Shown here: positions 1-52,410 of the stretch, one piece after another
Layout of the letters: each line of letters starts with the position of its first letter
Position numbering within the stretch: position 1 is the first letter of the stretch
Source of the DNA: an uncultured Eubacteriales bacterium
Lineage (GTDB): Bacteria; Bacillota; Clostridia; Christensenellales; UBA1242
DNA length: 52,410 bases
Direction: 5' to 3'
Assembly: GCA_949096025.1 (NCBI GenBank)
Contig: CARXKP010000005.1
Location: forward strand, 1-52,410
Made by a program: the position numbers and the translations under genes
The notes under the pieces: generated by a model
Told to the model about the DNA's origin: nothing
The model's database searches: none
What the model saw: only the letters and a program-made list of their open reading frames with translations

Positions 1-69
1 TGGCTTGGAATAGGTGGAAAGAAACTTACTGAAAGTGATATAATTAACCTAGGATATGTTAAATCTTAA
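1..69 (+). CDS. 3-prime end of an unidentified gene (partial, enters from window edge)
   Basis: Frame 1 is open from base 1 to TAA at 67-69 (..WLGIGGKKLTESDIINLGYVKS*). A hairpin terminator follows directly. Confidence 0.35.
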   Translation, partial: WLGIGGKKLTESDIINLGYVKS

Positions 70-74
70 CAAAA

Positions 75-100
75 AGCGTCTAAATTGGACGCTTTTTTTG
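75..100 (+). terminator. Rho-independent terminator
   Basis: agcgtc / gacgct stem followed by a T-run (93-99). Confidence 0.6.
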
Positions 101-184
101 TCAAAAATGGTTAATTTATAAAAATTGAAACTTTAATATATATTTTTAAATTTTAAAGTAAACAAAATAAATTTTGCATTTTTA

Positions 185-213
185 TTGACAAACAGATGAA
201 AAATGAGTAAAAT
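185..213 (+). promoter_or_regulatory. Sigma-A-type promoter of the aspS leader
   Basis: TTGACA (185-190), 17 nt spacer, TAAAAT (208-213). Confidence 0.5.
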
Positions 214-219
214 TTTCTT

Positions 220-417
220 GAAAACGATGAAAAAGAGAGTAGTTTTATACTTTGTTTTCCAGAGAGGCAGGAGGGTGGAAACTGCTATGCAAGTTGAAAT
301 GAAGGACACTTTGGAGTTTGACAACTTTAATTTTAAAGAGGCTCGCTTGAGCAAGTTAGGTGGCACCGCGGATAATTAATTCGTCCTAATGTAATTTTTA
401 CATTGGGGCGTTTTTTT
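220..417 (+). promoter_or_regulatory. T-box leader (tRNA-sensing transcription attenuator)
   Basis: AGAGA-type elements at 233-238 and 260-265. T-box sequence aagttaGGTGGcACCGCG at 353-370. Terminator stem 382-393/399-410 with two G-U pairs, then T7 at 411-417. Lies directly upstream of an aminoacyl-tRNA synthetase gene. Confidence 0.8.
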
Positions 418-447
418 GTGTATAGCCCCAAACTAAAGGAGGCAAAA

Positions 448-1728
448 ATGACTACACAAATTTCAAATTTAAAAGAAGGAGCAGTGCGTTTTCAGGGTAT
501 GATAGATGTTGTTCGCGATAAGAAGAACATTCAATTTATAGTACTTAAAGACTTTTCAGGTAAAATTCAAGTTACTGTTGATAAGGTAGAACATCCAGAA
601 GTTGGAGAGGTTTTCTCTCATCTTCTTACAGGGGCAACAGTTATTGTAGAAGGCAATCTTGTAAAAAGCGAATATGTAAAACTTGGAGGACAGGAAGTTC
701 TTGCTGAAAAGGTAGAGGTTACTTCTACTGCAGAAGCCTATCCTATTGGACCAGAAAGCAGTATTGACCAAAGACTTGACTATCGTTGGCTTGACTTAAG
801 ACAGGACAAAAACTTACTCTTATTTAAAGTGGAAACTCTACTTAACAATTCTATGAGAGAATTTTTGAATGAAAGAGAATTTGTTGAAATTCACACTCCA
901 AAACTTATTGCTACTGCTTCTGAAAGTGGTTCAGAGGTTTTTGAAGTAAAATATTTTGATGATAAGGCATATCTTGCTCAAAGTCCACAGTTCTACAAAC
1001 AAATGGCTCAAGCAGGTGGTTTTGGCAGAGTTTATGAAGTTGCTCCAGTTTTCCGTGCTGAAAAATCTCATACTAGAAAGCATACTACTGAATTTACTAG
1101 TTTTGACCTTGAGTTTTCTTGGATAGATAGTTATGAAGATGTAATGAAACTTGAAGAGGAAATGCTTGAATATGCTCTTAGAAAGGTAAAGGAAAGATAT
1201 GGTGATGAAATAAAAGAGGTCTTTGGAGTTGAAGTTGTTGTGCCTACTCTTCCTTTTCCGCGCATTAGACTTGCAGATCTTTACGATGAACTTGAAAAGC
1301 GTTATGGCTATAAATGCGAAGAAGAGAAAGATGACCTTTCAACTGAAGGTGAAAGGCTTTGTCGTCAATATGCTCAAGATGTGTATGGTCACGAATTTTT
1401 GTTTGTAACTGATTATGGTGCAAGCAAGCGTGCATTCTATCATCTTCGTAAAGACGGAATTCCACAAGGATATGACCTTATTTGGAAAGGAGTTGAAATT
1501 ACAACAGGTGCTCAAAGAGAACATAGATATGAAATTCTTAAACGACAAGCAGAAGAAAAGGGACTTGATAAAGATGTTGAATTTTATCTTCAATTCTTCA
1601 AATATGGTTGTCCTCCACACGGTGGTTTTGCAATCGGGCTTGATAGAATGATTTTGAATTTACTTGAACTTCCATCTTTAAAGGAAACTATGTTTATTTT
1701 CCGTAGTCCTGAGCGTATTACTCCATAA
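448..1728 (+). CDS. aspS: Aspartyl-tRNA synthetase, short archaeal/type-2 form
   Basis: Class II motifs QSPQFYKQ, VFRAEKSHTRKHTTEF and GGFAIGLDR, with C-terminal ..RITP. ATG 448 is preceded by AAAGGAGG (435-442). The track start at 403 lies inside the leader terminator, so it was rejected. Confidence 0.9.
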   Translation: MTTQISNLKEGAVRFQGMIDVVRDKKNIQFIVLKDFSGKIQVTVDKVEHPEVGEVFSHLLTGATVIVEGNLVKSEYVKLGGQEVLAEKVEVTSTAEAYPIGPESSIDQRLDYRWLDLRQDKNLLLFKVETLLNNSMREFLNEREFVEIHTPKLIATASESGSEVFEVKYFDDKAYLAQSPQFYKQMAQAGGFGRVYEVAPVFRAEKSHTRKHTTEFTSFDLEFSWIDSYEDVMKLEEEMLEYALRKVKERYGDEIKEVFGVEVVVPTLPFPRIRLADLYDELEKRYGYKCEEEKDDLSTEGERLCRQYAQDVYGHEFLFVTDYGASKRAFYHLRKDGIPQGYDLIWKGVEITTGAQREHRYEILKRQAEEKGLDKDVEFYLQFFKYGCPPHGGFAIGLDRMILNLLELPSLKETMFIFRSPERITP

Positions 1729-1749
1729 TATAAAGGTGAATTTATTTAA

Positions 1750-1787
1750 ACAGAATGAACAATAAACTTTGACATTCTGTTTTTTTT
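1750..1787 (+). terminator. Rho-independent terminator after aspS
   Basis: acagaatg (1750-1757) pairs with cattctgt (1773-1780), followed by T7. Confidence 0.7.
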
Positions 1788-1797
1788 ATGGTATCAT
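1769..1797 (+). promoter_or_regulatory. Candidate extended -10 promoter for the 1837-5762 gene block
   Basis: TTGACA (1769-1774), 17 nt spacer, TGgTATCAT (1789-1797). Overlaps the aspS terminator. Confidence 0.45.
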
Positions 1798-1836
1798 ATT
1801 TTTGAATATTTAAAGTTACATTTGGGGAGGTTTATA

Positions 1837-2250
1837 GTGGACGAAAATTTGAAAAAGAAATTAAATGGTTTATTGAAAAGCAATAAAGATTGGCCTATCA
1901 TAATTGAGGGGGATATAAAGGAAGAGGATTTTCTCAATGCAACTTTTCTTCCTGCAAAAACTCCTTCTGCAAAACTTGGTATTATAAATGATGCCAAAGG
2001 ACTTATTAAACCTAACTGGGTTAAATCACTTGATGCAAAAAAAGATGAAAAGGTTAATTTACTTGTTATTTCTGGACTTGATAAGATTTCTATGGACGAA
2101 CAAGTTAAATTTAGTGCTATTCTAGACACAAAAGCTCTAAATGGATATAAACTTCCTCAAAATTTACAAATTGTCATCTTGATTAATAAGGGAAATCGTG
2201 CTAAAATAAATAATGAGATACTTTCACTTTGTCTTTATTATACTGCTTGA
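1837..2250 (+). CDS. Hypothetical 137-aa protein, possible degenerate (Walker-less) AAA/MoxR-like core
   Basis: GTG 1837 lies 6 nt after GGGGAGG. The layout IIIEGDIKEED ... NLLVISGLDKISMDEQVKFSAILD ... LQIVILINKGN mirrors Walker A, Walker B and sensor-1 spacing of AAA_5/MoxR, but the catalytic residues are replaced. Confidence 0.45.
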   Translation: MDENLKKKLNGLLKSNKDWPIIIEGDIKEEDFLNATFLPAKTPSAKLGIINDAKGLIKPNWVKSLDAKKDEKVNLLVISGLDKISMDEQVKFSAILDTKALNGYKLPQNLQIVILINKGNRAKINNEILSLCLYYTA

Positions 2251-2314
2251 TAGAGTGTGATTTCTTTAGTTATTTATTTGGTATATTTTTTATATACGAG
2301 AAAGGCGGTTTATT

Positions 2315-4585
2315 ATGGGATTATTTAACGGCAAAAATGAAGAACTCGAAGACCTTAAAAGAGCTATGCTTAGAAAGTTCCCTTCACTTGGAACTACTGC
2401 TTCTGGACTAAAAATGAAAATGTCTAAATCAGTTCCTACTGCAGAAACTGACGGCGATACAGTTTATTTTAATCCAGACTTTTTGCATAGACTTACTTAT
2501 GATGAAAGAGTCTTTGCTATATCTCACGAAACTATGCACGTTGCTTTTAGGCATATTGATAGATTACAAAATCCAGATGGTACTATGAAAGATATGGCTA
2601 CTTGGAACCAAGCCACTGACGCTGTTATTAACCAAATTCTTAAGAATGAAGGTCTTGATATTAAACCTGGTTTTGTTAATATGCCTGACGCTATTAATAA
2701 GTCTGCTGAAGATATGTATCAAAAATTATATGCGGCTAAAAAAGCTAGACAACAACAGCAAGGTCAAAATGGTCAGCAACAACAAAAGCAAGGACAGGGG
2801 AAATCAAATAAACAACAACAAAATCAGGGAGAGGGACAATCACAGCAACAACAGGGCAGTTCTGGTCAAGGACAGTCAGATAAACAACAACAAAGCGGTC
2901 AAGGCCAAGGGCAGTCTAAAAATCAGCAACAAAATAGTTCTGGTCAAGGACAACAACAGCAAAGTCAGCAGCAATCAGGTGGTCAATCTCAAAATAATCA
3001 ACCTCAGTCTCAACAGCAAAATGGTCAGGGACAGTCACAACAACAAAATGGACAACAAGGTCAATCATCTCAAAATCAAAGTGGTTCTGGCTCTAGTGGG
3101 GCAGATCAACAAGATAGTAGCCAAAATCAAAATGGCGGTAATGGCAATCAAAATTCTAATCAGCGAAATGATCAACAAAGAGGGCAAGGACAGGAGGATA
3201 GTCAAGATCAAGACAATTTAGCAAATGAGCCTAATGATGGATTTGGTGACGAGCAAGATGATCAACCAACTCCTGAAAACCATAGTATGTGGGAAAAGGC
3301 TTTTGAAAGACACAAGAAAGAAGAAGAGAAGAGAAAACAAGAGCAAGAGAAGAAAAGACAGGAAGCTGAGAAGAAGAAAAAACAACAAGAAGAGAAAAAG
3401 AAACAGGAACAAGAAAAGAAAAAACAGGATAAAAAGCCAGAAGAGCAAGAACAAAATAATCAAGAAAATGACGGTGATGGTGAAAGCAATCCTGATAAAG
3501 AAAGTTATGACCAAGAAAAAGATAATTTTAGAAAAGAAGGTATAAAGAAGAACTCTCCTAGTGATGTTAAAAATAATCGTAATAATCAAGAAAGTGAAGA
3601 TGGCGAAAAAGGAGAACAAAACTCTGACGGCGAAAACAATGAAGATGGTGAAAATAATGAAGATAGCCAAAATGAAAACAAAAATAATGCTGAAAGAGAT
3701 AAAAGAAAAGACGACAAGAAAGATAAGAGTTCAAATGAAGAAAATGATCAGGATGACGATGATTCTGAGAGTGAGAATTCTTCGGGTCAGCAACAACAAA
3801 ATTTAGATGCTGAAATGGAGAAACTTGAAAAAGAATTTGCTGATTTAAATAAGGAACTTAGGAAAAAACTTGCGGATAAAGGAAGAAAGAAAATAAGAGA
3901 GCGTTCTTTTCAAGGTGGTAGTGAAGGTGGCCCAGGAGGAAATGTAGAAGGTGAGTTTGGAGAACTTGGGGAAGAAAAACCTATAATTTCTTGGAAAACT
4001 CTTTTAAAGAAATCATTTGAAAAGACTGAATATAGATGGAGTTATCGCCGTTCTAATAGAGATAACGGATATAGTGCAAGAATTGAAAGACTTGAAAATT
4101 ATGACCAGCCATCAACCGAAGTTATTGTTGATACCAGTTGCAGTATTAATGATGCTCTTTTAAGAGGCTTTCTTCGTCAGGTAAAAGCACTTCTTAAACA
4201 AGCTTATGGTAAAGAAGGTGGACCAAAGGAAACTCGACTTAGAATTGGATGTTTTGATGACTGTTTCCACGGATTTACAGAAATTAAAACTGCACACGAT
4301 ATTGATTATTATCATTTTGTTGGGCGAGGCGGTACTAATATTGATAGTGCTGTTCAAGCATTCACAAAGGATCCCAAAATTAATAAAATAATATTTACGG
4401 ATGGTGAGGATTATGGTTTCCCTCGTGGTGGCGACTATCACGATGTAAATTGTATTTATGTTATATTTGACAATCCTAATTTTACAGCGCCTAATGGAAA
4501 AACAATTTATGTAAGTAGTGCTGAAATTCTTAAAGATGCACAATCATTACTTGATGCAAAAAATGATGATATAGAACTTGAATAA
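2315..4585 (+). CDS. Putative metallopeptidase / vWA-like (DUF2201-type) protein with a giant low-complexity insert
   Basis: N-terminal TAETDGDTVYFNPDF..SHETMHVAFRH contains an HExxH zinc motif. C-terminal VIVDTSCSI ... GRGGTNIDSAV ... IIFTDGED is a vWA/MIDAS-like layout. About 350 aa of Q/G/S/N-, E/K- and D/E/N-rich sequence lies between them. Confidence 0.8.
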   Translation: MGLFNGKNEELEDLKRAMLRKFPSLGTTASGLKMKMSKSVPTAETDGDTVYFNPDFLHRLTYDERVFAISHETMHVAFRHIDRLQNPDGTMKDMATWNQATDAVINQILKNEGLDIKPGFVNMPDAINKSAEDMYQKLYAAKKARQQQQGQNGQQQQKQGQGKSNKQQQNQGEGQSQQQQGSSGQGQSDKQQQSGQGQGQSKNQQQNSSGQGQQQQSQQQSGGQSQNNQPQSQQQNGQGQSQQQNGQQGQSSQNQSGSGSSGADQQDSSQNQNGGNGNQNSNQRNDQQRGQGQEDSQDQDNLANEPNDGFGDEQDDQPTPENHSMWEKAFERHKKEEEKRKQEQEKKRQEAEKKKKQQEEKKKQEQEKKKQDKKPEEQEQNNQENDGDGESNPDKESYDQEKDNFRKEGIKKNSPSDVKNNRNNQESEDGEKGEQNSDGENNEDGENNEDSQNENKNNAERDKRKDDKKDKSSNEENDQDDDDSESENSSGQQQQNLDAEMEKLEKEFADLNKELRKKLADKGRKKIRERSFQGGSEGGPGGNVEGEFGELGEEKPIISWKTLLKKSFEKTEYRWSYRRSNRDNGYSARIERLENYDQPSTEVIVDTSCSINDALLRGFLRQVKALLKQAYGKEGGPKETRLRIGCFDDCFHGFTEIKTAHDIDYYHFVGRGGTNIDSAVQAFTKDPKINKIIFTDGEDYGFPRGGDYHDVNCIYVIFDNPNFTAPNGKTIYVSSAEILKDAQSLLDAKNDDIELE

Positions 4586-4590
4586 AACAA

Positions 4591-4619
4591 AATTGCTTGA
4601 GCAGTTAGCCCAAGCAATT
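4591..4619 (+). terminator. Hairpin (weak terminator or attenuator)
   Basis: aattgcttg / caagcaatt 9-bp stem with an 11-nt loop. The trailing T-run is poor. Confidence 0.35.
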
Positions 4620-4649
4620 TTAATGGAAAAATATTAAAAAGGGGAATCT

Positions 4650-5762
4650 ATGGATAAAAAAATCACAAAAATAGTACTTACTGGTGGTCCTTGCGGTGGT
4701 AAGTCTACTGGACTTAGCTGTATTGAAAAGGAAATGAGCAAACTTGGATATAAGGTAGTTATAATTAATGAGTCTGCAACAGAACTCACTTTAAATGGTC
4801 TATCGTATCCTGCCTATAATAATGATGGTTACCTTTTTGAAATTCCAATCGTTAAATTGCAAATTCTTAAGGAAAGGCTTTATGAGGAAAGTTGCAGATC
4901 TCTTCCTGACGATAAGATTTTACTTGTTTGTGATAGAGGAATTATGGATTGCAGTGCCTATGTTACCAAAGAGGAGTTTGATAAAATACTGAGTGATATA
5001 GGTGAGGATTATATAAAACTTCGTGATGATTATGATGGCGTTTTTCATCTTGTGACTTGTGCAAAAGGTGTAGAAGAATGTTATACTAAGGCAAACAATG
5101 CCGCAAGACGAGAAACAGCAGAAGAAGCAAGAGAGGTTGATGATATAATAATTAACTGTTGGACAGGTCATCCACATTTTAGAGTTATTGACAACTCAAC
5201 AGATTTTGAAGGGAAAATGGCAAGACTTATAAAGGAAATTTGTTCTTTACTCGGAGAACCAACTCCTTTTGAAATTGAACGTAAATTTCTTATTAAAAAG
5301 CCTGATCTTAAAAAACTTGAGAAATTACCGAACTGCAAGAAAGTTAACATCTTGCAAACATACCTTATTAGTGATGAAGGTGATGAAACAAGAGTAAGAC
5401 AACGTGGACTTAATGGTAGTTATATATACACTCTTACGACAAAAAGACAAATTTCTCCTATTAAACGTGTAGAATTTGAAAAACGTATCAATGAAAGACA
5501 ATATCTAACCTATATTGCAAATGCAGACCCTGATTTAAAACCTATTAGAAAGGATAGATATTGTCTTATGCAAAATGGTCAATATTTTGAGATAGATATT
5601 TACCCTTTTGCAAAGGAAAATGCTATTATGGAAATAGAACTTACGAGTGAAGACCAGGAAATTAAATTCCCTGAATTTGTGGAAGTTGTAAAAGAGGTTA
5701 CTGAAGATAAGGATTATTCAAATCATTCTCTTGCGATAAAAATTCCAAAAGATTTGCATTAA
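4650..5762 (+). CDS. P-loop NTPase (AAA_28/NadR-kinase-like) fused to a CYTH (triphosphate tunnel) domain
   Basis: Walker A LTGGPCGGKST near the N-terminus. The CYTH signature EIERKFLIK (ExExK) opens the C-terminal half at nt 5271. Confidence 0.75.
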   Translation: MDKKITKIVLTGGPCGGKSTGLSCIEKEMSKLGYKVVIINESATELTLNGLSYPAYNNDGYLFEIPIVKLQILKERLYEESCRSLPDDKILLVCDRGIMDCSAYVTKEEFDKILSDIGEDYIKLRDDYDGVFHLVTCAKGVEECYTKANNAARRETAEEAREVDDIIINCWTGHPHFRVIDNSTDFEGKMARLIKEICSLLGEPTPFEIERKFLIKKPDLKKLEKLPNCKKVNILQTYLISDEGDETRVRQRGLNGSYIYTLTTKRQISPIKRVEFEKRINERQYLTYIANADPDLKPIRKDRYCLMQNGQYFEIDIYPFAKENAIMEIELTSEDQEIKFPEFVEVVKEVTEDKDYSNHSLAIKIPKDLH

Positions 5763-5776
5763 TAAAAGGGGTTAAA

Positions 5777-6514
5777 ATGAAGATATTTTTACTTAGTGAA
5801 AGTATAATGAGCATATATGAAAATGGGATAAAGATAAAAAGCGAAATTGACAAAAATAATAGTTTTGCTGAAAACTTAACCAAAAGCATTTCTAGCTACG
5901 ACAGCTTCCTATTTATATGTAATAATAAACGCGCTTATGAGGCTAATGATAAAAGTGCAAAGATGATTTTTGATGCCTTGATAGACGGCGGTTATCCTTT
6001 TAAAGAATATTTTGTTCTTGATAAAAGAAGTCAAAAGGATGCAAAATCACTCATCGAAAAAGCAGGTTTTATCTATCTTCAGGGCGGAACTCTTCCAGGG
6101 CAACTTAAGTTTTTAAAGAAGATTAGGTTCAAAGAAAATATAAAAAATTCAAAGGCGGTAGTTGCAGGAAAGAGTGCAGGGGCGATGAATTTAGGAAGCG
6201 TTGTTTACGCATTTCCTGAAAAGACGATTGAAAAGTTTAAAAAGAGATTTTTAAAGGGACTTGGGTATTATGAGTATGTCATCATTCCGCATTTTAATTT
6301 AGATAAAAATGGATACGAGTTTGATGTGGGGATAGATTTAGTTAATAAATATTTTATTCCAAATAGCAGAGGTAGAAAATTCTATGCCCTTCCTCAAGGG
6401 AGTTATATATTCCTAGATGATGATAGACATTTCGCATTTGGTGAAACTTATATAATTGAAAATGGACAAATTAAAAAGATTTGTGAAAATGAGCAGTCAA
6501 TAGCGCTTAATTAA
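5777..6514 (+). CDS. Peptidase S51 (dipeptidase E / cyanophycinase-like) family protein
   Basis: IYLQGGT ... VVAGKSAGAM nucleophile-elbow motif and a later IIPHF. RBS AAAAGGGG lies upstream. Confidence 0.65.
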   Translation: MKIFLLSESIMSIYENGIKIKSEIDKNNSFAENLTKSISSYDSFLFICNNKRAYEANDKSAKMIFDALIDGGYPFKEYFVLDKRSQKDAKSLIEKAGFIYLQGGTLPGQLKFLKKIRFKENIKNSKAVVAGKSAGAMNLGSVVYAFPEKTIEKFKKRFLKGLGYYEYVIIPHFNLDKNGYEFDVGIDLVNKYFIPNSRGRKFYALPQGSYIFLDDDRHFAFGETYIIENGQIKKICENEQSIALN

Positions 6515-6549
6515 AACAAAAAATGCAAGAGCAATCTTGCATTTTTTTA
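6515..6549. terminator. Bidirectional terminator
   Basis: atgcaaga / tcttgcat stem (6523-6542) flanked by an A-run and a T-run, between convergent genes. Confidence 0.65.
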
Positions 6550-7524
6550 TGTATCATCCTTAGGCTTATCTAAATTTGTGTTTTGGTTGTCAACTATTTC
6601 TATCTTTGTTTCTTCGTTTTGTGAGGAAGGAGATAATATATCTTTTTCTATTTTCTCATCATCGTTATTTTCTTCTTTTGTACTATTTTCTGGTGATTGA
6701 GAAACATTTTTATGTTCTTTTATGTACTTGTTCCATTTAATATAACCATAAGTGGTATTTGTTAAGTAGCCTGCCTTTAACACAAGAAGTACCCATTGTC
6801 CTGCCATAATATTTATTGCTATTTCTAGAAAAGTGCAGATATACCAAGCTATCCATTGTTCTTGATATCTAAACAAGATAAATAATCCATTTGCAATACC
6901 AACCGCACTAGCACAGGCATCAATATAACATACTGCTTTTTCAAGTTTAGGAGAGTTAGATAAAATTCCTGCCTCTGTATCAATAAGGGTGAGAAGAGTT
7001 CCGACAACCACAGTCCAAACAACAATTCCTGCAATAACGGCTACCTCTTGCCAGCCTTTAAGCTTTCTTACTTCGGTAATTTCGGCTTCCTTTTTATCAG
7101 GGTGCCTATGCCACATTATAAAGCTAATAATATCCACAGGTATCCAGAAGAATATAGTAGCTGCCATTGTTGCAAATCTATAAGCACAAACTATACAAAT
7201 AGCAATTTCAGTAAATTCAACTATTAGCGAAACTAAGAAATTGTATTTAGATTGTTTTGATATAAGAAGTTCGCAAAGAATATTGCTAAAGATATCAACA
7301 AGGTAAAGTACCATTATAACTTTGCCATTAACTCCTCCAATATCTTCTTCAGGAAAAACAAATGCAAAGACAAAGGCAAGTATGGTTATTGATAAAAACC
7401 ACAGTTTTTCATATAGAGTAAAATACTTCCAAACCTTAATAGTCCAATTTTTAGTTGCGTTCCACGCTTTAACAATAACGTTTTTCATTTTAGTCCAAAA
7501 ATTAATATCTTTTGTTTCGTTCAT
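6547..7524 (-). CDS. pnuC: Nicotinamide riboside transporter PnuC with an acidic low-complexity C-terminal tail
   Basis: Multi-TM protein with PnuC-like segments (FWIPVDIISFIMW, QWIAWYICTFLEIAINIM, YGYIKWNKY). Start moved to ATG at 7524, preceded by AAAGGAAAAG. The track's 42-aa N-terminal extension has no RBS. Confidence 0.75.
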   Translation of the reverse strand: MNETKDINFWTKMKNVIVKAWNATKNWTIKVWKYFTLYEKLWFLSITILAFVFAFVFPEEDIGGVNGKVIMVLYLVDIFSNILCELLISKQSKYNFLVSLIVEFTEIAICIVCAYRFATMAATIFFWIPVDIISFIMWHRHPDKKEAEITEVRKLKGWQEVAVIAGIVVWTVVVGTLLTLIDTEAGILSNSPKLEKAVCYIDACASAVGIANGLFILFRYQEQWIAWYICTFLEIAINIMAGQWVLLVLKAGYLTNTTYGYIKWNKYIKEHKNVSQSPENSTKEENNDDEKIEKDILSPSSQNEETKIEIVDNQNTNLDKPKDDT

Positions 7525-7549
7525 AACTTTTCCTTTAACGCAAGGATAA

Positions 7550-7578
7550 ATTTTAATTATTTTAAAAGTTTTTGTCAA
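7550..7578 (-). promoter_or_regulatory. Candidate pnuC promoter
   Basis: On the minus strand: TTGACA, 17 nt spacer, TAAAAT. The leader is short, with no room for a riboswitch. Confidence 0.45.
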
Positions 7579-7659
7579 GAAAAATGGGTTATTAAATAAA
7601 ACAATTAAAGAGGTGATTTTATTTTGAATAGTTTTATTTCCTTTTGACACAATAATCGT

Positions 7660-9180
7660 ATGAAAAATAATGTCGGTAAAGGTGCTTTTGTTTTAGTTGT
7701 AAGTGGAATTATCTGCAAATTTTTTGGCGGACTGTTTAGGCTTCCGCTTACAAATATTGTCGGTATGGAGGGGATTGGCATTTTTCAAATGATAATGTCA
7801 ATATATTCGCTTGCTTTAGTTTTTGTTTCTGGAGGTGTAACAAATGCTCTTTCTAAACTTATTTCCAGTGCAAGAGCAAGAGGCGATAATAAGATTATCG
7901 GCTCATACCTCAGATATGGTGTTATTTTTAGTATTTCTTTTAGCCTTTGTATTTCTCTTTTCTTTCTGTTCTTTTCAAAACAAATTGCTTCTATTCAAGG
8001 CATAGCAGGTGGAGCGAACTCTTATCTTCTTATTGCTCTTATTTTGCCACTTGGTGCTTTTGTTGGAGTTATGAGAGGTCTTATTCAAGGGTATAGCAAT
8101 ATGACGCCAACTGCAGTAAGCCAAATTATTGAACAGGTTTCAAAGTTTGCTTTTGGTCTAGTTTTTGCCTTTTGGCTTGGAAAGGATGGAATTGAAAAGG
8201 GTGTATTTGGTGCTTTTCTTGGTATAGTCATTAGTGAAGTACTTGCATCAATCTATCTTGGATGGACAAGTTTTCATATCGGAAAACTTGAGTTCGGAAA
8301 GGAAGGTAAAAAGGAATTTTTTAATGCATCACTTCCATTAACTTTTGGCGGTATTGTTATACCATTTTCTCACGCTGTTGAATCGCTATTTATAATTACG
8401 CTTCTATTAAAGTCTGGGTTAACTCGTGAAGTTGCAACATCTCTTTATGGACTGCAAACCGGGGTAGTAGGTGCTATACTCAACTTCCCATTAATTATAT
8501 CGGTTGCAGTTGCGGTTTCGCTTTTACCCAATCTTTCAAGACTTGCGTCAACGGGCGAAACGGAAGGACAAAGGGCTCTTGTTAGAAAATCTTTTCTTGC
8601 GATGTGGTATATTTTACTTCCACTTGTAGTTGGTATAATGTCAATAGCAGGAGAACTTTATCCTATTCTTTATGCTGGATTTGTTCAAAAATATATGAAG
8701 ATTGCCATTCAACTTACCCTGCTTAGTGGTATTTCTATAATACTAACCGCAATTATGCAGTTTTTGATTTCACTTCTTCAGGCAAATGGTTATTATAGTT
8801 ATTCTATGATTTTCAATATTATTGGAGGTGTGGGAAAACTTACTTTTCTATTTATTACTGCTCCGCTTTCAGAAATATCTATTTACTCTATAGCACTATC
8901 AAATATTGTCTTAGCGCTTATTGTTTCTATTTGTGTACTTATAAAACTTGGACATCTTATATCACTTCCATTTTTTGATGTTGTTTTACCATTGCTTTCG
9001 GTAATAATTATGTATATGGTGGTCAAAATTCTCTTATCTGTAGTTGGGGGATATCTAGGTTTATTTATTGCTGTTGTGCTTGGAGGGGGAATTTATTTTG
9101 TGCTATCACTGCCTATTGCGATTAATTATTTCAAAGTCATTGCTTCGCGATTTTTAACAAAACAGGAGGAAAATACTTGA
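7660..9180 (+). CDS. MOP-superfamily flippase (MurJ/SpoVB/polysaccharide biosynthesis protein type)
   Basis: 506 aa with about 14 predicted TM segments. N-terminus GAFVLVVSGIICKFFGGLFRLPLTNIVGMEGIG is typical of SpoVB/MurJ-like proteins. Confidence 0.75.
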   Translation: MKNNVGKGAFVLVVSGIICKFFGGLFRLPLTNIVGMEGIGIFQMIMSIYSLALVFVSGGVTNALSKLISSARARGDNKIIGSYLRYGVIFSISFSLCISLFFLFFSKQIASIQGIAGGANSYLLIALILPLGAFVGVMRGLIQGYSNMTPTAVSQIIEQVSKFAFGLVFAFWLGKDGIEKGVFGAFLGIVISEVLASIYLGWTSFHIGKLEFGKEGKKEFFNASLPLTFGGIVIPFSHAVESLFIITLLLKSGLTREVATSLYGLQTGVVGAILNFPLIISVAVAVSLLPNLSRLASTGETEGQRALVRKSFLAMWYILLPLVVGIMSIAGELYPILYAGFVQKYMKIAIQLTLLSGISIILTAIMQFLISLLQANGYYSYSMIFNIIGGVGKLTFLFITAPLSEISIYSIALSNIVLALIVSICVLIKLGHLISLPFFDVVLPLLSVIIMYMVVKILLSVVGGYLGLFIAVVLGGGIYFVLSLPIAINYFKVIASRFLTKQEENT

Positions 9181-9290
9181 TATTTTCTTAAAAATGCAAA
9201 TTTTTTGATGTTTTATTGTTGAATTATGTCTGTTTTTATAAATTTAAAATAATTTGAAATATTTTAAGCAAGATAAATGTGGAGGTTAAT

Positions 9291-10133
9291 ATGAAGATTA
9301 AAAAATATTTGTTATCATTTGTTTTAATTGTGCTTGCAAGTCTACTTTTAGTGAGCGGAGTAAAAGGGGAAGTTGATAATAAACGCATTGATGTTAAGGA
9401 AATGTCTTATGCTGAGGTTATTGAGTATGAGGAAGACGAAATCGACAAAGAATTTTCTGTTGAGGCATCAAAAAATAATCAATATGCTACAAATAGTAAT
9501 CAATTAGACAATACTGAAAAAGCTATAGAAGAAGTTAAACCAGAAGAGGTTTCTATATTAGTTTTTGGTAGTTCAAAGATTAGTCTTTCACCAGACATCG
9601 CAAAGATTTGTGCCTCTATCGAAACTCTTAACAACGATATGTCAAAATCAAAGGAAGAAAATTTTCAAACTTTTAATAAGGTCATAGCAAAATTAAAGGA
9701 ACTTGGAGTTGATGAGAAAGATATCATTCTCAACCATTTTAATTGTTATCCAAATTATGACTATGGCTGTGGTAGAAATATAATAGGATATCGTTCTACA
9801 ATTTCATTTTGCGTAAATGTAAAATCTCTTGATAAAATTAAAGATTATGTTAGTGCTATGACTGAAGAGGGTGTAACTCAAATATGTGATGTAGTATATG
9901 AAGTTTCTAATATTGAAGAAGAATATAACAATGCTCTTTCAAGTGCAGTCGATAATGCAAAAACAAAGGCAGAAAAGCTTTTATCTAGAAATGACCTAAA
10001 AATTGTAAGTATCAAAGAAGAATATGTTTATTCTCATAACTGTCTTTATAGAAGTTATGCTGAGGATTATTCAGCAAGCGATATGGTAGGCAAAGTTGAA
10101 ATTGAAGCAAAAGTTTTAGTTGAATTTAATTAA
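9291..10133 (+). CDS. Secreted SIMPL/DUF541-like protein
   Basis: Signal-peptide-like N-terminus (KKYLLSFVLIVLASLLLVSG). C-terminal ..ALSSAVDNAKTKAEKLL..LKIVSIKEE pattern. ATG 9291 follows GTGGAGG. Confidence 0.55.
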   Translation: MKIKKYLLSFVLIVLASLLLVSGVKGEVDNKRIDVKEMSYAEVIEYEEDEIDKEFSVEASKNNQYATNSNQLDNTEKAIEEVKPEEVSILVFGSSKISLSPDIAKICASIETLNNDMSKSKEENFQTFNKVIAKLKELGVDEKDIILNHFNCYPNYDYGCGRNIIGYRSTISFCVNVKSLDKIKDYVSAMTEEGVTQICDVVYEVSNIEEEYNNALSSAVDNAKTKAEKLLSRNDLKIVSIKEEYVYSHNCLYRSYAEDYSASDMVGKVEIEAKVLVEFN

Positions 10134-10176
10134 ATAAAAAAAATAGCATTAGGTTTAATCTAGTGCTATTTTATTT
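10134..10176. terminator. Bidirectional terminator
   Basis: aaatagcatta / tagtgctattt imperfect stem between convergent genes, flanked by an A-run and a T-run. Confidence 0.55.
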
Positions 10177-10485
10177 TAATTTTTTAACGAGGTCTAAAAT
10201 GGTTTGTTTATTTTCGGGCGATAAATTGTTAATCATTTCAAGTAAAATTTTGTCATCGTCTTTTAAAGAAGGGCAAAAGAATTCTGTTGTGGTAACCTGT
10301 AAAATATCCAAAATATCTAAAAGCATATCAAGTGTAAGTGCTATTTCACCACTTTCAACTCTATAAAAATAAGTTTTTGAATGTCCCAACTCTAAACCCA
10401 ATTTATAAGCCGATATGTTTCTAAGATTTCTAAAATAACCTATTCTATTTAAAATTTCTTCTTTTGTTAAGTTTATATTGACCAT
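10171..10485 (-). CDS. XRE-family HTH regulator, paralogue A (104 aa)
   Basis: HTH segment ISAYKLGLELGHSKTYFYRVESGE. C-terminal LSPENKQTILDLVKKLK is shared with paralogues C and D. Own RBS AGAGG. Confidence 0.8.
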   Translation of the reverse strand: MVNINLTKEEILNRIGYFRNLRNISAYKLGLELGHSKTYFYRVESGEIALTLDMLLDILDILQVTTTEFFCPSLKDDDKILLEMINNLSPENKQTILDLVKKLK

Positions 10486-10513
10486 TTAAATACCTCTAAC
10501 TATAAGCAAAGTT

Positions 10514-10762
10514 TTATTTTTCTTTTATTTCTAATTTTTCGAAATCAAAAAGTTCGCTATCAAAAAATTCTGTCATTGTCATTCCTAATGCTCTGATAAT
10601 AAGTGCCATATTTCTAAAGTTTGGTGTTTCATATTTACAATTTAAAATATCTGTCATAGTACTATGATATAGACCAGTTTCTTGTGCTAGTTTGTATTGT
10701 GTTATTTTCTTTTCTTTCAATATTTCTCTAACTCTTAATGCAAATGCTTTATTTAATTTCAT
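10514..10762 (-). CDS. XRE-family HTH regulator, paralogue B (82 aa, no C-terminal helix)
   Basis: ITQYKLAQETGLYHSTMTDILN HTH segment. Own RBS AAGGAA. Confidence 0.75.
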   Translation of the reverse strand: MKLNKAFALRVREILKEKKITQYKLAQETGLYHSTMTDILNCKYETPNFRNMALIIRALGMTMTEFFDSELFDFEKLEIKEK

Positions 10763-10797
10763 AGAAATTCCTTATAATTTTATCGATATATAAAAGT

Positions 10798-11154
10798 TTA
10801 TTTTAAATTTTTCATTAAATCTTTAACTCTCAGTTTATTTTCTTCACTTAACTTTTTATAAAGTTCAAAGATTTCTTTTGCTTCCTTATAATTAGCAATA
10901 TCTTCAAAGAAAAATTCTTCAGGAGTAGAACCACAATTTATGATCGCATCTAATAAAACCTCTGAAGGTAAAGTCAACTCTCCACCCTCAAATTTAGAGA
11001 TATATGCTTTAGACCTGTCTATTCTTCCTGATAATTCTCGCGCAGAAAGACCTGCTCTAATTCTCATCATACCAAGTCTATCAATTAAAAATTTTTGATT
11101 AGGCGAAACTTCTTTTTTCATAGTTTCATTCATTGATAAATTTTTATTACTCAT
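10798..11154 (-). CDS. XRE-family HTH regulator, paralogue C (118 aa)
   Basis: LSARELSGRIDRSKAYISKFEGGE HTH segment. C-terminal LSEENKLRVKDLMKNLK. Confidence 0.8.
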   Translation of the reverse strand: MSNKNLSMNETMKKEVSPNQKFLIDRLGMMRIRAGLSARELSGRIDRSKAYISKFEGGELTLPSEVLLDAIINCGSTPEEFFFEDIANYKEAKEIFELYKKLSEENKLRVKDLMKNLK

Positions 11155-11178
11155 TATAATACCTCTTAAGATAAAAAC

Positions 11179-11493
11179 TTATTTTAGTTTTTTCATTAAG
11201 TCCAAAATAGTTTGTTTGCTGTCTGTTGAAAGTTTGTTAAATAAGTCTAAAACATCTTTATTTTCTTTATTATAACTGTCACCCAAATAAACAAAATCTT
11301 GCAAAGTGATGTCTACCATATCGCAAAAATCTAAAAGAGTTTTAACTTTCAATTCAATACTTTTATTTTCTATAGTTGACATAAATTGAGGATTATAACC
11401 TAATCTCAAACTTGCTTCTCTCATAGATAAATTTGCTTTTGTTCGGAAATAACCAATTCTTTTTATAATGTCGTCATAAGTGATTTTTGTCAT
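11179..11493 (-). CDS. XRE-family HTH regulator, paralogue D (104 aa)
   Basis: N-terminus IIKRIGYFRTKANLS parallels paralogue A (ILNRIGYFRNLRNIS). C-terminal LSTDSKQTILDLMKKLK. Confidence 0.8.
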   Translation of the reverse strand: MTKITYDDIIKRIGYFRTKANLSMREASLRLGYNPQFMSTIENKSIELKVKTLLDFCDMVDITLQDFVYLGDSYNKENKDVLDLFNKLSTDSKQTILDLMKKLK

Positions 11494-11508
11494 AAAATTT
11501 TTTCCTTT

Positions 11509-11931
11509 TTATTCTTTATCTAATAAATCATTAATAGGGTAGTTAAAATATTTAGAAATTTCAATTAGGGTTTGTACACTTGGATGCATACCTTTTTTCC
11601 AACGAAGCAAGTTCACTCTTGAATAATGTAAGTCTTTACTAAACTTTCTTTGTGAAATACCCGAATTTTCAATAAGACTAATAATGTTTGCATACAAATT
11701 CTTTTGTTCTAAACTATAAGGCTTAAAATTATTTTCATTGCTCATTTCAAATAAATAATCTACAGTAACGCAAAGATAATTTGCAACTTTTATCAAAGTT
11801 TTTAAACTTGGATAACGATGTTTATATTTATAAAAAGTATTTTCTGAAATAATGCCATCATCAAACATATTTTGTATTGACAAGCTTTTTTCTTCTAAAA
11901 CCTCTTTTACCTCAGATATAAAATTAGACAT
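11509..11931 (-). CDS. Tandem double-HTH XRE-family regulator (140 aa)
   Basis: Two HTH-like repeats: ..SLKTLIKVANYLCVTVDYLF and ISQRKFSKDLHYSRVNLLRWKKG..VQTLIEISKYFNYPINDLL. Confidence 0.7.
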   Translation of the reverse strand: MSNFISEVKEVLEEKSLSIQNMFDDGIISENTFYKYKHRYPSLKTLIKVANYLCVTVDYLFEMSNENNFKPYSLEQKNLYANIISLIENSGISQRKFSKDLHYSRVNLLRWKKGMHPSVQTLIEISKYFNYPINDLLDKE

Positions 11932-11964
11932 TTCTTCAATCCTTAAAATATATCTTTATTATTT

Positions 11965-12010
11965 CCTAATTTGGAGCCATTTTGCTTGCAACTGCCTAAT
12001 TTGATGCCAT
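11965..12010. repeat. Two 16-bp direct repeats (candidate operators) in the divergent intergenic region
   Basis: CCTAATTTGGAGCCAT (11965-11980) and CCTAATTTGATGCCAT (11995-12010). They match at 14 of 16 positions and start 30 bp apart. Confidence 0.6.
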
Positions 12011-12015
12011 ATAAT
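11986..12015 (+). promoter_or_regulatory. Candidate promoter of the SLOG-like gene
   Basis: TTGCAA (11986-11991), 18 nt spacer, TATAAT (12010-12015). Repeat 2 covers the spacer and the edge of the -10. Confidence 0.4.
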
Positions 12016-12047
12016 ATAATTAGAAAAAGTTTTAATAGGAGATAAGT

Positions 12048-12608
12048 ATGAGAGGAGAAAAAATATGTTCATTCTTTGGTCATAGAGAGATTAAGGGTGG
12101 TGAAGAACTTAAAGCGAAAGTCAGTGAGGTTGTTGAAGATTTGATTGTTAATTATGGGGTATTAACTTTCTTATTTGGCAGGCAAAGTGAATTTGACTCA
12201 TTATGTCATTTGGTTGTTACTGAGTTAAAAGAAAAGTATCCTGATATAAAAAGGGTTGCTTACACTTGTAAAAACGAAACTTATGTATTAGAAAGTGAAA
12301 GACTTAAATGGGAAAAGATGTATTCTCATATACTAAAAAAGGATGTTTATTTGCTTGGGGTTGAAGAAGAGTTTGAGCATAAAGCAAAATATGTTGCTGG
12401 AAAAGCAAGTTATGTAGAAAGAAACAAGGCGATGATAGATAATAGTGATTTTTGTGTATTTTATTATGATGAAAATTACGAGCCTAAATTAAAAAAATTT
12501 TCAAAAAGTAAATTATGTTATTATCAACCAAAAAGTGGTACTAAAATTGCTTATGATTATGCCAAGCGAAAAATGAAAACAATAATCAACTTATCCGAAA
12601 ATATGTAA
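12048..12608 (+). CDS. SLOG/DUF1273 (YpsA-like) family protein
   Basis: N-terminal CSFFGHREI, then ..YVERNKAMIDNSDFCVFYY.. and ..SGTKIAYDYAKRKMKTIINL, matching the remembered DUF1273 pattern. The glycine-rich loop is altered (FGRQSEFD). RBS AGGAG. Confidence 0.55.
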   Translation: MRGEKICSFFGHREIKGGEELKAKVSEVVEDLIVNYGVLTFLFGRQSEFDSLCHLVVTELKEKYPDIKRVAYTCKNETYVLESERLKWEKMYSHILKKDVYLLGVEEEFEHKAKYVAGKASYVERNKAMIDNSDFCVFYYDENYEPKLKKFSKSKLCYYQPKSGTKIAYDYAKRKMKTIINLSENM

Positions 12609-12713
12609 GTTGAATATAATAAAGATTTTTATTATTAATATTAAATATATATTTATTAATAAAATAACTAATTAAAAGGGAAAGATTTTGTATTTTGTAA
12701 TAATCTAGTTTGG

Positions 12714-12745
12714 AAGGCTGTATATTAATTTAGGACAGCCTTTTT
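12714..12745 (+). terminator. Rho-independent terminator
   Basis: aaggctgt / acagcctt stem with a 13-nt loop and a T5 run. Confidence 0.6.
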
Positions 12746-12764
12746 GGCTGATAAAGGTGAGAAG

Positions 12765-13520
12765 TTGTCGATTTTAATTTTACTATTACTAGGTCTTGTT
12801 CAAGGATTATGTGAATTTTTGCCTATTTCATCAAGTGGTCACTTGGTGCTTTTATCAAGATTATTTGGTGTAAGTGATAGTTTATTTGTGAGCATAGTTT
12901 TGCATATTGCAACTCTTCTTTCACTTGTTATAGTAATGAGGAAAGAGGTATTTTATTTAATCCGCCACCCATTTTCAAAAGAAGCAATGAGTATTGTAAT
13001 AACAACAATAATTACCTGTGTTGTAACGATTGTTTTAATGCCACTTATCTCTGCTTCATTTGAAGGTGCATTTTTACCTATATCTTTTCTTCTTAGTGCT
13101 ATTCTTTTATTTGTTTCACAAAAACTTAATCGTAATGATGGAAAAGTTAATTTTAAGAGGGCTAGCATAATTGGACTAGCCCAAGGTTTTGCGATTTTTC
13201 CTGGGCTTTCTAGGTCTGGTACTACCATTACAGCAGGAATGATTAGTGGAGCAAGCAAAGAGGAAAGTACAAGATTTTCATTTTTAATTAGTTTGCCGAT
13301 TGTTGTAGGCTCGCTCATTTTGGAAATAGTAAAAATCTTTATCTATAAAGAACCTATTTCTGTCAACTGGCTTGGACTTGCTTTTTCATTTATCGTTGCT
13401 TTTATTGCTGGAATACTAACGATAAAATTTATGCTTAATCTCACTAAAAAACTCAATTTTAAATATTTTGCCTATTATTTAATAGTACTCGCGATAGTTT
13501 CTGCTATATTTTTATGGTAA
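12765..13520 (+). CDS. uppP: Undecaprenyl-diphosphate phosphatase
   Basis: Signature EFLPISSSGHL and FPGLSRSGTTI in a multi-TM protein. The track start 12744 (TTG) lies in the terminator T-run. TTG 12765 after AAAGGTGAG is preferred, but the start remains uncertain. Confidence 0.85.
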   Translation: MSILILLLLGLVQGLCEFLPISSSGHLVLLSRLFGVSDSLFVSIVLHIATLLSLVIVMRKEVFYLIRHPFSKEAMSIVITTIITCVVTIVLMPLISASFEGAFLPISFLLSAILLFVSQKLNRNDGKVNFKRASIIGLAQGFAIFPGLSRSGTTITAGMISGASKEESTRFSFLISLPIVVGSLILEIVKIFIYKEPISVNWLGLAFSFIVAFIAGILTIKFMLNLTKKLNFKYFAYYLIVLAIVSAIFLW

Positions 13521-13590
13521 ATATTGAAAAAGGAAATGACAAAACATAATAAATGTGATAAAATATATACTAATTTAAAAGGGAGTAATT

Positions 13591-16227
13591 GTGAAAAGTT
13601 ATCATAATAAAAGCATTGAGCAAACCTTGATAGATTTTAATGTTACTACTAAAGGTTTAAGTGAAAAGGAAGTTATTGAGAGGGCTAGAACAAAAAGTGA
13701 TGCCGACGAAAAACCTAAAAAGCACGGAATAGTTAGCAGGTTCTTTGAGCAGTTTGCTGATTTAATGATTATCATTTTATTGGTGGCGGCTGCGGTATCA
13801 ATAGTCATTGGTATTGTTGAAAAAACTATGAGTGAAATTGTTGACGGTCTAATAATTTTATTTATTGTTCTTATGAATGCCGTTTTTGGAGTGGTTCAAG
13901 AGTATAAGGCTGAAAAATCGCTAGAAGCACTAAATAAACTTACTCAACCTGAGTGCTATGTAATGAGAGATGGGAACATCGTCAAAATTAACACAAAGGA
14001 TTTGGTAGCTGGTGATATAGTTATGCTTGAGGCAGGAACAATCGTTCCAGCAGACCTTAGACTTATTGAAAGTCACCAACTTAAAATAAATGAATCCTCT
14101 TTGACTGGTGAGAGTTTAGATGTTGAAAAACACGCTGAAAACATTTATAAAGAAGATGTAGCACTAGGCGAGCGTAAGAATATGGCTTACAAAGGCTCAA
14201 CTGTCAATGTCGGAAGGGGTATGGGTGTCGTAGTTTCTCTTGGAAGTGATACCGAATTTGGTAAGATTGCAAAGGTTATCACTGAAACAAACAAGGAAAT
14301 GACTCCTCTTCAAAAATCAATTAAAGATGTAGGTAGACTTTTAACTTATCTTGTTCTTGGAATTGCGGTTGTTACATTCATAATTGAAATATGTATTTCT
14401 CCGCTTAATGTAATGGATGCTTTCTTAACAGCGGTTGCAATTTCTGTTGCGGCAATACCTGAAAGTATGCCAGCGGTCATAACTATTATTATGAGTTTAG
14501 GTGTGGCAAGACTTGCAAAGCAAAGAGCGATAGTTAGGCGTATGCATTCAGTTGAAACACTTGGTTGTTGTGAAGTTATATGTTCTGATAAAACAGGTAC
14601 TATTACTGAAAACAAAATGACAGTTACATCAATGTATTTTAATGGAAATACTCAAAATAATAAATTTAGGCTTGATGAAATTGGGAAGAAGATGGTTATT
14701 GCTGGGGTTTTATGTAATGATACAAATCTTTCAAATGGAAAGATACTTGGAGACCCAACAGAGATTGCTCTTACCGAACTTGGCAGAACTTTAAATCTTG
14801 ACAAATTTAATCTTGATAATGATTATAAAAGACTTGATGAAATTCCTTTTGATTCTAATAGAAAACTTATGTCAGTACTTTGTGATTATGAGGGAAAGAC
14901 AATGTTTACAAAAGGTGCACCTGATCTTCTACTTGCAAGATGTAGTCATATAATGAAAGACGGAAAGGTAGTTTCTATCACTGAAAAAGATAGACAAAAT
15001 ATTATTTCTGCAAACGAAGAAATGAGTGGAAGGGCATTGAGAGTTATGGGCTTTGCCTTTAAATCTTATAATGATGGAGATAGGCTTGAAGAAGAAGGGC
15101 TTGTTTTCCTAGGCCTTATGGGTATGATTGATCCACCAAGAAAGGAAATTAAGGCTGCAGTTAAAAAATGTAAACGTGCAGGTATGCGTCCTGTTATGAT
15201 TACAGGTGATTATAGTAATACTGCCCTTGCGGTAGCAAAAGAAATTGGACTTGCAAAGTCTATGGATGAAGTTATTACAGGTGAACAACTCTCCAAAATG
15301 AGTGATGAAGAACTTGATGAGAGAATTAAAAAATGTTCGGTATTTGCAAGAGTCAGCCCTGAAGACAAGGTCCGCATTGTTGAAGCATTTAAGAGGGCGG
15401 GAAAGGTTGTTGCAATGACTGGTGACGGTGTCAATGACGCACCAAGTTTAAAGAGAGCAAGTATTGGTATTGGAATGGGTAAGACTGGAACAGATGTTGC
15501 TAAAGAGGTTTCTGATATTATTGTCACTGATGACAATTTTGCAACTATTGTTGTTGCGGTTGAAGAGGGAAGGAAGATTTATGGAAACATCCAAAAGACG
15601 GTTAAATTCTTATTCTCTGCAAACCTTGCCGAACTTCTATCATTATTCCTTGTCACTATCATTTTCCCTAAAAATATATTCTTATTTCCAGTTCAAATAT
15701 TGTTTGTAAACTTAATTACCGACTCGCTTCCTGCTATTGCTCTTGGTGTTGAACAGCCAGAAGCAAATCTGATGGAACAGCCACCTCGTGATAAAAATAA
15801 AGGTCTTTTCTCGAATGGTATTGGTACTTCTATTGTTATTTTAGGCGTACTGCAAACTGCTTTGGTTGTTGCTGTTTATGCTCTTGGAATAAAAATGTTT
15901 AGTGATACAGTTGCTGTTACTATGGCATTCTATACTCTTAACATTGTACAAATGTTCTATTTGACTTCGATGAGAACGAATGCTCCATTCTATAAATCTA
16001 AACCACATAAGAACCCATATTTCTTATTAGCTATTGCATTCTGTTTTGCTCTGCTTGCTCTGTTTGCATTTACTCCACTTAAAAATCTGCTATCGCTTGT
16101 TGCACTTACTGGCACTCAATGGGGAATTGTTTTTGGTTTCTCTGCTGCAATGTTTATCTTTAGTGAAATATATAAGGCTGTTGTTTATGTGGTTAAAAAG
16201 AGTAAGGACAAGAAAAAAGAGGCTTAA
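13591..16227 (+). CDS. P-type cation-transporting ATPase, Ca2+-type (P2, YloB-like)
   Basis: DKTGTITENKM phosphorylation site, TGDGVNDAPSLK hinge, PESMP in M4, 878 aa. GTG start after GGGAG. Confidence 0.9.
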   Translation: MKSYHNKSIEQTLIDFNVTTKGLSEKEVIERARTKSDADEKPKKHGIVSRFFEQFADLMIIILLVAAAVSIVIGIVEKTMSEIVDGLIILFIVLMNAVFGVVQEYKAEKSLEALNKLTQPECYVMRDGNIVKINTKDLVAGDIVMLEAGTIVPADLRLIESHQLKINESSLTGESLDVEKHAENIYKEDVALGERKNMAYKGSTVNVGRGMGVVVSLGSDTEFGKIAKVITETNKEMTPLQKSIKDVGRLLTYLVLGIAVVTFIIEICISPLNVMDAFLTAVAISVAAIPESMPAVITIIMSLGVARLAKQRAIVRRMHSVETLGCCEVICSDKTGTITENKMTVTSMYFNGNTQNNKFRLDEIGKKMVIAGVLCNDTNLSNGKILGDPTEIALTELGRTLNLDKFNLDNDYKRLDEIPFDSNRKLMSVLCDYEGKTMFTKGAPDLLLARCSHIMKDGKVVSITEKDRQNIISANEEMSGRALRVMGFAFKSYNDGDRLEEEGLVFLGLMGMIDPPRKEIKAAVKKCKRAGMRPVMITGDYSNTALAVAKEIGLAKSMDEVITGEQLSKMSDEELDERIKKCSVFARVSPEDKVRIVEAFKRAGKVVAMTGDGVNDAPSLKRASIGIGMGKTGTDVAKEVSDIIVTDDNFATIVVAVEEGRKIYGNIQKTVKFLFSANLAELLSLFLVTIIFPKNIFLFPVQILFVNLITDSLPAIALGVEQPEANLMEQPPRDKNKGLFSNGIGTSIVILGVLQTALVVAVYALGIKMFSDTVAVTMAFYTLNIVQMFYLTSMRTNAPFYKSKPHKNPYFLLAIAFCFALLALFAFTPLKNLLSLVALTGTQWGIVFGFSAAMFIFSEIYKAVVYVVKKSKDKKKEA

Positions 16228-16243
16228 CATAGCCTTTTTTTTC
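16214..16243 (+). terminator. Rho-independent terminator overlapping the ATPase stop codon
   Basis: aggct / agcct stem extended by A:T pairs, followed by a T-run. Confidence 0.6.
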
Positions 16244-16314
16244 TTATTTTTATATTGATTTTTATTCTTTTATATTGTATACTGATTGTATCAGTGATAA
16301 TGGAGGAAATAACT

Positions 16315-16803
16315 ATGAAATATGTTTTATCAAAAGATTTAAAAAGTGAACTTGGATATTATAATGATACTAAAGTTCCAGTATTTGAAACTGTTGATGA
16401 GTTTATAAATTATGAGCATCTTAGAAATAGATATGATGTTGAAAAAGAAGCTAAAAGGTTACAAGCAGGGGTTAGTGACGAAGAAATTTATAATTATGGA
16501 ATTTCTTATGTTTTACAAAATTGTAGAGAAAACGTAGAGCGAAATATTAGATATAAACAAAGTAATCTTCGTGTAAAAATGATGAATAAAGCAAAATTAA
16601 TGAAAGAAAAATATTTTGCTTTAGTTGAAACAAGAGTGTTAAGCTCTCACGATGAAACTTGTCTTATTAATCAAGGTTTATGTGCTACCGAGGAAGTTGC
16701 TAGAGAGTGTGCTAAATATTTAAAAGAACAAGAACTTATTAATGTTGATGTTTTGGATAAAGACGGCATAAATATTGAAGATGAAAGTGAAAGTTCACTA
16801 TAA
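16315..16803 (+). CDS. Hypothetical acidic protein (162 aa)
   Basis: ATG 16315 follows ATGGAGGA. The track's upstream extension is hydrophobic junk with no RBS. No recognisable domain. Confidence 0.55.
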   Translation: MKYVLSKDLKSELGYYNDTKVPVFETVDEFINYEHLRNRYDVEKEAKRLQAGVSDEEIYNYGISYVLQNCRENVERNIRYKQSNLRVKMMNKAKLMKEKYFALVETRVLSSHDETCLINQGLCATEEVARECAKYLKEQELINVDVLDKDGINIEDESESSL

Positions 16804-16814
16804 AAGTAGGTTTT

Positions 16815-17231
16815 ATGAAGTATATTAAATATGAAAACTTAAGTAACCCTTTTAAGGTTTATAAAGAAAATGAAGAACCTAAAAATAATAGAATAGGACA
16901 TTCTTTTATTGACGATAAACTATTTAAGGGTAAAATGAAAGTTGTTGCAGTATTTGAAAGTTTGCAGGAATTTAAGGGTTTTGTTTATTATATGCGAGAA
17001 GAAATTATTAAAGATGCAAAACCTTGCAAAGGGAAATATTATTTCTTAAAAATGAGAAAGACCTATCCGGAAAGTGTAGAAGATTATGGACTTTATGTGT
17101 TCGATAATGTTAGTGCTGCAGAAGATGTCAAAGATTATCTTTTAAACAATACTAAAACTTTTAGTGGTGCTGATATTAGAATAGTAGATAAAGATGATAA
17201 TGAAATCGAAGTGGATAGGGAAAGAGAGTAG
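16815..17231 (+). CDS. Hypothetical protein (138 aa), weak paralogue of the preceding gene
   Basis: Both start with MKY. Shared C-terminal pattern K.KY(F/Y).L ... (E/D)V..(Y/K)L ... (V/I)(L/V)DKD(G/D)..IE. Confidence 0.5.
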   Translation: MKYIKYENLSNPFKVYKENEEPKNNRIGHSFIDDKLFKGKMKVVAVFESLQEFKGFVYYMREEIIKDAKPCKGKYYFLKMRKTYPESVEDYGLYVFDNVSAAEDVKDYLLNNTKTFSGADIRIVDKDDNEIEVDRERE

Positions 17232-17236
17232 TCTTA

Positions 17237-17265
17237 AAAGCATATCATTACGGTATGCTTTTTTG
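17237..17265 (+). terminator. Rho-independent terminator
   Basis: aaagcata / tatgcttt stem followed by a T-run. Confidence 0.6.
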
Positions 17266-17358
17266 TTACTATATAAAAAATTCATTAACCATTTTTCAAT
17301 TTTTGCAAACTTTTATATTTATTTTACAAAGACTAGGCTTTTATGTTATTATTGCTAT

Positions 17359-18327
17359 ATGATAGAAAAATTAGAGGAGATAATTACATCTTCGAGCGAA
17401 TATAGAATGCTGGCGGGAGAACTTGAGAGCGGAAAACTTGCAAAAACAATTATGTTAATTTCAAAAGATAGTGATTATTCTTTTGAGTTTGCAAGGCTTT
17501 TGTCTTGTATGATTTTTAATAATGGCTTAAATAATGGGATATTAGAAAAATCTGAAAGTTATTTAAAAGTTAAGGCATCAACACATCCTGATTTAAAAGT
17601 TTTTCCAATTAAAGACAAATTGCTTGTTGCAGACAGTGGACAGATTGTAGAAGAAAGTGCTATAAAACCAATCTTTTCTGAGAGGAAAGTTTTTATTATT
17701 AAGAATTTTGAAGCAAGTATGGAGGCGGCTCAAAATAAACTTTTAAAAACTTTGGAAGAGCCTCAAAGCAATGTTTATTTTATTCTTACTACTTCAAATG
17801 TCAATCTTGTTCTTCCAACGATTCGTTCTCGTTGTAATAAGATTGAACTTGGAAGGCTTGATAGAGATAAGATTGAACAGTGCATAGGAAATATAGATAA
17901 TTTACAAATGGTTACTGCTTTAAGTGAGGGGTATATTGGTAAGGCAGAAAGGTTAAGTCAAAATCAAAATTTAGATACTATATTTAATAGTGTTTTATCG
18001 CTTGTTACGAAACTTAAATCTAGTAAAGAATTGCTTGTTTGCTCAAAGCCACTGATTGATTTTTCTTCTGAGTTTGATTTAATTATAAATATATTATCTT
18101 TGATTTTTGAAGATTTATTAGCAATAAAAAGTGGCGGAAAAGTTAAACTTGAGTTTTGCAAGCAAAGCCTTTTGCCAGTAAGCAGAGAATATACTGTAAA
18201 AGCAATAGTAGAGATAAGGAAACTTATTGATAAGGCGGCAAAAGAAATTAGTTATAATTGCAATTTTATTTTAGTAATTGAAAATCTTTTACTGAATATT
18301 TTGGAGGTTAAGTATTTATGCAAATAG
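17359..18327 (+). CDS. holB: DNA polymerase III delta-prime subunit
   Basis: KVFIIKNFEASMEAAQNKLLKTLEEPQSNVYFILTT..LPTIRSRC clamp-loader motifs. ATG 17359 was chosen because the track extension crosses the terminator. No strong RBS was seen. Confidence 0.8.
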   Translation: MIEKLEEIITSSSEYRMLAGELESGKLAKTIMLISKDSDYSFEFARLLSCMIFNNGLNNGILEKSESYLKVKASTHPDLKVFPIKDKLLVADSGQIVEESAIKPIFSERKVFIIKNFEASMEAAQNKLLKTLEEPQSNVYFILTTSNVNLVLPTIRSRCNKIELGRLDRDKIEQCIGNIDNLQMVTALSEGYIGKAERLSQNQNLDTIFNSVLSLVTKLKSSKELLVCSKPLIDFSSEFDLIINILSLIFEDLLAIKSGGKVKLEFCKQSLLPVSREYTVKAIVEIRKLIDKAAKEISYNCNFILVIENLLLNILEVKYLCK

Positions 18328-19139
18328 AAGTAGTTGAAGCAAAATTTAGGAACGGGGCTCACGGATATTCTTTCAGTCCTAATGGAATTGATTTAAAGGT
18401 AGGAGACTATTGTATAGTTGATACTGAAAAAGGGCGTGACCTTGTAAAGATAACTAAAGCTAGTTATTTGATTGAGGCTGAAAACCTTGTTGAACCTCTT
18501 AAAAATGTTGTAAAGAAAGCAACTGATGACGATATAAGTATGGCAGAGGAAAATTATAAAAAGGCAGAAGGCTTATATAGTGAGGTAAAGTCTATTATAA
18601 TGAGTGACAATCTTGAAATGAAGGTTGTTTCGGTCGAGTGTAATTATAATTTTACTAGACTTACTATAAATTTCACCTCCGAAAATAGGGTGGACTTTCG
18701 TGAAATCGTAAAAAAACTTGCTGATAAGTACAATGTGAGAATTGAATTAAGACAGATTGGTCCTCGTGATGCTACACGCATTCTTGGTGGAATTGGAAGT
18801 TGCGGAAAAGAGTGTTGTTGCAAACAAGGCTTTGGCACTGATGAACACGTATCAATTAAAATGGCAAAAAATCAAAGTCTTTCACTTAATCCAAACAACA
18901 TAAGTGGACTTTGTGGAAAACTTCTTTGTTGTCTTGCTTATGAAAATCCTTATTATGAGGAAGTTGTTAAACTTATGCCCAAAGTTAATAGTTATGTAAA
19001 TACTCCAGATGGAGAAGGCACTGTTATGTATAACGATTTACTTAAGAAAAAAGTTTCAGTTAAGTTTTTAACGGAAAGTTCAAGTGAAATTAAAGAATAT
19101 GACTTAGATCAAATTAAGTTTAGTAAAGCAAAAAAATAA
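18318..19139 (+). CDS. ricT: PSP1-domain protein (stage 0 sporulation protein YaaT / RicT)
   Basis: ..LRQIGPRDATRILGGIGSCGKECCCKQ..ISGLCGKLLCCLAYE Cys cluster typical of YaaT. Conserved position after holB. Confidence 0.85.
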   Translation: MQIEVVEAKFRNGAHGYSFSPNGIDLKVGDYCIVDTEKGRDLVKITKASYLIEAENLVEPLKNVVKKATDDDISMAEENYKKAEGLYSEVKSIIMSDNLEMKVVSVECNYNFTRLTINFTSENRVDFREIVKKLADKYNVRIELRQIGPRDATRILGGIGSCGKECCCKQGFGTDEHVSIKMAKNQSLSLNPNNISGLCGKLLCCLAYENPYYEEVVKLMPKVNSYVNTPDGEGTVMYNDLLKKKVSVKFLTESSSEIKEYDLDQIKFSKAKK

Positions 19140-19152
19140 ATTGTGAGGGGAA

Positions 19153-19875
19153 ATGCTACTAGAAGAGGGTGAGAGAATTGAAGATTTGCAGTGCAAAGGT
19201 TTAAAGATAATTCAAAATAAAAATTATTATACTTTTACCTCTGATAGCGTAATTCTTGCAAATTTTGTAAGATTAAAAGAAAGGGATGTTTGCGTTGAAA
19301 TAGGAGCAGGTTGCGGAGTAATTTCAATCTTGCTTTCTGCCAAAAATAGTTTTAAAAAAATTACCGCTTTTGAACTTCAACCGGAAATGGCACAACTCGC
19401 AGATAAAAATGTAAAACTAAACAATTTAGAGGAAAAAATTGAAATAATTAATGAAAATATTGTTAATTTTAACAAATTTATCTCAAATAACAGTATTGAT
19501 TGTGTTTTTTCTAATCCTCCATATATGCTTTCAAGCGGGAAAAATACAAATTCTATTCGTGACAAGGCTAGGCACGATAATACACTGCCTATTGATTTGC
19601 TATGTAGAGAGACAAGCAAAATGCTAAAAGCGGGCGGTCGATTTTATTTAGTTTATACGGCAAATAGGTCGGCAGAACTTATATATAATTTAGTAAAACA
19701 TTCTCTTGAACCTAAAAGAATGTTTTATACGCAGAATGGTAGGGGTGAAGTCAAACTTATAGTTATAGAGGCCGTTAAAAATGGCAAGCACGAGGTGAAG
19801 GTATTGCCAGAACTTGTTACAAATGATGCAAACGGAGAATACCTTAAATTACTTCATACAAAGTATATAAAATAG
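19153..19875 (+). CDS. SAM-dependent methyltransferase, tRNA (adenine-N6) TrmN6/YabB-like
   Basis: EIGAGCGVISI SAM-binding motif and the NPPY catalytic motif (FSNPPYM). Confidence 0.75.
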   Translation: MLLEEGERIEDLQCKGLKIIQNKNYYTFTSDSVILANFVRLKERDVCVEIGAGCGVISILLSAKNSFKKITAFELQPEMAQLADKNVKLNNLEEKIEIINENIVNFNKFISNNSIDCVFSNPPYMLSSGKNTNSIRDKARHDNTLPIDLLCRETSKMLKAGGRFYLVYTANRSAELIYNLVKHSLEPKRMFYTQNGRGEVKLIVIEAVKNGKHEVKVLPELVTNDANGEYLKLLHTKYIK

Positions 19876-19885
19876 GGAGAAAACA

Positions 19886-20197
19886 ATGAGGTTATATAAT
19901 AAATTAGTTAGAGATAAAATTCCTGAGGTTATACAGGAAAACGAAGGTAAAAACGCAAAAATTAGAATACTTAATGATGAGGAGTATTTAAAGGAACTTA
20001 ATATCAAACTTAAGGAAGAAGTTGAGGAATATCTTGCAAGTGGAGAGATTGAAGAACTTGCTGACATTGAAGAAGTGCTTAGAGCTTTAGTCGAAATAAA
20101 GGGAAAGAGTTTAGAAGAGTTTGACAATTTAAGACTTAGTAAAGTTGAAATAAGAGGGGCTTTTAAAGATAAAATTTTTCTTGAAAGTGTAGAATAA
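19886..20197 (+). CDS. MazG-like / PRA-PH-like nucleoside triphosphate pyrophosphohydrolase (103 aa)
   Basis: N-terminal YNKLVRDKIPEVI and EE..E..D.EE helices typical of this family. Confidence 0.65.
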   Translation: MRLYNKLVRDKIPEVIQENEGKNAKIRILNDEEYLKELNIKLKEEVEEYLASGEIEELADIEEVLRALVEIKGKSLEEFDNLRLSKVEIRGAFKDKIFLESVE

Positions 20198-20222
20198 AAA
20201 AACACCTAGAGGTGTTTTTTTT
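20196..20222. terminator. Bidirectional terminator
   Basis: aaaaaacacc taga ggtgtttttt between convergent genes. Confidence 0.7.
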
Positions 20223-20228
20223 ATTATA

Positions 20229-20897
20229 TTAATCTAAGCAGTTGTATTCCTTTAGATATTGATTTACAAAAAGTCTTATAAATTCACATCTTTGAGTGCA
20301 AATTTCTTTTCCTGTTTTTGTGTTCATAGTTTGATCAAGTCTTGCTAGTTTATTTACGCAGTGGTGAATTGTGCTTTCATCAAAGGTTGCTTCATTATAT
20401 TCTCCTTCCTCTAGTGGGATTTCTGGAGTATATTGAGGACAATTATGTGCAGCGCCAAAAGCGAAAGTTCTTCCAATGCCTATGGCTCCAGCAGCATCGA
20501 TATTGTCAGCATCTTGAAGAATTTTGCTTTCAATATCGGTAACGGTAACAGTTCCGCCACCAAAGGAATATTCTTCGTGATGTTCAATCGCATAACAAAT
20601 ATGTTCCTTTTCTTCGCTTGTAATATCAATATCTTTAAGTAATTCTCTAATGGTTGGAAGACTGTCTTTAGGGGAAACAAAGGTTCTTTCTTTATCAGCA
20701 AGTATTCTATGAATATCGTGTAAAATAGCAGAGATAGCAACAACATTCATATTACCGCCTTCTTTTTTTGCAATGTATACAGCAGTTTTCATAACTCTTT
20801 CAAGGTGGTCAATATTATGACCACTTTTGTCATTTGAGAACATATCACGAATTCGTGATTTTAGTTCTTCTATTATTTTATTTAACTTTTCGTCCAT
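20229..20897 (-). CDS. HD-domain metal-dependent phosphohydrolase
   Basis: HNIDHLERV ... AILHDIHR ... HH motifs. Confidence 0.7.
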   Translation of the reverse strand: MDEKLNKIIEELKSRIRDMFSNDKSGHNIDHLERVMKTAVYIAKKEGGNMNVVAISAILHDIHRILADKERTFVSPKDSLPTIRELLKDIDITSEEKEHICYAIEHHEEYSFGGGTVTVTDIESKILQDADNIDAAGAIGIGRTFAFGAAHNCPQYTPEIPLEEGEYNEATFDESTIHHCVNKLARLDQTMNTKTGKEICTQRCEFIRLFVNQYLKEYNCLD

Positions 20898-20908
20898 TTT
20901 TCACCTCA

Positions 20909-21475
20909 TTAAAATTTATAATCTTTGCCTACTTTTTTAATATTCCATTCTTTAAGTGCTTTATCTATGACATTTGTTATGAAAGGGGCTTTTCTATTTG
21001 TATATTCTTTTCTATTATCTTTAAACTTCCTTTCAAGTTCTAGTTTAAGGGCTGAGTACTCATCTGTTTTTTCTGGGTGAGAATTTAAGTAATCTCTAAA
21101 TATAATATGATTTTGCCATATTCTTGTATTTGTATCTTCAATGTGAACAAAGTGAGTACTTATATCATTATTACACTTTTTAAGAAAATATCGGATTCCA
21201 TAATCAGCCTTTCCGTCATAGTAGTATCCATTTGCGGTAAGAATAGGGATAAGTGATTTACCATAATCTAGACTTTTTACTCCTATTGCAATGTCAATAA
21301 TAGGTTTTGCCACACAACCGATAATCGATGTTGAACCAATATGTTGAATATCAACTTCAAAATCTTTTAATAGATGAAAAAGCACTTTTTTCTCTTTTTC
21401 AAACTCTTCCTTCCAAAGTGGGTTATATTTAACGAGTTTTACTGTTCCACTTTTTAATCCTAATATTTTATTCAT
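20909..21475 (-). CDS. GrpB (UPF0157) family protein
   Basis: LVKYNPLWKEEF ... IQHIGSTSIIGCVAKPIIDI signature. Confidence 0.75.
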   Translation of the reverse strand: MNKILGLKSGTVKLVKYNPLWKEEFEKEKKVLFHLLKDFEVDIQHIGSTSIIGCVAKPIIDIAIGVKSLDYGKSLIPILTANGYYYDGKADYGIRYFLKKCNNDISTHFVHIEDTNTRIWQNHIIFRDYLNSHPEKTDEYSALKLELERKFKDNRKEYTNRKAPFITNVIDKALKEWNIKKVGKDYKF

Positions 21476-21672
21476 AAATAAAGCATAGCATAAATTAACT
21501 TAAAAAACTATTTATTACTAGGAAAATATTTTTAAATCAATAATTTTTAATATTATCGTTTTGAAAAAAAATAGCAATATGTTAAAATTCAATTGATATT
21601 TATTAGTTTTGATTGTTTAATATTGTTGAATTTTTTTAATTATAAATATTGTAAACTTTTTAAGGTGGTGTT

Positions 21673-24645
21673 ATGAACAAAAGGAAATTGCGTGATGGAA
21701 TTATTATTACATTTTGTGCTGTTGTAATTTGTATTACTATAGTGATTTATTCTCTTTTTACAACAAAGCAAATTTTTTCTGAAAGTGCAAGTCACCTTGA
21801 GGAAATATACGAGCAGGTAAATACTACTTTTCAACAAAAAGTTTCTGATTATAGAAGTTTAATGAAAAGTTGGGAAAATTACATTTCTAATGCTACAGGT
21901 ACTGCTAGTAGATATGACGAATTTAAATTGTTCATTAAAGATCAAAAGGAAAAATGGCACTTTACCGATTTTTATTTTGTTAATGTAGATGAAGGTTCTG
22001 GCGAAAATAGGCAAGCGATTGGTAAAAGGTCAACAGGCGAGATTGAAGAACTTGAATTTAGAAGAGAAATGGATGTTCTTCTTGGCGGTAATGATGTAGG
22101 TGTTGTCGGAACTCGTCCAGATGGAGAGAACGGAAGAAGTAGATTTGTAATGCTTGCTGTAAGATTTGAACAGGTACGCTCTTACGATGGATTTGATTAT
22201 TTTGCTATTGCTATTATATTTAATGCGGAGGACCTTCAAAATCTAATTGATGTTAAGGCATTTAATGATAGTGGTAATTGTTTTGTTGTTCTTCCAGACG
22301 GAAGTATTCTTTTGCAATCTAGGGAAGATGAAAGTGGAGATAATTTCTTAAATGAACTTAAAGCGAATTATACTATTAAAAATTCTAGTGTAGAAGATCT
22401 TTCTCAGATTTGGAGTGAGGGCAGTAGTTCTGAATATAAAGGCACTGTAATTGTAAAAAATAGGCAAAATGGTCAGGAATATTATCTTACCTATATTTCA
22501 GTTGAGTTTAGCGATTGGGTACTTATAGGTTTAATTCCTTCAAATATTGTCAATCGAAGTATGAGTTTGTTTAGTACTATTACAATTATTGTTATGACGG
22601 TAATTTTTGCTAGTATTATGGTGGCAGTTGTTTGGATGCTTATTGCTTCAAACAAACAACGAGTAAAAGAAAAAGAACTTGAGATTAAATCTCGTGAAAG
22701 TTTACTTGACCTTTTAACTGAAAATACCAATGACATATTTATGGTTTTTTCTCCAGACGACTTTAAAGGGCAATATATAAGTTCAAATGTAAATAAGGTT
22801 TTAGGGCTTGATTATGAAATGTTAAAAGAGAATGTAGGACGCATAGGTGAGGCTATTGTCACAGACAATTCATCTGAAGGTTTATTTGAAAAGATTGAAG
22901 GATTAAAATCAACTCAATCTGACCTGCAACTTAAGAATGTTAGTACAGATGAAAAATATTGGTATAGAATGGTGATCAATCCTGCTGAATATAATGGAAA
23001 AAATAGTTATTTAATGATGCTTTCAGACCATACTAAAGATAGAAAATTAACAGCTGACCTTAAAGAGGCGCTTGAACTTGCGAAGTCTGCAAATGAGGCT
23101 AAGAGCAATTTCCTTGCAAATATGTCGCACGACATTCGTACACCTATGAATGCAATTATTGGTTTTTCAACCTTACTCGAAAAGGATGCTGAAAATGTTG
23201 AAAAGGTTAGAGAATATAACCGAAAAATTGCTTTTTCAGGACAACACTTATTAAGTCTAATTAATGATGTGCTTGATATGAGCAAAATTGAAAGTGGAAA
23301 AACATCTTTAAATTACGAAGAATTTGACTTTTCAGACTTTTTAGAAGAACTCTACGAAATGGTTGCTCCACAAGCAAAAGCAAAGAAACAGAAGTTTGAA
23401 CTCCATACAAAGGGAAATTTGCCTGAAATTGTTTGTGGAGACAAACTCAGAATTAATCAAATTTTAATAAATTTACTTTCTAATTCTATTAAATATACTC
23501 AAGAGGGTGGAAATATTTGTTTAAGTGTAGAGGTTATAAAAAATTCAACTCGCAATCACGTTCATCTTAGATTTGGAGTTAAAGATAATGGAATTGGTAT
23601 GAGTGAAGATTTTATAAAAATACTCTTTGAGCCTTTCTCAAGAGAAAATACTGCAAAAACAAAAGAAATACAAGGCACAGGTCTTGGTATGGCGATTACA
23701 AAAAATATAGTTGACATTATGGGAGGAACTATCTCTGTTAGTAGCCAGCTTGAAAAGGGAAGTGAGTTTATAGTCGAACTTGAACTATCTAAAACTGACA
23801 ATAACATTCAAGATGAAGAATTTTGGGAAAAACATAAAATTAATAAGATTTTAGTTGTAGATGATGAAAAAGATGTTCTTGAAGATGTAAAACTGCTTAT
23901 GACAGAGGCTGGAGTAGAGACGGAAATTGCTGACAGTGGAAGCAGGGCTGTTGAAATGGTGGAAAGTTACGAAAAATCAGGTAGAGGCTTTGATATGATA
24001 TTACTTGATTGGAAGATGCCTGAAATGGATGGAATTGAAACTGCAAAAATAATAAAGGCAAATTTTACAAATATTCCTATTGTTATAATGTCGTCCTACG
24101 ATAAAAGCGAAATTGAAGAAGAAGCAAAGAAGGCAGATATTAAATTCTTCCTTTCTAAACCATTCTTTGTTTCTAACCTGCGTAATTTAGTTGTTAAAAT
24201 GTGCAACGAAGAATTTGAAGAAGATAAAGAGCAGGCTAAATTAATTTCTCTTGAAGGAATGAAGATTTTGGTTGCCGAAGATAATGAAATAAATGCTGAA
24301 ATTTTGCAAGAACTTCTAGATATTGAAGGCGCAACTTGCGATATAGCCAATGATGGAAAGGCTGTTCTTGAGAAATTTAAAGCCTCTAAAGTAGGGCAAT
24401 ATGATTTTATATTTATGGATATTCAGATGCCTATTATGAATGGTTATGAGGCGACAAGAGCGATAAGAGATTGTTCGCACCCAGAGGCAAAGTCAATTCC
24501 TATTATTGCAATGACAGCAAATGCTTTTGATGATGATGTGAAAATGGCTCTTGACTGTGGTATGAATGCACATCTAGCAAAACCTATTGATATGGATAAA
24601 CTTAAACAGATTATTGATAAAATAAGAGGAGAAAAAAATGAGTAA
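21673..24645 (+). CDS. Hybrid sensor histidine kinase with two C-terminal receiver domains
   Basis: N-terminal TM, a roughly 270-aa extracytoplasmic region, a second TM, and a PAS-like region. H-box SHDIRTPMN, HATPase (GTGLGMAI), REC1 (LLDWKMPEMDG) and REC2 (FMDIQMPIMNG..KP). Confidence 0.9.
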   Translation: MNKRKLRDGIIITFCAVVICITIVIYSLFTTKQIFSESASHLEEIYEQVNTTFQQKVSDYRSLMKSWENYISNATGTASRYDEFKLFIKDQKEKWHFTDFYFVNVDEGSGENRQAIGKRSTGEIEELEFRREMDVLLGGNDVGVVGTRPDGENGRSRFVMLAVRFEQVRSYDGFDYFAIAIIFNAEDLQNLIDVKAFNDSGNCFVVLPDGSILLQSREDESGDNFLNELKANYTIKNSSVEDLSQIWSEGSSSEYKGTVIVKNRQNGQEYYLTYISVEFSDWVLIGLIPSNIVNRSMSLFSTITIIVMTVIFASIMVAVVWMLIASNKQRVKEKELEIKSRESLLDLLTENTNDIFMVFSPDDFKGQYISSNVNKVLGLDYEMLKENVGRIGEAIVTDNSSEGLFEKIEGLKSTQSDLQLKNVSTDEKYWYRMVINPAEYNGKNSYLMMLSDHTKDRKLTADLKEALELAKSANEAKSNFLANMSHDIRTPMNAIIGFSTLLEKDAENVEKVREYNRKIAFSGQHLLSLINDVLDMSKIESGKTSLNYEEFDFSDFLEELYEMVAPQAKAKKQKFELHTKGNLPEIVCGDKLRINQILINLLSNSIKYTQEGGNICLSVEVIKNSTRNHVHLRFGVKDNGIGMSEDFIKILFEPFSRENTAKTKEIQGTGLGMAITKNIVDIMGGTISVSSQLEKGSEFIVELELSKTDNNIQDEEFWEKHKINKILVVDDEKDVLEDVKLLMTEAGVETEIADSGSRAVEMVESYEKSGRGFDMILLDWKMPEMDGIETAKIIKANFTNIPIVIMSSYDKSEIEEEAKKADIKFFLSKPFFVSNLRNLVVKMCNEEFEEDKEQAKLISLEGMKILVAEDNEINAEILQELLDIEGATCDIANDGKAVLEKFKASKVGQYDFIFMDIQMPIMNGYEATRAIRDCSHPEAKSIPIIAMTANAFDDDVKMALDCGMNAHLAKPIDMDKLKQIIDKIRGEKNE

Positions 24646-26713
24646 TATCAAAAAGAAAATTTTGATTGTAGATGATTCTGAATTAAATCGTTCACTGCTT
24701 GCAGATATTTTGTCTGTCGATTTTGATATTATCGAAGCTGGCGATGGTGATGAAGCCATACGAATCTTGCACGAGAGAGAACTTGAAATTTCTCTTATGC
24801 TACTTGATATTGTTATGCCAAAGATGGACGGCTTTGAGGTGCTGGCAGTAATGAACCGTATGGGGTGGATTAAAACTATCCCAGTTATTATGATTTCATC
24901 TGAAACAGGAAGCACCTATATTGATAGGGCTTACGATTTAGGGGCTGTCGATTATATTAGCAGACCTTTTGATGAAAGAACTGTTAAGCATCGTGTTGCT
25001 TGTAACTTTATGTTTAGTGTAAGGCAAAAAGAAATGTCAGAACTATTGTCTAAACAAATTTATCAACACGAAAAAGATAAAAGTCTTATGATTGAAATAC
25101 TTTCTCATATTGTTGAATTTAGAAATATGGAGAGTGGGCTTCACGTTTTACACGTAAATGTAATTACTAAAGCACTTTTAAATCAACTTGTTAAAAAGAC
25201 CGACAAATACAATTTAAATGAAAAGGATATAAATTTAATTGTTAATGCTTCCGCTCTTCACGATGTAGGGAAAATCACAGTACCTTCAGAGATATTAAAT
25301 AAACCTGGAAAACTGACTGAAGAAGAATATGCAATAATGAAAAATCATACGGTGGAAGGGGCAAATATGTTAACGGCAATTCCTTTCCGCAAAAATGAAG
25401 ACCTAATTAAGGTTGGTTATCAAATATGTCGTTGGCATCACGAACGCTTTGACGGCAAGGGTTATCCTGATGGTTTAGAGGCTGATGAGATACCTATTTC
25501 TGCACAAGTTGTGTCTATTGCTGATGTCTATGATGCTCTGACGAGTGAAAGAGTATACAAGCGAGCATATTCACAGGAAGAGGCGGTGCAAATGATACTA
25601 AATGGAGAATGTGGAAAATTTAATCCAATTCTTCTTGAGTGTCTTGTGGAAACCGCTCCCAAACTTAAAGAAGAACTTACCGTGATTTCTCTTAGTGGTT
25701 CGGTTGACAATAAAATAAATGATACTGTTAAACGCATTTTAAGAGAGGGAAAAACAGGTGCTTCTGACCGTTCTATAAAATTACTTGAAAGGGAAAGACA
25801 GAAGTTTGATTTCCTGTCTAATATATCTGGTGAAATTGTATTTGAATACAGCGAAACTCCAGAAGAGATAAAGTTATCTGAGTGGGGTGCTAGTAAACTT
25901 GGACTTCCTGTTAGGCTTGAAGATCCAAAAATTAATTCTTATTGGAATAATGTATTTTCAAAAGAAGACTTTAATCAGTTTTTAAATGAAATTCATAACA
26001 CCTCTCCTGAAAATCCTGTTTATACTAATAGATATTTATTACATTTAAATAATCAACCTAAATGGAGTAAAGTTATTGCTCGCTCAATGTGGAGTGATGA
26101 GGAAAATCCTAAATTTGAAGGGGTTATTGGGAAGATTGTTGATGTTAATGATGAAGTTGAGGCTATGGAACAACTTGAACATCAAGCAGAGCACGATGGA
26201 CTTACAGGGCTATTAAATCACGCGGCAGCAAAAAGGCGAATTGAAAGAATTTTAAAAGAACGAAGAAAGAAATATGCTTTTATTGTGTTTGACCTTGATA
26301 ATTTTAAGTATGCAAATGATAATTATGGACATTTATTTGGGGATGAAGTCCTTAAAACTGTTGCAAATAGAGTTAAAGAAAATATACGTGTTAATGATAT
26401 TGCGGCGAGAATGGGCGGTGATGAATTCATTGTGTTTATGGAATATAAAGATACACCTCTTGCTCAAACAGATCGTATATTTAAAAAACTATGTAGAAAT
26501 TATAAAGATTTTCCTATAAGTGTTAGTATGGGCGTTGCAATAACTGAAAACTTTAAAGGTGACTATGAAGAACTATTCCATATGGCAGATACAGCAATGT
26601 ATATGACAAAACAAAAAAGCAAGAGGGCGTACTGTTTTTATGACAAAAATATGAAAATGGTTTTACGTTCTGCGGATAATCTTGAAGATGATGACGGAGG
26701 AGGGAAAAGATGA
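24638..26713 (+). CDS. Response regulator: REC - HD-GYP - PAS-like - GGDEF
   Basis: REC (LLDIVMPKMDG), HD-GYP (HDVGK ... HHERFDGKGYPDG), GGDEF (RVNDIAARMGGDEF, i.e. RxxD I-site plus GGDEF). The start overlaps the kinase stop (ATGAGTAA). Confidence 0.9.
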   Translation: MSNIKKKILIVDDSELNRSLLADILSVDFDIIEAGDGDEAIRILHERELEISLMLLDIVMPKMDGFEVLAVMNRMGWIKTIPVIMISSETGSTYIDRAYDLGAVDYISRPFDERTVKHRVACNFMFSVRQKEMSELLSKQIYQHEKDKSLMIEILSHIVEFRNMESGLHVLHVNVITKALLNQLVKKTDKYNLNEKDINLIVNASALHDVGKITVPSEILNKPGKLTEEEYAIMKNHTVEGANMLTAIPFRKNEDLIKVGYQICRWHHERFDGKGYPDGLEADEIPISAQVVSIADVYDALTSERVYKRAYSQEEAVQMILNGECGKFNPILLECLVETAPKLKEELTVISLSGSVDNKINDTVKRILREGKTGASDRSIKLLERERQKFDFLSNISGEIVFEYSETPEEIKLSEWGASKLGLPVRLEDPKINSYWNNVFSKEDFNQFLNEIHNTSPENPVYTNRYLLHLNNQPKWSKVIARSMWSDEENPKFEGVIGKIVDVNDEVEAMEQLEHQAEHDGLTGLLNHAAAKRRIERILKERRKKYAFIVFDLDNFKYANDNYGHLFGDEVLKTVANRVKENIRVNDIAARMGGDEFIVFMEYKDTPLAQTDRIFKKLCRNYKDFPISVSMGVAITENFKGDYEELFHMADTAMYMTKQKSKRAYCFYDKNMKMVLRSADNLEDDDGGGKR

Positions 26714-27066
26714 CAGTAAAAGAATGTTATGAGGCTTTTGGCGGTAATTATGAGGATGCTTTTAGTCGTTTAAGAAGTGATGATAGGCTGTTAAAGTTTC
26801 TTAATAAAGCCACTGAAGATGGAAGTTTTAAACTTTTGACAGATTCGCTTTCTTCTCACAATTTAGAAGAGGCGTTTAGGGCGGTTCATACAATGAAAGG
26901 TATTTGTTTAAACTTATCAATAACCTCGCTAGGAAATTCTTCACAAATTCTTACTGAGGCATTAAGAAATAGAGAGCAGTATGGAGATGATTTAATTCCT
27001 CTCTATGAGAATGTAAAAAAAGATTATGAAGATTTTGTTTTATCTGTCAAAAAAATGCAAGAGTAA
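26710..27066 (+). CDS. Hpt (histidine phosphotransfer) protein
   Basis: 118 aa with AVHTMKG phospho-histidine motif. ATGA start/stop overlap with the upstream gene. Confidence 0.8.
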   Translation: MTVKECYEAFGGNYEDAFSRLRSDDRLLKFLNKATEDGSFKLLTDSLSSHNLEEAFRAVHTMKGICLNLSITSLGNSSQILTEALRNREQYGDDLIPLYENVKKDYEDFVLSVKKMQE

Positions 27067-27079
27067 AAGGAGAAAAAAG

Positions 27080-27343
27080 ATGTTATCAAAAAAAGCAAAA
27101 ATTAAGCGTATGATTAAAAAAGGTAAAAAGGCTATAGAACTTCTTGAGAAGAAGAGAAATCGTTCTTTAGCTGCACTGCTTGAGGCAATGTTAAATGAGG
27201 TAGAACCTTATGAGGCAGATGTTGAGTTTTTTAAAACTTATACTGCAATGATTGCAGTTGAAAGAGAAAACTTAACTAAACTTATTGCTGAGTTATTGCC
27301 TAAGACTCAAAATGATAGTGATTTGTCAGTTAAAGTTAAATAA
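27080..27343 (+). CDS. Hypothetical basic coiled-coil protein (87 aa)
   Basis: ATG 27080 follows AAAGGAGAAAAAAG. No recognisable domain. Confidence 0.5.
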   Translation: MLSKKAKIKRMIKKGKKAIELLEKKRNRSLAALLEAMLNEVEPYEADVEFFKTYTAMIAVERENLTKLIAELLPKTQNDSDLSVKVK

Positions 27344-27457
27344 ATTAAAATTATTTAATAATTTAGTATTTAATTATATTGTTGTGGGGATAAATTTTTA
27401 AATAAATTTAAATCTTTATGTCCAATAATATTATTGTCGATTTTTACAGGAGGGATT

Positions 27458-27787
27458 ATGTTTTTGTTAAATGTTGCCTCGCAAGATGCAATTACAGGAG
27501 GACAGATAGCAATAATTGTAATTGTATCAGTTTTACTTTTATCTACATTAGTGCTTGGCATTTATATTGCTTTTCTTTTTAGAAAGAAAAATAAAAAAAT
27601 GGACTTCAACCCTGACAGAATGCAAACGGAAGAGTTACAAACAAAATACAATGATTTGATAGAAAGATTAAACGCATTAAAAAATGGTATATCGGTAGCC
27701 GAACTTTCACCGCTTGATATAGATGAACAGGCTTTACTTACTAAATTAAAGGCTGAAGCATTAAAAAAGAAAAAGAAAGATAAATAA
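27458..27787 (+). CDS. Small single-pass membrane protein (109 aa)
   Basis: ATG 27458 follows AGGAGGG. One TM (IAIIVIVSVLLLSTLVLGIYIAFLF) followed by a charged helical tail. Confidence 0.55.
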   Translation: MFLLNVASQDAITGGQIAIIVIVSVLLLSTLVLGIYIAFLFRKKNKKMDFNPDRMQTEELQTKYNDLIERLNALKNGISVAELSPLDIDEQALLTKLKAEALKKKKKDK

Positions 27788-27845
27788 TTGTAAAAATGTT
27801 TTATTTTATGTAGCAATTAATTACTTTTAGAAAAAGAGGTAATAT

Positions 27846-29048
27846 ATGAATATATTTAAAAAGTTTTATTGTAGAAGCTATCAAGTAGTGTTTAAATCAC
27901 TTTTACCAGTTCTTCCTTATAGAGAACCTAAATTATTAAAAACTGTTGAGGATATAGTTAAGGTTATAAAGGAAGACAACAAGTCGAGTGTTTTGCTTGT
28001 AACTGATAGTGGAATTTTTAAACTTGGGTTAACTCAAAAACTAGAAGGGGACTTAAAGGAATCCAATATAAAAGTTATAGTTTATAGCGACACTGTTGCA
28101 AATCCTACAACTAGAAATGTCGAAGAAGCATTAAAGTTATATAAAGACAATAATTGTGATGCCATTATTGCTTTTGGTGGCGGTTCTGCTATGGACTGTG
28201 CTAAGGGGGTAGGTGCAAGGATTGCTAGACCAAATAAAACTTTAGGGCAAATGAAAGGGGTTTTAAAGGTCAGAAAAAAGTTGCCTCTTTTGATTGCAAT
28301 TCCTACGACAGCGGGAACGGGCAGTGAAACAACTCTTGCAGCGGTCATAACTGATGAGCAAACTCATCATAAATATGCTATAAATGATTTTTCTCTTATT
28401 CCAAAGTATGCATCACTTATGCCGAATTTAACTGTAGGACTACCTAAAATCGTAACAGCAACTACTGGTATGGATGCTCTTACTCACGCGGTTGAGGCTT
28501 ACATTGGACGAAGTACAATTAAAAAAACTAGAAGATGTGCTATGGAAGCTGTTAAACTTATCTTTGAAAATCTTGAAAAAGTTTATGATGATGGAAGCAA
28601 TCTAGAAGCAAGAGCAAATATGCTTCTTGCTTCATATAAAGCAGGTATTGCCTTTACTGTAAGTTACGTTGGATATGTTCACGCTATTGCTCATTCTCTT
28701 GGAGGAAAATATAATATTCCTCACGGATTTGCTAATGCAGTAATCTTGCCTTATGTGCTTAAGAGGTATGGTAAAAAGATAAATAAGAAACTTTGGAAAC
28801 TTGGGGAAAATGGTGGTCTTTTTGATAAAACTACTTCTTATGAGGAGGGGGCAAAAATATTTATAGAAAAGATTGAAGAATTGAATAAAAAGATGGGAAT
28901 TGCTAGTTCTATTCCAGAAATTAAGGCTGAGGATATACCTTTGCTTGCTAAAACTGCAGAAAGTGAAGCAAATCCTCTATATCCTGTGCCGGTATTATTT
29001 ACGGCAAAGCAACTCGAAGAGATATATTTAGAGTTAAAAAACGGATAA
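27846..29048 (+). CDS. Iron-containing alcohol dehydrogenase
   Basis: GGGSAMDCAKG, IPTTAGTGSE and the histidine cluster HAIAHSLGG..HG. Confidence 0.9.
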   Translation: MNIFKKFYCRSYQVVFKSLLPVLPYREPKLLKTVEDIVKVIKEDNKSSVLLVTDSGIFKLGLTQKLEGDLKESNIKVIVYSDTVANPTTRNVEEALKLYKDNNCDAIIAFGGGSAMDCAKGVGARIARPNKTLGQMKGVLKVRKKLPLLIAIPTTAGTGSETTLAAVITDEQTHHKYAINDFSLIPKYASLMPNLTVGLPKIVTATTGMDALTHAVEAYIGRSTIKKTRRCAMEAVKLIFENLEKVYDDGSNLEARANMLLASYKAGIAFTVSYVGYVHAIAHSLGGKYNIPHGFANAVILPYVLKRYGKKINKKLWKLGENGGLFDKTTSYEEGAKIFIEKIEELNKKMGIASSIPEIKAEDIPLLAKTAESEANPLYPVPVLFTAKQLEEIYLELKNG

Positions 29049-29084
29049 AAAATAAAGAAATTTTTAAGAAAAAAGGAGAAAACT

Positions 29085-29822
29085 ATGAAACTTAAGGAAT
29101 TTTTTAATAGAAAGAATTTATTCCTTGCACTGAACCTTATTTTTGCACTTTTAATCTGGATAGGTGATAGTATTTTTATGGAGAACGGGGCACTGCTAGC
29201 AAAAGGGCTTACTAGTGTAGTTTTTGTAATTATGGGTGCAGTAAATCTCGTCTTTCTTATTTTAAATAAGAATAAAGATTTTTGCTTTCCAGCCATTATT
29301 TTAACAGGGCTAGTATTTGCTATGTTAGGAGATATAATATTAAATATTAAAGGTGGCTTTATCTATGGTGCAGCACTATTTGCTATTGGTCATATCTTCT
29401 TCTTTATTTCATATTGTTTTGTTTTAAAATTTAAATGGACTGACCTTATTTACGGAGTTGTAATATTCCTTCCTTCAATCCTTTTCATTACGCTAGCGCC
29501 AATCTTTGATTTTGGTGGTGTTCTTATGGAAATAGTTTGTGTCGTTTATGCAATTATTATATCACTTATGGTAGGCAAAGCAATTGCAAATTTTGTAAGA
29601 AAGAAAAACTGGTTAACTCTAATTCTTATGGCGGGAAGTATACTTTTTTTCTTTTCAGACCTTATGCTTCTTATAAATGTTTTTGCAGGACTTTCTAAAA
29701 TTTTTGATATACTTTGTCTTGCTACTTATTATCCAGCAGAGGCTATTCTTGCATTCTCAATTTTCGTATATAATGATAATGTACTTGGCAGGGAAAAAGT
29801 TAGTGAAATTAAGGCTGAATAG
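29085..29822 (+). CDS. YhhN-family membrane protein (lysoplasmalogenase-like)
   Basis: Eight TM-like segments with the paired motifs AMLGDIILN and FFFSDLMLL. Confidence 0.7.
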   Translation: MKLKEFFNRKNLFLALNLIFALLIWIGDSIFMENGALLAKGLTSVVFVIMGAVNLVFLILNKNKDFCFPAIILTGLVFAMLGDIILNIKGGFIYGAALFAIGHIFFFISYCFVLKFKWTDLIYGVVIFLPSILFITLAPIFDFGGVLMEIVCVVYAIIISLMVGKAIANFVRKKNWLTLILMAGSILFFFSDLMLLINVFAGLSKIFDILCLATYYPAEAILAFSIFVYNDNVLGREKVSEIKAE

Positions 29823-29861
29823 AAATAAAAAGTTTTACTTAGATAATTAATTTAAAAAAAG

Positions 29862-29897
29862 AGCGGTTTACTATGATTTTTTAGCAACCGCTTTTTT
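29862..29897. terminator. Terminator between convergent genes
   Basis: agcggtt / aaccgct stem with a 17-nt loop and a T-run at 29892-29897. An A-run lies upstream. Confidence 0.55.
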
Positions 29898-29913
29898 GTA
29901 ATAATTCAATATT

Positions 29914-30936
29914 TTAATAATTTTCGCTGGCATTTTCTATTTCCTTAATTTCTTTTCCAAATAACCATTGCATTAAAGAATTAGATTTAGAGTCTGTTAA
30001 TGCTTGCTCAGGAAGTTGTTCGAGTAATTTGTGTTTTTGCTCTGAGCAACATTCATTTAGTCTATCTATATCAGCAGATTTTTGTGCATATTTTGGAACT
30101 GAAAGGACTTGACCATCTCCCGCGATTATCATAAGGTCATTACCAAAAAGATCAATAATTGATTGAAGTTTTTCAGGATCGCTTGATACACTTGTACCTA
30201 CAATAACTCCACTAAAGCAGGAATAAGGAATTCCAACCAAAATAGCACTCCTTCTTCCTTTCAAATAACCGTTAGCACTATTTTTATCATCTACAAGTTT
30301 TTCTAAAGCCTTTGGGCGGTTCTGACTATCATTATAATAATCATACTTTGCAAAGTATTTTGCTACATCTGGGTCAATAATAAATGCTATACCATCTTTA
30401 TCAAAGTTGAGAAAATATTTTTCTTCAGTTGAGGTTGTTGTTCCACCTTTGACTAATTGAGTTTTAGATAAAGGCAAATCAACTCTTCCTTCGCTTGTGA
30501 GGCGAAGTTTTCCTTGCACTCTATCAATAAAATCTACTAATAAAGTATCCTCTGGCAATCTCCAAAAATCAGCCATCCCGTGAGTTACATCGCCGTGATC
30601 ATAATATTCACCCGCCAAAATGCCATTATTTTTTATGTCTCTTAAAAGGTCAATGTTATAACGAAGTCCGTGTAAGAAAGTATGCTCAGGAAGATAAACA
30701 CCTTCATTGCAAACAAGTTTTTCTGCGTAATGCGTATTTTGTGTTTCTGTATATAGGTATCTTTCAATTTGATCTAAAATAGCAAGTTCAACTTCGGGGT
30801 CAAGATTATCAAGTTTTGATGTTAAAGTTTTTAAATCTACTGTTCTTGTTTTAGACAGCCTTTTTCTTCTATAAGTGATAGCATCCATATTTACTTTTTT
30901 AGATATTGTTTTAGTAATTTTTGTTTTCTCACTCAT
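29914..30936 (-). CDS. Hypothetical protein (340 aa), no recognisable domain
   Basis: Long ORF with RBS TAGGAG. Basic N-terminus. No motif that I can place. Confidence 0.6.
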   Translation of the reverse strand: MSEKTKITKTISKKVNMDAITYRRKRLSKTRTVDLKTLTSKLDNLDPEVELAILDQIERYLYTETQNTHYAEKLVCNEGVYLPEHTFLHGLRYNIDLLRDIKNNGILAGEYYDHGDVTHGMADFWRLPEDTLLVDFIDRVQGKLRLTSEGRVDLPLSKTQLVKGGTTTSTEEKYFLNFDKDGIAFIIDPDVAKYFAKYDYYNDSQNRPKALEKLVDDKNSANGYLKGRRSAILVGIPYSCFSGVIVGTSVSSDPEKLQSIIDLFGNDLMIIAGDGQVLSVPKYAQKSADIDRLNECCSEQKHKLLEQLPEQALTDSKSNSLMQWLFGKEIKEIENASENY

Positions 30937-31005
30937 ATGTTTACTCCTACTAAAATTATAGTTTTAAAGGTATGTTTTGTCAAGATTTAAATTATATGTG
31001 TTTTT

Positions 31006-31494
31006 TTAGTCTATCAAATCTGATTTGTTTATTTCAAAACCAATAGGTGAGCAACTTGGGACTATAGGATATGGCAATTTATTACTAGATTTAATTTTAT
31101 AAAATTGTCCAATAAAGGCTGTTAAATTTACTCCACTTGTTACGCAAATTATAACATCTTCATCATTATATTTTGCAATAATATCTTTTAAAAAATCTCT
31201 TGTTCTTATTTGGCAATCTATCCACTTTTCTTCTTTTATACTGCCAAACTCATTAAGCCTTTCTTCTTCAAAGATAGGAATATCAATAAGTTTGTTTATT
31301 ATCTTAGCTGTTTTTTTGCATCTCAAAAAAGGTGATGTGTAAATAGCAACTATATTTTCGCCTTTTTTCTTAGCGTCAGAAAAAATTTTTGCTACTAATT
31401 TTGCATCTTTTTTTCCAATATTTGTAATTCCATCCATTTGTGAAGGAAGAGTATTTTTCTTTCTCATAGCGTGATGAATATAAAATATTTTCAT
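31006..31494 (-). CDS. Histidine-phosphatase-superfamily-like protein with altered catalytic motifs
   Basis: FYIHHAMR in place of RHG, IYTSPFLRCKKTA (family-typical), and ICVTSGVN where the second catalytic His (SHG) is expected. Confidence 0.55.
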   Translation of the reverse strand: MKIFYIHHAMRKKNTLPSQMDGITNIGKKDAKLVAKIFSDAKKKGENIVAIYTSPFLRCKKTAKIINKLIDIPIFEEERLNEFGSIKEEKWIDCQIRTRDFLKDIIAKYNDEDVIICVTSGVNLTAFIGQFYKIKSSNKLPYPIVPSCSPIGFEINKSDLID

Positions 31495-31514
31495 AGAATT
31501 CCTTTATTTATTGA

Positions 31515-31862
31515 TTATTTTAAACTTTTATCTAATTTATTAGTTTTGAGTGAATAGTAAAGAAAGGTGTAATATGGCGCGATTAGTAAAGGAAGAAATA
31601 TGCCACTAGCACCAATACTCATTCCTTGTTTAAAAGCCTCTTCAAAACTTATTTCATCAAGCTTTAGTTTTTCGTATCTAAAAGAAGGAATTATACAAAA
31701 ACACCAAATATCAACAATAATACAAGAAGTAATTTTAAGAGTGTTCCAGTCTAGTGATTTGTCAAGAAAAAATAACATAGTTATAAATGCAGTAAAGATT
31801 ATAGAATAAATTAAAATTACAATTTTCATTTTTAAAGTTTCTGATTTCATTTTACTCTCCAT
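31515..31862 (-). CDS. Small membrane protein (115 aa)
   Basis: Three or four hydrophobic segments. The start overlaps the recombinase ORF end by 16 nt. Confidence 0.5.
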   Translation of the reverse strand: MESKMKSETLKMKIVILIYSIIFTAFITMLFFLDKSLDWNTLKITSCIIVDIWCFCIIPSFRYEKLKLDEISFEEAFKQGMSIGASGIFLPLLIAPYYTFLYYSLKTNKLDKSLK

Positions 31863-33442
31863 AAAATAATATAATATAACATTATGGATTTTTCATTAAA
31901 TAAATTTATAATGTATAAAAACCTAAATCGAACATTTCGATTTAGGTTGTGCTTGGCGGAGCAATCATTTTGAAATAAGAACTTTTCATTTTCTGCTATG
32001 TTCTCGGTTGCTTCTTCAAAAGTAAATTTACGAAGATTAAACAAGTTATAATAGATTGCTATTTTATCGTCAAAGATATAAACGCTATTAACAAACTTGT
32101 TTATTATTTTGCGTTGATATTCGATATCGTTTATGTTCCCGTCTAAATATTCACCGAGAAGATTTTTCACATCTTCTTTTGTATGAGTGATTATTTTAAC
32201 AAGTTTTAACTTTTTCAATTCTGCTTGTAAATCTTGTTTTTCAATCTCTAAACTTTTTGATTTTTCGTTCATACGCTTTTGCAGTTCTTCGCTATCTGCT
32301 TTGAAAAACATATCAAAACATTTGTCTAAATCTCTGTCGATTTTTTCAATGTGTTTTTCAATGTTTTTAATTTGTAAAGCGGTTGTGTTTATGTTCCACT
32401 TTTCAAGCATTCCATTTGCAATATTTTCGATTTGTTCGTGTGTTAAAACAAAGTTTAATGTTTGTTCTACAACATACTTTTCTAAATCGCTTTTATGCTC
32501 GTTATTCTTTTTGCAAGTATGCTCTTTATATCTTTTAGCACACGCATAATAATGGTGTTGTTTTTTGGTTTTACTTGTTCCACTTATGCCGACCATAGCA
32601 GAGCCACAATAACCGCAAAATGCTTTACCCGTTAAAAGATATTCGATTTTTGCTTTTTGTGTTGCTGGTTGGTGTTTATGTTCTGCAAGTTTGATTTGGA
32701 CTTTGTCGAACAATTCTTTGCTTATAATTGCGGGGCAATATTCTTCGTTTTGTAAATTGCCATTATCAAATACGCCCGTATATTTAATATTTGTTAAGTT
32801 GTTTTGAAAACTATTATAACTTATTGCTTTGCCTTTGTTGGTTTTATAACCTTTTTTGTTAAGTTCTTTTATAATTTGTTTTTTGCTTTTTCCGTTGGCG
32901 TATTCTTCAAATAAATAGCGAATTGCGGGAGCGGTTTTTTCGTCAATGACGATTTTTTTATCTTCCACTTTATAGCCATATAGAATATGCCCGCCTATGT
33001 AATTGCCTTTTATAATACTTTCTCTTATGCCTCTTTTTACTTTTTGGCTAAGGTCTTTTGAATACATTTCGGCAAACATTTCGAGTAAACCTTCCATTAA
33101 AGCACCTTCGGGCGTATCGTTTATTATTTCAGTTGCAGAAACAACACGCACGCCATATTGTGCGAGTTTATGTTTGTATATTGTGTTATCATATTTATTT
33201 CGGCTAAATCTATCGAGTTTATAAACGAGTATTTGTTCAAATTCTTTTTTGCTTGCATCTGCAATAAGTTTTTGAAACTCTGGGCGGTTGTCATTTGTTC
33301 CCGTTGTTGCTCGGTCGATATATTCGCCTATGATATTTATTTTGTTTCGCTCTGCAAATTCTTTGCATACTCTTAATTGCCCTTCAATGCTTTGTTCGGT
33401 TTGAGAGTGCGAAGAAAATCGAGCGTAAATAACTGCATTCAT
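31847..33442 (-). CDS. Large serine recombinase (integrase)
   Basis: N-terminal resolvase catalytic domain MNAVIYARFSSHSQ..EGQ..DRFSRN, recombinase domain, Cys cluster CGYCG..YYAC..C, and a long coiled-coil. 531 aa. Confidence 0.9.
   Translation of the reverse strand: MNAVIYARFSSHSQTEQSIEGQLRVCKEFAERNKINIIGEYIDRATTGTNDNRPEFQKLIADASKKEFEQILVYKLDRFSRNKYDNTIYKHKLAQYGVRVVSATEIINDTPEGALMEGLLEMFAEMYSKDLSQKVKRGIRESIIKGNYIGGHILYGYKVEDKKIVIDEKTAPAIRYLFEEYANGKSKKQIIKELNKKGYKTNKGKAISYNSFQNNLTNIKYTGVFDNGNLQNEEYCPAIISKELFDKVQIKLAEHKHQPATQKAKIEYLLTGKAFCGYCGSAMVGISGTSKTKKQHHYYACAKRYKEHTCKKNNEHKSDLEKYVVEQTLNFVLTHEQIENIANGMLEKWNINTTALQIKNIEKHIEKIDRDLDKCFDMFFKADSEELQKRMNEKSKSLEIEKQDLQAELKKLKLVKIITHTKEDVKNLLGEYLDGNINDIEYQRKIINKFVNSVYIFDDKIAIYYNLFNLRKFTFEEATENIAENEKFLFQNDCSAKHNLNRNVRFRFLYIINLFNEKSIMLYYIILWRVK
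31924..31958 (-). terminator. Perfect 13-bp hairpin inside the 3-prime end of the recombinase ORF
   Basis: aacctaaatcgaa (31930-31942), cat loop, ttcgatttaggtt (31946-31958). On the minus strand it is followed by TTTTTA. Confidence 0.5.
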
Positions 33443-33444
33443 TT

Positions 33445-33804
33445 TTACCCCTTAAAATATTTTTCTAAAAGTTCGATAACTGCTTTTGTATCTTTATCAC
33501 CTATATAATATTTCATAGTTCCATATTTTTCGGAAACAATGCTTATTTCGTTTCTGCATTCTTCTGGGCTTTCAGTCCAGCCAAGCAAATAAAAATGTGT
33601 TGTATCTAAAATGCTTGTTAATTTGGTTAATTTTGATTGTGGTAAATCAACAAGCCCTTTTTCTATTTTGTTAATGGTGGAGCGAGATGTATAACCCATC
33701 TTTTGTGCTAACTCGTCTTGTGTTAGACCTTTTTTTATTCTTAAATCTCTTATTCTTTGCCCCATTTTATGCAAATATTCTTTGTTTTCTTCTGGAATTA
33801 TCAT
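33445..33804 (-). CDS. cI-like XRE-family repressor (119 aa)
   Basis: LTQDELAQKMGYTSRSTINKIEKG HTH segment. The stop lies 2 nt from the recombinase start. Divergent from a Cro-like gene. Confidence 0.8.
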   Translation of the reverse strand: MIIPEENKEYLHKMGQRIRDLRIKKGLTQDELAQKMGYTSRSTINKIEKGLVDLPQSKLTKLTSILDTTHFYLLGWTESPEECRNEISIVSEKYGTMKYYIGDKDTKAVIELLEKYFKG

Positions 33805-33851
33805 AAATTTTCGCTCCTTTTATTAAAAAACTAACTTTATAATAGCATATT

Positions 33852-33946
33852 GTTGAAATAAAATCAACTTTTTTTGAAAAGTTTGTTATTTTTGTTGACT
33901 TATATTCTACAAAGTGTTATTATTTGATTGTTGAATTAAAATCAAC
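33852..33946. promoter_or_regulatory. Three operator-like palindromes, GTTGA-N7-TCAAC
   Basis: GTTGAAATAAAATCAAC (33852-33868), GTTGACTTATATTCTAC (33894-33910, one mismatch) and GTTGAATTAAAATCAAC (33930-33946). Confidence 0.7.
33895..33923 (+). promoter_or_regulatory. Rightward promoter of the Cro-like gene
   Basis: TTGACT (33895-33900), 17 nt spacer, TATTAT (33918-33923). The -35 lies inside the middle operator. A leftward TTGATT-17-TATTAT overlaps the first operator on the minus strand. Confidence 0.5.
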
Positions 33947-33973
33947 AAATCTAATAAAAGGGGGTAGCAGGTT

Positions 33974-34207
33974 ATGACAAACACTCTAAAATTGCGTGCT
34001 TTACTTATTGAAAATAATTTAACAAGTGAAGATGTTGCGAAAGAGTTAGGCATATCAAAGCAAAGTTTCAGTATGAAACTAAATAACAAGCGTGAATTTA
34101 AGTCAAGCGAATTAAATAAACTTGTTGTGTTGCTTAATCTAACCGACAAAGATTTTTTGCCAATTTTTTTTGCAAATCGTGTTGAATTTAATTCAACTTG
34201 CGTGTAA
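33974..34207 (+). CDS. Cro-like small HTH protein (77 aa)
   Basis: LTSEDVAKELGISKQSFSMKLNNKREF HTH-like segment. RBS AAAGGGGG. Confidence 0.65.
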   Translation: MTNTLKLRALLIENNLTSEDVAKELGISKQSFSMKLNNKREFKSSELNKLVVLLNLTDKDFLPIFFANRVEFNSTCV

Positions 34208-34210
34208 ATT

Positions 34211-34390
34211 ATGCAAATACAAGTTGGCACGATTGCTTATAGAGATAAGCAAACAAACAATTTTGCAAAGTCAAAAGCGTTGTATATGAAATACTCGCCC
34301 GAACTTGCAGAAAGTCAAAAAGAGTTTATGCAAAGGGCTTGTGATATGTTTATAACTGATTTATTGATTTTTGCAAAATATGGCTTTTAA
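34211..34390 (+). CDS. Small hypothetical ORF (59 aa), not in the supplied track
   Basis: ATG 34211 to TAA 34388-34390, read by eye (MQIQVGTIAYRDKQ...). Sits 3 nt after the Cro-like stop. No clear RBS. Confidence 0.3.
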   Translation: MQIQVGTIAYRDKQTNNFAKSKALYMKYSPELAESQKEFMQRACDMFITDLLIFAKYGF

Positions 34391-34483
34391 GCGTTGTTTT
34401 AATTGTGGTTAAAGCAATTTATCAAAGAATTTTGAAAACTCGCTACAAATTGAAAAAATGCTTAAAAAGTTGACTTATTTTAT

Positions 34484-34678
34484 ATGAAAAATGGGGTTTC
34501 TAAAATGGCAAAATTAAGTAAAAAGTTTTGCGAAGAATGGGCTTTTTATATTAAGCCTGGAACACGCAAGCGAATTGTATTTAATGAAAAATGTAAAAAG
34601 TGTATGCACGAATGCAAGCAAAGTTATCGTGCTGAAATAATTGCTTGTAAAAATTTTCAAAAAAAGGTAGGTAAATAA
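34484..34678 (+). CDS. Small Cys-containing protein (64 aa; may start at ATG 34505)
   Basis: CKKCMHEC plus two further Cys, possibly a zinc-ribbon-like fold. Lies in the element's early region. Confidence 0.4.
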   Translation: MKNGVSKMAKLSKKFCEEWAFYIKPGTRKRIVFNEKCKKCMHECKQSYRAEIIACKNFQKKVGK

Positions 34679-34681
34679 ACT

Positions 34682-34951
34682 ATGAATTATTTAGGAAAAG
34701 GACTTTTAATTGGTTACAAAACATACAAAAAGGACAATGCAGACAAGCATATTTATTATGTGCTTAATGGCAATAAAGACGATAAAAACGGGCTTTATAA
34801 TGACTTGGAATTTATCACAATCATACAAGACGAACAAACAATCGCAGAGTTAAAGCCACAAATTGTTACTTTTGAAATTGCAAGTCAAACATTTGCAGGA
34901 CAAACAAAAAATAGATTTTTGAATATTCAATCACAAAAGGAAGGTAAATAA
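34682..34951 (+). CDS. Hypothetical protein (89 aa)
   Basis: ORF tightly packed with its neighbours, 3-nt gaps on both sides. Confidence 0.45.
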   Translation: MNYLGKGLLIGYKTYKKDNADKHIYYVLNGNKDDKNGLYNDLEFITIIQDEQTIAELKPQIVTFEIASQTFAGQTKNRFLNIQSQKEGK

Positions 34952-34953
34952 TT

Positions 34954-35211
34954 ATGGACGCAAGAGATATTATTGACGAATTAAGTTTGCAAACTGACGA
35001 TATAGATAGTTTGCTCGGTATTATGGAAAATATCATAATTGAGTTAGATGAAAAAACAAGTAATAGCAGAGATAGAAACAAGATTTTGAAGATTATCGGC
35101 AAATTTTATGTTGTTTGGAAAGGTTTAACAAGTGCAAACAAAACGATTGATAAAGGCTTAAATTCATTATGGTATAAAGTTTTTGAACTTGAAGAAAAGG
35201 ACAACGCATAA
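34954..35211 (+). CDS. Hypothetical acidic protein (85 aa)
   Basis: ORF whose stop overlaps the next start (TAATG). Confidence 0.45.
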   Translation: MDARDIIDELSLQTDDIDSLLGIMENIIIELDEKTSNSRDRNKILKIIGKFYVVWKGLTSANKTIDKGLNSLWYKVFELEEKDNA

Positions 35212-35366
35212 TGAAAAAAGTATCAAAAGTAATTTTTAGTATTTTAGGCATCTTGGCTATTGGTGTTGGTTTGTTCTGCTTGGTGGGTTATCTCTACGGA
35301 CTTGCGACAAGTCAAAACTTTGTAGAGATTATGCACGTTTGGTTGCCTTTTCTCACACAAAAATAA
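35211..35366 (+). CDS. Small membrane protein (51 aa), not in the supplied track
   Basis: MKKVSKVIFSILGILAIGVGLFCLVGYLYGL.., read by eye. ATG overlaps the preceding stop. One clear TM. Confidence 0.4.
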   Translation: MKKVSKVIFSILGILAIGVGLFCLVGYLYGLATSQNFVEIMHVWLPFLTQK

Positions 35367-35429
35367 ACTATCTTTTTTAGATTGCAGAGGCAAAGAAAAC
35401 TCGAACAATCGAAAAAAGTAGTGGAGCGG

Positions 35430-35605
35430 TTTTTTGTGCCACAATGAAAAAGAGAAAGGAAAAGGGCAAAGACTTTTAACTATCTTCTTTGAGTTGCTTT
35501 CGGCACGAACGGAAAGGCACAAAAAATTTAACAAAGTCAAAGGGCTTTTGCGGTTTATGCCTAACGGGAGATAAATAGCAAAAGTTCACTTTACCCTTGA
35601 CTTTG
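35430..35605. other. Structured non-coding region with two long-range inverted repeats
   Basis: ttttttgtgcc (35430-35440) pairs with ggcacaaaaaa (35516-35526). caaagtcaaaggg (35532-35544) pairs with cccttgactttg (35594-35605), leaving one bulged A. Confidence 0.5.
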
Positions 35606-35640
35606 TGAAAAGTGAAACGGAAACGAAGGAGCAAAGAACT

Positions 35641-35886
35641 ATGACAACAACAAGACCAACATACACAAAAACTTTGTGTATTCTTGCAAGCGGTCAATCA
35701 AAGTTATGCGATTTGCTCGAAAGCATACAAACAACAAATAAAATTTTGCATACTGCACAATTTTCAAACGCTGAAAAGGTTAAACGCCTTTTAGGTGTGT
35801 TGGAGTGTCAAACATATTTGATTGATTTAATGCAAAAAGAGTTGCAAGACTTGACGGAATGCTTGCAAAACAAGATGCCAAAATAA
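35641..35886 (+). CDS. Hypothetical protein (81 aa)
   Basis: ATG 35641 follows GAAGGAG. The track's upstream extension has no RBS. Confidence 0.45.
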   Translation: MTTTRPTYTKTLCILASGQSKLCDLLESIQTTNKILHTAQFSNAEKVKRLLGVLECQTYLIDLMQKELQDLTECLQNKMPK

Positions 35887-35889
35887 AGA

Positions 35890-35973
35890 CCGTTTGCTTG
35901 CCTTTTGGTGCGGGGGTGCGGATGGTGTGTGTTACACTTTATGTGTGACACACCGCCACACCCCGCACAAACG
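35890..35973. repeat. GC-rich imperfect hairpin (candidate replication origin / nick site)
   Basis: Outer arms ccgtttg (35890-35896) and caaacgg (35967-35973). Inner arms gtgtgttacac (35927-35937) and gtgtgacacac (35943-35953) around a tttat loop. Middle arms are gtgcgggggtgcgg versus ccgccacaccccgcac. Confidence 0.6.
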
Positions 35974-36057
35974 GTTAGCATCGGCATTTGTTAGGCTGTC
36001 CGCCTACTTGACATTAAGGACACTTAATAGTAGTTAAGTGTAAAAGGAGTATATATT

Positions 36058-36918
36058 TTGAGTTACAAACAAACATTTGTAACAAGAAAGTTATACAATG
36101 ACGGAACGGAAAAATTTATAATAAAAAATGGCTATTCACCGAATACGGAAAAGATGCAGAGAGCAAAAAGAAGAAAAAGGCTATTAAAAGAGATTGAATT
36201 AAAAAGCATTACGCCACAAGGTCAATTAGACTTTGAAAGTATGCAAAAGTATGAAAAGAAGAAAGCCGAATTTGATAGAAAATATGCTTCAAAGTTAGAA
36301 AATGCGGTTCGGTCAATGAATAGGTCAAAAAATAATTTAATGGATATTCTAAAAAGTAACGAGTTTAACTTTTTTGTTACTTTAACATTTGATAAAACTA
36401 AAATTGATAGATTAGACGATAATAAAACACGAAAAGCATTTACACAATGGGCAAATAATATAACAAGAAATTTGCCAAATTTAATTTATGTTGCAGTTCC
36501 CGAATATCACAAAAAAGGCGGTTTGCATTTTCATTTGCTTATAGGTGGAGCAACTGCCGAAGATTTAGGGCTTGAAGATAGCGGAAAGCGTGTAAAGTCT
36601 GGAAGATGCAAAGGTCAAATCATTTTTAATGTTAGCAAGTGGAATAGAAAAGGCTTTTCAACTGCTACGGAAATTTTAGATATAAACGCTGTAAAGTTCT
36701 ATTTGTCAAAATATCTTACAAAATCAAAGGTAGATCCGAGATTTTATAATAAAAAGCGTTTTTATGTTAGTAGAAACATTAAACGCCCACAAGTAGAAAA
36801 ATTTGCTTTTCCTTGCACTGATACATTTGATATTTTTGATAGCATCATAAAGGAAGATTACAACATAGATTACGAAGATACAAAAAAGGAATATTGCGTT
36901 TTAAGTCGTCAATCTTAA
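36058..36918 (+). CDS. HUH-superfamily rolling-circle replication initiator (two-Tyr type)
   Basis: Motif I FFVTLTF, motif II GGLHFHLLIGG (HUH), motif III FYLSKYLTK (YxxKY). TTG start 8 nt after AAAGGAG. Confidence 0.8.
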   Translation: MSYKQTFVTRKLYNDGTEKFIIKNGYSPNTEKMQRAKRRKRLLKEIELKSITPQGQLDFESMQKYEKKKAEFDRKYASKLENAVRSMNRSKNNLMDILKSNEFNFFVTLTFDKTKIDRLDDNKTRKAFTQWANNITRNLPNLIYVAVPEYHKKGGLHFHLLIGGATAEDLGLEDSGKRVKSGRCKGQIIFNVSKWNRKGFSTATEILDINAVKFYLSKYLTKSKVDPRFYNKKRFYVSRNIKRPQVEKFAFPCTDTFDIFDSIIKEDYNIDYEDTKKEYCVLSRQS

Positions 36919-36933
36919 AAGGAGTATTTAACT

Positions 36934-37227
36934 ATGAATAATATTGTTGCTAAAAAATTAAACGCTTTGCAAAATATTTTCAATTCTTATGAGATTTACA
37001 AGGGCAATTATAAAAGTTTGTTAGAAACTGAAATAAGCAACCTTAAAGGCAAATTAAGTGAAGAAGATTATAATAATTTGGTTGCAGGTTTTCAAACATA
37101 CAAACAATATATTTTTAATGTTCTTGCAAGCACTCGAAGAGTTTTTATAAAATTGAGCGAAGAAGAACAAAAACAAGTTGATTTTTCGAGTTTAGATAAT
37201 ATATTTGAAGATTTAGACAACTTGTAA
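36934..37227 (+). CDS. Hypothetical coiled-coil protein (97 aa)
   Basis: ORF with RBS AAGGAG. Last gene before the element's right end. Confidence 0.5.
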   Translation: MNNIVAKKLNALQNIFNSYEIYKGNYKSLLETEISNLKGKLSEEDYNNLVAGFQTYKQYIFNVLASTRRVFIKLSEEEQKQVDFSSLDNIFEDLDNL

Positions 37228-37230
37228 AAA

Positions 37231-37246
37231 TTGCATTCGAATGCAA
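37231..37246. repeat. Perfect 16-bp palindrome
   Basis: ttgcattc|gaatgcaa flanked by A-runs, immediately after the last element ORF. Confidence 0.6.
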
Positions 37247-37254
37247 AAAAAAAG

Positions 37255-37287
37255 TAGTTAGCAAATTATGCTAACTATTTTCTTTTT
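37255..37287. terminator. Bidirectional terminator (serves tRNA-Ser on the minus strand)
   Basis: tagttagca / tgctaacta stem with T-runs on both strands. Confidence 0.6.
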
Positions 37288-37348
37288 AATATAATACCGA
37301 ACATATCGTCAAAATAAACATATATTGGTGTTCTTATATTAAAAGTAT

Positions 37349-37439
37349 TGGCGGGAAGAGAGGGATTTGAACCCTCGCGCCGGTTGCCCGACCTACAGCC
37401 TTAGCAGGGCCGCCTCTTCGACCACTTGAGTATCTCCCC
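37349..37439 (-). tRNA. tRNA-Ser (anticodon GCU), class II with long variable arm, encoded CCA
   Basis: The reverse complement folds by hand. Acceptor stem GGGGAGA/TCTTCCC (one G-U), D arm CTC..GAG, anticodon stem CGGCC/GGCTG with loop CT-GCT-AA, long variable arm, T arm GAGGG-TTCAAAT-CCCTC, then G-CCA. Confidence 0.85.
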
Positions 37440-37485
37440 ATTTTTTATTCTTCTTATGGATCTTATTCCATAAGTGCTTTACTAG

Positions 37486-37513
37486 ATTATCATATAGTTT
37501 TACCTTTTGTCAA
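37486..37513 (-). promoter_or_regulatory. Candidate tRNA-Ser promoter
   Basis: On the minus strand: TTGACA, 16 nt spacer, GATAAT. An 8-bp leader hairpin cttatgga/tccataag lies at 37453-37474. Confidence 0.45.
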
Positions 37514-37624
37514 TCTTTTTATTAAAATTTTTATTTTTTTTATCTTATTTTAAATTGTTTTTATTTTCTATATTTACTTTCCTAAATTAATATGTTATAC
37601 TATATTGTAGTTAAGGAGATGATT

Positions 37625-38029
37625 ATGTTGGATAAAAAAATGCAAAATATGCAAATTCATTGGGCAAGACGAATGGAAAAATATATTGCTTCTATTAGAA
37701 ATAACAAACTTAAAAGTGCAGATGTTGAAAATCTTTTAGATGATATTAATTTGACTAACAAACCTTTTATTAATGAGCAAACTAAGCATTATTGTGTCAG
37801 TAAAAAAGGATTTCTTTTAAAAAACTTAAATGAAAGTTATTCCTCTCAAAAATGTATTGCAGAACATCTTGGATGTTTAGTTAGTGAAATTTCGTTTGCT
37901 CAATCCGATCTTAAAGGTAATATGGTTAATGGATTTTATCAATATGCACTTTGGACGGATGATTTGACTATGCCTGAGGGTATGATTGAACATTTTGAAA
38001 GTTCTGAGATAGAAGACGGCATTATATAA
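37625..38029 (+). CDS. Hypothetical protein (134 aa)
   Basis: ATG 37625 lies 6 nt after AAGGAG. No recognisable domain. Confidence 0.5.
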   Translation: MLDKKMQNMQIHWARRMEKYIASIRNNKLKSADVENLLDDINLTNKPFINEQTKHYCVSKKGFLLKNLNESYSSQKCIAEHLGCLVSEISFAQSDLKGNMVNGFYQYALWTDDLTMPEGMIEHFESSEIEDGII

Positions 38030-38069
38030 AAAATTGAAGATATAAATTGAAAATTAAAAATAGGATTTA

Positions 38070-38264
38070 AGAATATGGCAGAGATGGTCAAGTTGTAAAT
38101 GCTACAAATAGAGTTCGTGATAACTTAGGTGCTTTAGGTGGAGCAAAATTAAAGCGTGCTAATTGGAAAACAATAGAAGAACTTGTGAGTGTTACAGAGC
38201 AAGACCCAATAACTGTTACTTGGCATAATAGTTTAAATGAAAATAATGTCGATATTGAAAAATA
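38070..38264 (+). pseudogene. Start-less 3-prime gene remnant (about 64 codons)
   Basis: Open frame EYGRDGQVVNATNRVRDNLGALGGAKLKRANWKTIEELVSVTEQDPITVTWHNSLNENNVDIEK* is bounded upstream by TAA (38067-38069). No in-frame ATG, GTG or TTG near its 5-prime end. Composition looks coding. Confidence 0.35.
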
Positions 38265-38332
38265 ATTAATAAATAAAATTAATTTAATAAATATTAAGAA
38301 AAAATGAGTTATAATTTTTAACTCATTTTTAT

Positions 38333-38893
38333 TTATTTTTTTATTGTGTCTTTAGTTTTTTCAAGATTCAAATCATCTTTTTGATTTTGATTTGAAGGAT
38401 TGTTATTTTCAATTTTTACATTACTATCAGTAGTGTCTTCTTGAGAAATATTGTCTTGTTTTAAATCTTTGCTATTGTTTTTGTATTTTGTTAAAAATTT
38501 AAAATATTTCGTTTTAATATTTTGTGTGAGAGGGGTTTTTATATCTCGAAGTTCAGATTCCGACAAATTCCCATTTTTTCTTTCAATTTTTATTTCCCAT
38601 TGTATAAGGAAGGTGAGAGCGGCTCGCATTAATATAATTGCTCCAAGAATAAGAAGTTCTTTCCATTCTCGAACAATAACTGTTCTTAATAATTCTCCAC
38701 CCATTTTAAATTCCAGTGATAGGGCGATGCCTTCAGCAAGTTTAAGGCGAACGTGTTGTTGGCGTTTAAATAGCCCAATAACAGCAGATACAATAGAATA
38801 TATTAAAATGATTATACCTATAAGTTCTACAAATAATATTAGATAGTTTACGATTAGGGTAAATACACCCTCTACTTTTTCAAATGTTTCCAT
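38333..38893 (-). CDS. DUF1622-family membrane protein with a long polar C-terminal extension
   Basis: ..LKLAEGIALSLEFKMGGELLRTVIVREWKELLILGAIILMRAALTFLIQWE matches the DUF1622 pattern, followed by about 80 aa of K/N/D/Q-rich tail. Confidence 0.65.
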   Translation of the reverse strand: METFEKVEGVFTLIVNYLILFVELIGIIILIYSIVSAVIGLFKRQQHVRLKLAEGIALSLEFKMGGELLRTVIVREWKELLILGAIILMRAALTFLIQWEIKIERKNGNLSESELRDIKTPLTQNIKTKYFKFLTKYKNNSKDLKQDNISQEDTTDSNVKIENNNPSNQNQKDDLNLEKTKDTIKK

Positions 38894-39088
38894 AAAATTA
38901 CCTTTACAACCTCTGCTTAGTTGTTTTTCTAAAGTTTTATAAAAAATATTATATTTATATTTTCTTTTATATTATAGCACAAATATTCATATATTCCAAT
39001 TGTTTTATAGTCTTTTGGCTTTTATTTTATTATTTAAATAATAAGTAAAAAGTTTAAATAAAATTTTTTAAAAATTTGTCACAAATAG

Positions 39089-39117
39089 TTGACTTTTTTT
39101 GAAAAGTTGCATATACT
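39089..39117 (+). promoter_or_regulatory. Sigma-A promoter of the hrcA operon
   Basis: TTGACT (39089-39094), 17 nt spacer, TATACT (39112-39117). Confidence 0.65.
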
Positions 39118-39121
39118 ATTG

Positions 39122-39148
39122 CTAGCACTAAAAAAAGAAGAGTGCTAA
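39122..39148 (+). promoter_or_regulatory. CIRCE operator (HrcA binding site)
   Basis: CTAGCACTA-N9-GAGTGCTAA versus the consensus TTAGCACTC-N9-GAGTGCTAA. Sits directly after the -10. Confidence 0.85.
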
Positions 39149-39171
39149 AAAGTCGAATATTAGAGGTTGTA

Positions 39172-40170
39172 ATGGAACTATCTGACCGCAAACAAAAAAT
39201 TCTTTGCATAGCAGTTGAAGAATACATAAGAGAGTGCAGTCCTATAACTTCTGGCGGAATTAAAGATGTAACTTCCTTAGGTTGTTCTACAGCAACACTT
39301 AGAAATGAGTTGAATGCACTTGAAGCAATGGGCTACCTAAGGCAACTTCATACATCTGGGGGACGAGTGCCAACTGCACAGGGTTACAGATATTATGTAG
39401 AAAAGTTATTGTCTTCTGTCAGGGCAAGCGAAGTTGAACTTGAAGAGGTTAAAAAAATTATCAATTCAAGAACTAGTTCTCTTAATGAAATCGTTTCTGG
39501 TATTGCAAAAATAGTTAGTCAAGCGACAAACTATCCAACTGTCGTTATGGTTGACGGATTTGAAAATCTTGTACTTAAAGAGTTTAAACTTGTTCCGCTA
39601 TTAGACGAAAAAATTATGGTTTTAATAGGTACGGAGACTGGTTACATTTATCAGACACTTGAGGTTAGAGCAACTGCAGAAGAATGCAATGATGCAACTA
39701 TCTATCTTACTAATCACTTTAGAGGAGAAACTATTGGCTATATGATTGACAATATTGCTCAGTTTGAAGGTGGAATGAAGGGTGAGATAAAAGCATTTGA
39801 AAAGGTGGTTAATACTCTTATTGAAGGTTTAAAGAAGTTGAATCAACAAAGATACCTTGACATAAGGAGAGAGGGCAGTGCTAAATTACTCGATGATAAA
39901 AAAAGCGTTGAAGAGGCTAAGAAAGTTTTAAAAGTACTTGAAGATGAAAAAGAACTCTCTTCAATATTAGAACTTGAAGGCGAAGGCAATATTGAGGTTA
40001 AGGTAGCAGAAGAAGAGGATAGTTGTTCGGTTGTTAAAGCTCCTATTTGCTTTAATGGACGGCAACTTGCTTCAATCGGAGTTATTGGTCCACAACGAAT
40101 GGATTATGCTGGTATTGCTTCAGCTCTTAAAGTAGTGATAGATAACCTCAATGATTTAAAAGGAGAATAG
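39172..40170 (+). CDS. hrcA: Heat-inducible transcription repressor HrcA
   Basis: N-terminal LSDRKQKILCIAVEEYI..PITSGG and the position before grpE-dnaK-dnaJ. ATG 39172 was chosen because the track GTG 39142 lies inside CIRCE. Confidence 0.9.
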   Translation: MELSDRKQKILCIAVEEYIRECSPITSGGIKDVTSLGCSTATLRNELNALEAMGYLRQLHTSGGRVPTAQGYRYYVEKLLSSVRASEVELEEVKKIINSRTSSLNEIVSGIAKIVSQATNYPTVVMVDGFENLVLKEFKLVPLLDEKIMVLIGTETGYIYQTLEVRATAEECNDATIYLTNHFRGETIGYMIDNIAQFEGGMKGEIKAFEKVVNTLIEGLKKLNQQRYLDIRREGSAKLLDDKKSVEEAKKVLKVLEDEKELSSILELEGEGNIEVKVAEEEDSCSVVKAPICFNGRQLASIGVIGPQRMDYAGIASALKVVIDNLNDLKGE

Positions 40171-40803
40171 ATGTTTTTGAGTGGTGACAATGAATTGGAA
40201 AATGAAGTTCCTTCTGACAAAAACTTATCTGAAGAGATAAGAGAAGAAGTGGAAGAGATTGAAAATTCAACAGAAAATACAGAGAATATTGATGAAAATC
40301 AAGAAGAAAACACGTCTAGTCAAGAGAGTAATCAAATTGAGGTAGAAACTGACAGCGAAAAGGCTCAACAAGAGCAAGAACGTAAGACTGCTAATGATTA
40401 TCTAGAAATGGCAAGAAGAGTTCAGGCGGATTTTGATAACTATCGTAGACATTCAACCGAAAACTTAAAAAAGGCTAAAATTGATGGGCAGGCATCAGTT
40501 ATTGAAGTATTTTTGCCTTGCCTCGATACCTTTAAAGAGGCTAAAAAGACAATTATTGATGAAAATGTGCTTAAAGGTGTTGAAATGATTGAAAATAAAA
40601 TTAATGATGCACTTAAATCTTTGGGTGTAGAAAAACTTGAAACAATAGGTCAAGTTTATGACCCACACCTGCACGAATCTCTCGCAATTATGCGTGACGA
40701 GAGTAAAGAAAATGATATCATCTTGGACGAATACCAAGCAGGATATAAATTCAATGACAAAGTGCTTAGATATGCAAAAGTCATTGTTAACAAATTAAAT
40801 TAA
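40171..40803 (+). CDS. grpE: Nucleotide exchange factor GrpE
   Basis: Acidic N-terminus, then ..[12 protein letters not shown].. and a C-terminal beta domain ([17 protein letters not shown]). Confidence 0.9.
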
Positions 40804-40823
40804 AAAGGAGAATTTTAAAAATT

Positions 40824-42674
40824 ATGGGAAAAATTATTGGAATTGACTTAGGTACTACAAATTCTTGCGTTGCTGTTATGGAAGGCGGAAAGCCTACGGT
40901 TATCGCAAATGCAGAGGGAGATAGAACTACTCCTTCAGTTGTTGCTTATACTAAGGAAGGCGAAAGACTTGTTGGTAAAGTTGCTAAACGTCAAGCTATT
41001 GTTAATGCTGATCAAACTATCCAATCTATTAAAAGAGAAATGGGAAGTGACTTTAAAACTGTTTTAAATGGCAAAGAGTATACTCCACAAGAAATTTCTG
41101 CTATGATTCTTTCTAAACTTAAAGCTGATGCTGAAAGTTATTTAGGAGGAGAAGTAAGTCAAGCAGTTATTACTGTTCCTGCTTACTTTAACGACTCTCA
41201 AAGACAGGCTACTAAAGATGCTGGTAAGATTGCTGGTCTTGAAGTATTAAGAATTATCAATGAACCAACTGCAGCAGCTCTTGCTTATGGACTTGATAAG
41301 GGTGAAAATTCAAATCAAAAGATTCTTGTTTATGACCTTGGTGGCGGTACATTCGATGTATCTATTCTTGAAATCGGTGATGGTGTATTTGAAGTTCTTG
41401 CAACAAATGGTAACACTCGTCTTGGTGGAGATGACTTTGATAACAGAATTATCGACCTTTTAGTAGAAGAATTTAAATCTTCAAATAACATTGATCTTTC
41501 TAACGATAAACTTGCTATGCAAAGACTTAAAGAAGCTGCAGAAAAAGCAAAGATTGACCTTTCTGCTACTCCAAAAACTACAATTTCTCTTCCTTTCATT
41601 TCTGCTGATGCAACAGGTCCAAAACACCTTGAAATGGAACTTACTCGTGCTAAATTTGACTCTATTACAGAGGACCTTGTAAGAGAAACAATAGATTGCA
41701 CAGTAAAAGCACTTGCTGATGCTAAACTTAATAAGGAAGATATTGAAAAAATTGTTCTTGTAGGTGGTTCAACTCGTATTCCTGCTGTTCAGGATGCAGT
41801 TAAAGAATTTACTGGAAAAGAACCTTATAAGGGTGTTAACCCAGATGAATGCGTTGCTGTTGGTGCAGCTATTCAAGCTGGTGTTCTTGGCGGAGAAGTA
41901 AAAGATGTTCTTCTTCTTGATGTAACTCCACTTTCTCTTGGTATTGAAACTTTAGGCGGAGTATTTACTAAACTTATTGAAAGAAATACTACTATCCCTA
42001 CAAGAAAATCTCAAGTATTCTCAACTGCTGCTGACGGACAAAGCGGTGTTGATATTCACGTTTTACAAGGTGAAAGAGAATTTGCTAGTCAAAATAAGAC
42101 ATTAGGCAAATTTCAACTTACAGATATTCCACCAGCACCAAGAGGCGTTCCACAAATCGAAGTTACATTTGATATTGATGCTAATGGTATTGTTAAAGTA
42201 TCTGCTAAAGACCTTGGTACAAATAAGGAACAAAATATTACAATTACAGCATCTTCAAACTTAAAAGAAGAAGATATTGAACAGGCTATTAAAGAAGCAG
42301 AAGCACACGCAGAAGAAGATAAGAAGAGAAAAGAACTTGTTGAAACTAAGAACCAAGCAGATAACCTTGTTTATGGACTTGAAAAAATGCTTAAAGAAAA
42401 CGGAGATAAACTTGCTGAAGAAGATAAGAAGAAACTTGAAGAAGCAATTGAAAAGGCTAAGAAAGATTTTGAAAGCGAAGATATCGAAGTTGTTAAGAAA
42501 GCAATCGAAGAACTTACAAATGTTTCAAATGGCGTAGTTACAAAGATGTATCAATCAGTTAATCCAAATGGCGAAGGGGCTGATGGTAATGTTGGTGGCG
42601 AAAGCGCTGATGGAAATAATGGTGAAGGTACTACTGGCGGAACTGATGGTGACCCAGAAGTTATTGTTGACTAA
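40824..42674 (+). CDS. dnaK: Chaperone DnaK (Hsp70)
   Basis: [23 protein letters not shown] and [13 protein letters not shown] motifs. 616 aa. Confidence 0.98.
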
Positions 42675-42692
42675 TTTAATCTAATAAGTAAA

Positions 42693-42725
42693 TTTTAGGG
42701 AAATGAAATAGTCGTTTCCCTAAAA
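42693..42725 (+). terminator. Hairpin after dnaK (partial terminator or processing site)
   Basis: ttttagggaaa / tttccctaaaa 11-bp stem with no strong T-run. dnaJ follows 220 bp later. Confidence 0.4.
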
Positions 42726-42945
42726 TATTCTTAATAAGATGTTGAACCTATTTACTATGTTGGTTAAAAAGTTCATTCATCAAATATTTAAAAGTAATTT
42801 AAAATTGTTTGATTTTAAATAGTATTAAATTAACAATTTAGAACAAAGTTTAATAATTTAAGAAAAAACAGTTAAATTTCATTAAAAAATGCAAAAAAAT
42901 GTGAAATTTATATTGTTTTTCTCATAAATAACAAAAAGGACAATT

Positions 42946-44070
42946 ATGGCGAGTAAAGATTATTATTCAATTTTGGGTGTTAATAAGGGTGCGAGCGAAG
43001 ATGAAATAAAATCAGCTTATCGAAGACTTGCAAAAAAATATCACCCAGATTTAAATAAAACTGAAGAGGCAGCTAATAAGTTTAAAGAAATCAATGAAGC
43101 TTATGAGGTTCTTGGTGATGCTCAAAAACGAGCAAACTATGACCAATATGGCACTGCTGAAGGCAATCCATTCTCAGGTGCGGGTGGTGCTAGCGGTGGA
43201 TTTGGTGATTTCTTTGGCGGTGGATTTGGTGATATTTTCTCTGATATTTTCTCTGCTTTTGGTGGTGGAAAAGGCAGTCAGGGAAGAACTCAAATGAAAG
43301 GTCAAGATATAAATATTGCAGTTACTCTTGATTTTGAAGAAGCTTGCTTTGGTTGCGAAAAGAATATTACTATTACTAAAAATGATAAATGCTCTGCCTG
43401 CAAAGGTACAGGTGCTAAGAATGGTAAGGAATTTACTGCCTGCCGAGAGTGTAACGGTACCGGTCGCGTAAGATTTCAGCAAAATACTATATTTGGAACT
43501 ACTATTCGTGAAGCTGCCTGTCCAAAATGTAATGGCACTGGCAAGATTATAAAAGAGAAATGTAGTGTTTGTAATGGTAAAGGTGAGATTAGAAATTCAA
43601 AGACTGTTAAGGTTAAATTCCCTGCAGGAATTGATAATGGTCAAACGTTGCGTATGAGGGGGGAAGGTAATTCGCCTGTTGGAAATGGTGTTTATGGTGA
43701 CCTAAATATTAAGGTTTCGGTTAAGCCTCATAAGATGCTGGTAAGAAATGGTAATGATTTATTACTTGAACTCTATGTTCCGTTTACTACAATGGTGCTT
43801 GGCGGAAAGGTTGACGTGCCAACGGTAAATGATAAATATACCTTAAATATACCAGAATTGACCGCTAGCGGAACACTTATTAGAATAAAGAATAGAGGTA
43901 TCAAAATGCTTAATAGAGATGCCTATGGTGATTTACTAGTAACTGTAAAAGCAGAGATGCCAAAATCTCTTGATAAGGAAACTAAAACAAAACTTAAAGA
44001 AGTCGCAACTAAACTTGGTGATAGTTCTTACACAAAATATAGCAACTTTCAGAAAAATATGAAAAAATAA
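42946..44070 (+). CDS. dnaJ: Co-chaperone DnaJ
   Basis: J domain with YHPDLN, G/F-rich region, and four CxxCxGxG zinc-finger repeats. Confidence 0.97.
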
Positions 44071-44098
44071 AAAAGGCACAATTAATGTGCCTTTTTTT
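44071..44098. terminator. Bidirectional terminator
   Basis: aaggcaca attaa tgtgcctt flanked by an A-run and a T-run, between convergent genes. Confidence 0.75.
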
Positions 44099-44104
44099 GC
44101 TATA

Positions 44105-44509
44105 TTATCTTCTACAACAACATCTTCCAAACAAACATCCCGCAAGTAAACAGCAAGCATTTCTGTTGCAGCAGTTTTGTTGTGGACGCTGGCAAGGTGG
44201 ACAAGGTCTATGACAACGATTATTCATATTATTATGATTCTCTTTAAATCTATTAAATTCATTTTCGTTGCCAAAGTCTTGTGGATAATAATTATTGTGA
44301 TCATTATTAAAATTTTGATAATTATCATCAAAATCATTAAAATCATTGAAAAAATTGTCATTTTCCTCAAAATTTCTAATATTATTGTCCCAGTTGCAGT
44401 TATTGTGAGGTCTATTGCAACAGTTTGGTCTAAAGCAAGGGTTCTCCCAAACACATCCGCAAGGTCTTTGTGGTCTATTACAATGACACTCCCTATTAAA
44501 GTTAAACAT
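44105..44509 (-). CDS. Cys-rich / Asn-Asp-Phe-rich small protein (134 aa), function unknown
   Basis: ATG 44509 lies 5 nt after GGAGG, and a terminator lies downstream. There are 19 Cys: 8 in the first 40 aa or so and 11 in the last 40 aa or so, ending CCCRR. The centre has no Cys. Confidence 0.65.
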   Translation of the reverse strand: MFNFNRECHCNRPQRPCGCVWENPCFRPNCCNRPHNNCNWDNNIRNFEENDNFFNDFNDFDDNYQNFNNDHNNYYPQDFGNENEFNRFKENHNNMNNRCHRPCPPCQRPQQNCCNRNACCLLAGCLFGRCCCRR

Positions 44510-44560
44510 TATATCCTCCATATTTTATTTCTAATTTATTAAACTCATTAATATCATATA

Positions 44561-45562
44561 TTGATGAAAAATTCTATTTTAGCAATACTAGCAATAATTG
44601 GTTCGATAGTAGGATCTGGATTTATCAGTGGAAAGGAAATTGTTGTCTTTTTTTCAAGATTTGGGGTATATTCTTTTCCTTGCATATTTCTCGCTTTTAT
44701 AATTTTGTTTGTTTTAATAAAATTACTTCTTGATTATGGTCCTAGTTCTATTGAGCGGTTAAATAATTCCAAGATTGCTTTTTTTATAAATTTTGCAATT
44801 TCTTTATTTTTTTCTGCAGCAATGTTTGCAGGAATAATCAAACTTTTAAATTTTGAAAACAAAATCATTAGCTTTTTAATTTTTTCTTTTGTCTTACTAT
44901 TATCATTTTTTGTCTTTAGATTTGGAATCGGCAGTTTGAATAAAATAAATTTAATACTTGTTCCATTTATGTTAATTTTGTTTGTAGGCCTGCTTTTTAG
45001 CAAATTTTCATTAAAAAGCCTGCAATTTTCATCTTCATTTGGTGGAGTTTCATTTATTTATTCAATTCTTTACGTTTTCTTGAACACTGCAAATGGTGGA
45101 GTATTAATATCAACAATGGCAAAAAAACTAAGTGTTAAGCAAAAAACGCAAGTAGCCTTTTTTTCGGCACTCACGCTTTCTGTTGTTTTGCTTATTGCAA
45201 ATGTGGTTTTATTATTAAACCCAACTTCATTTGATTGTGCAATGCCTTTGGTTTCTATATTTTCAGGGGTTAGGCATTTAATTATGACAATTGTTGTATT
45301 TGTCGGTTGTTTGACAACTCTTCTTACACTTGTTTATTCTTTATCAACTTCGCTTAGAGGGCTGTGCAAAAATGAATTTTTGATATATTTTGCAAGTGTA
45401 ATTTTGCCACTTTTATTAAGTTTATGTGGATTTAATTTTATTGTTGAATATCTTTATCCTATTGCAAGTGTTCTTGGGATTTATCTTTTGTGTGAATTAT
45501 CTTTTATTCCGCTTTTCAAAAGGAAGTACAAGAAAAAACATTCCGCTAGCAAGTATACATAA
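44561..45562 (+). CDS. YkvI-like polytopic membrane protein (transporter-like)
   Basis: N-terminus ILAIIGSIVGSGFISGKEIVVFF and about 10 TM segments. The start is TTG 44561 or ATG 44564. Confidence 0.5.
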   Translation: MMKNSILAILAIIGSIVGSGFISGKEIVVFFSRFGVYSFPCIFLAFIILFVLIKLLLDYGPSSIERLNNSKIAFFINFAISLFFSAAMFAGIIKLLNFENKIISFLIFSFVLLLSFFVFRFGIGSLNKINLILVPFMLILFVGLLFSKFSLKSLQFSSSFGGVSFIYSILYVFLNTANGGVLISTMAKKLSVKQKTQVAFFSALTLSVVLLIANVVLLLNPTSFDCAMPLVSIFSGVRHLIMTIVVFVGCLTTLLTLVYSLSTSLRGLCKNEFLIYFASVILPLLLSLCGFNFIVEYLYPIASVLGIYLLCELSFIPLFKRKYKKKHSASKYT

Positions 45563-46318
45563 TATTACTATACTTGCCATAACTATATCAAGTTTCAATA
45601 TTTGGCTACCATAATTTATTAAATAGCCAAGTCCTGCTTTACTTGATAGGTATTCTCCCATAACTGTTCCAACCCAACTCATACCAACATTGATTTTTAA
45701 TGCCGTGGCAAATTCAGGAAGTGCGTTTGGAATAATTAATTTAAATAATATTTGATGCTTTTTTGCGTGCATTGATTTCATTAACAATATTTTATCATTG
45801 TCGCAAGAAATGAAAGCGTTAAGCATTGAAATAGTAGTAATTATTACGCAAATTAATATACACATTACTATTGTAGCACCAGTTCCTGAACCGACCCAAA
45901 ATATTATCATTGGGCCTAGCGCAATCTTTGGCAGTGAATTGAGTATGATAAGGTAAGGTTCAAGTACTCTTCTAAGTCTGGTACTACACCATAATAAAAC
46001 TGCAAGAAGAAATCCTATTGCCGAAGCAAGTATAAATCCAATTACTGTTTCATAAAGTGAAGTCCAGATGTGTAACATTAGATTACCATTTTTAAATAAG
46101 TCAACTATAGTTACGGCTATTCGAGAGGGGCTTGAAAAGAAGAATGGGTCAATAAGCTCTGTTTGAGCAAGAAGTTCCCATAAACCTAAAAATACAATAA
46201 TTACTGCAAATTGAAGTAAAACTACTAAAATTTTGTCATTTCTTTTGCTTTTTAGGTATTTTTGCCTTGCTTTTGAATAATTTACTATTTTTTTCTTCAT
46301 TATACAAGGTTTCTCCAA
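45497..46318 (-). CDS. ABC transporter permease (nitrate/sulfonate/taurine-type, SsuC/TauC-like)
   Basis: Six TM segments and an EAA-loop-like region (..LLMKSMHAKKHQILFKLIIPNALP..). Confidence 0.75.
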   Translation of the reverse strand: MEKPCIMKKKIVNYSKARQKYLKSKRNDKILVVLLQFAVIIVFLGLWELLAQTELIDPFFFSSPSRIAVTIVDLFKNGNLMLHIWTSLYETVIGFILASAIGFLLAVLLWCSTRLRRVLEPYLIILNSLPKIALGPMIIFWVGSGTGATIVMCILICVIITTISMLNAFISCDNDKILLMKSMHAKKHQILFKLIIPNALPEFATALKINVGMSWVGTVMGEYLSSKAGLGYLINYGSQILKLDIVMASIVILCILASGMFFLVLPFEKRNKR

Positions 46319-47055
46319 ATCATTTCAAAGTATTTGCCAAAATCTTTATCCTCACGCTTTAGAAGTGGGGAAGGTTCAGGGAAAGCTAATTCAACTTCTG
46401 TTTTAACTGTCGCTGGTCTCTTCGTAAGAATTATAATTTTATCTGACATACTGATTGCTTCTGAAATGTCGTGAGTGACAAGAAGAGCAGTCTTTTTTTC
46501 AGTCTTTATAATATCATATACATCATCGCATACTTTCAGTCTTGTTTGAAAGTCTAGTGCAGAGAATGGCTCATCAAGGAGTAACAAAGCCGGTTCAAGC
46601 ACAAGAGTTCTAATTAAGGCAACACGTTGACGCATACCACCACTAAGTTGGCGAGGCTTTTTATTTTTGAAGTTGTAAAGGTCATATTTTTTTAACAACT
46701 CTTCTGCCATTTCAAGTCTTTTTGCATCTTTTTTAAGATTTTGTAGTTCTAAACCTAATATTATGTTTTGCCAAATAGTTCGCCATTCAAATAAATGGTC
46801 ACGTTGAAACATATAACCAATTCGGCTATCATTTTTCTCGATAGGTTTTTTATCTAGTAAAATTTCTCCGCTTGACGGGGTCAAAAGACCTGCGATTAGG
46901 GAAAGTATGGTTGTTTTACCACAGCCACTTGGTCCGACAAGGGAAGAAAAAGATTCGTTATCAATAGTAAAATCTACACCTGCAAGGGCGTTGACTTCGC
47001 TTTCCTTGGTTTGATAGAAGTAGTTTACATTTTTAAATTCGAGTAATGTTTTCAT
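46300..47055 (-). CDS. ABC transporter ATP-binding protein (SsuB/TauB-like)
   Basis: Walker A GPSGCGKTT, signature LSGGMRQRV, Walker B LLLLDEP. Confidence 0.9.
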   Translation of the reverse strand: MKTLLEFKNVNYFYQTKESEVNALAGVDFTIDNESFSSLVGPSGCGKTTILSLIAGLLTPSSGEILLDKKPIEKNDSRIGYMFQRDHLFEWRTIWQNIILGLELQNLKKDAKRLEMAEELLKKYDLYNFKNKKPRQLSGGMRQRVALIRTLVLEPALLLLDEPFSALDFQTRLKVCDDVYDIIKTEKKTALLVTHDISEAISMSDKIIILTKRPATVKTEVELAFPEPSPLLKREDKDFGKYFEMIWRNLV

Positions 47056-47318
47056 TTGTATGACCTCTACAATAACATTTTAGCAATCTATCAAGAGATT
47101 GTTACAAATTTTGAAAAACTTTTTTTAAGATTGATTTTTGATTTGTTTTTAAAAAGAATATATAAAAATATTTAATTTATTTATATATATAAAATATTAT
47201 TAAAAATAAGATTATTAAACTAATTTAATTATTTTAAAGAATATTTTTAATAAAAAATGCTCTTTTTTATTTAATTTTATTAAGTTTCTATTAAATTTAA
47301 AAATTTTGTCACTCATCG

Positions 47319-47348
47319 TTGAAATTATTAAGTTTACTAATATATAAT
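47319..47348 (+). promoter_or_regulatory. Candidate promoter of the phage-like head module
   Basis: TTGAAA (47319-47324), 18 nt spacer, TATAAT (47343-47348), at the end of a very AT-rich 320-bp spacer. Confidence 0.45.
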
Positions 47349-47380
47349 GTCGTTGCGGGCTAAAAAGAGGGAGGCGTGCA

Positions 47381-47668
47381 TTGGAGGAAGAGGATAAAAT
47401 AAAAAAAGCACTTATGAAAAAGGCTCTTGGTTATGACGCGAATGATATTGTTGAAGAGTATGTTATAGATGAGGATGGTGGAACTAAGTTATCTAAAAAG
47501 AAGATAACTAAGAAACATTATAGTCCTGATATTTCGGCAGTTAAGGTTTTGCTCGAGAGATACTACAAGACTTATGAAGAAAAAGTGCTTGATATGACTG
47601 ATGAGTCGCTTCAAAAAGAAAAGACGCGTCTTGAAAAATTGTTAAAAGGAGAGGAATGTGGAGATTAA
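47381..47668 (+). CDS. Small protein resembling the C-terminal part of phage small terminase subunits (95 aa)
   Basis: TTG start 6 nt after AAGAGGGAGG. KKALGYDANDIVEEYVIDEDGG..KKKITKKHYSPDISAVKVLLERY resembles, from memory, the ALGY..E..K..K..PD..A..L segment of Firmicutes phage TerS. No N-terminal HTH. Confidence 0.35.
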   Translation: MEEEDKIKKALMKKALGYDANDIVEEYVIDEDGGTKLSKKKITKKHYSPDISAVKVLLERYYKTYEEKVLDMTDESLQKEKTRLEKLLKGEECGD

Positions 47669-47885
47669 CGAATGTAGGCATTTAGTTAAATGTGATTTTT
47701 TGGGTTGCAATAATCTAGCAAAGTATACATTTTCAACAAAAGGTGTAATTAAAAGGAATCTATGCTTTTGTGAAGACTGTTTAAAGGGTATGTATGAAGC
47801 TATTGCCAAAATGCAAACACCAAAATGTATTAAAAGTCCATTTAAGTTAAATAAAAGGTTGGGTAAAGTAAATGATGACAAATGA
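47658..47885 (+). CDS. Small Cys-rich protein (75 aa)
   Basis: Seven Cys including C..C and CFCEDC. Overlaps both neighbouring genes. Confidence 0.45.
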   Translation: MEINECRHLVKCDFLGCNNLAKYTFSTKGVIKRNLCFCEDCLKGMYEAIAKMQTPKCIKSPFKLNKRLGKVNDDK

Positions 47886-49722
47886 AGAAAAAATAGTAAA
47901 AGAAGTAACAGAAGATTTTAATATTCGTGCTCAAAAAAGAAAAAGTTTTGATCTTATATGGCAAATAAATATGAACTTTTTAATGGGCAATCAATATTGT
48001 AACATTGGTTATGGTGGCAACCTTGAAGAATCTGACCGACAATTCTTTTGGCAGGAAAGAGAGATTTTTAACCATATTTCACCAATATATGATATAAGAT
48101 TTGCTAAATTATCTAAAATTAAGCCTTCAATAAATATAATTCCTGCGACTAATGATGAAAGAGATAAAGAAACTGCAAAAGTATCAAAAAAGATTTATAA
48201 TTCAGTTAAAAATAAGCTGGATATAGATGATAAGATTAACCAGGCAATTAAGTGGGCTGAGGTTTGTGGTACTTCTTTTTATAAGGTCGGTTGGAATTCG
48301 AGTGCCGGTCAAACTATTGCCAAAGATGATAGTGGAAGAGAAATAAAAAGTGGCGAGGTTGAGATAACTGTAGTTAGTCCGTTTGAAATTTATCCAGACT
48401 CTTCAACTAGGGAAAATTTGGAAGAGTGTCAAAGTATTATTCACGCAAGAGCTTTTTCTTCAGCGCAGATTAAAGATATGTATGGTATTACTCTTAAAGG
48501 AAAAAAAGTAAATACTTATGCCCTTGACAATGTAAGTACTGGTATTGGCGGATTAGGATTTAACGGAACTAGTACTAAAATTATTGAAAATATTAAAGAT
48601 AACAGCGAAGTTGTCATTGAAAGATATGTAAGACCAACTATTGAATGTCCAAATGGAAGGTTAACCATTGTTGCTGGTGATAAACTGGTTTATGATGGAG
48701 ATTTACCTTATGTCTTTGATGATAAAAAAAGAGATTTCCCATTTATCAGACAGACAAGCAATCTTGAACCAGGTTCTTTTTGGGGAACAAGTATTATTGA
48801 AAGATTAATACCTGTGCAGAGAGCATATAATGCGGTTAAAAATAGAAAACACGAATTTATTAATAGATTATCTTTAGGCGTATTATCAGTTGAAGATGGA
48901 TCAGTAGACTTAGAAAATCTTGAGGATGAGGGCTTGTGTCCTGGTAAAGTACTTGTTTACAGGCAGGGAGCGAGTGAGCCAAAGTATCTTGAAAGTGAAA
49001 GTTTACCTAGTGGAATAGAGGCAGAAGAAAAAAATCTTCTTGAAGAATTTAAAACCATAAGTGGTGTTAATGATCTTGTTGGAGAGGAGATGTTTTCATC
49101 TCAAATGAGTGGAGTTGCTCTTGAACTTATGATTTCTCAGGATGAAACTCGATTAAATGCATCAGTTGAAAGCATTTATAGAGCAACAAAACTTATAGCA
49201 AAGAAGGTGCTTCAGTTATACAAACAATTTGCGATTATACCACGACTTGCCAAGGTTGTTGGCGAAAACGGACAAATTGAAATGTTCTATTTTTCAACCA
49301 GTGATATTACAAGTGATGATATTGAAATTGAATATCAGAAAGATGGACTAAAAACCTTATCTCAACGAAGAGATATGATAATGACACTCCTCGATAAAGG
49401 AGTTCTATCAGATGAAAATAATCAACTTAATAATAAAATGAAAGCTAAAATTATGGAAATGTTAGGAATGGGTATATGGGAAAATGCCCAGGATGTTTCA
49501 GAACTTCATATTAAAAAAGCAGATAATGAAAATTTAAAAATGTTAAATGGAGAGATGATTACAGTTAGCGAGATAGATGACCACGATTTACATATAAATG
49601 AACACATTGCTTTTATGCTTGGTCAAGATTTTGAAAATGCTTCTAAGAAAAATGAAGAACTTGAAAAGTTATTTATGCAGCACATTAATAATCATAAAAA
49701 ATTAAACAAAACGGAGGGTTAA
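47872..49722 (+). CDS. Phage portal protein
   Basis: 616 aa, positioned immediately before the scaffold and capsid genes. Acidic helical C-terminus. General portal-like composition. Confidence 0.7.
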   Translation: MMTNEEKIVKEVTEDFNIRAQKRKSFDLIWQINMNFLMGNQYCNIGYGGNLEESDRQFFWQEREIFNHISPIYDIRFAKLSKIKPSINIIPATNDERDKETAKVSKKIYNSVKNKLDIDDKINQAIKWAEVCGTSFYKVGWNSSAGQTIAKDDSGREIKSGEVEITVVSPFEIYPDSSTRENLEECQSIIHARAFSSAQIKDMYGITLKGKKVNTYALDNVSTGIGGLGFNGTSTKIIENIKDNSEVVIERYVRPTIECPNGRLTIVAGDKLVYDGDLPYVFDDKKRDFPFIRQTSNLEPGSFWGTSIIERLIPVQRAYNAVKNRKHEFINRLSLGVLSVEDGSVDLENLEDEGLCPGKVLVYRQGASEPKYLESESLPSGIEAEEKNLLEEFKTISGVNDLVGEEMFSSQMSGVALELMISQDETRLNASVESIYRATKLIAKKVLQLYKQFAIIPRLAKVVGENGQIEMFYFSTSDITSDDIEIEYQKDGLKTLSQRRDMIMTLLDKGVLSDENNQLNNKMKAKIMEMLGMGIWENAQDVSELHIKKADNENLKMLNGEMITVSEIDDHDLHINEHIAFMLGQDFENASKKNEELEKLFMQHINNHKKLNKTEG

Positions 49723-49723
49723 T

Positions 49724-50431
49724 ATGGAAGAAAATAGAGAACAACCGATTATAATGCCAGCAACCGCTTTAAACGCAGCAGAGGAGAATAGTGCTATGAG
49801 CGAAATCGGCTCTCAAAATGGCGAACTTGGTAAATTTAAAAATTCAAAAGCATTGTTGGATGCATACAACAATCTTCAGTCGGAGTTTACTAAAAAGTGC
49901 CAAATGCTAAGTCAGTTACAAAAAGATAAAACAGATAATTTATTAGATAAATCTTGTGAAAGCAAAGAAAATGTTGATAATTTAACAAAAAATCAAGAAA
50001 TCGACACAAAAAACAGTGAAAAAACCGAAATTATTGATGTTAATTATAAAACTATCAAAGAAAAATCTAATGAAGAAGAATTAAATTTGTTCCTTAAAAA
50101 TAACTTTGATGCAAGCAAATATATAGATGAAATTAAGGACAAGTCCTTGAATTTATCAAATCAAAACCCTTATGAGATTGCTTGGGCAAAGGTACTTCTT
50201 AGTCATATTAAAGAGGGAAATAAAACAAGCGATCCAATTATCAATCAATATGTTTTATCTGATGAAAATGTAAGAAATAAAATTTTAGAAGAATATCTTA
50301 CAAGTTTAAATAATTCTAAGCCACCAATTATTATATCTTCACAGAGCGGAGAGCGGCTGTCCAGCGTTATTGAGGACAGCCCAAAAACGCTTGCCGAGGC
50401 TAAAAAATTGGTTGATAAAATGTTTAGTTAA
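49724..50431 (+). CDS. Phage scaffolding protein
   Basis: Acidic, helical, 235 aa. GKFKNSKALLDAYNNLQSEFTKK is a scaffold-typical segment. Lies between the portal and capsid genes. Confidence 0.65.
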   Translation: MEENREQPIIMPATALNAAEENSAMSEIGSQNGELGKFKNSKALLDAYNNLQSEFTKKCQMLSQLQKDKTDNLLDKSCESKENVDNLTKNQEIDTKNSEKTEIIDVNYKTIKEKSNEEELNLFLKNNFDASKYIDEIKDKSLNLSNQNPYEIAWAKVLLSHIKEGNKTSDPIINQYVLSDENVRNKILEEYLTSLNNSKPPIIISSQSGERLSSVIEDSPKTLAEAKKLVDKMFS

Positions 50432-50492
50432 CAATTTTAAATTGTTTTTCCAGATAAATATTGATCATTACTAATTTAATAATGGAGGAAAA

Positions 50493-51695
50493 ATGGTAAC
50501 ATTAAATACTGCTGAAAGTGCATTAAAAAATGTCTATCTTGGCGTTGTTGCAAACCAACTTAATGTAAATGCAAATCCACTTTTAGCAAAAATTAAAAAA
50601 TCTACTAAAGATGTGTGGGGAAAGGAAGTAAGAAAACTTGCGCCTTTTGGAATCAACGGTGGTATTGGTGCAGGTAGTGAAACTGATGCTCTTCCTACTC
50701 CATCTGGAAATGGTTATGTGCAATTTATTGCAGACCTTAAAAACCTTTATGGTAAAATTGAAATTTCTGATAAAGCAGTAAGAGCATCAGCAAACAATAT
50801 TGGTGCTTTTGTCAATCTTTTATCAGACGAAATGGAAGGACTTGTAAAAGCAAGTTCATTTAACCTTGGTAGAATGTTGTATGGCGATGGTAGTGGGAAA
50901 CTCGCAACAGCATCTGCAGTAACTGGAACAACTGTTACTTGCGATAAAGTAAACAACTTAATTGAAGGTATGCTTATTGATGTTTTTACTGGTTCTACAA
51001 AGAAAAATACTGCACCTTTAAAAATTACTTATGTAGATAGAGTAAATAAAAAGTTTAATTATTCTACAACATCTTCTGTAACTATTGCGACAAACGATGT
51101 GTTTTATGTTCAAGGTTCAAAAGATTATGAAATAAGTGGACTTGGTAAAATATTTGATACCAGTGCAACTTCAATTTATGGTGTAAGCAAAACTGATTAC
51201 CCTTGGCTTAAGCCTTATGTATCTTCAACATCAACAGAAATTAGTGATATTCTTATTCAACAGGCTATTGATTTTCTTGATATGAATAATGATAGTAAAA
51301 TTAACTTTATATCTTGTTCAAGTGTTGTAAGACGAGCATATCAGGAATATCTTGGTGCTTATAGAAGAAATATTGATATTGCAGAACTTGATGGTGGATA
51401 TAAGACTATAGCACACAATGGTATTCCAGTGGTAGCCGATAGATTTGTTGATGACGATACTATGTATTTGTTAAACACAAATGATTTCACTCTCCACGAA
51501 CTTTGTGATTGGCAATGGCTTGAAGGAGAAGACGGAAGAATTTTAAAACAAAATCAGGGTTATCCAACGTATAGTGCAACTCTTGTTAAATATGCAGAAC
51601 TTATATGTGATAAGCCTTGTGGACAAGCAAAGATTAAAGGAATAAAATCAACAGTTACTAATCCATTTGTTTCCAACAGCGAAGCAAAAGCATAA
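50493..51695 (+). CDS. Phage major capsid protein
   Basis: 400 aa, strong RBS GGAGG, position after the scaffold gene. FVNLLSDEMEGLVKASSFNLGRMLYGDGSGKLA is a coat-protein-like segment. Confidence 0.7.
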   Translation: MVTLNTAESALKNVYLGVVANQLNVNANPLLAKIKKSTKDVWGKEVRKLAPFGINGGIGAGSETDALPTPSGNGYVQFIADLKNLYGKIEISDKAVRASANNIGAFVNLLSDEMEGLVKASSFNLGRMLYGDGSGKLATASAVTGTTVTCDKVNNLIEGMLIDVFTGSTKKNTAPLKITYVDRVNKKFNYSTTSSVTIATNDVFYVQGSKDYEISGLGKIFDTSATSIYGVSKTDYPWLKPYVSSTSTEISDILIQQAIDFLDMNNDSKINFISCSSVVRRAYQEYLGAYRRNIDIAELDGGYKTIAHNGIPVVADRFVDDDTMYLLNTNDFTLHELCDWQWLEGEDGRILKQNQGYPTYSATLVKYAELICDKPCGQAKIKGIKSTVTNPFVSNSEAKA

Positions 51696-51707
51696 TTAAC
51701 TTAAACT

Positions 51708-51749
51708 GGGCAAAAAACGGTGAAAATATAATGTTTTTTGCCCTTTTTT
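51708..51749 (+). terminator. Rho-independent terminator after the capsid gene
   Basis: gggcaaaaaac / gttttttgccc 11-bp stem followed by T6. Confidence 0.75.
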
Positions 51750-51815
51750 AAGAAAAAAATAAAGAATTCTTAAATTAAAAGGCAACTTTTTAAATTTAAG
51801 ATAAAAGAGGATGAA

Positions 51816-52133
51816 ATGAAAAATCTTATTAAAATAGATTGCGACAATTTCTTTATAAGCGAAAGACTAAAATTTATTGATAGTAGTTATGTTATATATT
51901 ATAACCTAAGTGACCGATGCTATGAAGTACATTCTATAGAACAATATAAAAATAGTTATTGTTTTAAAGTGCCATATAGAGAACTTGACGAACGAACTCT
52001 TTTCTTTGCCAAAAAGACAAGAAGTGAAAATAGATATAAACTTATTAAGGAAATTGAAGAAAATAATCGTCTTTTATATGAAAAAAACATAAAAAATCAA
52101 GTTAATTTACTTAAGGAGGCAATATGCTTGTAA
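51816..52133 (+). CDS. Hypothetical phage protein (105 aa)
   Basis: ORF with RBS AGAGGA, within the head module. Confidence 0.5.
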   Translation: MKNLIKIDCDNFFISERLKFIDSSYVIYYNLSDRCYEVHSIEQYKNSYCFKVPYRELDERTLFFAKKTRSENRYKLIKEIEENNRLLYEKNIKNQVNLLKEAICL

Positions 52134-52410
52134 AAGATGTGATTATAAAAGCCTGTGATTTTATTGATAATGATTCCTTGTCTGAGTTGCTTAAAAATAA
52201 TCTTTCTTTAAGCGACGAATTGCAAGATATGCTTAATAAACTTATTAAATGCTTTAATTTGGTTCGTAATGAAATTGCTAGTGAGTACTTGCCTATTGTT
52301 AAAATTGATGTCGTTAGACCTAGTCAAAATAAAATAGAATTAACTGCTCTTTCATCAAAGTTACTTGAAGTTATCTCAATAAGAGATAGTAAGGGTCATA
52401 CTTTAAAGTA
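52124..52410 (+). CDS. Hypothetical phage protein, 5-prime partial (runs off the window end)
   Basis: ATG 52124 lies 4 nt after AAGGAGG. The frame stays open to the end of the window (MLVKDVIIKACDFIDNDSLSELLKNN...). Not in the track because it has no stop. Confidence 0.5.
   Translation, partial: MLVKDVIIKACDFIDNDSLSELLKNNLSLSDELQDMLNKLIKCFNLVRNEIASEYLPIVKIDVVRPSQNKIELTALSSKLLEVISIRDSKGHTLK

Follow-up and report, generated by a model that had tools for sequence, protein, structure and literature searches.

Across related species, genes for a divergent subfamily of YpsA-family SLOG proteins stand beside divergently transcribed XRE-type HTH genes, and this XRE-SLOG pair is a conserved, undescribed regulatory module. 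In the window (the whole 52,410-nt stretch analysed, from a mouse-gut Clostridia species), the locus is probably, though by no means securely, a repressor-gated YpsA-family SLOG gene facing a divergent operon in which lineage-specific XRE regulators are stacked.

The array consists of five HTH genes on the minus strand: A (10171..10485, 104 aa), of a long type with an HTH domain and a C-terminal helical extension; B (10514..10762, 82 aa), of a short type with an HTH domain and a short acidic tail; C (10798..11154, 118 aa), of the long type with an N-terminal extension; D (11179..11493, 104 aa), also of the long type; and the promoter-proximal E (11509..11931, 140 aa), with two tandem HTH domains. 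ORF coordinates confirmed the original prediction of five tandem HTH genes 15-35 bp apart, each with its own RBS: the gaps are 28, 35, 24 and 15 bp, and a GGAG/AGGA-type RBS precedes the ATG of every gene. The SLOG gene (12048..12608, plus strand, 186 aa; RBS AGGAG at 12037..12041, plus strand) diverges from E across a shared control region of 116 bp. At the far end of the array, a hairpin with a T-run (10140..10172, an inverted repeat with a 15-pair stem) between A (end 10171) and the convergent SIMPL gene (end 10133) is likely a bidirectional terminator closing the XRE operon; the operon's own promoter was not located. Against Pfam, A matched HTH_3 (30.3 bits, cut-off 23), B HTH_26 (45.5 bits, cut-off 22), C HTH_31 (34.3 bits, cut-off 27) and E HTH_19 (43.7 bits, cut-off 30.2) plus two HTH_26 stretches, while D alone fell under the HTH cut-off (17.5 vs 23 bits) and has a five-helix HTH in its predicted model. 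The surroundings in the window are of housekeeping type (MurJ-like, SIMPL, UppP, Ca-ATPase), the immediate neighbours of SLOG being the XRE array and uppP. The region was found in mouse-gut metatranscriptome assemblies, whose contigs are unstranded and may include DNA, and in one of the runs (X2) the contig breaks exactly at 11925-12006, the promoter region.

YpsA-family SLOG proteins are common in Firmicutes and Firmicute phages, and we know of no biochemical function for them; overexpression of 'YpsA proper' inhibits FtsZ-ring assembly and cell division. The window protein scored above the gathering cut-off for PF06908 YpsA in Pfam (30.6 vs 27.7 bits, E 4e-7) and aligned in hhalign with a canonical YpsA (itself at 98.7 bits in Pfam) at a probability of 96% (E 4.7e-9), and its structural model (pLDDT 76, pTM 0.74) had B. 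subtilis YpsA (2NX2) as top Foldseek match in the PDB (E 2.9e-7, TM 0.63), followed by DprA, the ThsA SLOG domain and the Moco carrier protein. The SLOG assignment and Rossmann-like fold proposed at the outset were thus upheld. A profile search of PDB sequences with the subfamily returned nothing at E<=1; at source, homologues bear the name 'DUF1273 family protein' or 'SLOG family protein', and about 1,700 protein clusters were recovered for the subfamily. The protein carries the motifs CSFFGHR after strand 1, FLFG(S/R)xSxFD after strand 2 and ERNxAMIxxSD, with insertions at ~77-115 and 144-160, and the subfamily has several invariant Cys and His as well as invariant polar residues in the loops after strands 1 and 3. 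The GxD/E signature after strand 2 corresponds to G53 and E55 of B. subtilis YpsA (PMC6459960). When canonical TGMAEGFD is aligned with FGRQSEFD, the window protein keeps the acidic residue, and the glycine is E, D or N in the subfamily; D50 is not in the SLOG columns conserved at >=90%. The 'YpsA proper' clade is defined by pairing with gpsB (PMC6459960), and no gpsB-like gene lies beside SLOG in the window.

Linkage was counted over 72 related species loci with upstream DNA. Divergent XRE genes, of about seven sequence classes, were present at 59 of the 72 SLOG loci (49 single, 7 double and 3 triple), with few HTH matches elsewhere in the flanks, and the remaining 13 carried instead of an XRE gene an unannotated structured RNA of ~215 nt with strong covariation. 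The association of regulators with SLOG, which the original prediction had asked to be sought in related genomes, is therefore conserved at the level of the XRE gene, while array size and order are not: the arrays of other loci comprise 1-4 genes, and their order is shuffled (B-C, B'-D, B-E-E'-x and C-A-D, against E-D-C-B-A in the window), and the five-gene array is the largest stack seen in this comparison. Thus, with the linkage conserved and the SLOG fold supported, the two points on which the original prediction was to stand or fall both came out in its favour. Its statement that no such system had been described also held, as a literature search found no paper on an XRE-YpsA/SLOG module.

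Orthologues of the individual array members recur beside SLOG elsewhere. A orthologues adjoin it in L037 and L065, and in ~9 loci, among them L005, L009, L025, L036, L046, L053, L073 and L082, the regulator nearest to SLOG is a close B orthologue (phmmer 143-162 bits), a wider B cluster at 45% identity comprising 21 proteins; L053 also has a C orthologue, in the array C-B-SLOG. D orthologues, 75-85% identical between species (mean column identity 85% across 20 species-level proteins), adjoin SLOG in L006-8, L014, L018, L021, L029, L034, L081, L088, L091 and L103, and occur without SLOG in L086, L090 and L096-L101, the D proteins of L091, which has SLOG, and of L090, which lacks it, being identical; B/E-type arrays were likewise seen without any SLOG. 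On the SLOG tree the XRE classes are interleaved, with different regulators beside near-identical SLOGs, and genomes with 2-3 SLOG paralogues mostly have a different control element for each.

The control region of the window contains a sigma-70-like promoter for SLOG (TTGCAA-18-TATAAT, 10/12; -35 at 11986..11991 and -10 at 12010..12015, plus strand, both assigned from sequence), whose -35 is bracketed and whose spacer is occupied by two 16-bp direct repeats. The first operator-like repeat, CCTAATTTGGAGCCAT (11965..11980, plus strand), lies just 5' of the -35, a position kept in E-type loci, and the second, CCTAATTTGATGCCAT (11995..12010, plus strand), fills the spacer and overlaps the first -10 base; directly after the -10 comes what may be a third site, partial and inverted (CTAATTAT, 12016..12023, minus strand). 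Because the motif was built from these two window repeats themselves, a statistic for it within the window is circular. In other species, E orthologues of 50-82% identity diverge from YpsA-family genes (L111-113, L116/117) with the same layout between the double-HTH gene and the YpsA-family gene: L111/113 and L116/117 carry two direct repeats GCCTAAnnTGrwGmCA, the second between -35 and -10, both repeats change together, and L111/L113 have the same -35 hexamer in the same place. Since the orthologous E-YpsA loci keep this repeat layout, we infer that E is a direct repressor of SLOG acting via these putative operators, as judged from their position and cross-species conservation.

Every XRE class inspected has repeats of its own overlapping the SLOG promoter: GTATTCAnnnTGAATAC; ATGATTGAnnnTCAATCAT; ATATTTAAGGAAAA, as direct repeats; TTACGGAGTTTCGTAA; and GTCCTAATTAGGAC, which forms a full palindrome at the third-site position in L020, L022 and L068, loci with CCTAATT-type sites; the first HTH domain of E (E1) is closest to the XRE cluster whose loci carry such CCTAATT sites. 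The 116-bp control region holds a single type of operator, the type found alongside E-type regulators elsewhere, and operators of the other XRE classes have no occurrence anywhere in the 52-kb window.

In the mechanism we favour, E would bind both repeats, probably as one two-domain protein per asymmetric site, and occlude RNA polymerase to keep SLOG off, while probably autoregulating the divergent XRE operon; some signal would lift the repression, and derepressed SLOG would bind or process a ligand of nucleotide type. The other four array members would add no inputs at the SLOG promoter: each belongs to a class that would be the SLOG-proximal repressor elsewhere, and swapping or accretion of regulators would have stacked the four into one operon. 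Their likeliest role is in trans, at other promoters, possibly of SLOG paralogues outside the window, and A, C and D would form homo-oligomers, or perhaps hetero-oligomers, via a SinR-like two-helix C-terminal domain.

Natural variation bears on how much of the array is needed. Purifying selection acts on A, C and D (8 synonymous to 3 nonsynonymous changes in A; 11/0 and 14/2 in C), and many independent mouse-gut metagenomes contain the full array of five genes at 100% identity. In some strains, selection on E and SLOG looks relaxed. B is cut to 51 aa by a 1-nt deletion at 10626 in L001, L092 and run X10, E is naturally truncated by W111* (11599 C>T) or by a 1-nt deletion in the T6 run at 11593-11598, and wild strains with frameshift or nonsense alleles of B or E still have an intact SLOG. 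In the E-truncated strains, either repression is dispensable, or truncated E is functional, or another array member represses too.

A bolder reading, in our judgement unlikely, takes SLOG to be an enzyme of nucleotide signals or nucleotide damage, under tight regulation in gut Clostridia, whose promoter is a socket for swappable sensors (at least six XRE classes and the riboswitch-like RNA), with A, C and D as a heteromeric network coupling several SLOG paralogues or other targets. If true, this would be a system new in its regulation and its physiology, and the RNA attached to it would form a new class.

It is likewise possible, and in our judgement unlikely, that the XRE-SLOG pair is a conflict module (anti-phage, toxin-antitoxin-like or mobile-element cargo), in which SLOG would be a growth-arresting, nucleotide-depleting or signal-degrading effector and the XRE protein a transcriptional safety catch, as C-proteins are on restriction genes. 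Such a module would fit the patchy distribution, variable context, 2-3 paralogues per genome and swapped regulators, the presence/absence polymorphism around the identical D proteins, the low GC of the array (26% vs ~32% across the window), the occurrence of some SLOG copies next to MobL and an integrase, or next to serine recombinases, and the presence of YpsA-clade SLOG domains in conflict systems and phages (PMC6459960, PMC9503650). In PADLOC the XRE proteins gave no more than weak regulator-type matches (CapH, C-protein, the RmrA N-terminus and HTH_VI), the C-protein-, CapH- and RmrA-type ones falling on A, B and C, and that of C to CapH being full-length but weak. However, SLOG itself has no match in PADLOC-DB 2.0, the subfamily occurs on one viral contig among 2.9 million, its phage and plasmid relatives are only 24-32% identical, and a recombinase or relaxase gene lies within 6 kb at ~6 of 80 loci (counted for three seed proteins only). 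The window context is housekeeping, SLOG stays intact in E-null strains, and the riboswitch-like leader of 13 loci is more in keeping with a metabolic or physiological role for SLOG than with toxicity. Because E-null strains are viable and the RNA leader replaces repressors elsewhere, the notion of SLOG as a lethal toxin is mildly disfavoured.

The original prediction had gone further, with all five XRE proteins converging on the SLOG promoter, directly or via SinR/SlrR-like heteromers, as a multi-input or bistable switch gating a toxic SLOG. The array is a single tight co-oriented block with SLOG as its only divergent neighbour, other species, too, have rows of 2-4 XRE genes upstream of SLOG, and overproduced YpsA blocks division in B. 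subtilis (PMC6459960). The proposed kinship of the five proteins held for part of the array: A, C and D are mutually 33-39% identical (A-D 39%, A-C 33%; z 22-27 vs shuffles), whereas B and E compared with them gave z<6, so that close paralogy is confined to A, C and D, and B and E fall into other XRE subfamilies. E is, as had been proposed, an internally duplicated double-HTH protein (E1 vs E2 17/51 identical, z 5.9). The shared N-terminal I..RIGYFR was found as described; the C-terminal motif LS.E.K..(I/V).DL(V/M)K.LK is present too, but the extension that carries it is predicted as two helices rather than one. In the model of D, the array protein modelled (pLDDT 86), five HTH helices (6-19, 24-31, 37-43, 46-59 and 64-73) precede H6 (76-87) and H7 (90-103), the motif of which A and C have in common with D. 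SinR (1B0N_A) is the best full-length PDB match of this model, and a weak one (E 7e-3, TM 0.52, 97 aligned columns), and the HTH domain resembles those of SinR, HipB, C-proteins and the 434 repressor. The likeness to SinR/SlrR/SinI thus extends to the HTH plus two-helix architecture and stops at the partner, as no SinI-like HTH-less gene is present in the locus (all five ORFs have an HTH, with no extra ORF >=40 aa between them). Membership of SinR/SlrR by sequence was ruled out, as NCBIfam SlrR scored 16.7-18.9 bits against a cut-off of 250, in the HTH part only and for B, C and E only. Since A, C and D have this C-terminal two-helix domain in highly similar form, heteromers are conceivable.

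A five-input switch is nevertheless quite improbable on these data: the control region has a single operator type, one regulator suffices at 49 of the 59 XRE-linked loci, array composition and order vary between species, D and B/E arrays exist without SLOG, and B and E are pseudogenes in natural strains whereas purifying selection persists on A, C and D. The array looks more like interchangeable regulators stacked together than like a switch with five inputs, and is less remarkable than first thought and not demonstrably one single device. That it is a decaying remnant, for instance of the immunity region of an old prophage or ICE, now without joint function and only incidentally adjacent to SLOG, would fit the matches of the XRE genes to PHROGs phage repressor families, the broken B and E alleles and the low GC, but is highly improbable and largely refuted by conservation: the 59 linked loci with cognate repeats on the SLOG promoter in each class inspected, the strong purifying selection on A, C and D, the between-species identity of D, the invariant array of the metagenomes, and the absence of phage structural or integration genes near the array.

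A repressor-gated SLOG gene with stacked regulators, the explanation we prefer, would matter in several ways. A large YpsA-family SLOG subfamily is almost always under dedicated control, by a cognate XRE repressor with putative promoter operators or by a structured RNA leader, and the signal that relieves the repressors, or the ligand of the RNA leader, would point to the ligand of SLOG. With at least six repressor classes and one RNA paired with the same SLOG gene, these loci offer a natural experiment in regulator exchange and regulatory evolution, and orthogonal repressor/operator pairs could be drawn from gut Clostridia.

Among known systems, YpsA (2NX2), prophage SPbeta YoqJ and PF06908/DUF1273 have the same fold and family as the window SLOG, and have in common with it the ERN..(I/V)..S motif and, after strand 1, a loop of GHR/GY[KR] type; the window SLOG differs in having no gpsB, a replaced signature glycine (SEFD), two insertions and the invariant Cys/His, and its control by a divergent XRE gene or RNA leader is undescribed. 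SinR and SlrR resemble the long array proteins in size (~105-115 aa) and in joining an N-terminal five-helix HTH to a C-terminal two-helix oligomerisation domain; their targets are matrix operons rather than a SLOG gene, and the SinR system has the antagonist SinI, for which the array locus encodes no HTH-less counterpart. The controller (C) proteins of restriction-modification, like CapH of CBASS, are also small XRE proteins with repeats overlapping the promoter of a potentially harmful neighbour, and C.BclI, C.Esp1396I and C.EcoT38IS are among the structural matches to the D HTH domain. Unlike those systems, the array locus is without restriction enzyme, methylase, CBASS genes or CapP protease, and the matches of A, B and C to the PADLOC 'control protein' and CapH models, like all C-protein/CapH matches of the array, are of weak strength (E 1e-5 to 1e-9) and stem from the generic HTH fold. 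In Xre-RES, as in further type II toxin-antitoxin systems with XRE antitoxins, an XRE protein is likewise joined to a small nucleotide- or NAD-metabolism enzyme in patchy, multi-copy pairs. Such pairs are co-transcribed, whereas XRE and SLOG diverge from a 116-bp control region, and a bicistronic toxin-antitoxin assignment was rejected on this ground, although on one viral contig, L085, the XRE gene is co-directional with SLOG and lies upstream of it; nor is there evidence of XRE binding to the SLOG protein, and XRE-null strains are viable with SLOG intact. Finally, the XRE-SLOG locus differs from phage CI/Cro immunity regions in being chromosomal, without a Cro-like partner or phage genes, and in belonging to a SLOG subfamily nearly absent from viral contigs, but it shares with them divergent transcription from a short operator-rich region and mosaic, swappable regulators.

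The XRE-type helix-turn-helix (HTH) array consists of five minus-strand genes, A (10171-10485, 104 aa), B (10514-10762, 82 aa), C (10798-11154, 118 aa), D (11179-11493, 104 aa) and E (11509-11931, 140 aa), each starting with ATG behind a GGAG/AGGA-type ribosome-binding site (RBS) and separated by gaps of 28, 35, 24 and 15 bp; thus, as read from ORFs, gaps and RBS, the predicted row of five HTH genes, 15-35 bp apart and each with its own RBS, is real. The divergent plus-strand SLOG gene (12048-12608, 186 aa) begins 116 bp past E, while at the other end a hairpin with a T-run (10140-10172) closes the block against a convergent SIMPL gene. For XRE-type HTH families, A, B, C and E scored above the Pfam cut-off and D below it. 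The flanking genes (a MurJ-like flippase, SIMPL, UppP and a P-type Ca-ATPase) mark an ordinary chromosomal setting, and the source, judged from homologue source names and the sequencing runs with this sequence, appears to be an uncultured mouse-gut Clostridia bacterium (Christensenellales, Caccovivens-like). GC content was 26% across the array (10001-12000) versus ~32% for the whole window, and GC skew was locally reversed over the same interval, as expected from minus-strand genes. Tblastn found no further SLOG or XRE paralogue in the 52-kb window. Other features in the window were a T-box leader (218-391; Rfam RF00230, 100.6 bits) upstream of a 441-aa ORF (403-1728) and a minus-strand tRNA (37352-37439).

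By architecture, B and each half of E are of a short type (~80 aa), and A, C and D of a long type (~100-118 aa). The description of all five as paralogues held for A, C and D, whose paralogy is clear (33-39% identity across ~95 residues, z 22-27 versus shuffles), and failed for B and E, which are distant from these three and from one another (z<6). The proposed internal duplication of E was borne out, its halves being related (17/51 identical, z 5.9). The C-terminal motif noticed earlier is indeed common to A, C and D; however, the AlphaFold model of D (from 20 orthologues, pLDDT 86) predicts a five-helix HTH followed by two C-terminal helices (76-87 and 90-103) and not the single extra helix that had been claimed. 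The best full-length PDB match of this model was SinR of the SinR/SinI complex (1B0N_A), followed by 3IVP, a C. difficile transposon-related XRE protein; both matches were weak (E 7e-3 to 2e-2, TM ~0.5), and a PDB sequence search with C returned generic XRE HTH domains only. Given this predicted SinR-like C-terminal domain, A, C and D may form heteromers.

The SLOG protein falls in the YpsA SLOG family PF06908 (30.6 bits versus a cut-off of 27.7), of which it is a divergent member. Since the SLOG profile matched no PDB sequence at E<=1, a fold search was needed: the model (from 21 homologues, pLDDT 76, pTM 0.74) is an alpha/beta Rossmannoid whose top Foldseek match was B. subtilis YpsA (2NX2; E 2.9e-7, TM 0.63), followed by DprA, the ThsA SLOG domain and a LOG-like Moco carrier protein, in agreement with the SLOG-like fold originally proposed. 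Against a canonical YpsA of a related locus, the subfamily profile aligned with 96% probability, with a GHR loop after strand 1 and an ERNxxM(I/V)xxS motif in common and two insertions in the SLOG subfamily. Its glycine of the GxD/E signature (PMC6459960) is replaced, and the protein lies outside the gpsB-linked “YpsA proper” clade. The invariant polar residues are clustered behind strand 1 (G11 H12 R13) and strand 3 (T73 C74 E77 E82 E84 R85). Rossmannoid domains of this class contact or process nucleotides at these positions (PMC9503650), suggesting that SLOG would be an enzyme or tight ligand binder and not a scaffold.

The XRE-SLOG linkage is conserved. Among 80 loci with SLOG orthologues (53-70% identity, one genome per species), eight start at the SLOG gene so that the upstream side is not visible; in 59 of the 72 remaining, a divergent XRE gene lies directly upstream, as a single gene (49 loci), a pair (seven) or a triplet (three). 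Neighbours outside the pair vary between loci and just a handful of other XRE matches occur in the flanks, so the conserved unit is one or several XRE genes facing SLOG. The SLOG-adjacent regulators form ~7 clusters at >=45% identity, namely B, A/D, C, a long type of 99-110 aa, two further short types and the E type. For each of the five regulators in the window, orthologues in some other species take the SLOG-proximal position: A in L037 and L065 (L numbers denote the homologous loci compared), B in L005, L009, L025, L036, L046, L053, L073 and L082, C in L053, D in L006-8, L014, L018, L021, L029, L034, L081, L088, L091 and L103, and E in L111-113 and L116/117.

A neighbour-joining tree built from the SLOG proteins showed the XRE classes thoroughly interleaved, near-identical SLOGs being accompanied by B-, A/D-, 99-aa- or TTACGG-type regulators; thus regulators have often been exchanged. 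Where a genome has two or three SLOG paralogues, each mostly has a different control element: for example, B, A/D and CCTAATT types in LOHA03_bin.029, and a 99-aa type plus an RNA type (described below) in HGM11410, SIG385 and two Christensenellaceae MAGs.

Every regulator class inspected has its own repeats at the SLOG promoter, as a rule with one copy in or ahead of the -35 region and another that overlaps an (extended) -10 or directly follows it. The repeats are GTATTCAnnnTGAATAC plus an upstream half-site for the 99-aa long family, ATGATTGAnnnTCAATCAT for one A/D subgroup, direct repeats of ATATTTAAGGAAAA(A)CGG 53 nt apart for the B family, TTACGGAGTTTCGTAA for the first further short family, and GTCCTAATTAGGAC plus CCTAATT(T/C)GG for the second. 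In the window, two direct repeats, CCTAATTTGGAGCCAT (11965-11980) and CCTAATTTGATGCCAT (11995-12010), bracket the -35 hexamer TTGCAA (11986-11991), the second filling the 18-nt spacer to the -10 TATAAT (12010-12015), after which an inverted partial copy follows; an in-window chance estimate for this 16-bp repeat is circular, the pattern being derived from its two copies. The loci with E orthologues have exactly this layout, though their YpsA genes are of a different, canonical subfamily: the control region reads GCCTATTTTGGAGCCAT-N5-TTGCAA-CTG-CCTAATATGATGCCAT-ATAAT in L111/113 and GCCTAAAATGATGACAA...TTTACAACTG-CCTAAAATGATGACAT-AATAT in L116/117, both repeats changing together. In L111-L113 (1919-3889), the canonical YpsA gene (91 aa and truncated in L112/L113) faces the E orthologue, a circularly permuted YpsA gene (PF12694 cpYpsA) lies ~1 kb from it, and the XRE genes are followed by a MobL relaxase, an HTH_17 protein and a tyrosine integrase.

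Operators of the B, long 99-aa, TTACGG and A/D classes were absent from the 52-kb window at <=3 mismatches. From the layout kept with E orthologues and the absence of these other operator types, we infer that the window's control region belongs to E. An asymmetric 16-bp site would fit a protein with two non-identical HTH domains such as E, the first of which is most similar, weakly, to the short family with CCTAATT-site loci. Most likely, E would bind the two direct repeats and exert simple repression of the SLOG promoter, and A-D would be stacked, separately maintained regulators with targets elsewhere.

A structured RNA takes the place of the regulator in other species. In the 13 loci without XRE, the SLOG start is preceded by a strong promoter (TTGACTTTTTT-N-TATAAT), then a conserved ~215-nt RNA and, in most cases, a terminator; the RNA occupies the XRE position upstream of SLOG orthologues in 12-13 species and is absent from the window. 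Its structure, derived from 14 copies, comprises four helices: P1, with 12 bp, closes the domain, and the others are P2 with 9 bp, an inner hairpin with 8 bp and a terminator-like P3 capped by a GNRA loop. In this structure 95.4% of cells were paired and 20 of 39 pairs carried compensatory changes, values reached by none of 500 shuffles, while slid controls gave 4-7 such pairs. The segment just 3' of P1 can pair and covaries with the 5' half of P3, an alternative pairing that has the pattern of a putative antiterminator. Single copies lie at L043 5703-5927, L063 5702-5927, L071 5693-5926, L054 440-651, L083 5669-5911, L079 5708-5927, L049 5690-5919 and L057 5686-5912, and two each at L056 (5452-5694 and 5772-5993), L072 (5642-5910 and 6677-6931) and L052 (2102-2331 and 2381-2607); the RNA is in tandem at L056 and L052 and also precedes a CotH-kinase gene at L072. 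No known RNA family matched the leader in Rfam 15, which gave only tRNAs both at gathering thresholds and at E<=1. The RNA is a candidate for a new class of riboswitch or cis-regulatory RNA. The SLOGs it precedes largely form one coherent clade. An RNA leader in place of XRE shows that SLOG is under dedicated control throughout the clade, and this control is probably ligand-responsive.

The original prediction had further suggested that the array could be a multi-input or bistable switch gating a potentially toxic SLOG protein; what could be tested supported neither a five-input bistable switch nor SLOG toxicity. Besides the shuffled regulator classes and the differently controlled SLOG paralogues, several lines of evidence speak against a five-input device: i) D orthologues (75-85% identical, mean column identity 85%) also occur without SLOG, alone or by unrelated genes (L086, L090, L096-L101), and an identical D-type protein adjoins peptide deformylase among the same neighbours with a 188-aa SLOG in between in L091 (226-1768) and with none in L090 (4500-5315), so that the SLOG gene shows presence/absence polymorphism; ii) a four-gene array in L114 (3158-5142, GCA_949294485.1), composed of a B orthologue, an E-like double-HTH gene, a second double-HTH gene and a short type, has B-type operator repeats and faces a 134-aa gene without Pfam match in place of SLOG; iii) in wild strains of the window's species with an intact SLOG gene, B carries a 1-nt deletion at 10626 (L001, L092 and sequencing run X10), and two independent events cut E short at residue ~111, W111* (11599 C>T; L001 and runs X28 and X29) and a 1-nt deletion in the T6 run at 11593-11598 (L092 and L107); iv) polymorphism was mostly synonymous (synonymous/nonsynonymous) in A (8/3), C (11/0 and 14/2) and D (6/2 and 5/1) and not in B (7/6), E (4/4) or the L107 SLOG (7/9), so that A, C and D appear to be maintained for something independent of E or SLOG.

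The array region was present in mouse-gut metatranscriptome assemblies, represented by unstranded Logan contigs. Contigs of run X2 stop at 11924 and resume at 12007, leaving the promoter region uncovered as expected from two divergent transcripts; in X5 one contig crosses this region and reaches 12031. The signal in X1 may be DNA carry-over, since depth was flat and contigs ran across convergent gene ends. No promoter could be assigned to the XRE operon. In each of the metatranscriptome runs X1 and X2, a contig joins 10790 to 12024, linking the stretch directly ahead of B to that directly ahead of the SLOG RBS via 34 unrelated bases (AAATTATTGATATTTTAAATTGCAACATTAAGCA); it would be a co-resident strain without C, D and E, with only A and B before SLOG, or an assembly chimera. 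Such a shorter array would also speak against a five-input device. The junction was not seen in four other runs compared (three DNA and one of undetermined type).

A conflict or addiction module is compatible with the patchy, multi-copy and regulator-swapping behaviour of the XRE-SLOG pair. Three points speak against SLOG as a lethal toxin: E-null strains are viable, an RNA leader serves as alternative controller, and the contexts are housekeeping ones. PADLOC found no match for SLOG and only weak matches of the XRE proteins to C-protein, CapH and RmrA-type regulators. A few SLOG loci adjoin a MobL relaxase, integrase or serine recombinase, a lower bound as only three seed proteins were used. 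A phage origin of SLOG was rejected, the subfamily being almost absent from viral contigs (one IMG/VR locus) and its phage and plasmid relatives being distant (24-32% identical): 24-31% for the INPHARED phages (SPbeta-like phages, AR9/PBS1 and B. anthracis phages, including YoqJ homologues and large Bacillus phage proteins) and five weak matches for plasmids. The best “phage” match, MT835511, is an unverified scaffold with a PEP-utilising-enzyme gene and probably bacterial. In the sole viral-contig relative (L085 7057-8576, IMGVR_UViG_3300029305_012047), one XRE gene lies directly upstream of SLOG and co-directional with it, a second is divergent, the C-termini of both products carry a similar helix motif, and two serine recombinase genes lie alongside.

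Known contexts of the YpsA family include gpsB, a PRTase, NAD salvage genes and nucleotide-centred conflict systems (PMC6459960), and viral SLOG domains are sporadically fused to HTH domains (PMC9503650). No description of a divergent XRE-YpsA/SLOG module, of attached XRE arrays or of the RNA was found in the literature searched, in line with the earlier statement that no such array-SLOG architecture was known to have been described; the linkage is thus apparently undescribed. The five-gene array itself is of moderate interest, and of more interest are the general principle of one SLOG gene with many interchangeable controllers and the RNA motif. Membership in the SinR/SlrR, CapH/CapP, type II toxin-antitoxin and known defence families fails. 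Among known systems, the closest analogue of the long regulators A, C and D is SinR, and the closest functional analogue of the XRE-SLOG module is neighbour-gene control of the C-protein/CapH type.

Follow-up and report, generated by a model that had tools for sequence, protein, structure and literature searches.

In Vibrio cholerae, the satellites TLCphi and RS1phi are integrated and small. Both encode a pII/G2P-like rolling-circle Rep, together with an HTH repressor transcribed divergently from the replication genes; they lack morphogenesis genes and spread via a helper filamentous phage. TLCphi (5,364 bp), whose Rep is pII-like and whose repressor is RstR-like, is packaged by helper fs2 (PMC3545932). 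Both satellites use host XerCD at dif. Streptococcal integrative mobilisable elements (IMEs) of the Rel_PHA00330, Rel_PF01719 and MobT types (Coluzzi 2017, Guedon 2017) are also small, with an outward-facing integrase at one end, often at a tRNA 3′ end, and a rolling-circle (RCR) Rep as the sole DNA-processing enzyme, and some have no coupling protein. The pSAM2-type AICEs of actinomycetes insert at a tRNA 3′ end; besides their integrase, RCR Rep and repressor they encode an FtsK-like Tra protein that renders them self-transmissible. Temperate Gram-positive and gut inoviruses, such as the bajarodino viruses, have an HTH repressor adjoining the replication genes, and their gene set includes a Zot/pI-like ATPase, a large protein for adsorption and small transmembrane (TM) coat-like proteins; some are integrated by an integrase. 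Finally, the tailed-phage satellites (PICMI, PICI, cf-PICI, P4-like, PLE) are integrated, helper-dependent and compact, and feature primase/helicase replicases, AlpA, terS, capsid-remodelling genes or a fis-adjacent site.

The element described here, of 5,395 bp (31960-37354), lies in a 52,410-nt stretch of DNA, the window, to which all coordinates refer (Table 1). It matches TLCphi and RS1phi in size, content and logic, including the lack of morphogenesis genes, although the match of its repressor to the RstR family is weak (27 bits, under the cut-off of 80). Unlike these satellites, it has its own large serine integrase, targets tRNA-Ser, carries an SSB-like gene and a Cro-like partner of the repressor, and resides in a Gram-positive gut Clostridium-like host; packaging by a helper, described for TLCphi and RS1phi, is a proposal for the present element. 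A preliminary description had proposed that a lysogeny-type switch and rolling-circle replication are combined in one compact integrated element outside the well-described satellite families. The combination stands, in an intact element and with a replication module of inovirus type. The element does differ from PICI, P4-like, PLE and cf-PICI, none of which, PICMI included, has an inovirus-family HUH rolling-circle Rep, and it lacks their primase or helicase replicases, AlpA, terS, capsid-remodelling genes and fis-adjacent site. It is, however, less unprecedented than was implied: TLCphi/RS1phi share its logic (PMC3545932) and appear closest on our best reading, and streptococcal IMEs with RCR-type putative relaxases have been described as a class (PMC5357655).

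Table 1. Features of the element and its borders (window coordinates).
Feature	Position	Strand	Basis
Large serine integrase	31847-33442	-	Pfam, PHROGs, NCBIfam matches
Host tRNA-Ser terminator hairpin with T-run	31920-31948	-	direct sequence reading
attL core, left TGGCGG copy	31954-31959	.	identity with second insertion (L002) begins at 31954
attP P′ arm, ending in TTTTGAAATAAGAAC	31960-31982	.	attP reconstruction
cI-like HTH repressor, 119 aa	33445-33804	-	HTH_3, E 3e-13
Divergent promoter/operator region	33839-33946	.	repeat family D4, pattern search, promoter scan
Candidate promoter P_L	33867-33839	-	promoter scan
Candidate promoter P_R	33895-33923	+	promoter scan
Operator copies O1; O2; O3	33851-33868; 33929-33946; 34180-34197	.	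pattern search for TGTTGAAWTWAAWTCAAC
Cro-like HTH protein, 77 aa, divergent	33974-34207	+	DUF739, E 2.8e-8; HTH_19
ORF59	34211-34390	+	no family matches
ORF64, Cys-rich	34484-34678	+	no family matches
ORF89, predicted OB-fold ssDNA-binding protein	34682-34951	+	AF2 model, Foldseek
ORF85, conserved	34954-35211	+	homologues 50-66% identical; dN/dS 0.24
ORF51, single TM, accessory	35211-35366	+	one hydrophobic span
Structured non-coding region, three hairpin domains	35367-35640	+	ssDNA fold, z -6.1 vs shuffles
ORF81, conserved	35641-35886	+	64-69% identity in L006, L017; dN/dS 0.17-0.32
GC-rich long hairpin	35890-35985 (core 35908-35971)	+	ssDNA fold, -30.6 kcal/mol, z -5.1
CTACTTGACATTAAGGACAC, 20 nt, candidate Rep nick site (plus-strand origin)	36004-36023	+	motif near rep
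Rolling-circle Rep, 286 aa, HUH, two Tyr, G2P/ORF2 family	36058-36918	+	profile matches
ORF97, conserved helical protein, acidic C-terminus	36934-37227	+	27 homologues
Bidirectional terminator-like hairpin closing rightward operon	37251-37281	.	
attP P arm and attR core	37330-37354	.	GTTCTTATATTAAAA at 37330-37344; TGGCGG at 37349-37354
tRNA-Ser(GCU), integration target left intact	37349-37439	-	ARAGORN; Rfam tRNA, 54 bits

Ends, target site and distribution

The element has a copy of the direct repeat TGGCGG on either side, this repeat being the tRNA-Ser 3′ end, and inserts into tRNA-Ser genes at their last 6 nt (CCGCCA) by site-specific recombination. A near-identical copy (99.93% over 5,421 bp) is found beside tRNA-Ser(UGA) in L002/L004, with TGGCGG again at both junctions; the presence of this second copy at another tRNA-Ser gene fixes the ends of the element and indicates recent movement. 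The bounds given in the preliminary description (31847-37287) have been replaced by these ends, whereas its placement of the element beside the 3′ end of tRNA-Ser(GCU) was correct; the core was delimited by comparison with the L002 insertion. The attR copy doubles as the last 6 nt of the tRNA. Relatives occur at the UGA, GCU and CGA tRNA-Ser genes with an identical core and conserved P and P′ arms (the P′ arm being kept in L002, L006, L017 and L018), and the two arms form an imperfect inverted repeat in the reconstructed attP.

This attP is located within the 3′ end of the element's own integrase gene, which thus reads across it, so that the C-terminal tail of the protein varies with the insertion site. 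In the window the element encodes 31960-33442 of the gene, and the last 35 codons and the stop (31847-31954), beyond attL, are host-derived. This tail includes the tRNA terminator hairpin, moved 5.4 kb to the left of the element by the insertion and forming the B′ side of attL. The integrase consequently has 531 aa in the window, 506 aa in L002 and a predicted 520 aa in the circle, the last form being absent from a collection of 15 billion proteins. At least nine different tails follow ...FLFQNDCSA in the integrase 90% cluster, which implies many insertion sites. The assignment as a large serine recombinase agrees with matches to Resolvase, Recombinase and Zn_ribbon_recom (E 1e-32 to 5e-12) and to the phrog_95 integrase (E 4e-118), and the N-terminal YARFSS motif puts the catalytic Ser at residue 10.

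The order serine integrase, repressor, Cro, small ORFs, ORF89, structured non-coding region, Rep and ORF97 is conserved, and is identical in L006, L017, L018, L019/L022, L021 and L062, all gut Clostridia MAGs, with Reps 58-86% identical. Leaving aside the most diverged repressor pair, every gene had dN/dS values of 0.06-0.46, with some pairs saturated. The family is thus under purifying selection, and the element is not the decayed remnant that had been considered earlier. The element might also be an integrative rolling-circle plasmid that lacks any dedicated means of horizontal spread, and that would excise, replicate and re-integrate within its lineage and move between cells by chance transformation or generalised transduction only. 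This fits the presence of the element in every contig read across the site in the source species, and the fact that neither a helper nor a transfer function nor an extrachromosomal form was detected: searches for an excised circle or an attP junction gave none, and none of the short contigs tested was circular. However, relatives are found in MAGs labelled Lachnospiraceae, Christensenella/Christensenellaceae and unclassified Clostridia, with many different flanks and at several tRNA-Ser isoacceptors, which requires frequent horizontal movement, and every gene, the integrase included, is under purifying selection. We consider such a plasmid decidedly unlikely.

Lysogeny-type switch and replication module

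The repressor ORF stops 2 nt ahead of the integrase start, and the two genes are probably co-transcribed, as previously proposed. The repressor has the highest dN/dS within the element (0.23-0.67) and no peptidase or autocleavage domain, and hence no evident induction route. The 18-bp palindrome TGTTGAAWTWAAWTCAAC occurs in three mismatch-free copies, and with up to 2 mismatches has 7 matches in the window against 0.46 expected. The three-operator divergent switch suggested earlier holds with regard to these exact copies, but only two of them lie between the divergent genes, O3 being in the 3′ end of cro.

Tiny ORFs of 59, 64, 89, 85, 51 and 81 aa are present as described. ORF59 and ORF64, without family matches in Pfam, PHROGs, NCBIfam or PADLOC, have homologues in relatives (dN/dS 0.23-0.46) and are candidates for the excision directionality factor. 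The single-TM ORF51, present in the window, is an accessory gene: it is missing in L006, L017, L018 and L062, where the non-coding region comes directly after ORF85. ORF89 is the best-conserved gene of the family (dN/dS 0.06-0.07), and is predicted to be an OB-fold single-stranded-DNA-binding protein from its five-stranded AF2 model (pLDDT 89), whose Foldseek matches in PDB and BFVD are mostly SSB, PriB or other OB-fold proteins with modest scores (E 6e-4 to 4e-3, TM about 0.5-0.59). One of these matches is PrgE of the conjugative plasmid pCF10.

The structured non-coding region folds as ssDNA far better than shuffled sequences, in agreement with the preliminary description, and the fold of the GC-rich hairpin likewise bears out its earlier identification. 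The former has no Rfam family match, displays high nucleotide conservation across 5 relatives, with compensatory changes in 8 of the 80 pairs of the consensus, and is a candidate for the minus-strand origin and/or a packaging signal. The GC-rich hairpin, replaced in relatives by GC-rich sequence of other composition, sits just upstream of the putative nick-site motif CTACTTGACATTAAGGACAC, which overlaps a TTGACA -35-like box. With 0-4 mismatches, nearly all Rep-family loci whose Reps are at least about 36% identical have this motif next to rep or within it (within the ORF in long-Rep loci). Bajarodino viruses 1, 31 (1 mismatch) and 16 are among them; L023 and L077, two inovirus prophages discussed below, gave no match.

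The two-Tyr HUH Rep, also foreseen, matches PF23343 REP_ORF2-G2P (E 9e-15) and phrog_3419 (E 5e-25), and 18 homologues share its motifs FFVTLTFD, H157-x-H159 and Y215-x-x-K-Y219 without variation. It is without the C-terminal extension of about 100 aa of most inovirus Reps. Its best matches in the phage database are Zot-carrying gut Inoviridae (37-43% identity over 97% of the protein), against only 23-32% over 55-77% for plasmid Reps. The pSAM2-type AICEs differ in their integrase, which is a tyrosine recombinase, and in their Rep, which is of the RepSA family; the RepSA match of the present protein scores 15.7 bits for a cut-off of 34. The final ORF97 had likewise been noted; its mean column identity is 87% across 27 homologues (dN/dS 0.15-0.24), and its AF2 model is poor (pLDDT 67).

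Inovirus affinity and possible routes of spread

No morphogenesis, capsid, coupling-protein or type IV secretion system (T4SS) gene was found within the ends of the element with Pfam, PHROGs, NCBIfam and PADLOC, nor any further function, which is consistent with the original reading; as the ends are fixed by the second insertion site, a larger gene set outside does not belong to it. This lack of particle or transfer genes means that a helper is probably needed for spread. Portal and major-head genes do occur 10 kb away (47872-51695), beyond hrcA-grpE-dnaK-dnaJ and so not part of the element, and the element itself has a cI/Cro-type switch. A minimalist PICMI-like satellite may therefore be envisaged, induced by a tailed helper in whose capsids its rolling-circle products would be packaged as multimers; this prophage-like region could be such a helper. 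PICMIs show that a satellite can have very few genes, none of them for capsid remodelling, and be packaged as concatemers (PMC10803314), and their gene content is comparably reduced. Yet the element has no terS, pac- or cos-related gene, AlpA or primase-type replicase, its replication module is of the ssDNA-phage type, hrcA-grpE-dnaK-dnaJ lies between it and the tailed-phage genes, and the L002 site has no tailed-phage neighbour. We consider this explanation very unlikely.

Judged by its sequence relationships, the replication module is of the filamentous-phage (inovirus) type. The inovirus prophage L023 encodes Zot (PF05707, E 1e-11), with an ORF89 homologue (41%) adjoining Rep (51%), and the same pair adjoins in prophage L077 (54% and 56%, respectively), which also encodes a repeat protein of 654 aa anchored by a C-terminal TM segment, a TM protein of 37 aa and a 272-aa TM and P-loop protein, and has a tyrosine instead of a serine integrase. 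Across the Gram-positive and gut inoviruses, Rep homologues thus show 37-56% and ORF89 homologues 41-54% identity. Rep, ORF89 and the rep-adjacent motif are common to the element and to inoviruses with morphogenesis genes, of which the element itself has none. The existence of such complete or near-complete relatives (L023, L077) might suggest a defective inovirus prophage, left by a one-off deletion of morphogenesis genes. This is extremely improbable, and contradicted by the two near-identical copies at different sites, by a minimal architecture held across lineages down to 58% Rep identity and by dN/dS well under 1; moreover, no pseudogene or truncated structural gene lies within the ends.

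The inovirus-type module makes a filamentous phage, not a tailed prophage, the likeliest helper. We tentatively favour, at a little under an even chance, an intact and recently mobile helper-dependent integrative element in which a lysogeny module is combined with a replication module from the Gram-positive filamentous phages. While the element is integrated, its repressor would bind the 18-bp operators, keeping the rightward promoter off and autoregulating the repressor-integrase transcript. Derepression would allow expression of the Cro-to-ORF97 operon, and the circle would be excised by the integrase with a directionality factor encoded by a small ORF. Rep would nick at CTACTTGACATTAAGGACAC, downstream of the GC-rich hairpin, the displaced plus strand would be coated by ORF89, and the conserved hairpin region may serve as minus-strand origin and/or packaging signal. 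Export of the ssDNA would most likely proceed through the morphogenesis proteins of a co-resident filamentous phage, like that of TLCphi and RS1phi in Vibrio, and in a new cell the integrase would re-insert the element at a tRNA-Ser 3′ end, restoring the tRNA.

Several observations were counted against a filamentous helper: no helper inovirus was identified in the window, no circle or attP junction was seen, and IMG/VR does not contain the element; a conserved coat-like protein is missing, the Rep is shorter, the repressor lacks an autocleavage domain, and the Foldseek scores for ORF89 are modest (E about 1e-3, TM about 0.55).

The main rival, itself rather unlikely, is an IME. Its Rep, after excision, would serve as a non-canonical relaxase working from the same origin, and the coupling protein and T4SS of an ICE or conjugative plasmid in the same cell would transfer the single strand. 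Conjugative mobilisation is also compatible with the SSB-like gene and the RCR Rep, ORF89 having modelled similarity to SSB-like proteins of conjugative plasmids, and Reps of small Gram-positive RCR plasmids also belong to the Rep family. An integrase with a putative relaxase of RCR-initiator type defines a described class of streptococcal IMEs, with relaxase types including Rep_trans/MobT, Rep_2, PHA00330 and Viral_Rep, and 35 of 118 lack a coupling protein (PMC5357655, PMC5704250). The integrase of these streptococcal IMEs is typically outward-facing at one end, often at a tRNA 3′ end, and so it is here. Nevertheless, the relaxase role of such Reps is only a proposed one, and the element has neither a TcpA/FtsK-type or VirD4 coupling protein nor a relaxosome accessory gene, whereas TcpA is encoded by 19 of 21 PHA00330-type streptococcal IMEs; the present Rep is classed in PF23343. 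Streptococcal IMEs at tRNA genes have tyrosine integrases, and their serine integrases interrupt protein-coding genes, in contrast to the serine integrase at tRNA-Ser seen here. An inovirus-type SSB, as predicted for ORF89, and a conserved ssDNA hairpin region, both features of the element, are not described for these IMEs, and the nearest relatives of Rep and ORF89 are found in inoviruses rather than in plasmids or ICEs.

Integration site and exact limits

The element is inserted site-specifically at a tRNA-Ser gene and has been mobile recently. Two contigs from other samples (L002 and L004) hold the same element, 99.93% identical across 5,421 bp, with different host genes on both sides and adjoining tRNA-Ser(UGA); in the window the adjacent gene is tRNA-Ser(GCU), as the preliminary description had it. 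Samples with the element include SRR22049969, SRR22050017 and the BATT21-1 runs. Identity between the window and these contigs begins at 31954 and ends within the tRNA, and TGGCGG, corresponding to the terminal CCGCCA of the tRNA, is found at both junctions. The element therefore comprises positions 31960 to 37354 (5,395 bp). These ends, taken from the second insertion, replace those first proposed (31847 and 37287), and with this correction the listed observation is confirmed. The terminator noted beside the element exists as a hairpin, which is the tRNA's own terminator, shifted 5.4 kb by the insertion.

Coordinates of the element's features and of neighbouring genes in the window
Feature	Position	Strand	Remarks
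Large serine recombinase, 531 aa	31847-33442	-	Resolvase, Recombinase and Zn_ribbon_recom domains; phrog_95 integrase, E 4e-118
Terminator hairpin	31920-31948		
attL core	31954-31959		TGGCGG
HTH_3 repressor, 119 aa	33445-33804	-	2 nt upstream of integrase ORF
Cro-like DUF739/HTH, 77 aa	33974-34207	+	Divergent from repressor
Structured non-coding region	35367-35640		274 nt
20-nt motif CTACTTGACATTAAGGACAC	36004-36023		Immediately 3′ of GC-rich hairpin
Rep, 286 aa	36058-36918	+	PF23343 REP_ORF2-G2P; phrog_3419 "rolling circle DNA replication initiation"
ORF97	36934-37227	+	ORF after Rep
attR core	37349-37354		TGGCGG
tRNA-Ser(GCU)	37349-37439	-	
Tailed-phage structural cluster	47381-52410		Continues past window end
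Portal	47872-49722		phrog_156, E 1e-37
Major head protein	50493-51695		phrog_14242, E 5e-53

A serine-integrase attP is about 50 bp long and imperfectly dyad-symmetric about a small crossover core; the junctions have short repeats. The reconstructed attP, GTTCTTATATTAAAA-(18 nt including TGGCGG)-TTTTGAAATAAGAAC, shows imperfect dyad symmetry about the core, matching this expectation, and the junction repeat measures 6-10 bp at six independent insertions. The predicted attP junction of the circular form is TTCTTATATTAAAAGTATTGGCGGAGCAATCATTTTGAAATAAGAAC, and the predicted empty attB is ...GATTTAGGTTGTGCTTGGCGGGAAGAGAGGGATTTGAACCC. Of the attachment sites to be defined by the comparison proposed earlier, attL and attR were fixed by the second insertion. 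No empty site was obtained: looking up each flanking host protein by exact match gave occupied sites only. One contig with the right flank (L075) has an adjoining IS (2167-3376) whose rve-domain transposase replaces the sequence left of window position 37553, so that tRNA-Ser and the element are not on that contig.

Neither the element nor the window-type P′ arm of attP (AGCAATCATTTT) was present in IMG/VR, and the predicted 520-aa circular-form integrase was absent from the protein collection. A degenerate attP pattern with the P′ arm type of two relatives, L006 and L017 (AGCATATCATTT), gave zero matches in IMG/VR and JGI metagenomes, a result that says little on the window attP since the pattern excluded the window-type arm. 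Contigs of 5.4-5.8 kb with Rep homologues, considered as possible circles, were rejected as integrated copies or fragments. No circular form was obtained, and no helper. Small "Bacteriophage sp." scaffolds matching the integrase were also discarded, having nothing else in common with the element.

The large serine recombinase has the complete domain set of its class (PF00239, PF07508 and PF13408, each above cut-off), and its YARFSS motif indicates, from sequence, Ser10 as the nucleophile; its best NCBIfam matches are CcrB, CcrA and XisF, all under equivalog cut-offs. The integrase ORF crosses the core; its product measures 531 aa in the window, 506 aa in L002 and, as predicted, 520 aa in the circle. 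In the 90%-identity cluster of this integrase the tail after ...FLFQNDCSA takes at least nine forms, implying many insertion flanks. One member (P0221, 711 aa) crosses attL and continues in frame into a host ORF for about 210 residues; the attP-in-gene layout thus generates chimeric integrase tails. A protein tail that differs between the free and the integrated state could serve regulation. The integrase may also have practical value, with its short attP, a tRNA-Ser 3′ end as target in different bacteria, and a tRNA that is restored upon insertion. To our knowledge, tRNA targets are unusual among serine integrases.

Lysogeny switch and replication module

The genes proposed earlier for the element were recovered: the serine recombinase, the cI-like repressor, the divergent Cro-like gene, six small ORFs between cro and Rep, a two-Tyr HUH Rep (PF23343 match plus a Y-x-x-K-Y motif) and the final 97-aa ORF. 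The integrase and Rep are the only ORFs of more than 120 aa within the element ends. The repeats of the suggested three-operator switch are present: there are three perfect copies of an 18-bp palindrome, two lying in the divergent region, one on each side of a good rightward promoter, and the third in the end of cro. With up to two mismatches allowed, the palindrome occurs 7 times in the window (0.46 expected). The 51-aa ORF with a single TM span is present as described, the span being the only one in the element; the ORF is an accessory insertion missing from relatives and is not conserved in the family.

The replication genes are inovirus-like. Rep scores 55 bits against PF23343 (cut-off 27.8), and motif I, H157-x-H159 and Y215-x-x-K-Y219 do not vary across an alignment of 18 homologues. 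Its best matches in the phage collection are circular Zot-encoding gut Inoviridae ("bajarodino virus"), with 37-43% identity over 97-98%; matches to plasmid proteins cover only part of Rep and are no more than 23-32% identical. No gene is better conserved than ORF89 (dN/dS 0.06-0.07). It has no PDB match by sequence, and its model is a five-stranded beta protein (pLDDT 89); structural searches of PDB and BFVD matched it best, with modest scores, mostly to SSB, PriB and other OB-fold proteins. As modelled, ORF89 fits a predicted gene V analogue, i.e. a small ssDNA-binding protein linked to Rep. Homologues of ORF89 adjoin Rep in two inovirus prophages. The first, L023, has a Zot gene (PF05707, E 1e-11) in addition to a Rep of 51% and an ORF89 homologue of 41% identity. 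In the second, L077, a short Rep (56% identical) and an ORF89 homologue (54% identical) are accompanied by a 654-aa repeat protein that is anchored at its C-terminus, a TM protein of 37 aa, and a protein of 272 aa with TM and P-loop, the last weakly assignable as an ATPase.

The GC-rich hairpin claimed earlier is present, directly upstream of a 20-nt motif that we read as a candidate Rep nick site. With 0-4 mismatches, nearly every Rep-family locus down to about 36% Rep identity has this motif within rep or next to it, three bajarodino viruses among them; L023 and L077 gave no match. The motif also overlaps a -35-like box. In long-Rep relatives (L025-L029 and L007) the motif falls within the 3′ part of the rep frame and encodes a conserved ...PYLT(L/I)RTL..., the same bases being constrained as DNA site and as protein. 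The structured non-coding region, likewise borne out, is conserved at the nucleotide level and folds into three hairpin domains with 8 compensatory pairs and an ssDNA z of -6.1; matches to Rfam families other than tRNA were far under threshold. The replication module is of the filamentous-phage type. The earlier picture of a compact, intact element combining a lysogeny switch with rolling-circle replication is supported and sharpened to inovirus-type replication.

The structure model of ORF97 is of low confidence (pLDDT 67), and its origin as a split-off C-terminal domain of Rep was rejected. Its C-terminus is an acidic LDN(I/L)FEDL(D/E)N motif, and many long inovirus-type Reps terminate in (E/D)(I/V)GL(L/I)D; either motif could be a putative short docking site for a host protein.

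Relation to known elements and possible mode of transfer

Profile searches of the element against Pfam, PHROGs and NCBIfam agree with the earlier reading that it has no capsid, portal, terminase, Zot, coupling-protein or T4SS gene, and found no morphogenesis ATPase, coat or adsorption gene; PADLOC gave no defence-system match. The same method that detects Zot in L023 gave no match to a pI/Zot-like ATPase, and the element encodes no large secreted, adsorption-type protein. The tailed-phage portal and head genes of the window are separate, lying past hrcA-grpE-dnaK-dnaJ, and no such genes occur near the second insertion, so that the larger genes outside do not make the element a fragment of a prophage.

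Autonomous filamentous phages (Tubulavirales/Inoviridae) possess a pI/Zot-like morphogenesis ATPase, a small TM major coat protein and a large protein for adsorption, all of which the element lacks. PICI, cf-PICI, P4-like, PLE and PICMI elements are marked by a primase/helicase replicase, AlpA, terS, capsid redirection or an insertion site peculiar to the family, such as fis in PICMI. The earlier exclusion of PICI, P4-like, PLE and cf-PICI holds, none of their domains being found in the element by the same profile searches, and the site being tRNA-Ser. AICEs of the pSAM2 type combine a tyrosine integrase, RepSA and an FtsK-like Tra, whereas the element has a serine integrase, no Tra and a RepSA score of 15.7 bits (cut-off 34). 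The element thus lacks the defining features of autonomous inoviruses, PICI, cf-PICI, P4-like, PLE, PICMI and AICE. The "IME1" of a Dehalococcoides preprint proved to be unrelated elements of 21-28 kb.

The nearest functional analogues of the element are TLCφ and RS1φ of Vibrio (PMC3545932), satellites which like it join a filamentous-phage replication module to a repressor without morphogenesis genes; TLCφ, of 5,364 bp, has a pII-like Cri, an RstR-like TlcR and the helper fs2 (PMC3545932). These satellites integrate by XerCD at dif, whereas insertion of the element at tRNA-Ser relies on the serine integrase that it encodes. It is not a member of their group, and its packaging by a helper is putative.

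The element is probably a helper-dependent integrative element, an already known kind. We rank a filamentous helper first, and give this reading as a whole slightly less than an even chance. In the integrated state the repressor would hold the operators, and derepression would start the cycle. The integrase, with a directionality factor among the small ORFs, would excise the element, Rep would nick at the 20-nt motif, ORF89 would coat the + strand, the hairpin region would act as minus-strand origin and/or packaging signal, and the helper would export the ssDNA. This reading predicts a helper, a common origin motif and a packaging signal.

The second-ranked route is mobilisation by conjugation, Rep serving as the relaxase, and we consider it unlikely. 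The element has its own integrase and defined att sites, as IMEs do, and its RCR Rep and candidate nick site may correspond to the RCR-type putative relaxase and origin of IMEs; taken loosely, the definition of IMEs with such a relaxase may cover it (PMC5357655, PMC5704250). A coupling protein (TcpA/VirD4) is common though not obligatory in IMEs, and the absence of TcpA speaks against this route, no FtsK, TcpA or VirD4 domain being found in any ORF of the element.

Returning to the filamentous helper, it is conceivable, if on balance doubtful, that this family comprises the first recognised filamentous-phage satellites outside Vibrio, parasitising resident inoviruses in Gram-positive gut Clostridia. 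Its members, of about 5.4 kb, would keep only the inovirus core (Rep, an SSB-like protein, an origin and a structured + strand signal) and would have gained autonomy in lysogeny through the cI/Cro switch and the large serine integrase, which, with attP inside its own gene, would target the terminal CCGCCA of several tRNA-Ser isoacceptors. Nearly everything known about the inoviruses of Gram-positive gut anaerobes comes from sequence. A widespread, exactly bounded helper-dependent derivative would offer a handle on these viruses, and the element would be of real interest if the satellite reading is true. It is also one more concrete instance of the "hitcher" problem, that of the many small integrated elements without a visible transfer route (PMC11389934).

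Conservation and variants of the family

The element belongs to a conserved family. The order int, repressor, cro, ORF59, ORF64 (in some), ORF89, ORF85, ORF81, Rep, ORF97 is kept in relatives L006, L017, L018, L019/L022, L021 and L062 (Rep identity 58-86%), from MAGs labelled Lachnospiraceae, Clostridia and Christensenella. Their sites are the 3′ ends of tRNA-Ser UGA, GCU or CGA, with an identical core and conserved arms. Against L006, L017 and L018, dN/dS is 0.06-0.46 for every gene, the most diverged repressor pair giving 0.67 and several pairs being saturated (dS >1). Together with the recurrent gene order, these values argue against the decayed remnant considered earlier.

A sub-family (L064, L065 and L078; Rep 72-73% identical) has the 3′ end of tRNA-Asn as its insertion site, where the repeat is CTTGGCTCCCCA, lacks ORF97 and carries additional ORFs of 205-211 aa and 109-180 aa. 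L062 (3809-4384) and L063 (1622-2197) have an additional 191-aa ORF overlapping the rep start, with weak similarity to sigma-70 region 2 and HTH (E 8e-4, under cut-off). In L024 (10004-14468) and L020 (5701-8983), modules of Rep and ORF89 occur with a tyrosine rather than a serine integrase, which suggests that integration modules have been swapped around one replication core; the L024 module adjoins tRNA-Ser (GGA), and L024 additionally has a DpnI-like gene. Four further contigs (L007-L010, around 9500-12900) contain a still smaller unit of about 3 kb, in which a long Rep of 386 aa (39% identity) occurs with two small ORFs and an HTH gene in reverse orientation; it has no integrase and adjoins an Fe-dependent repressor gene and dnaN, and its left flanks differ between contigs.
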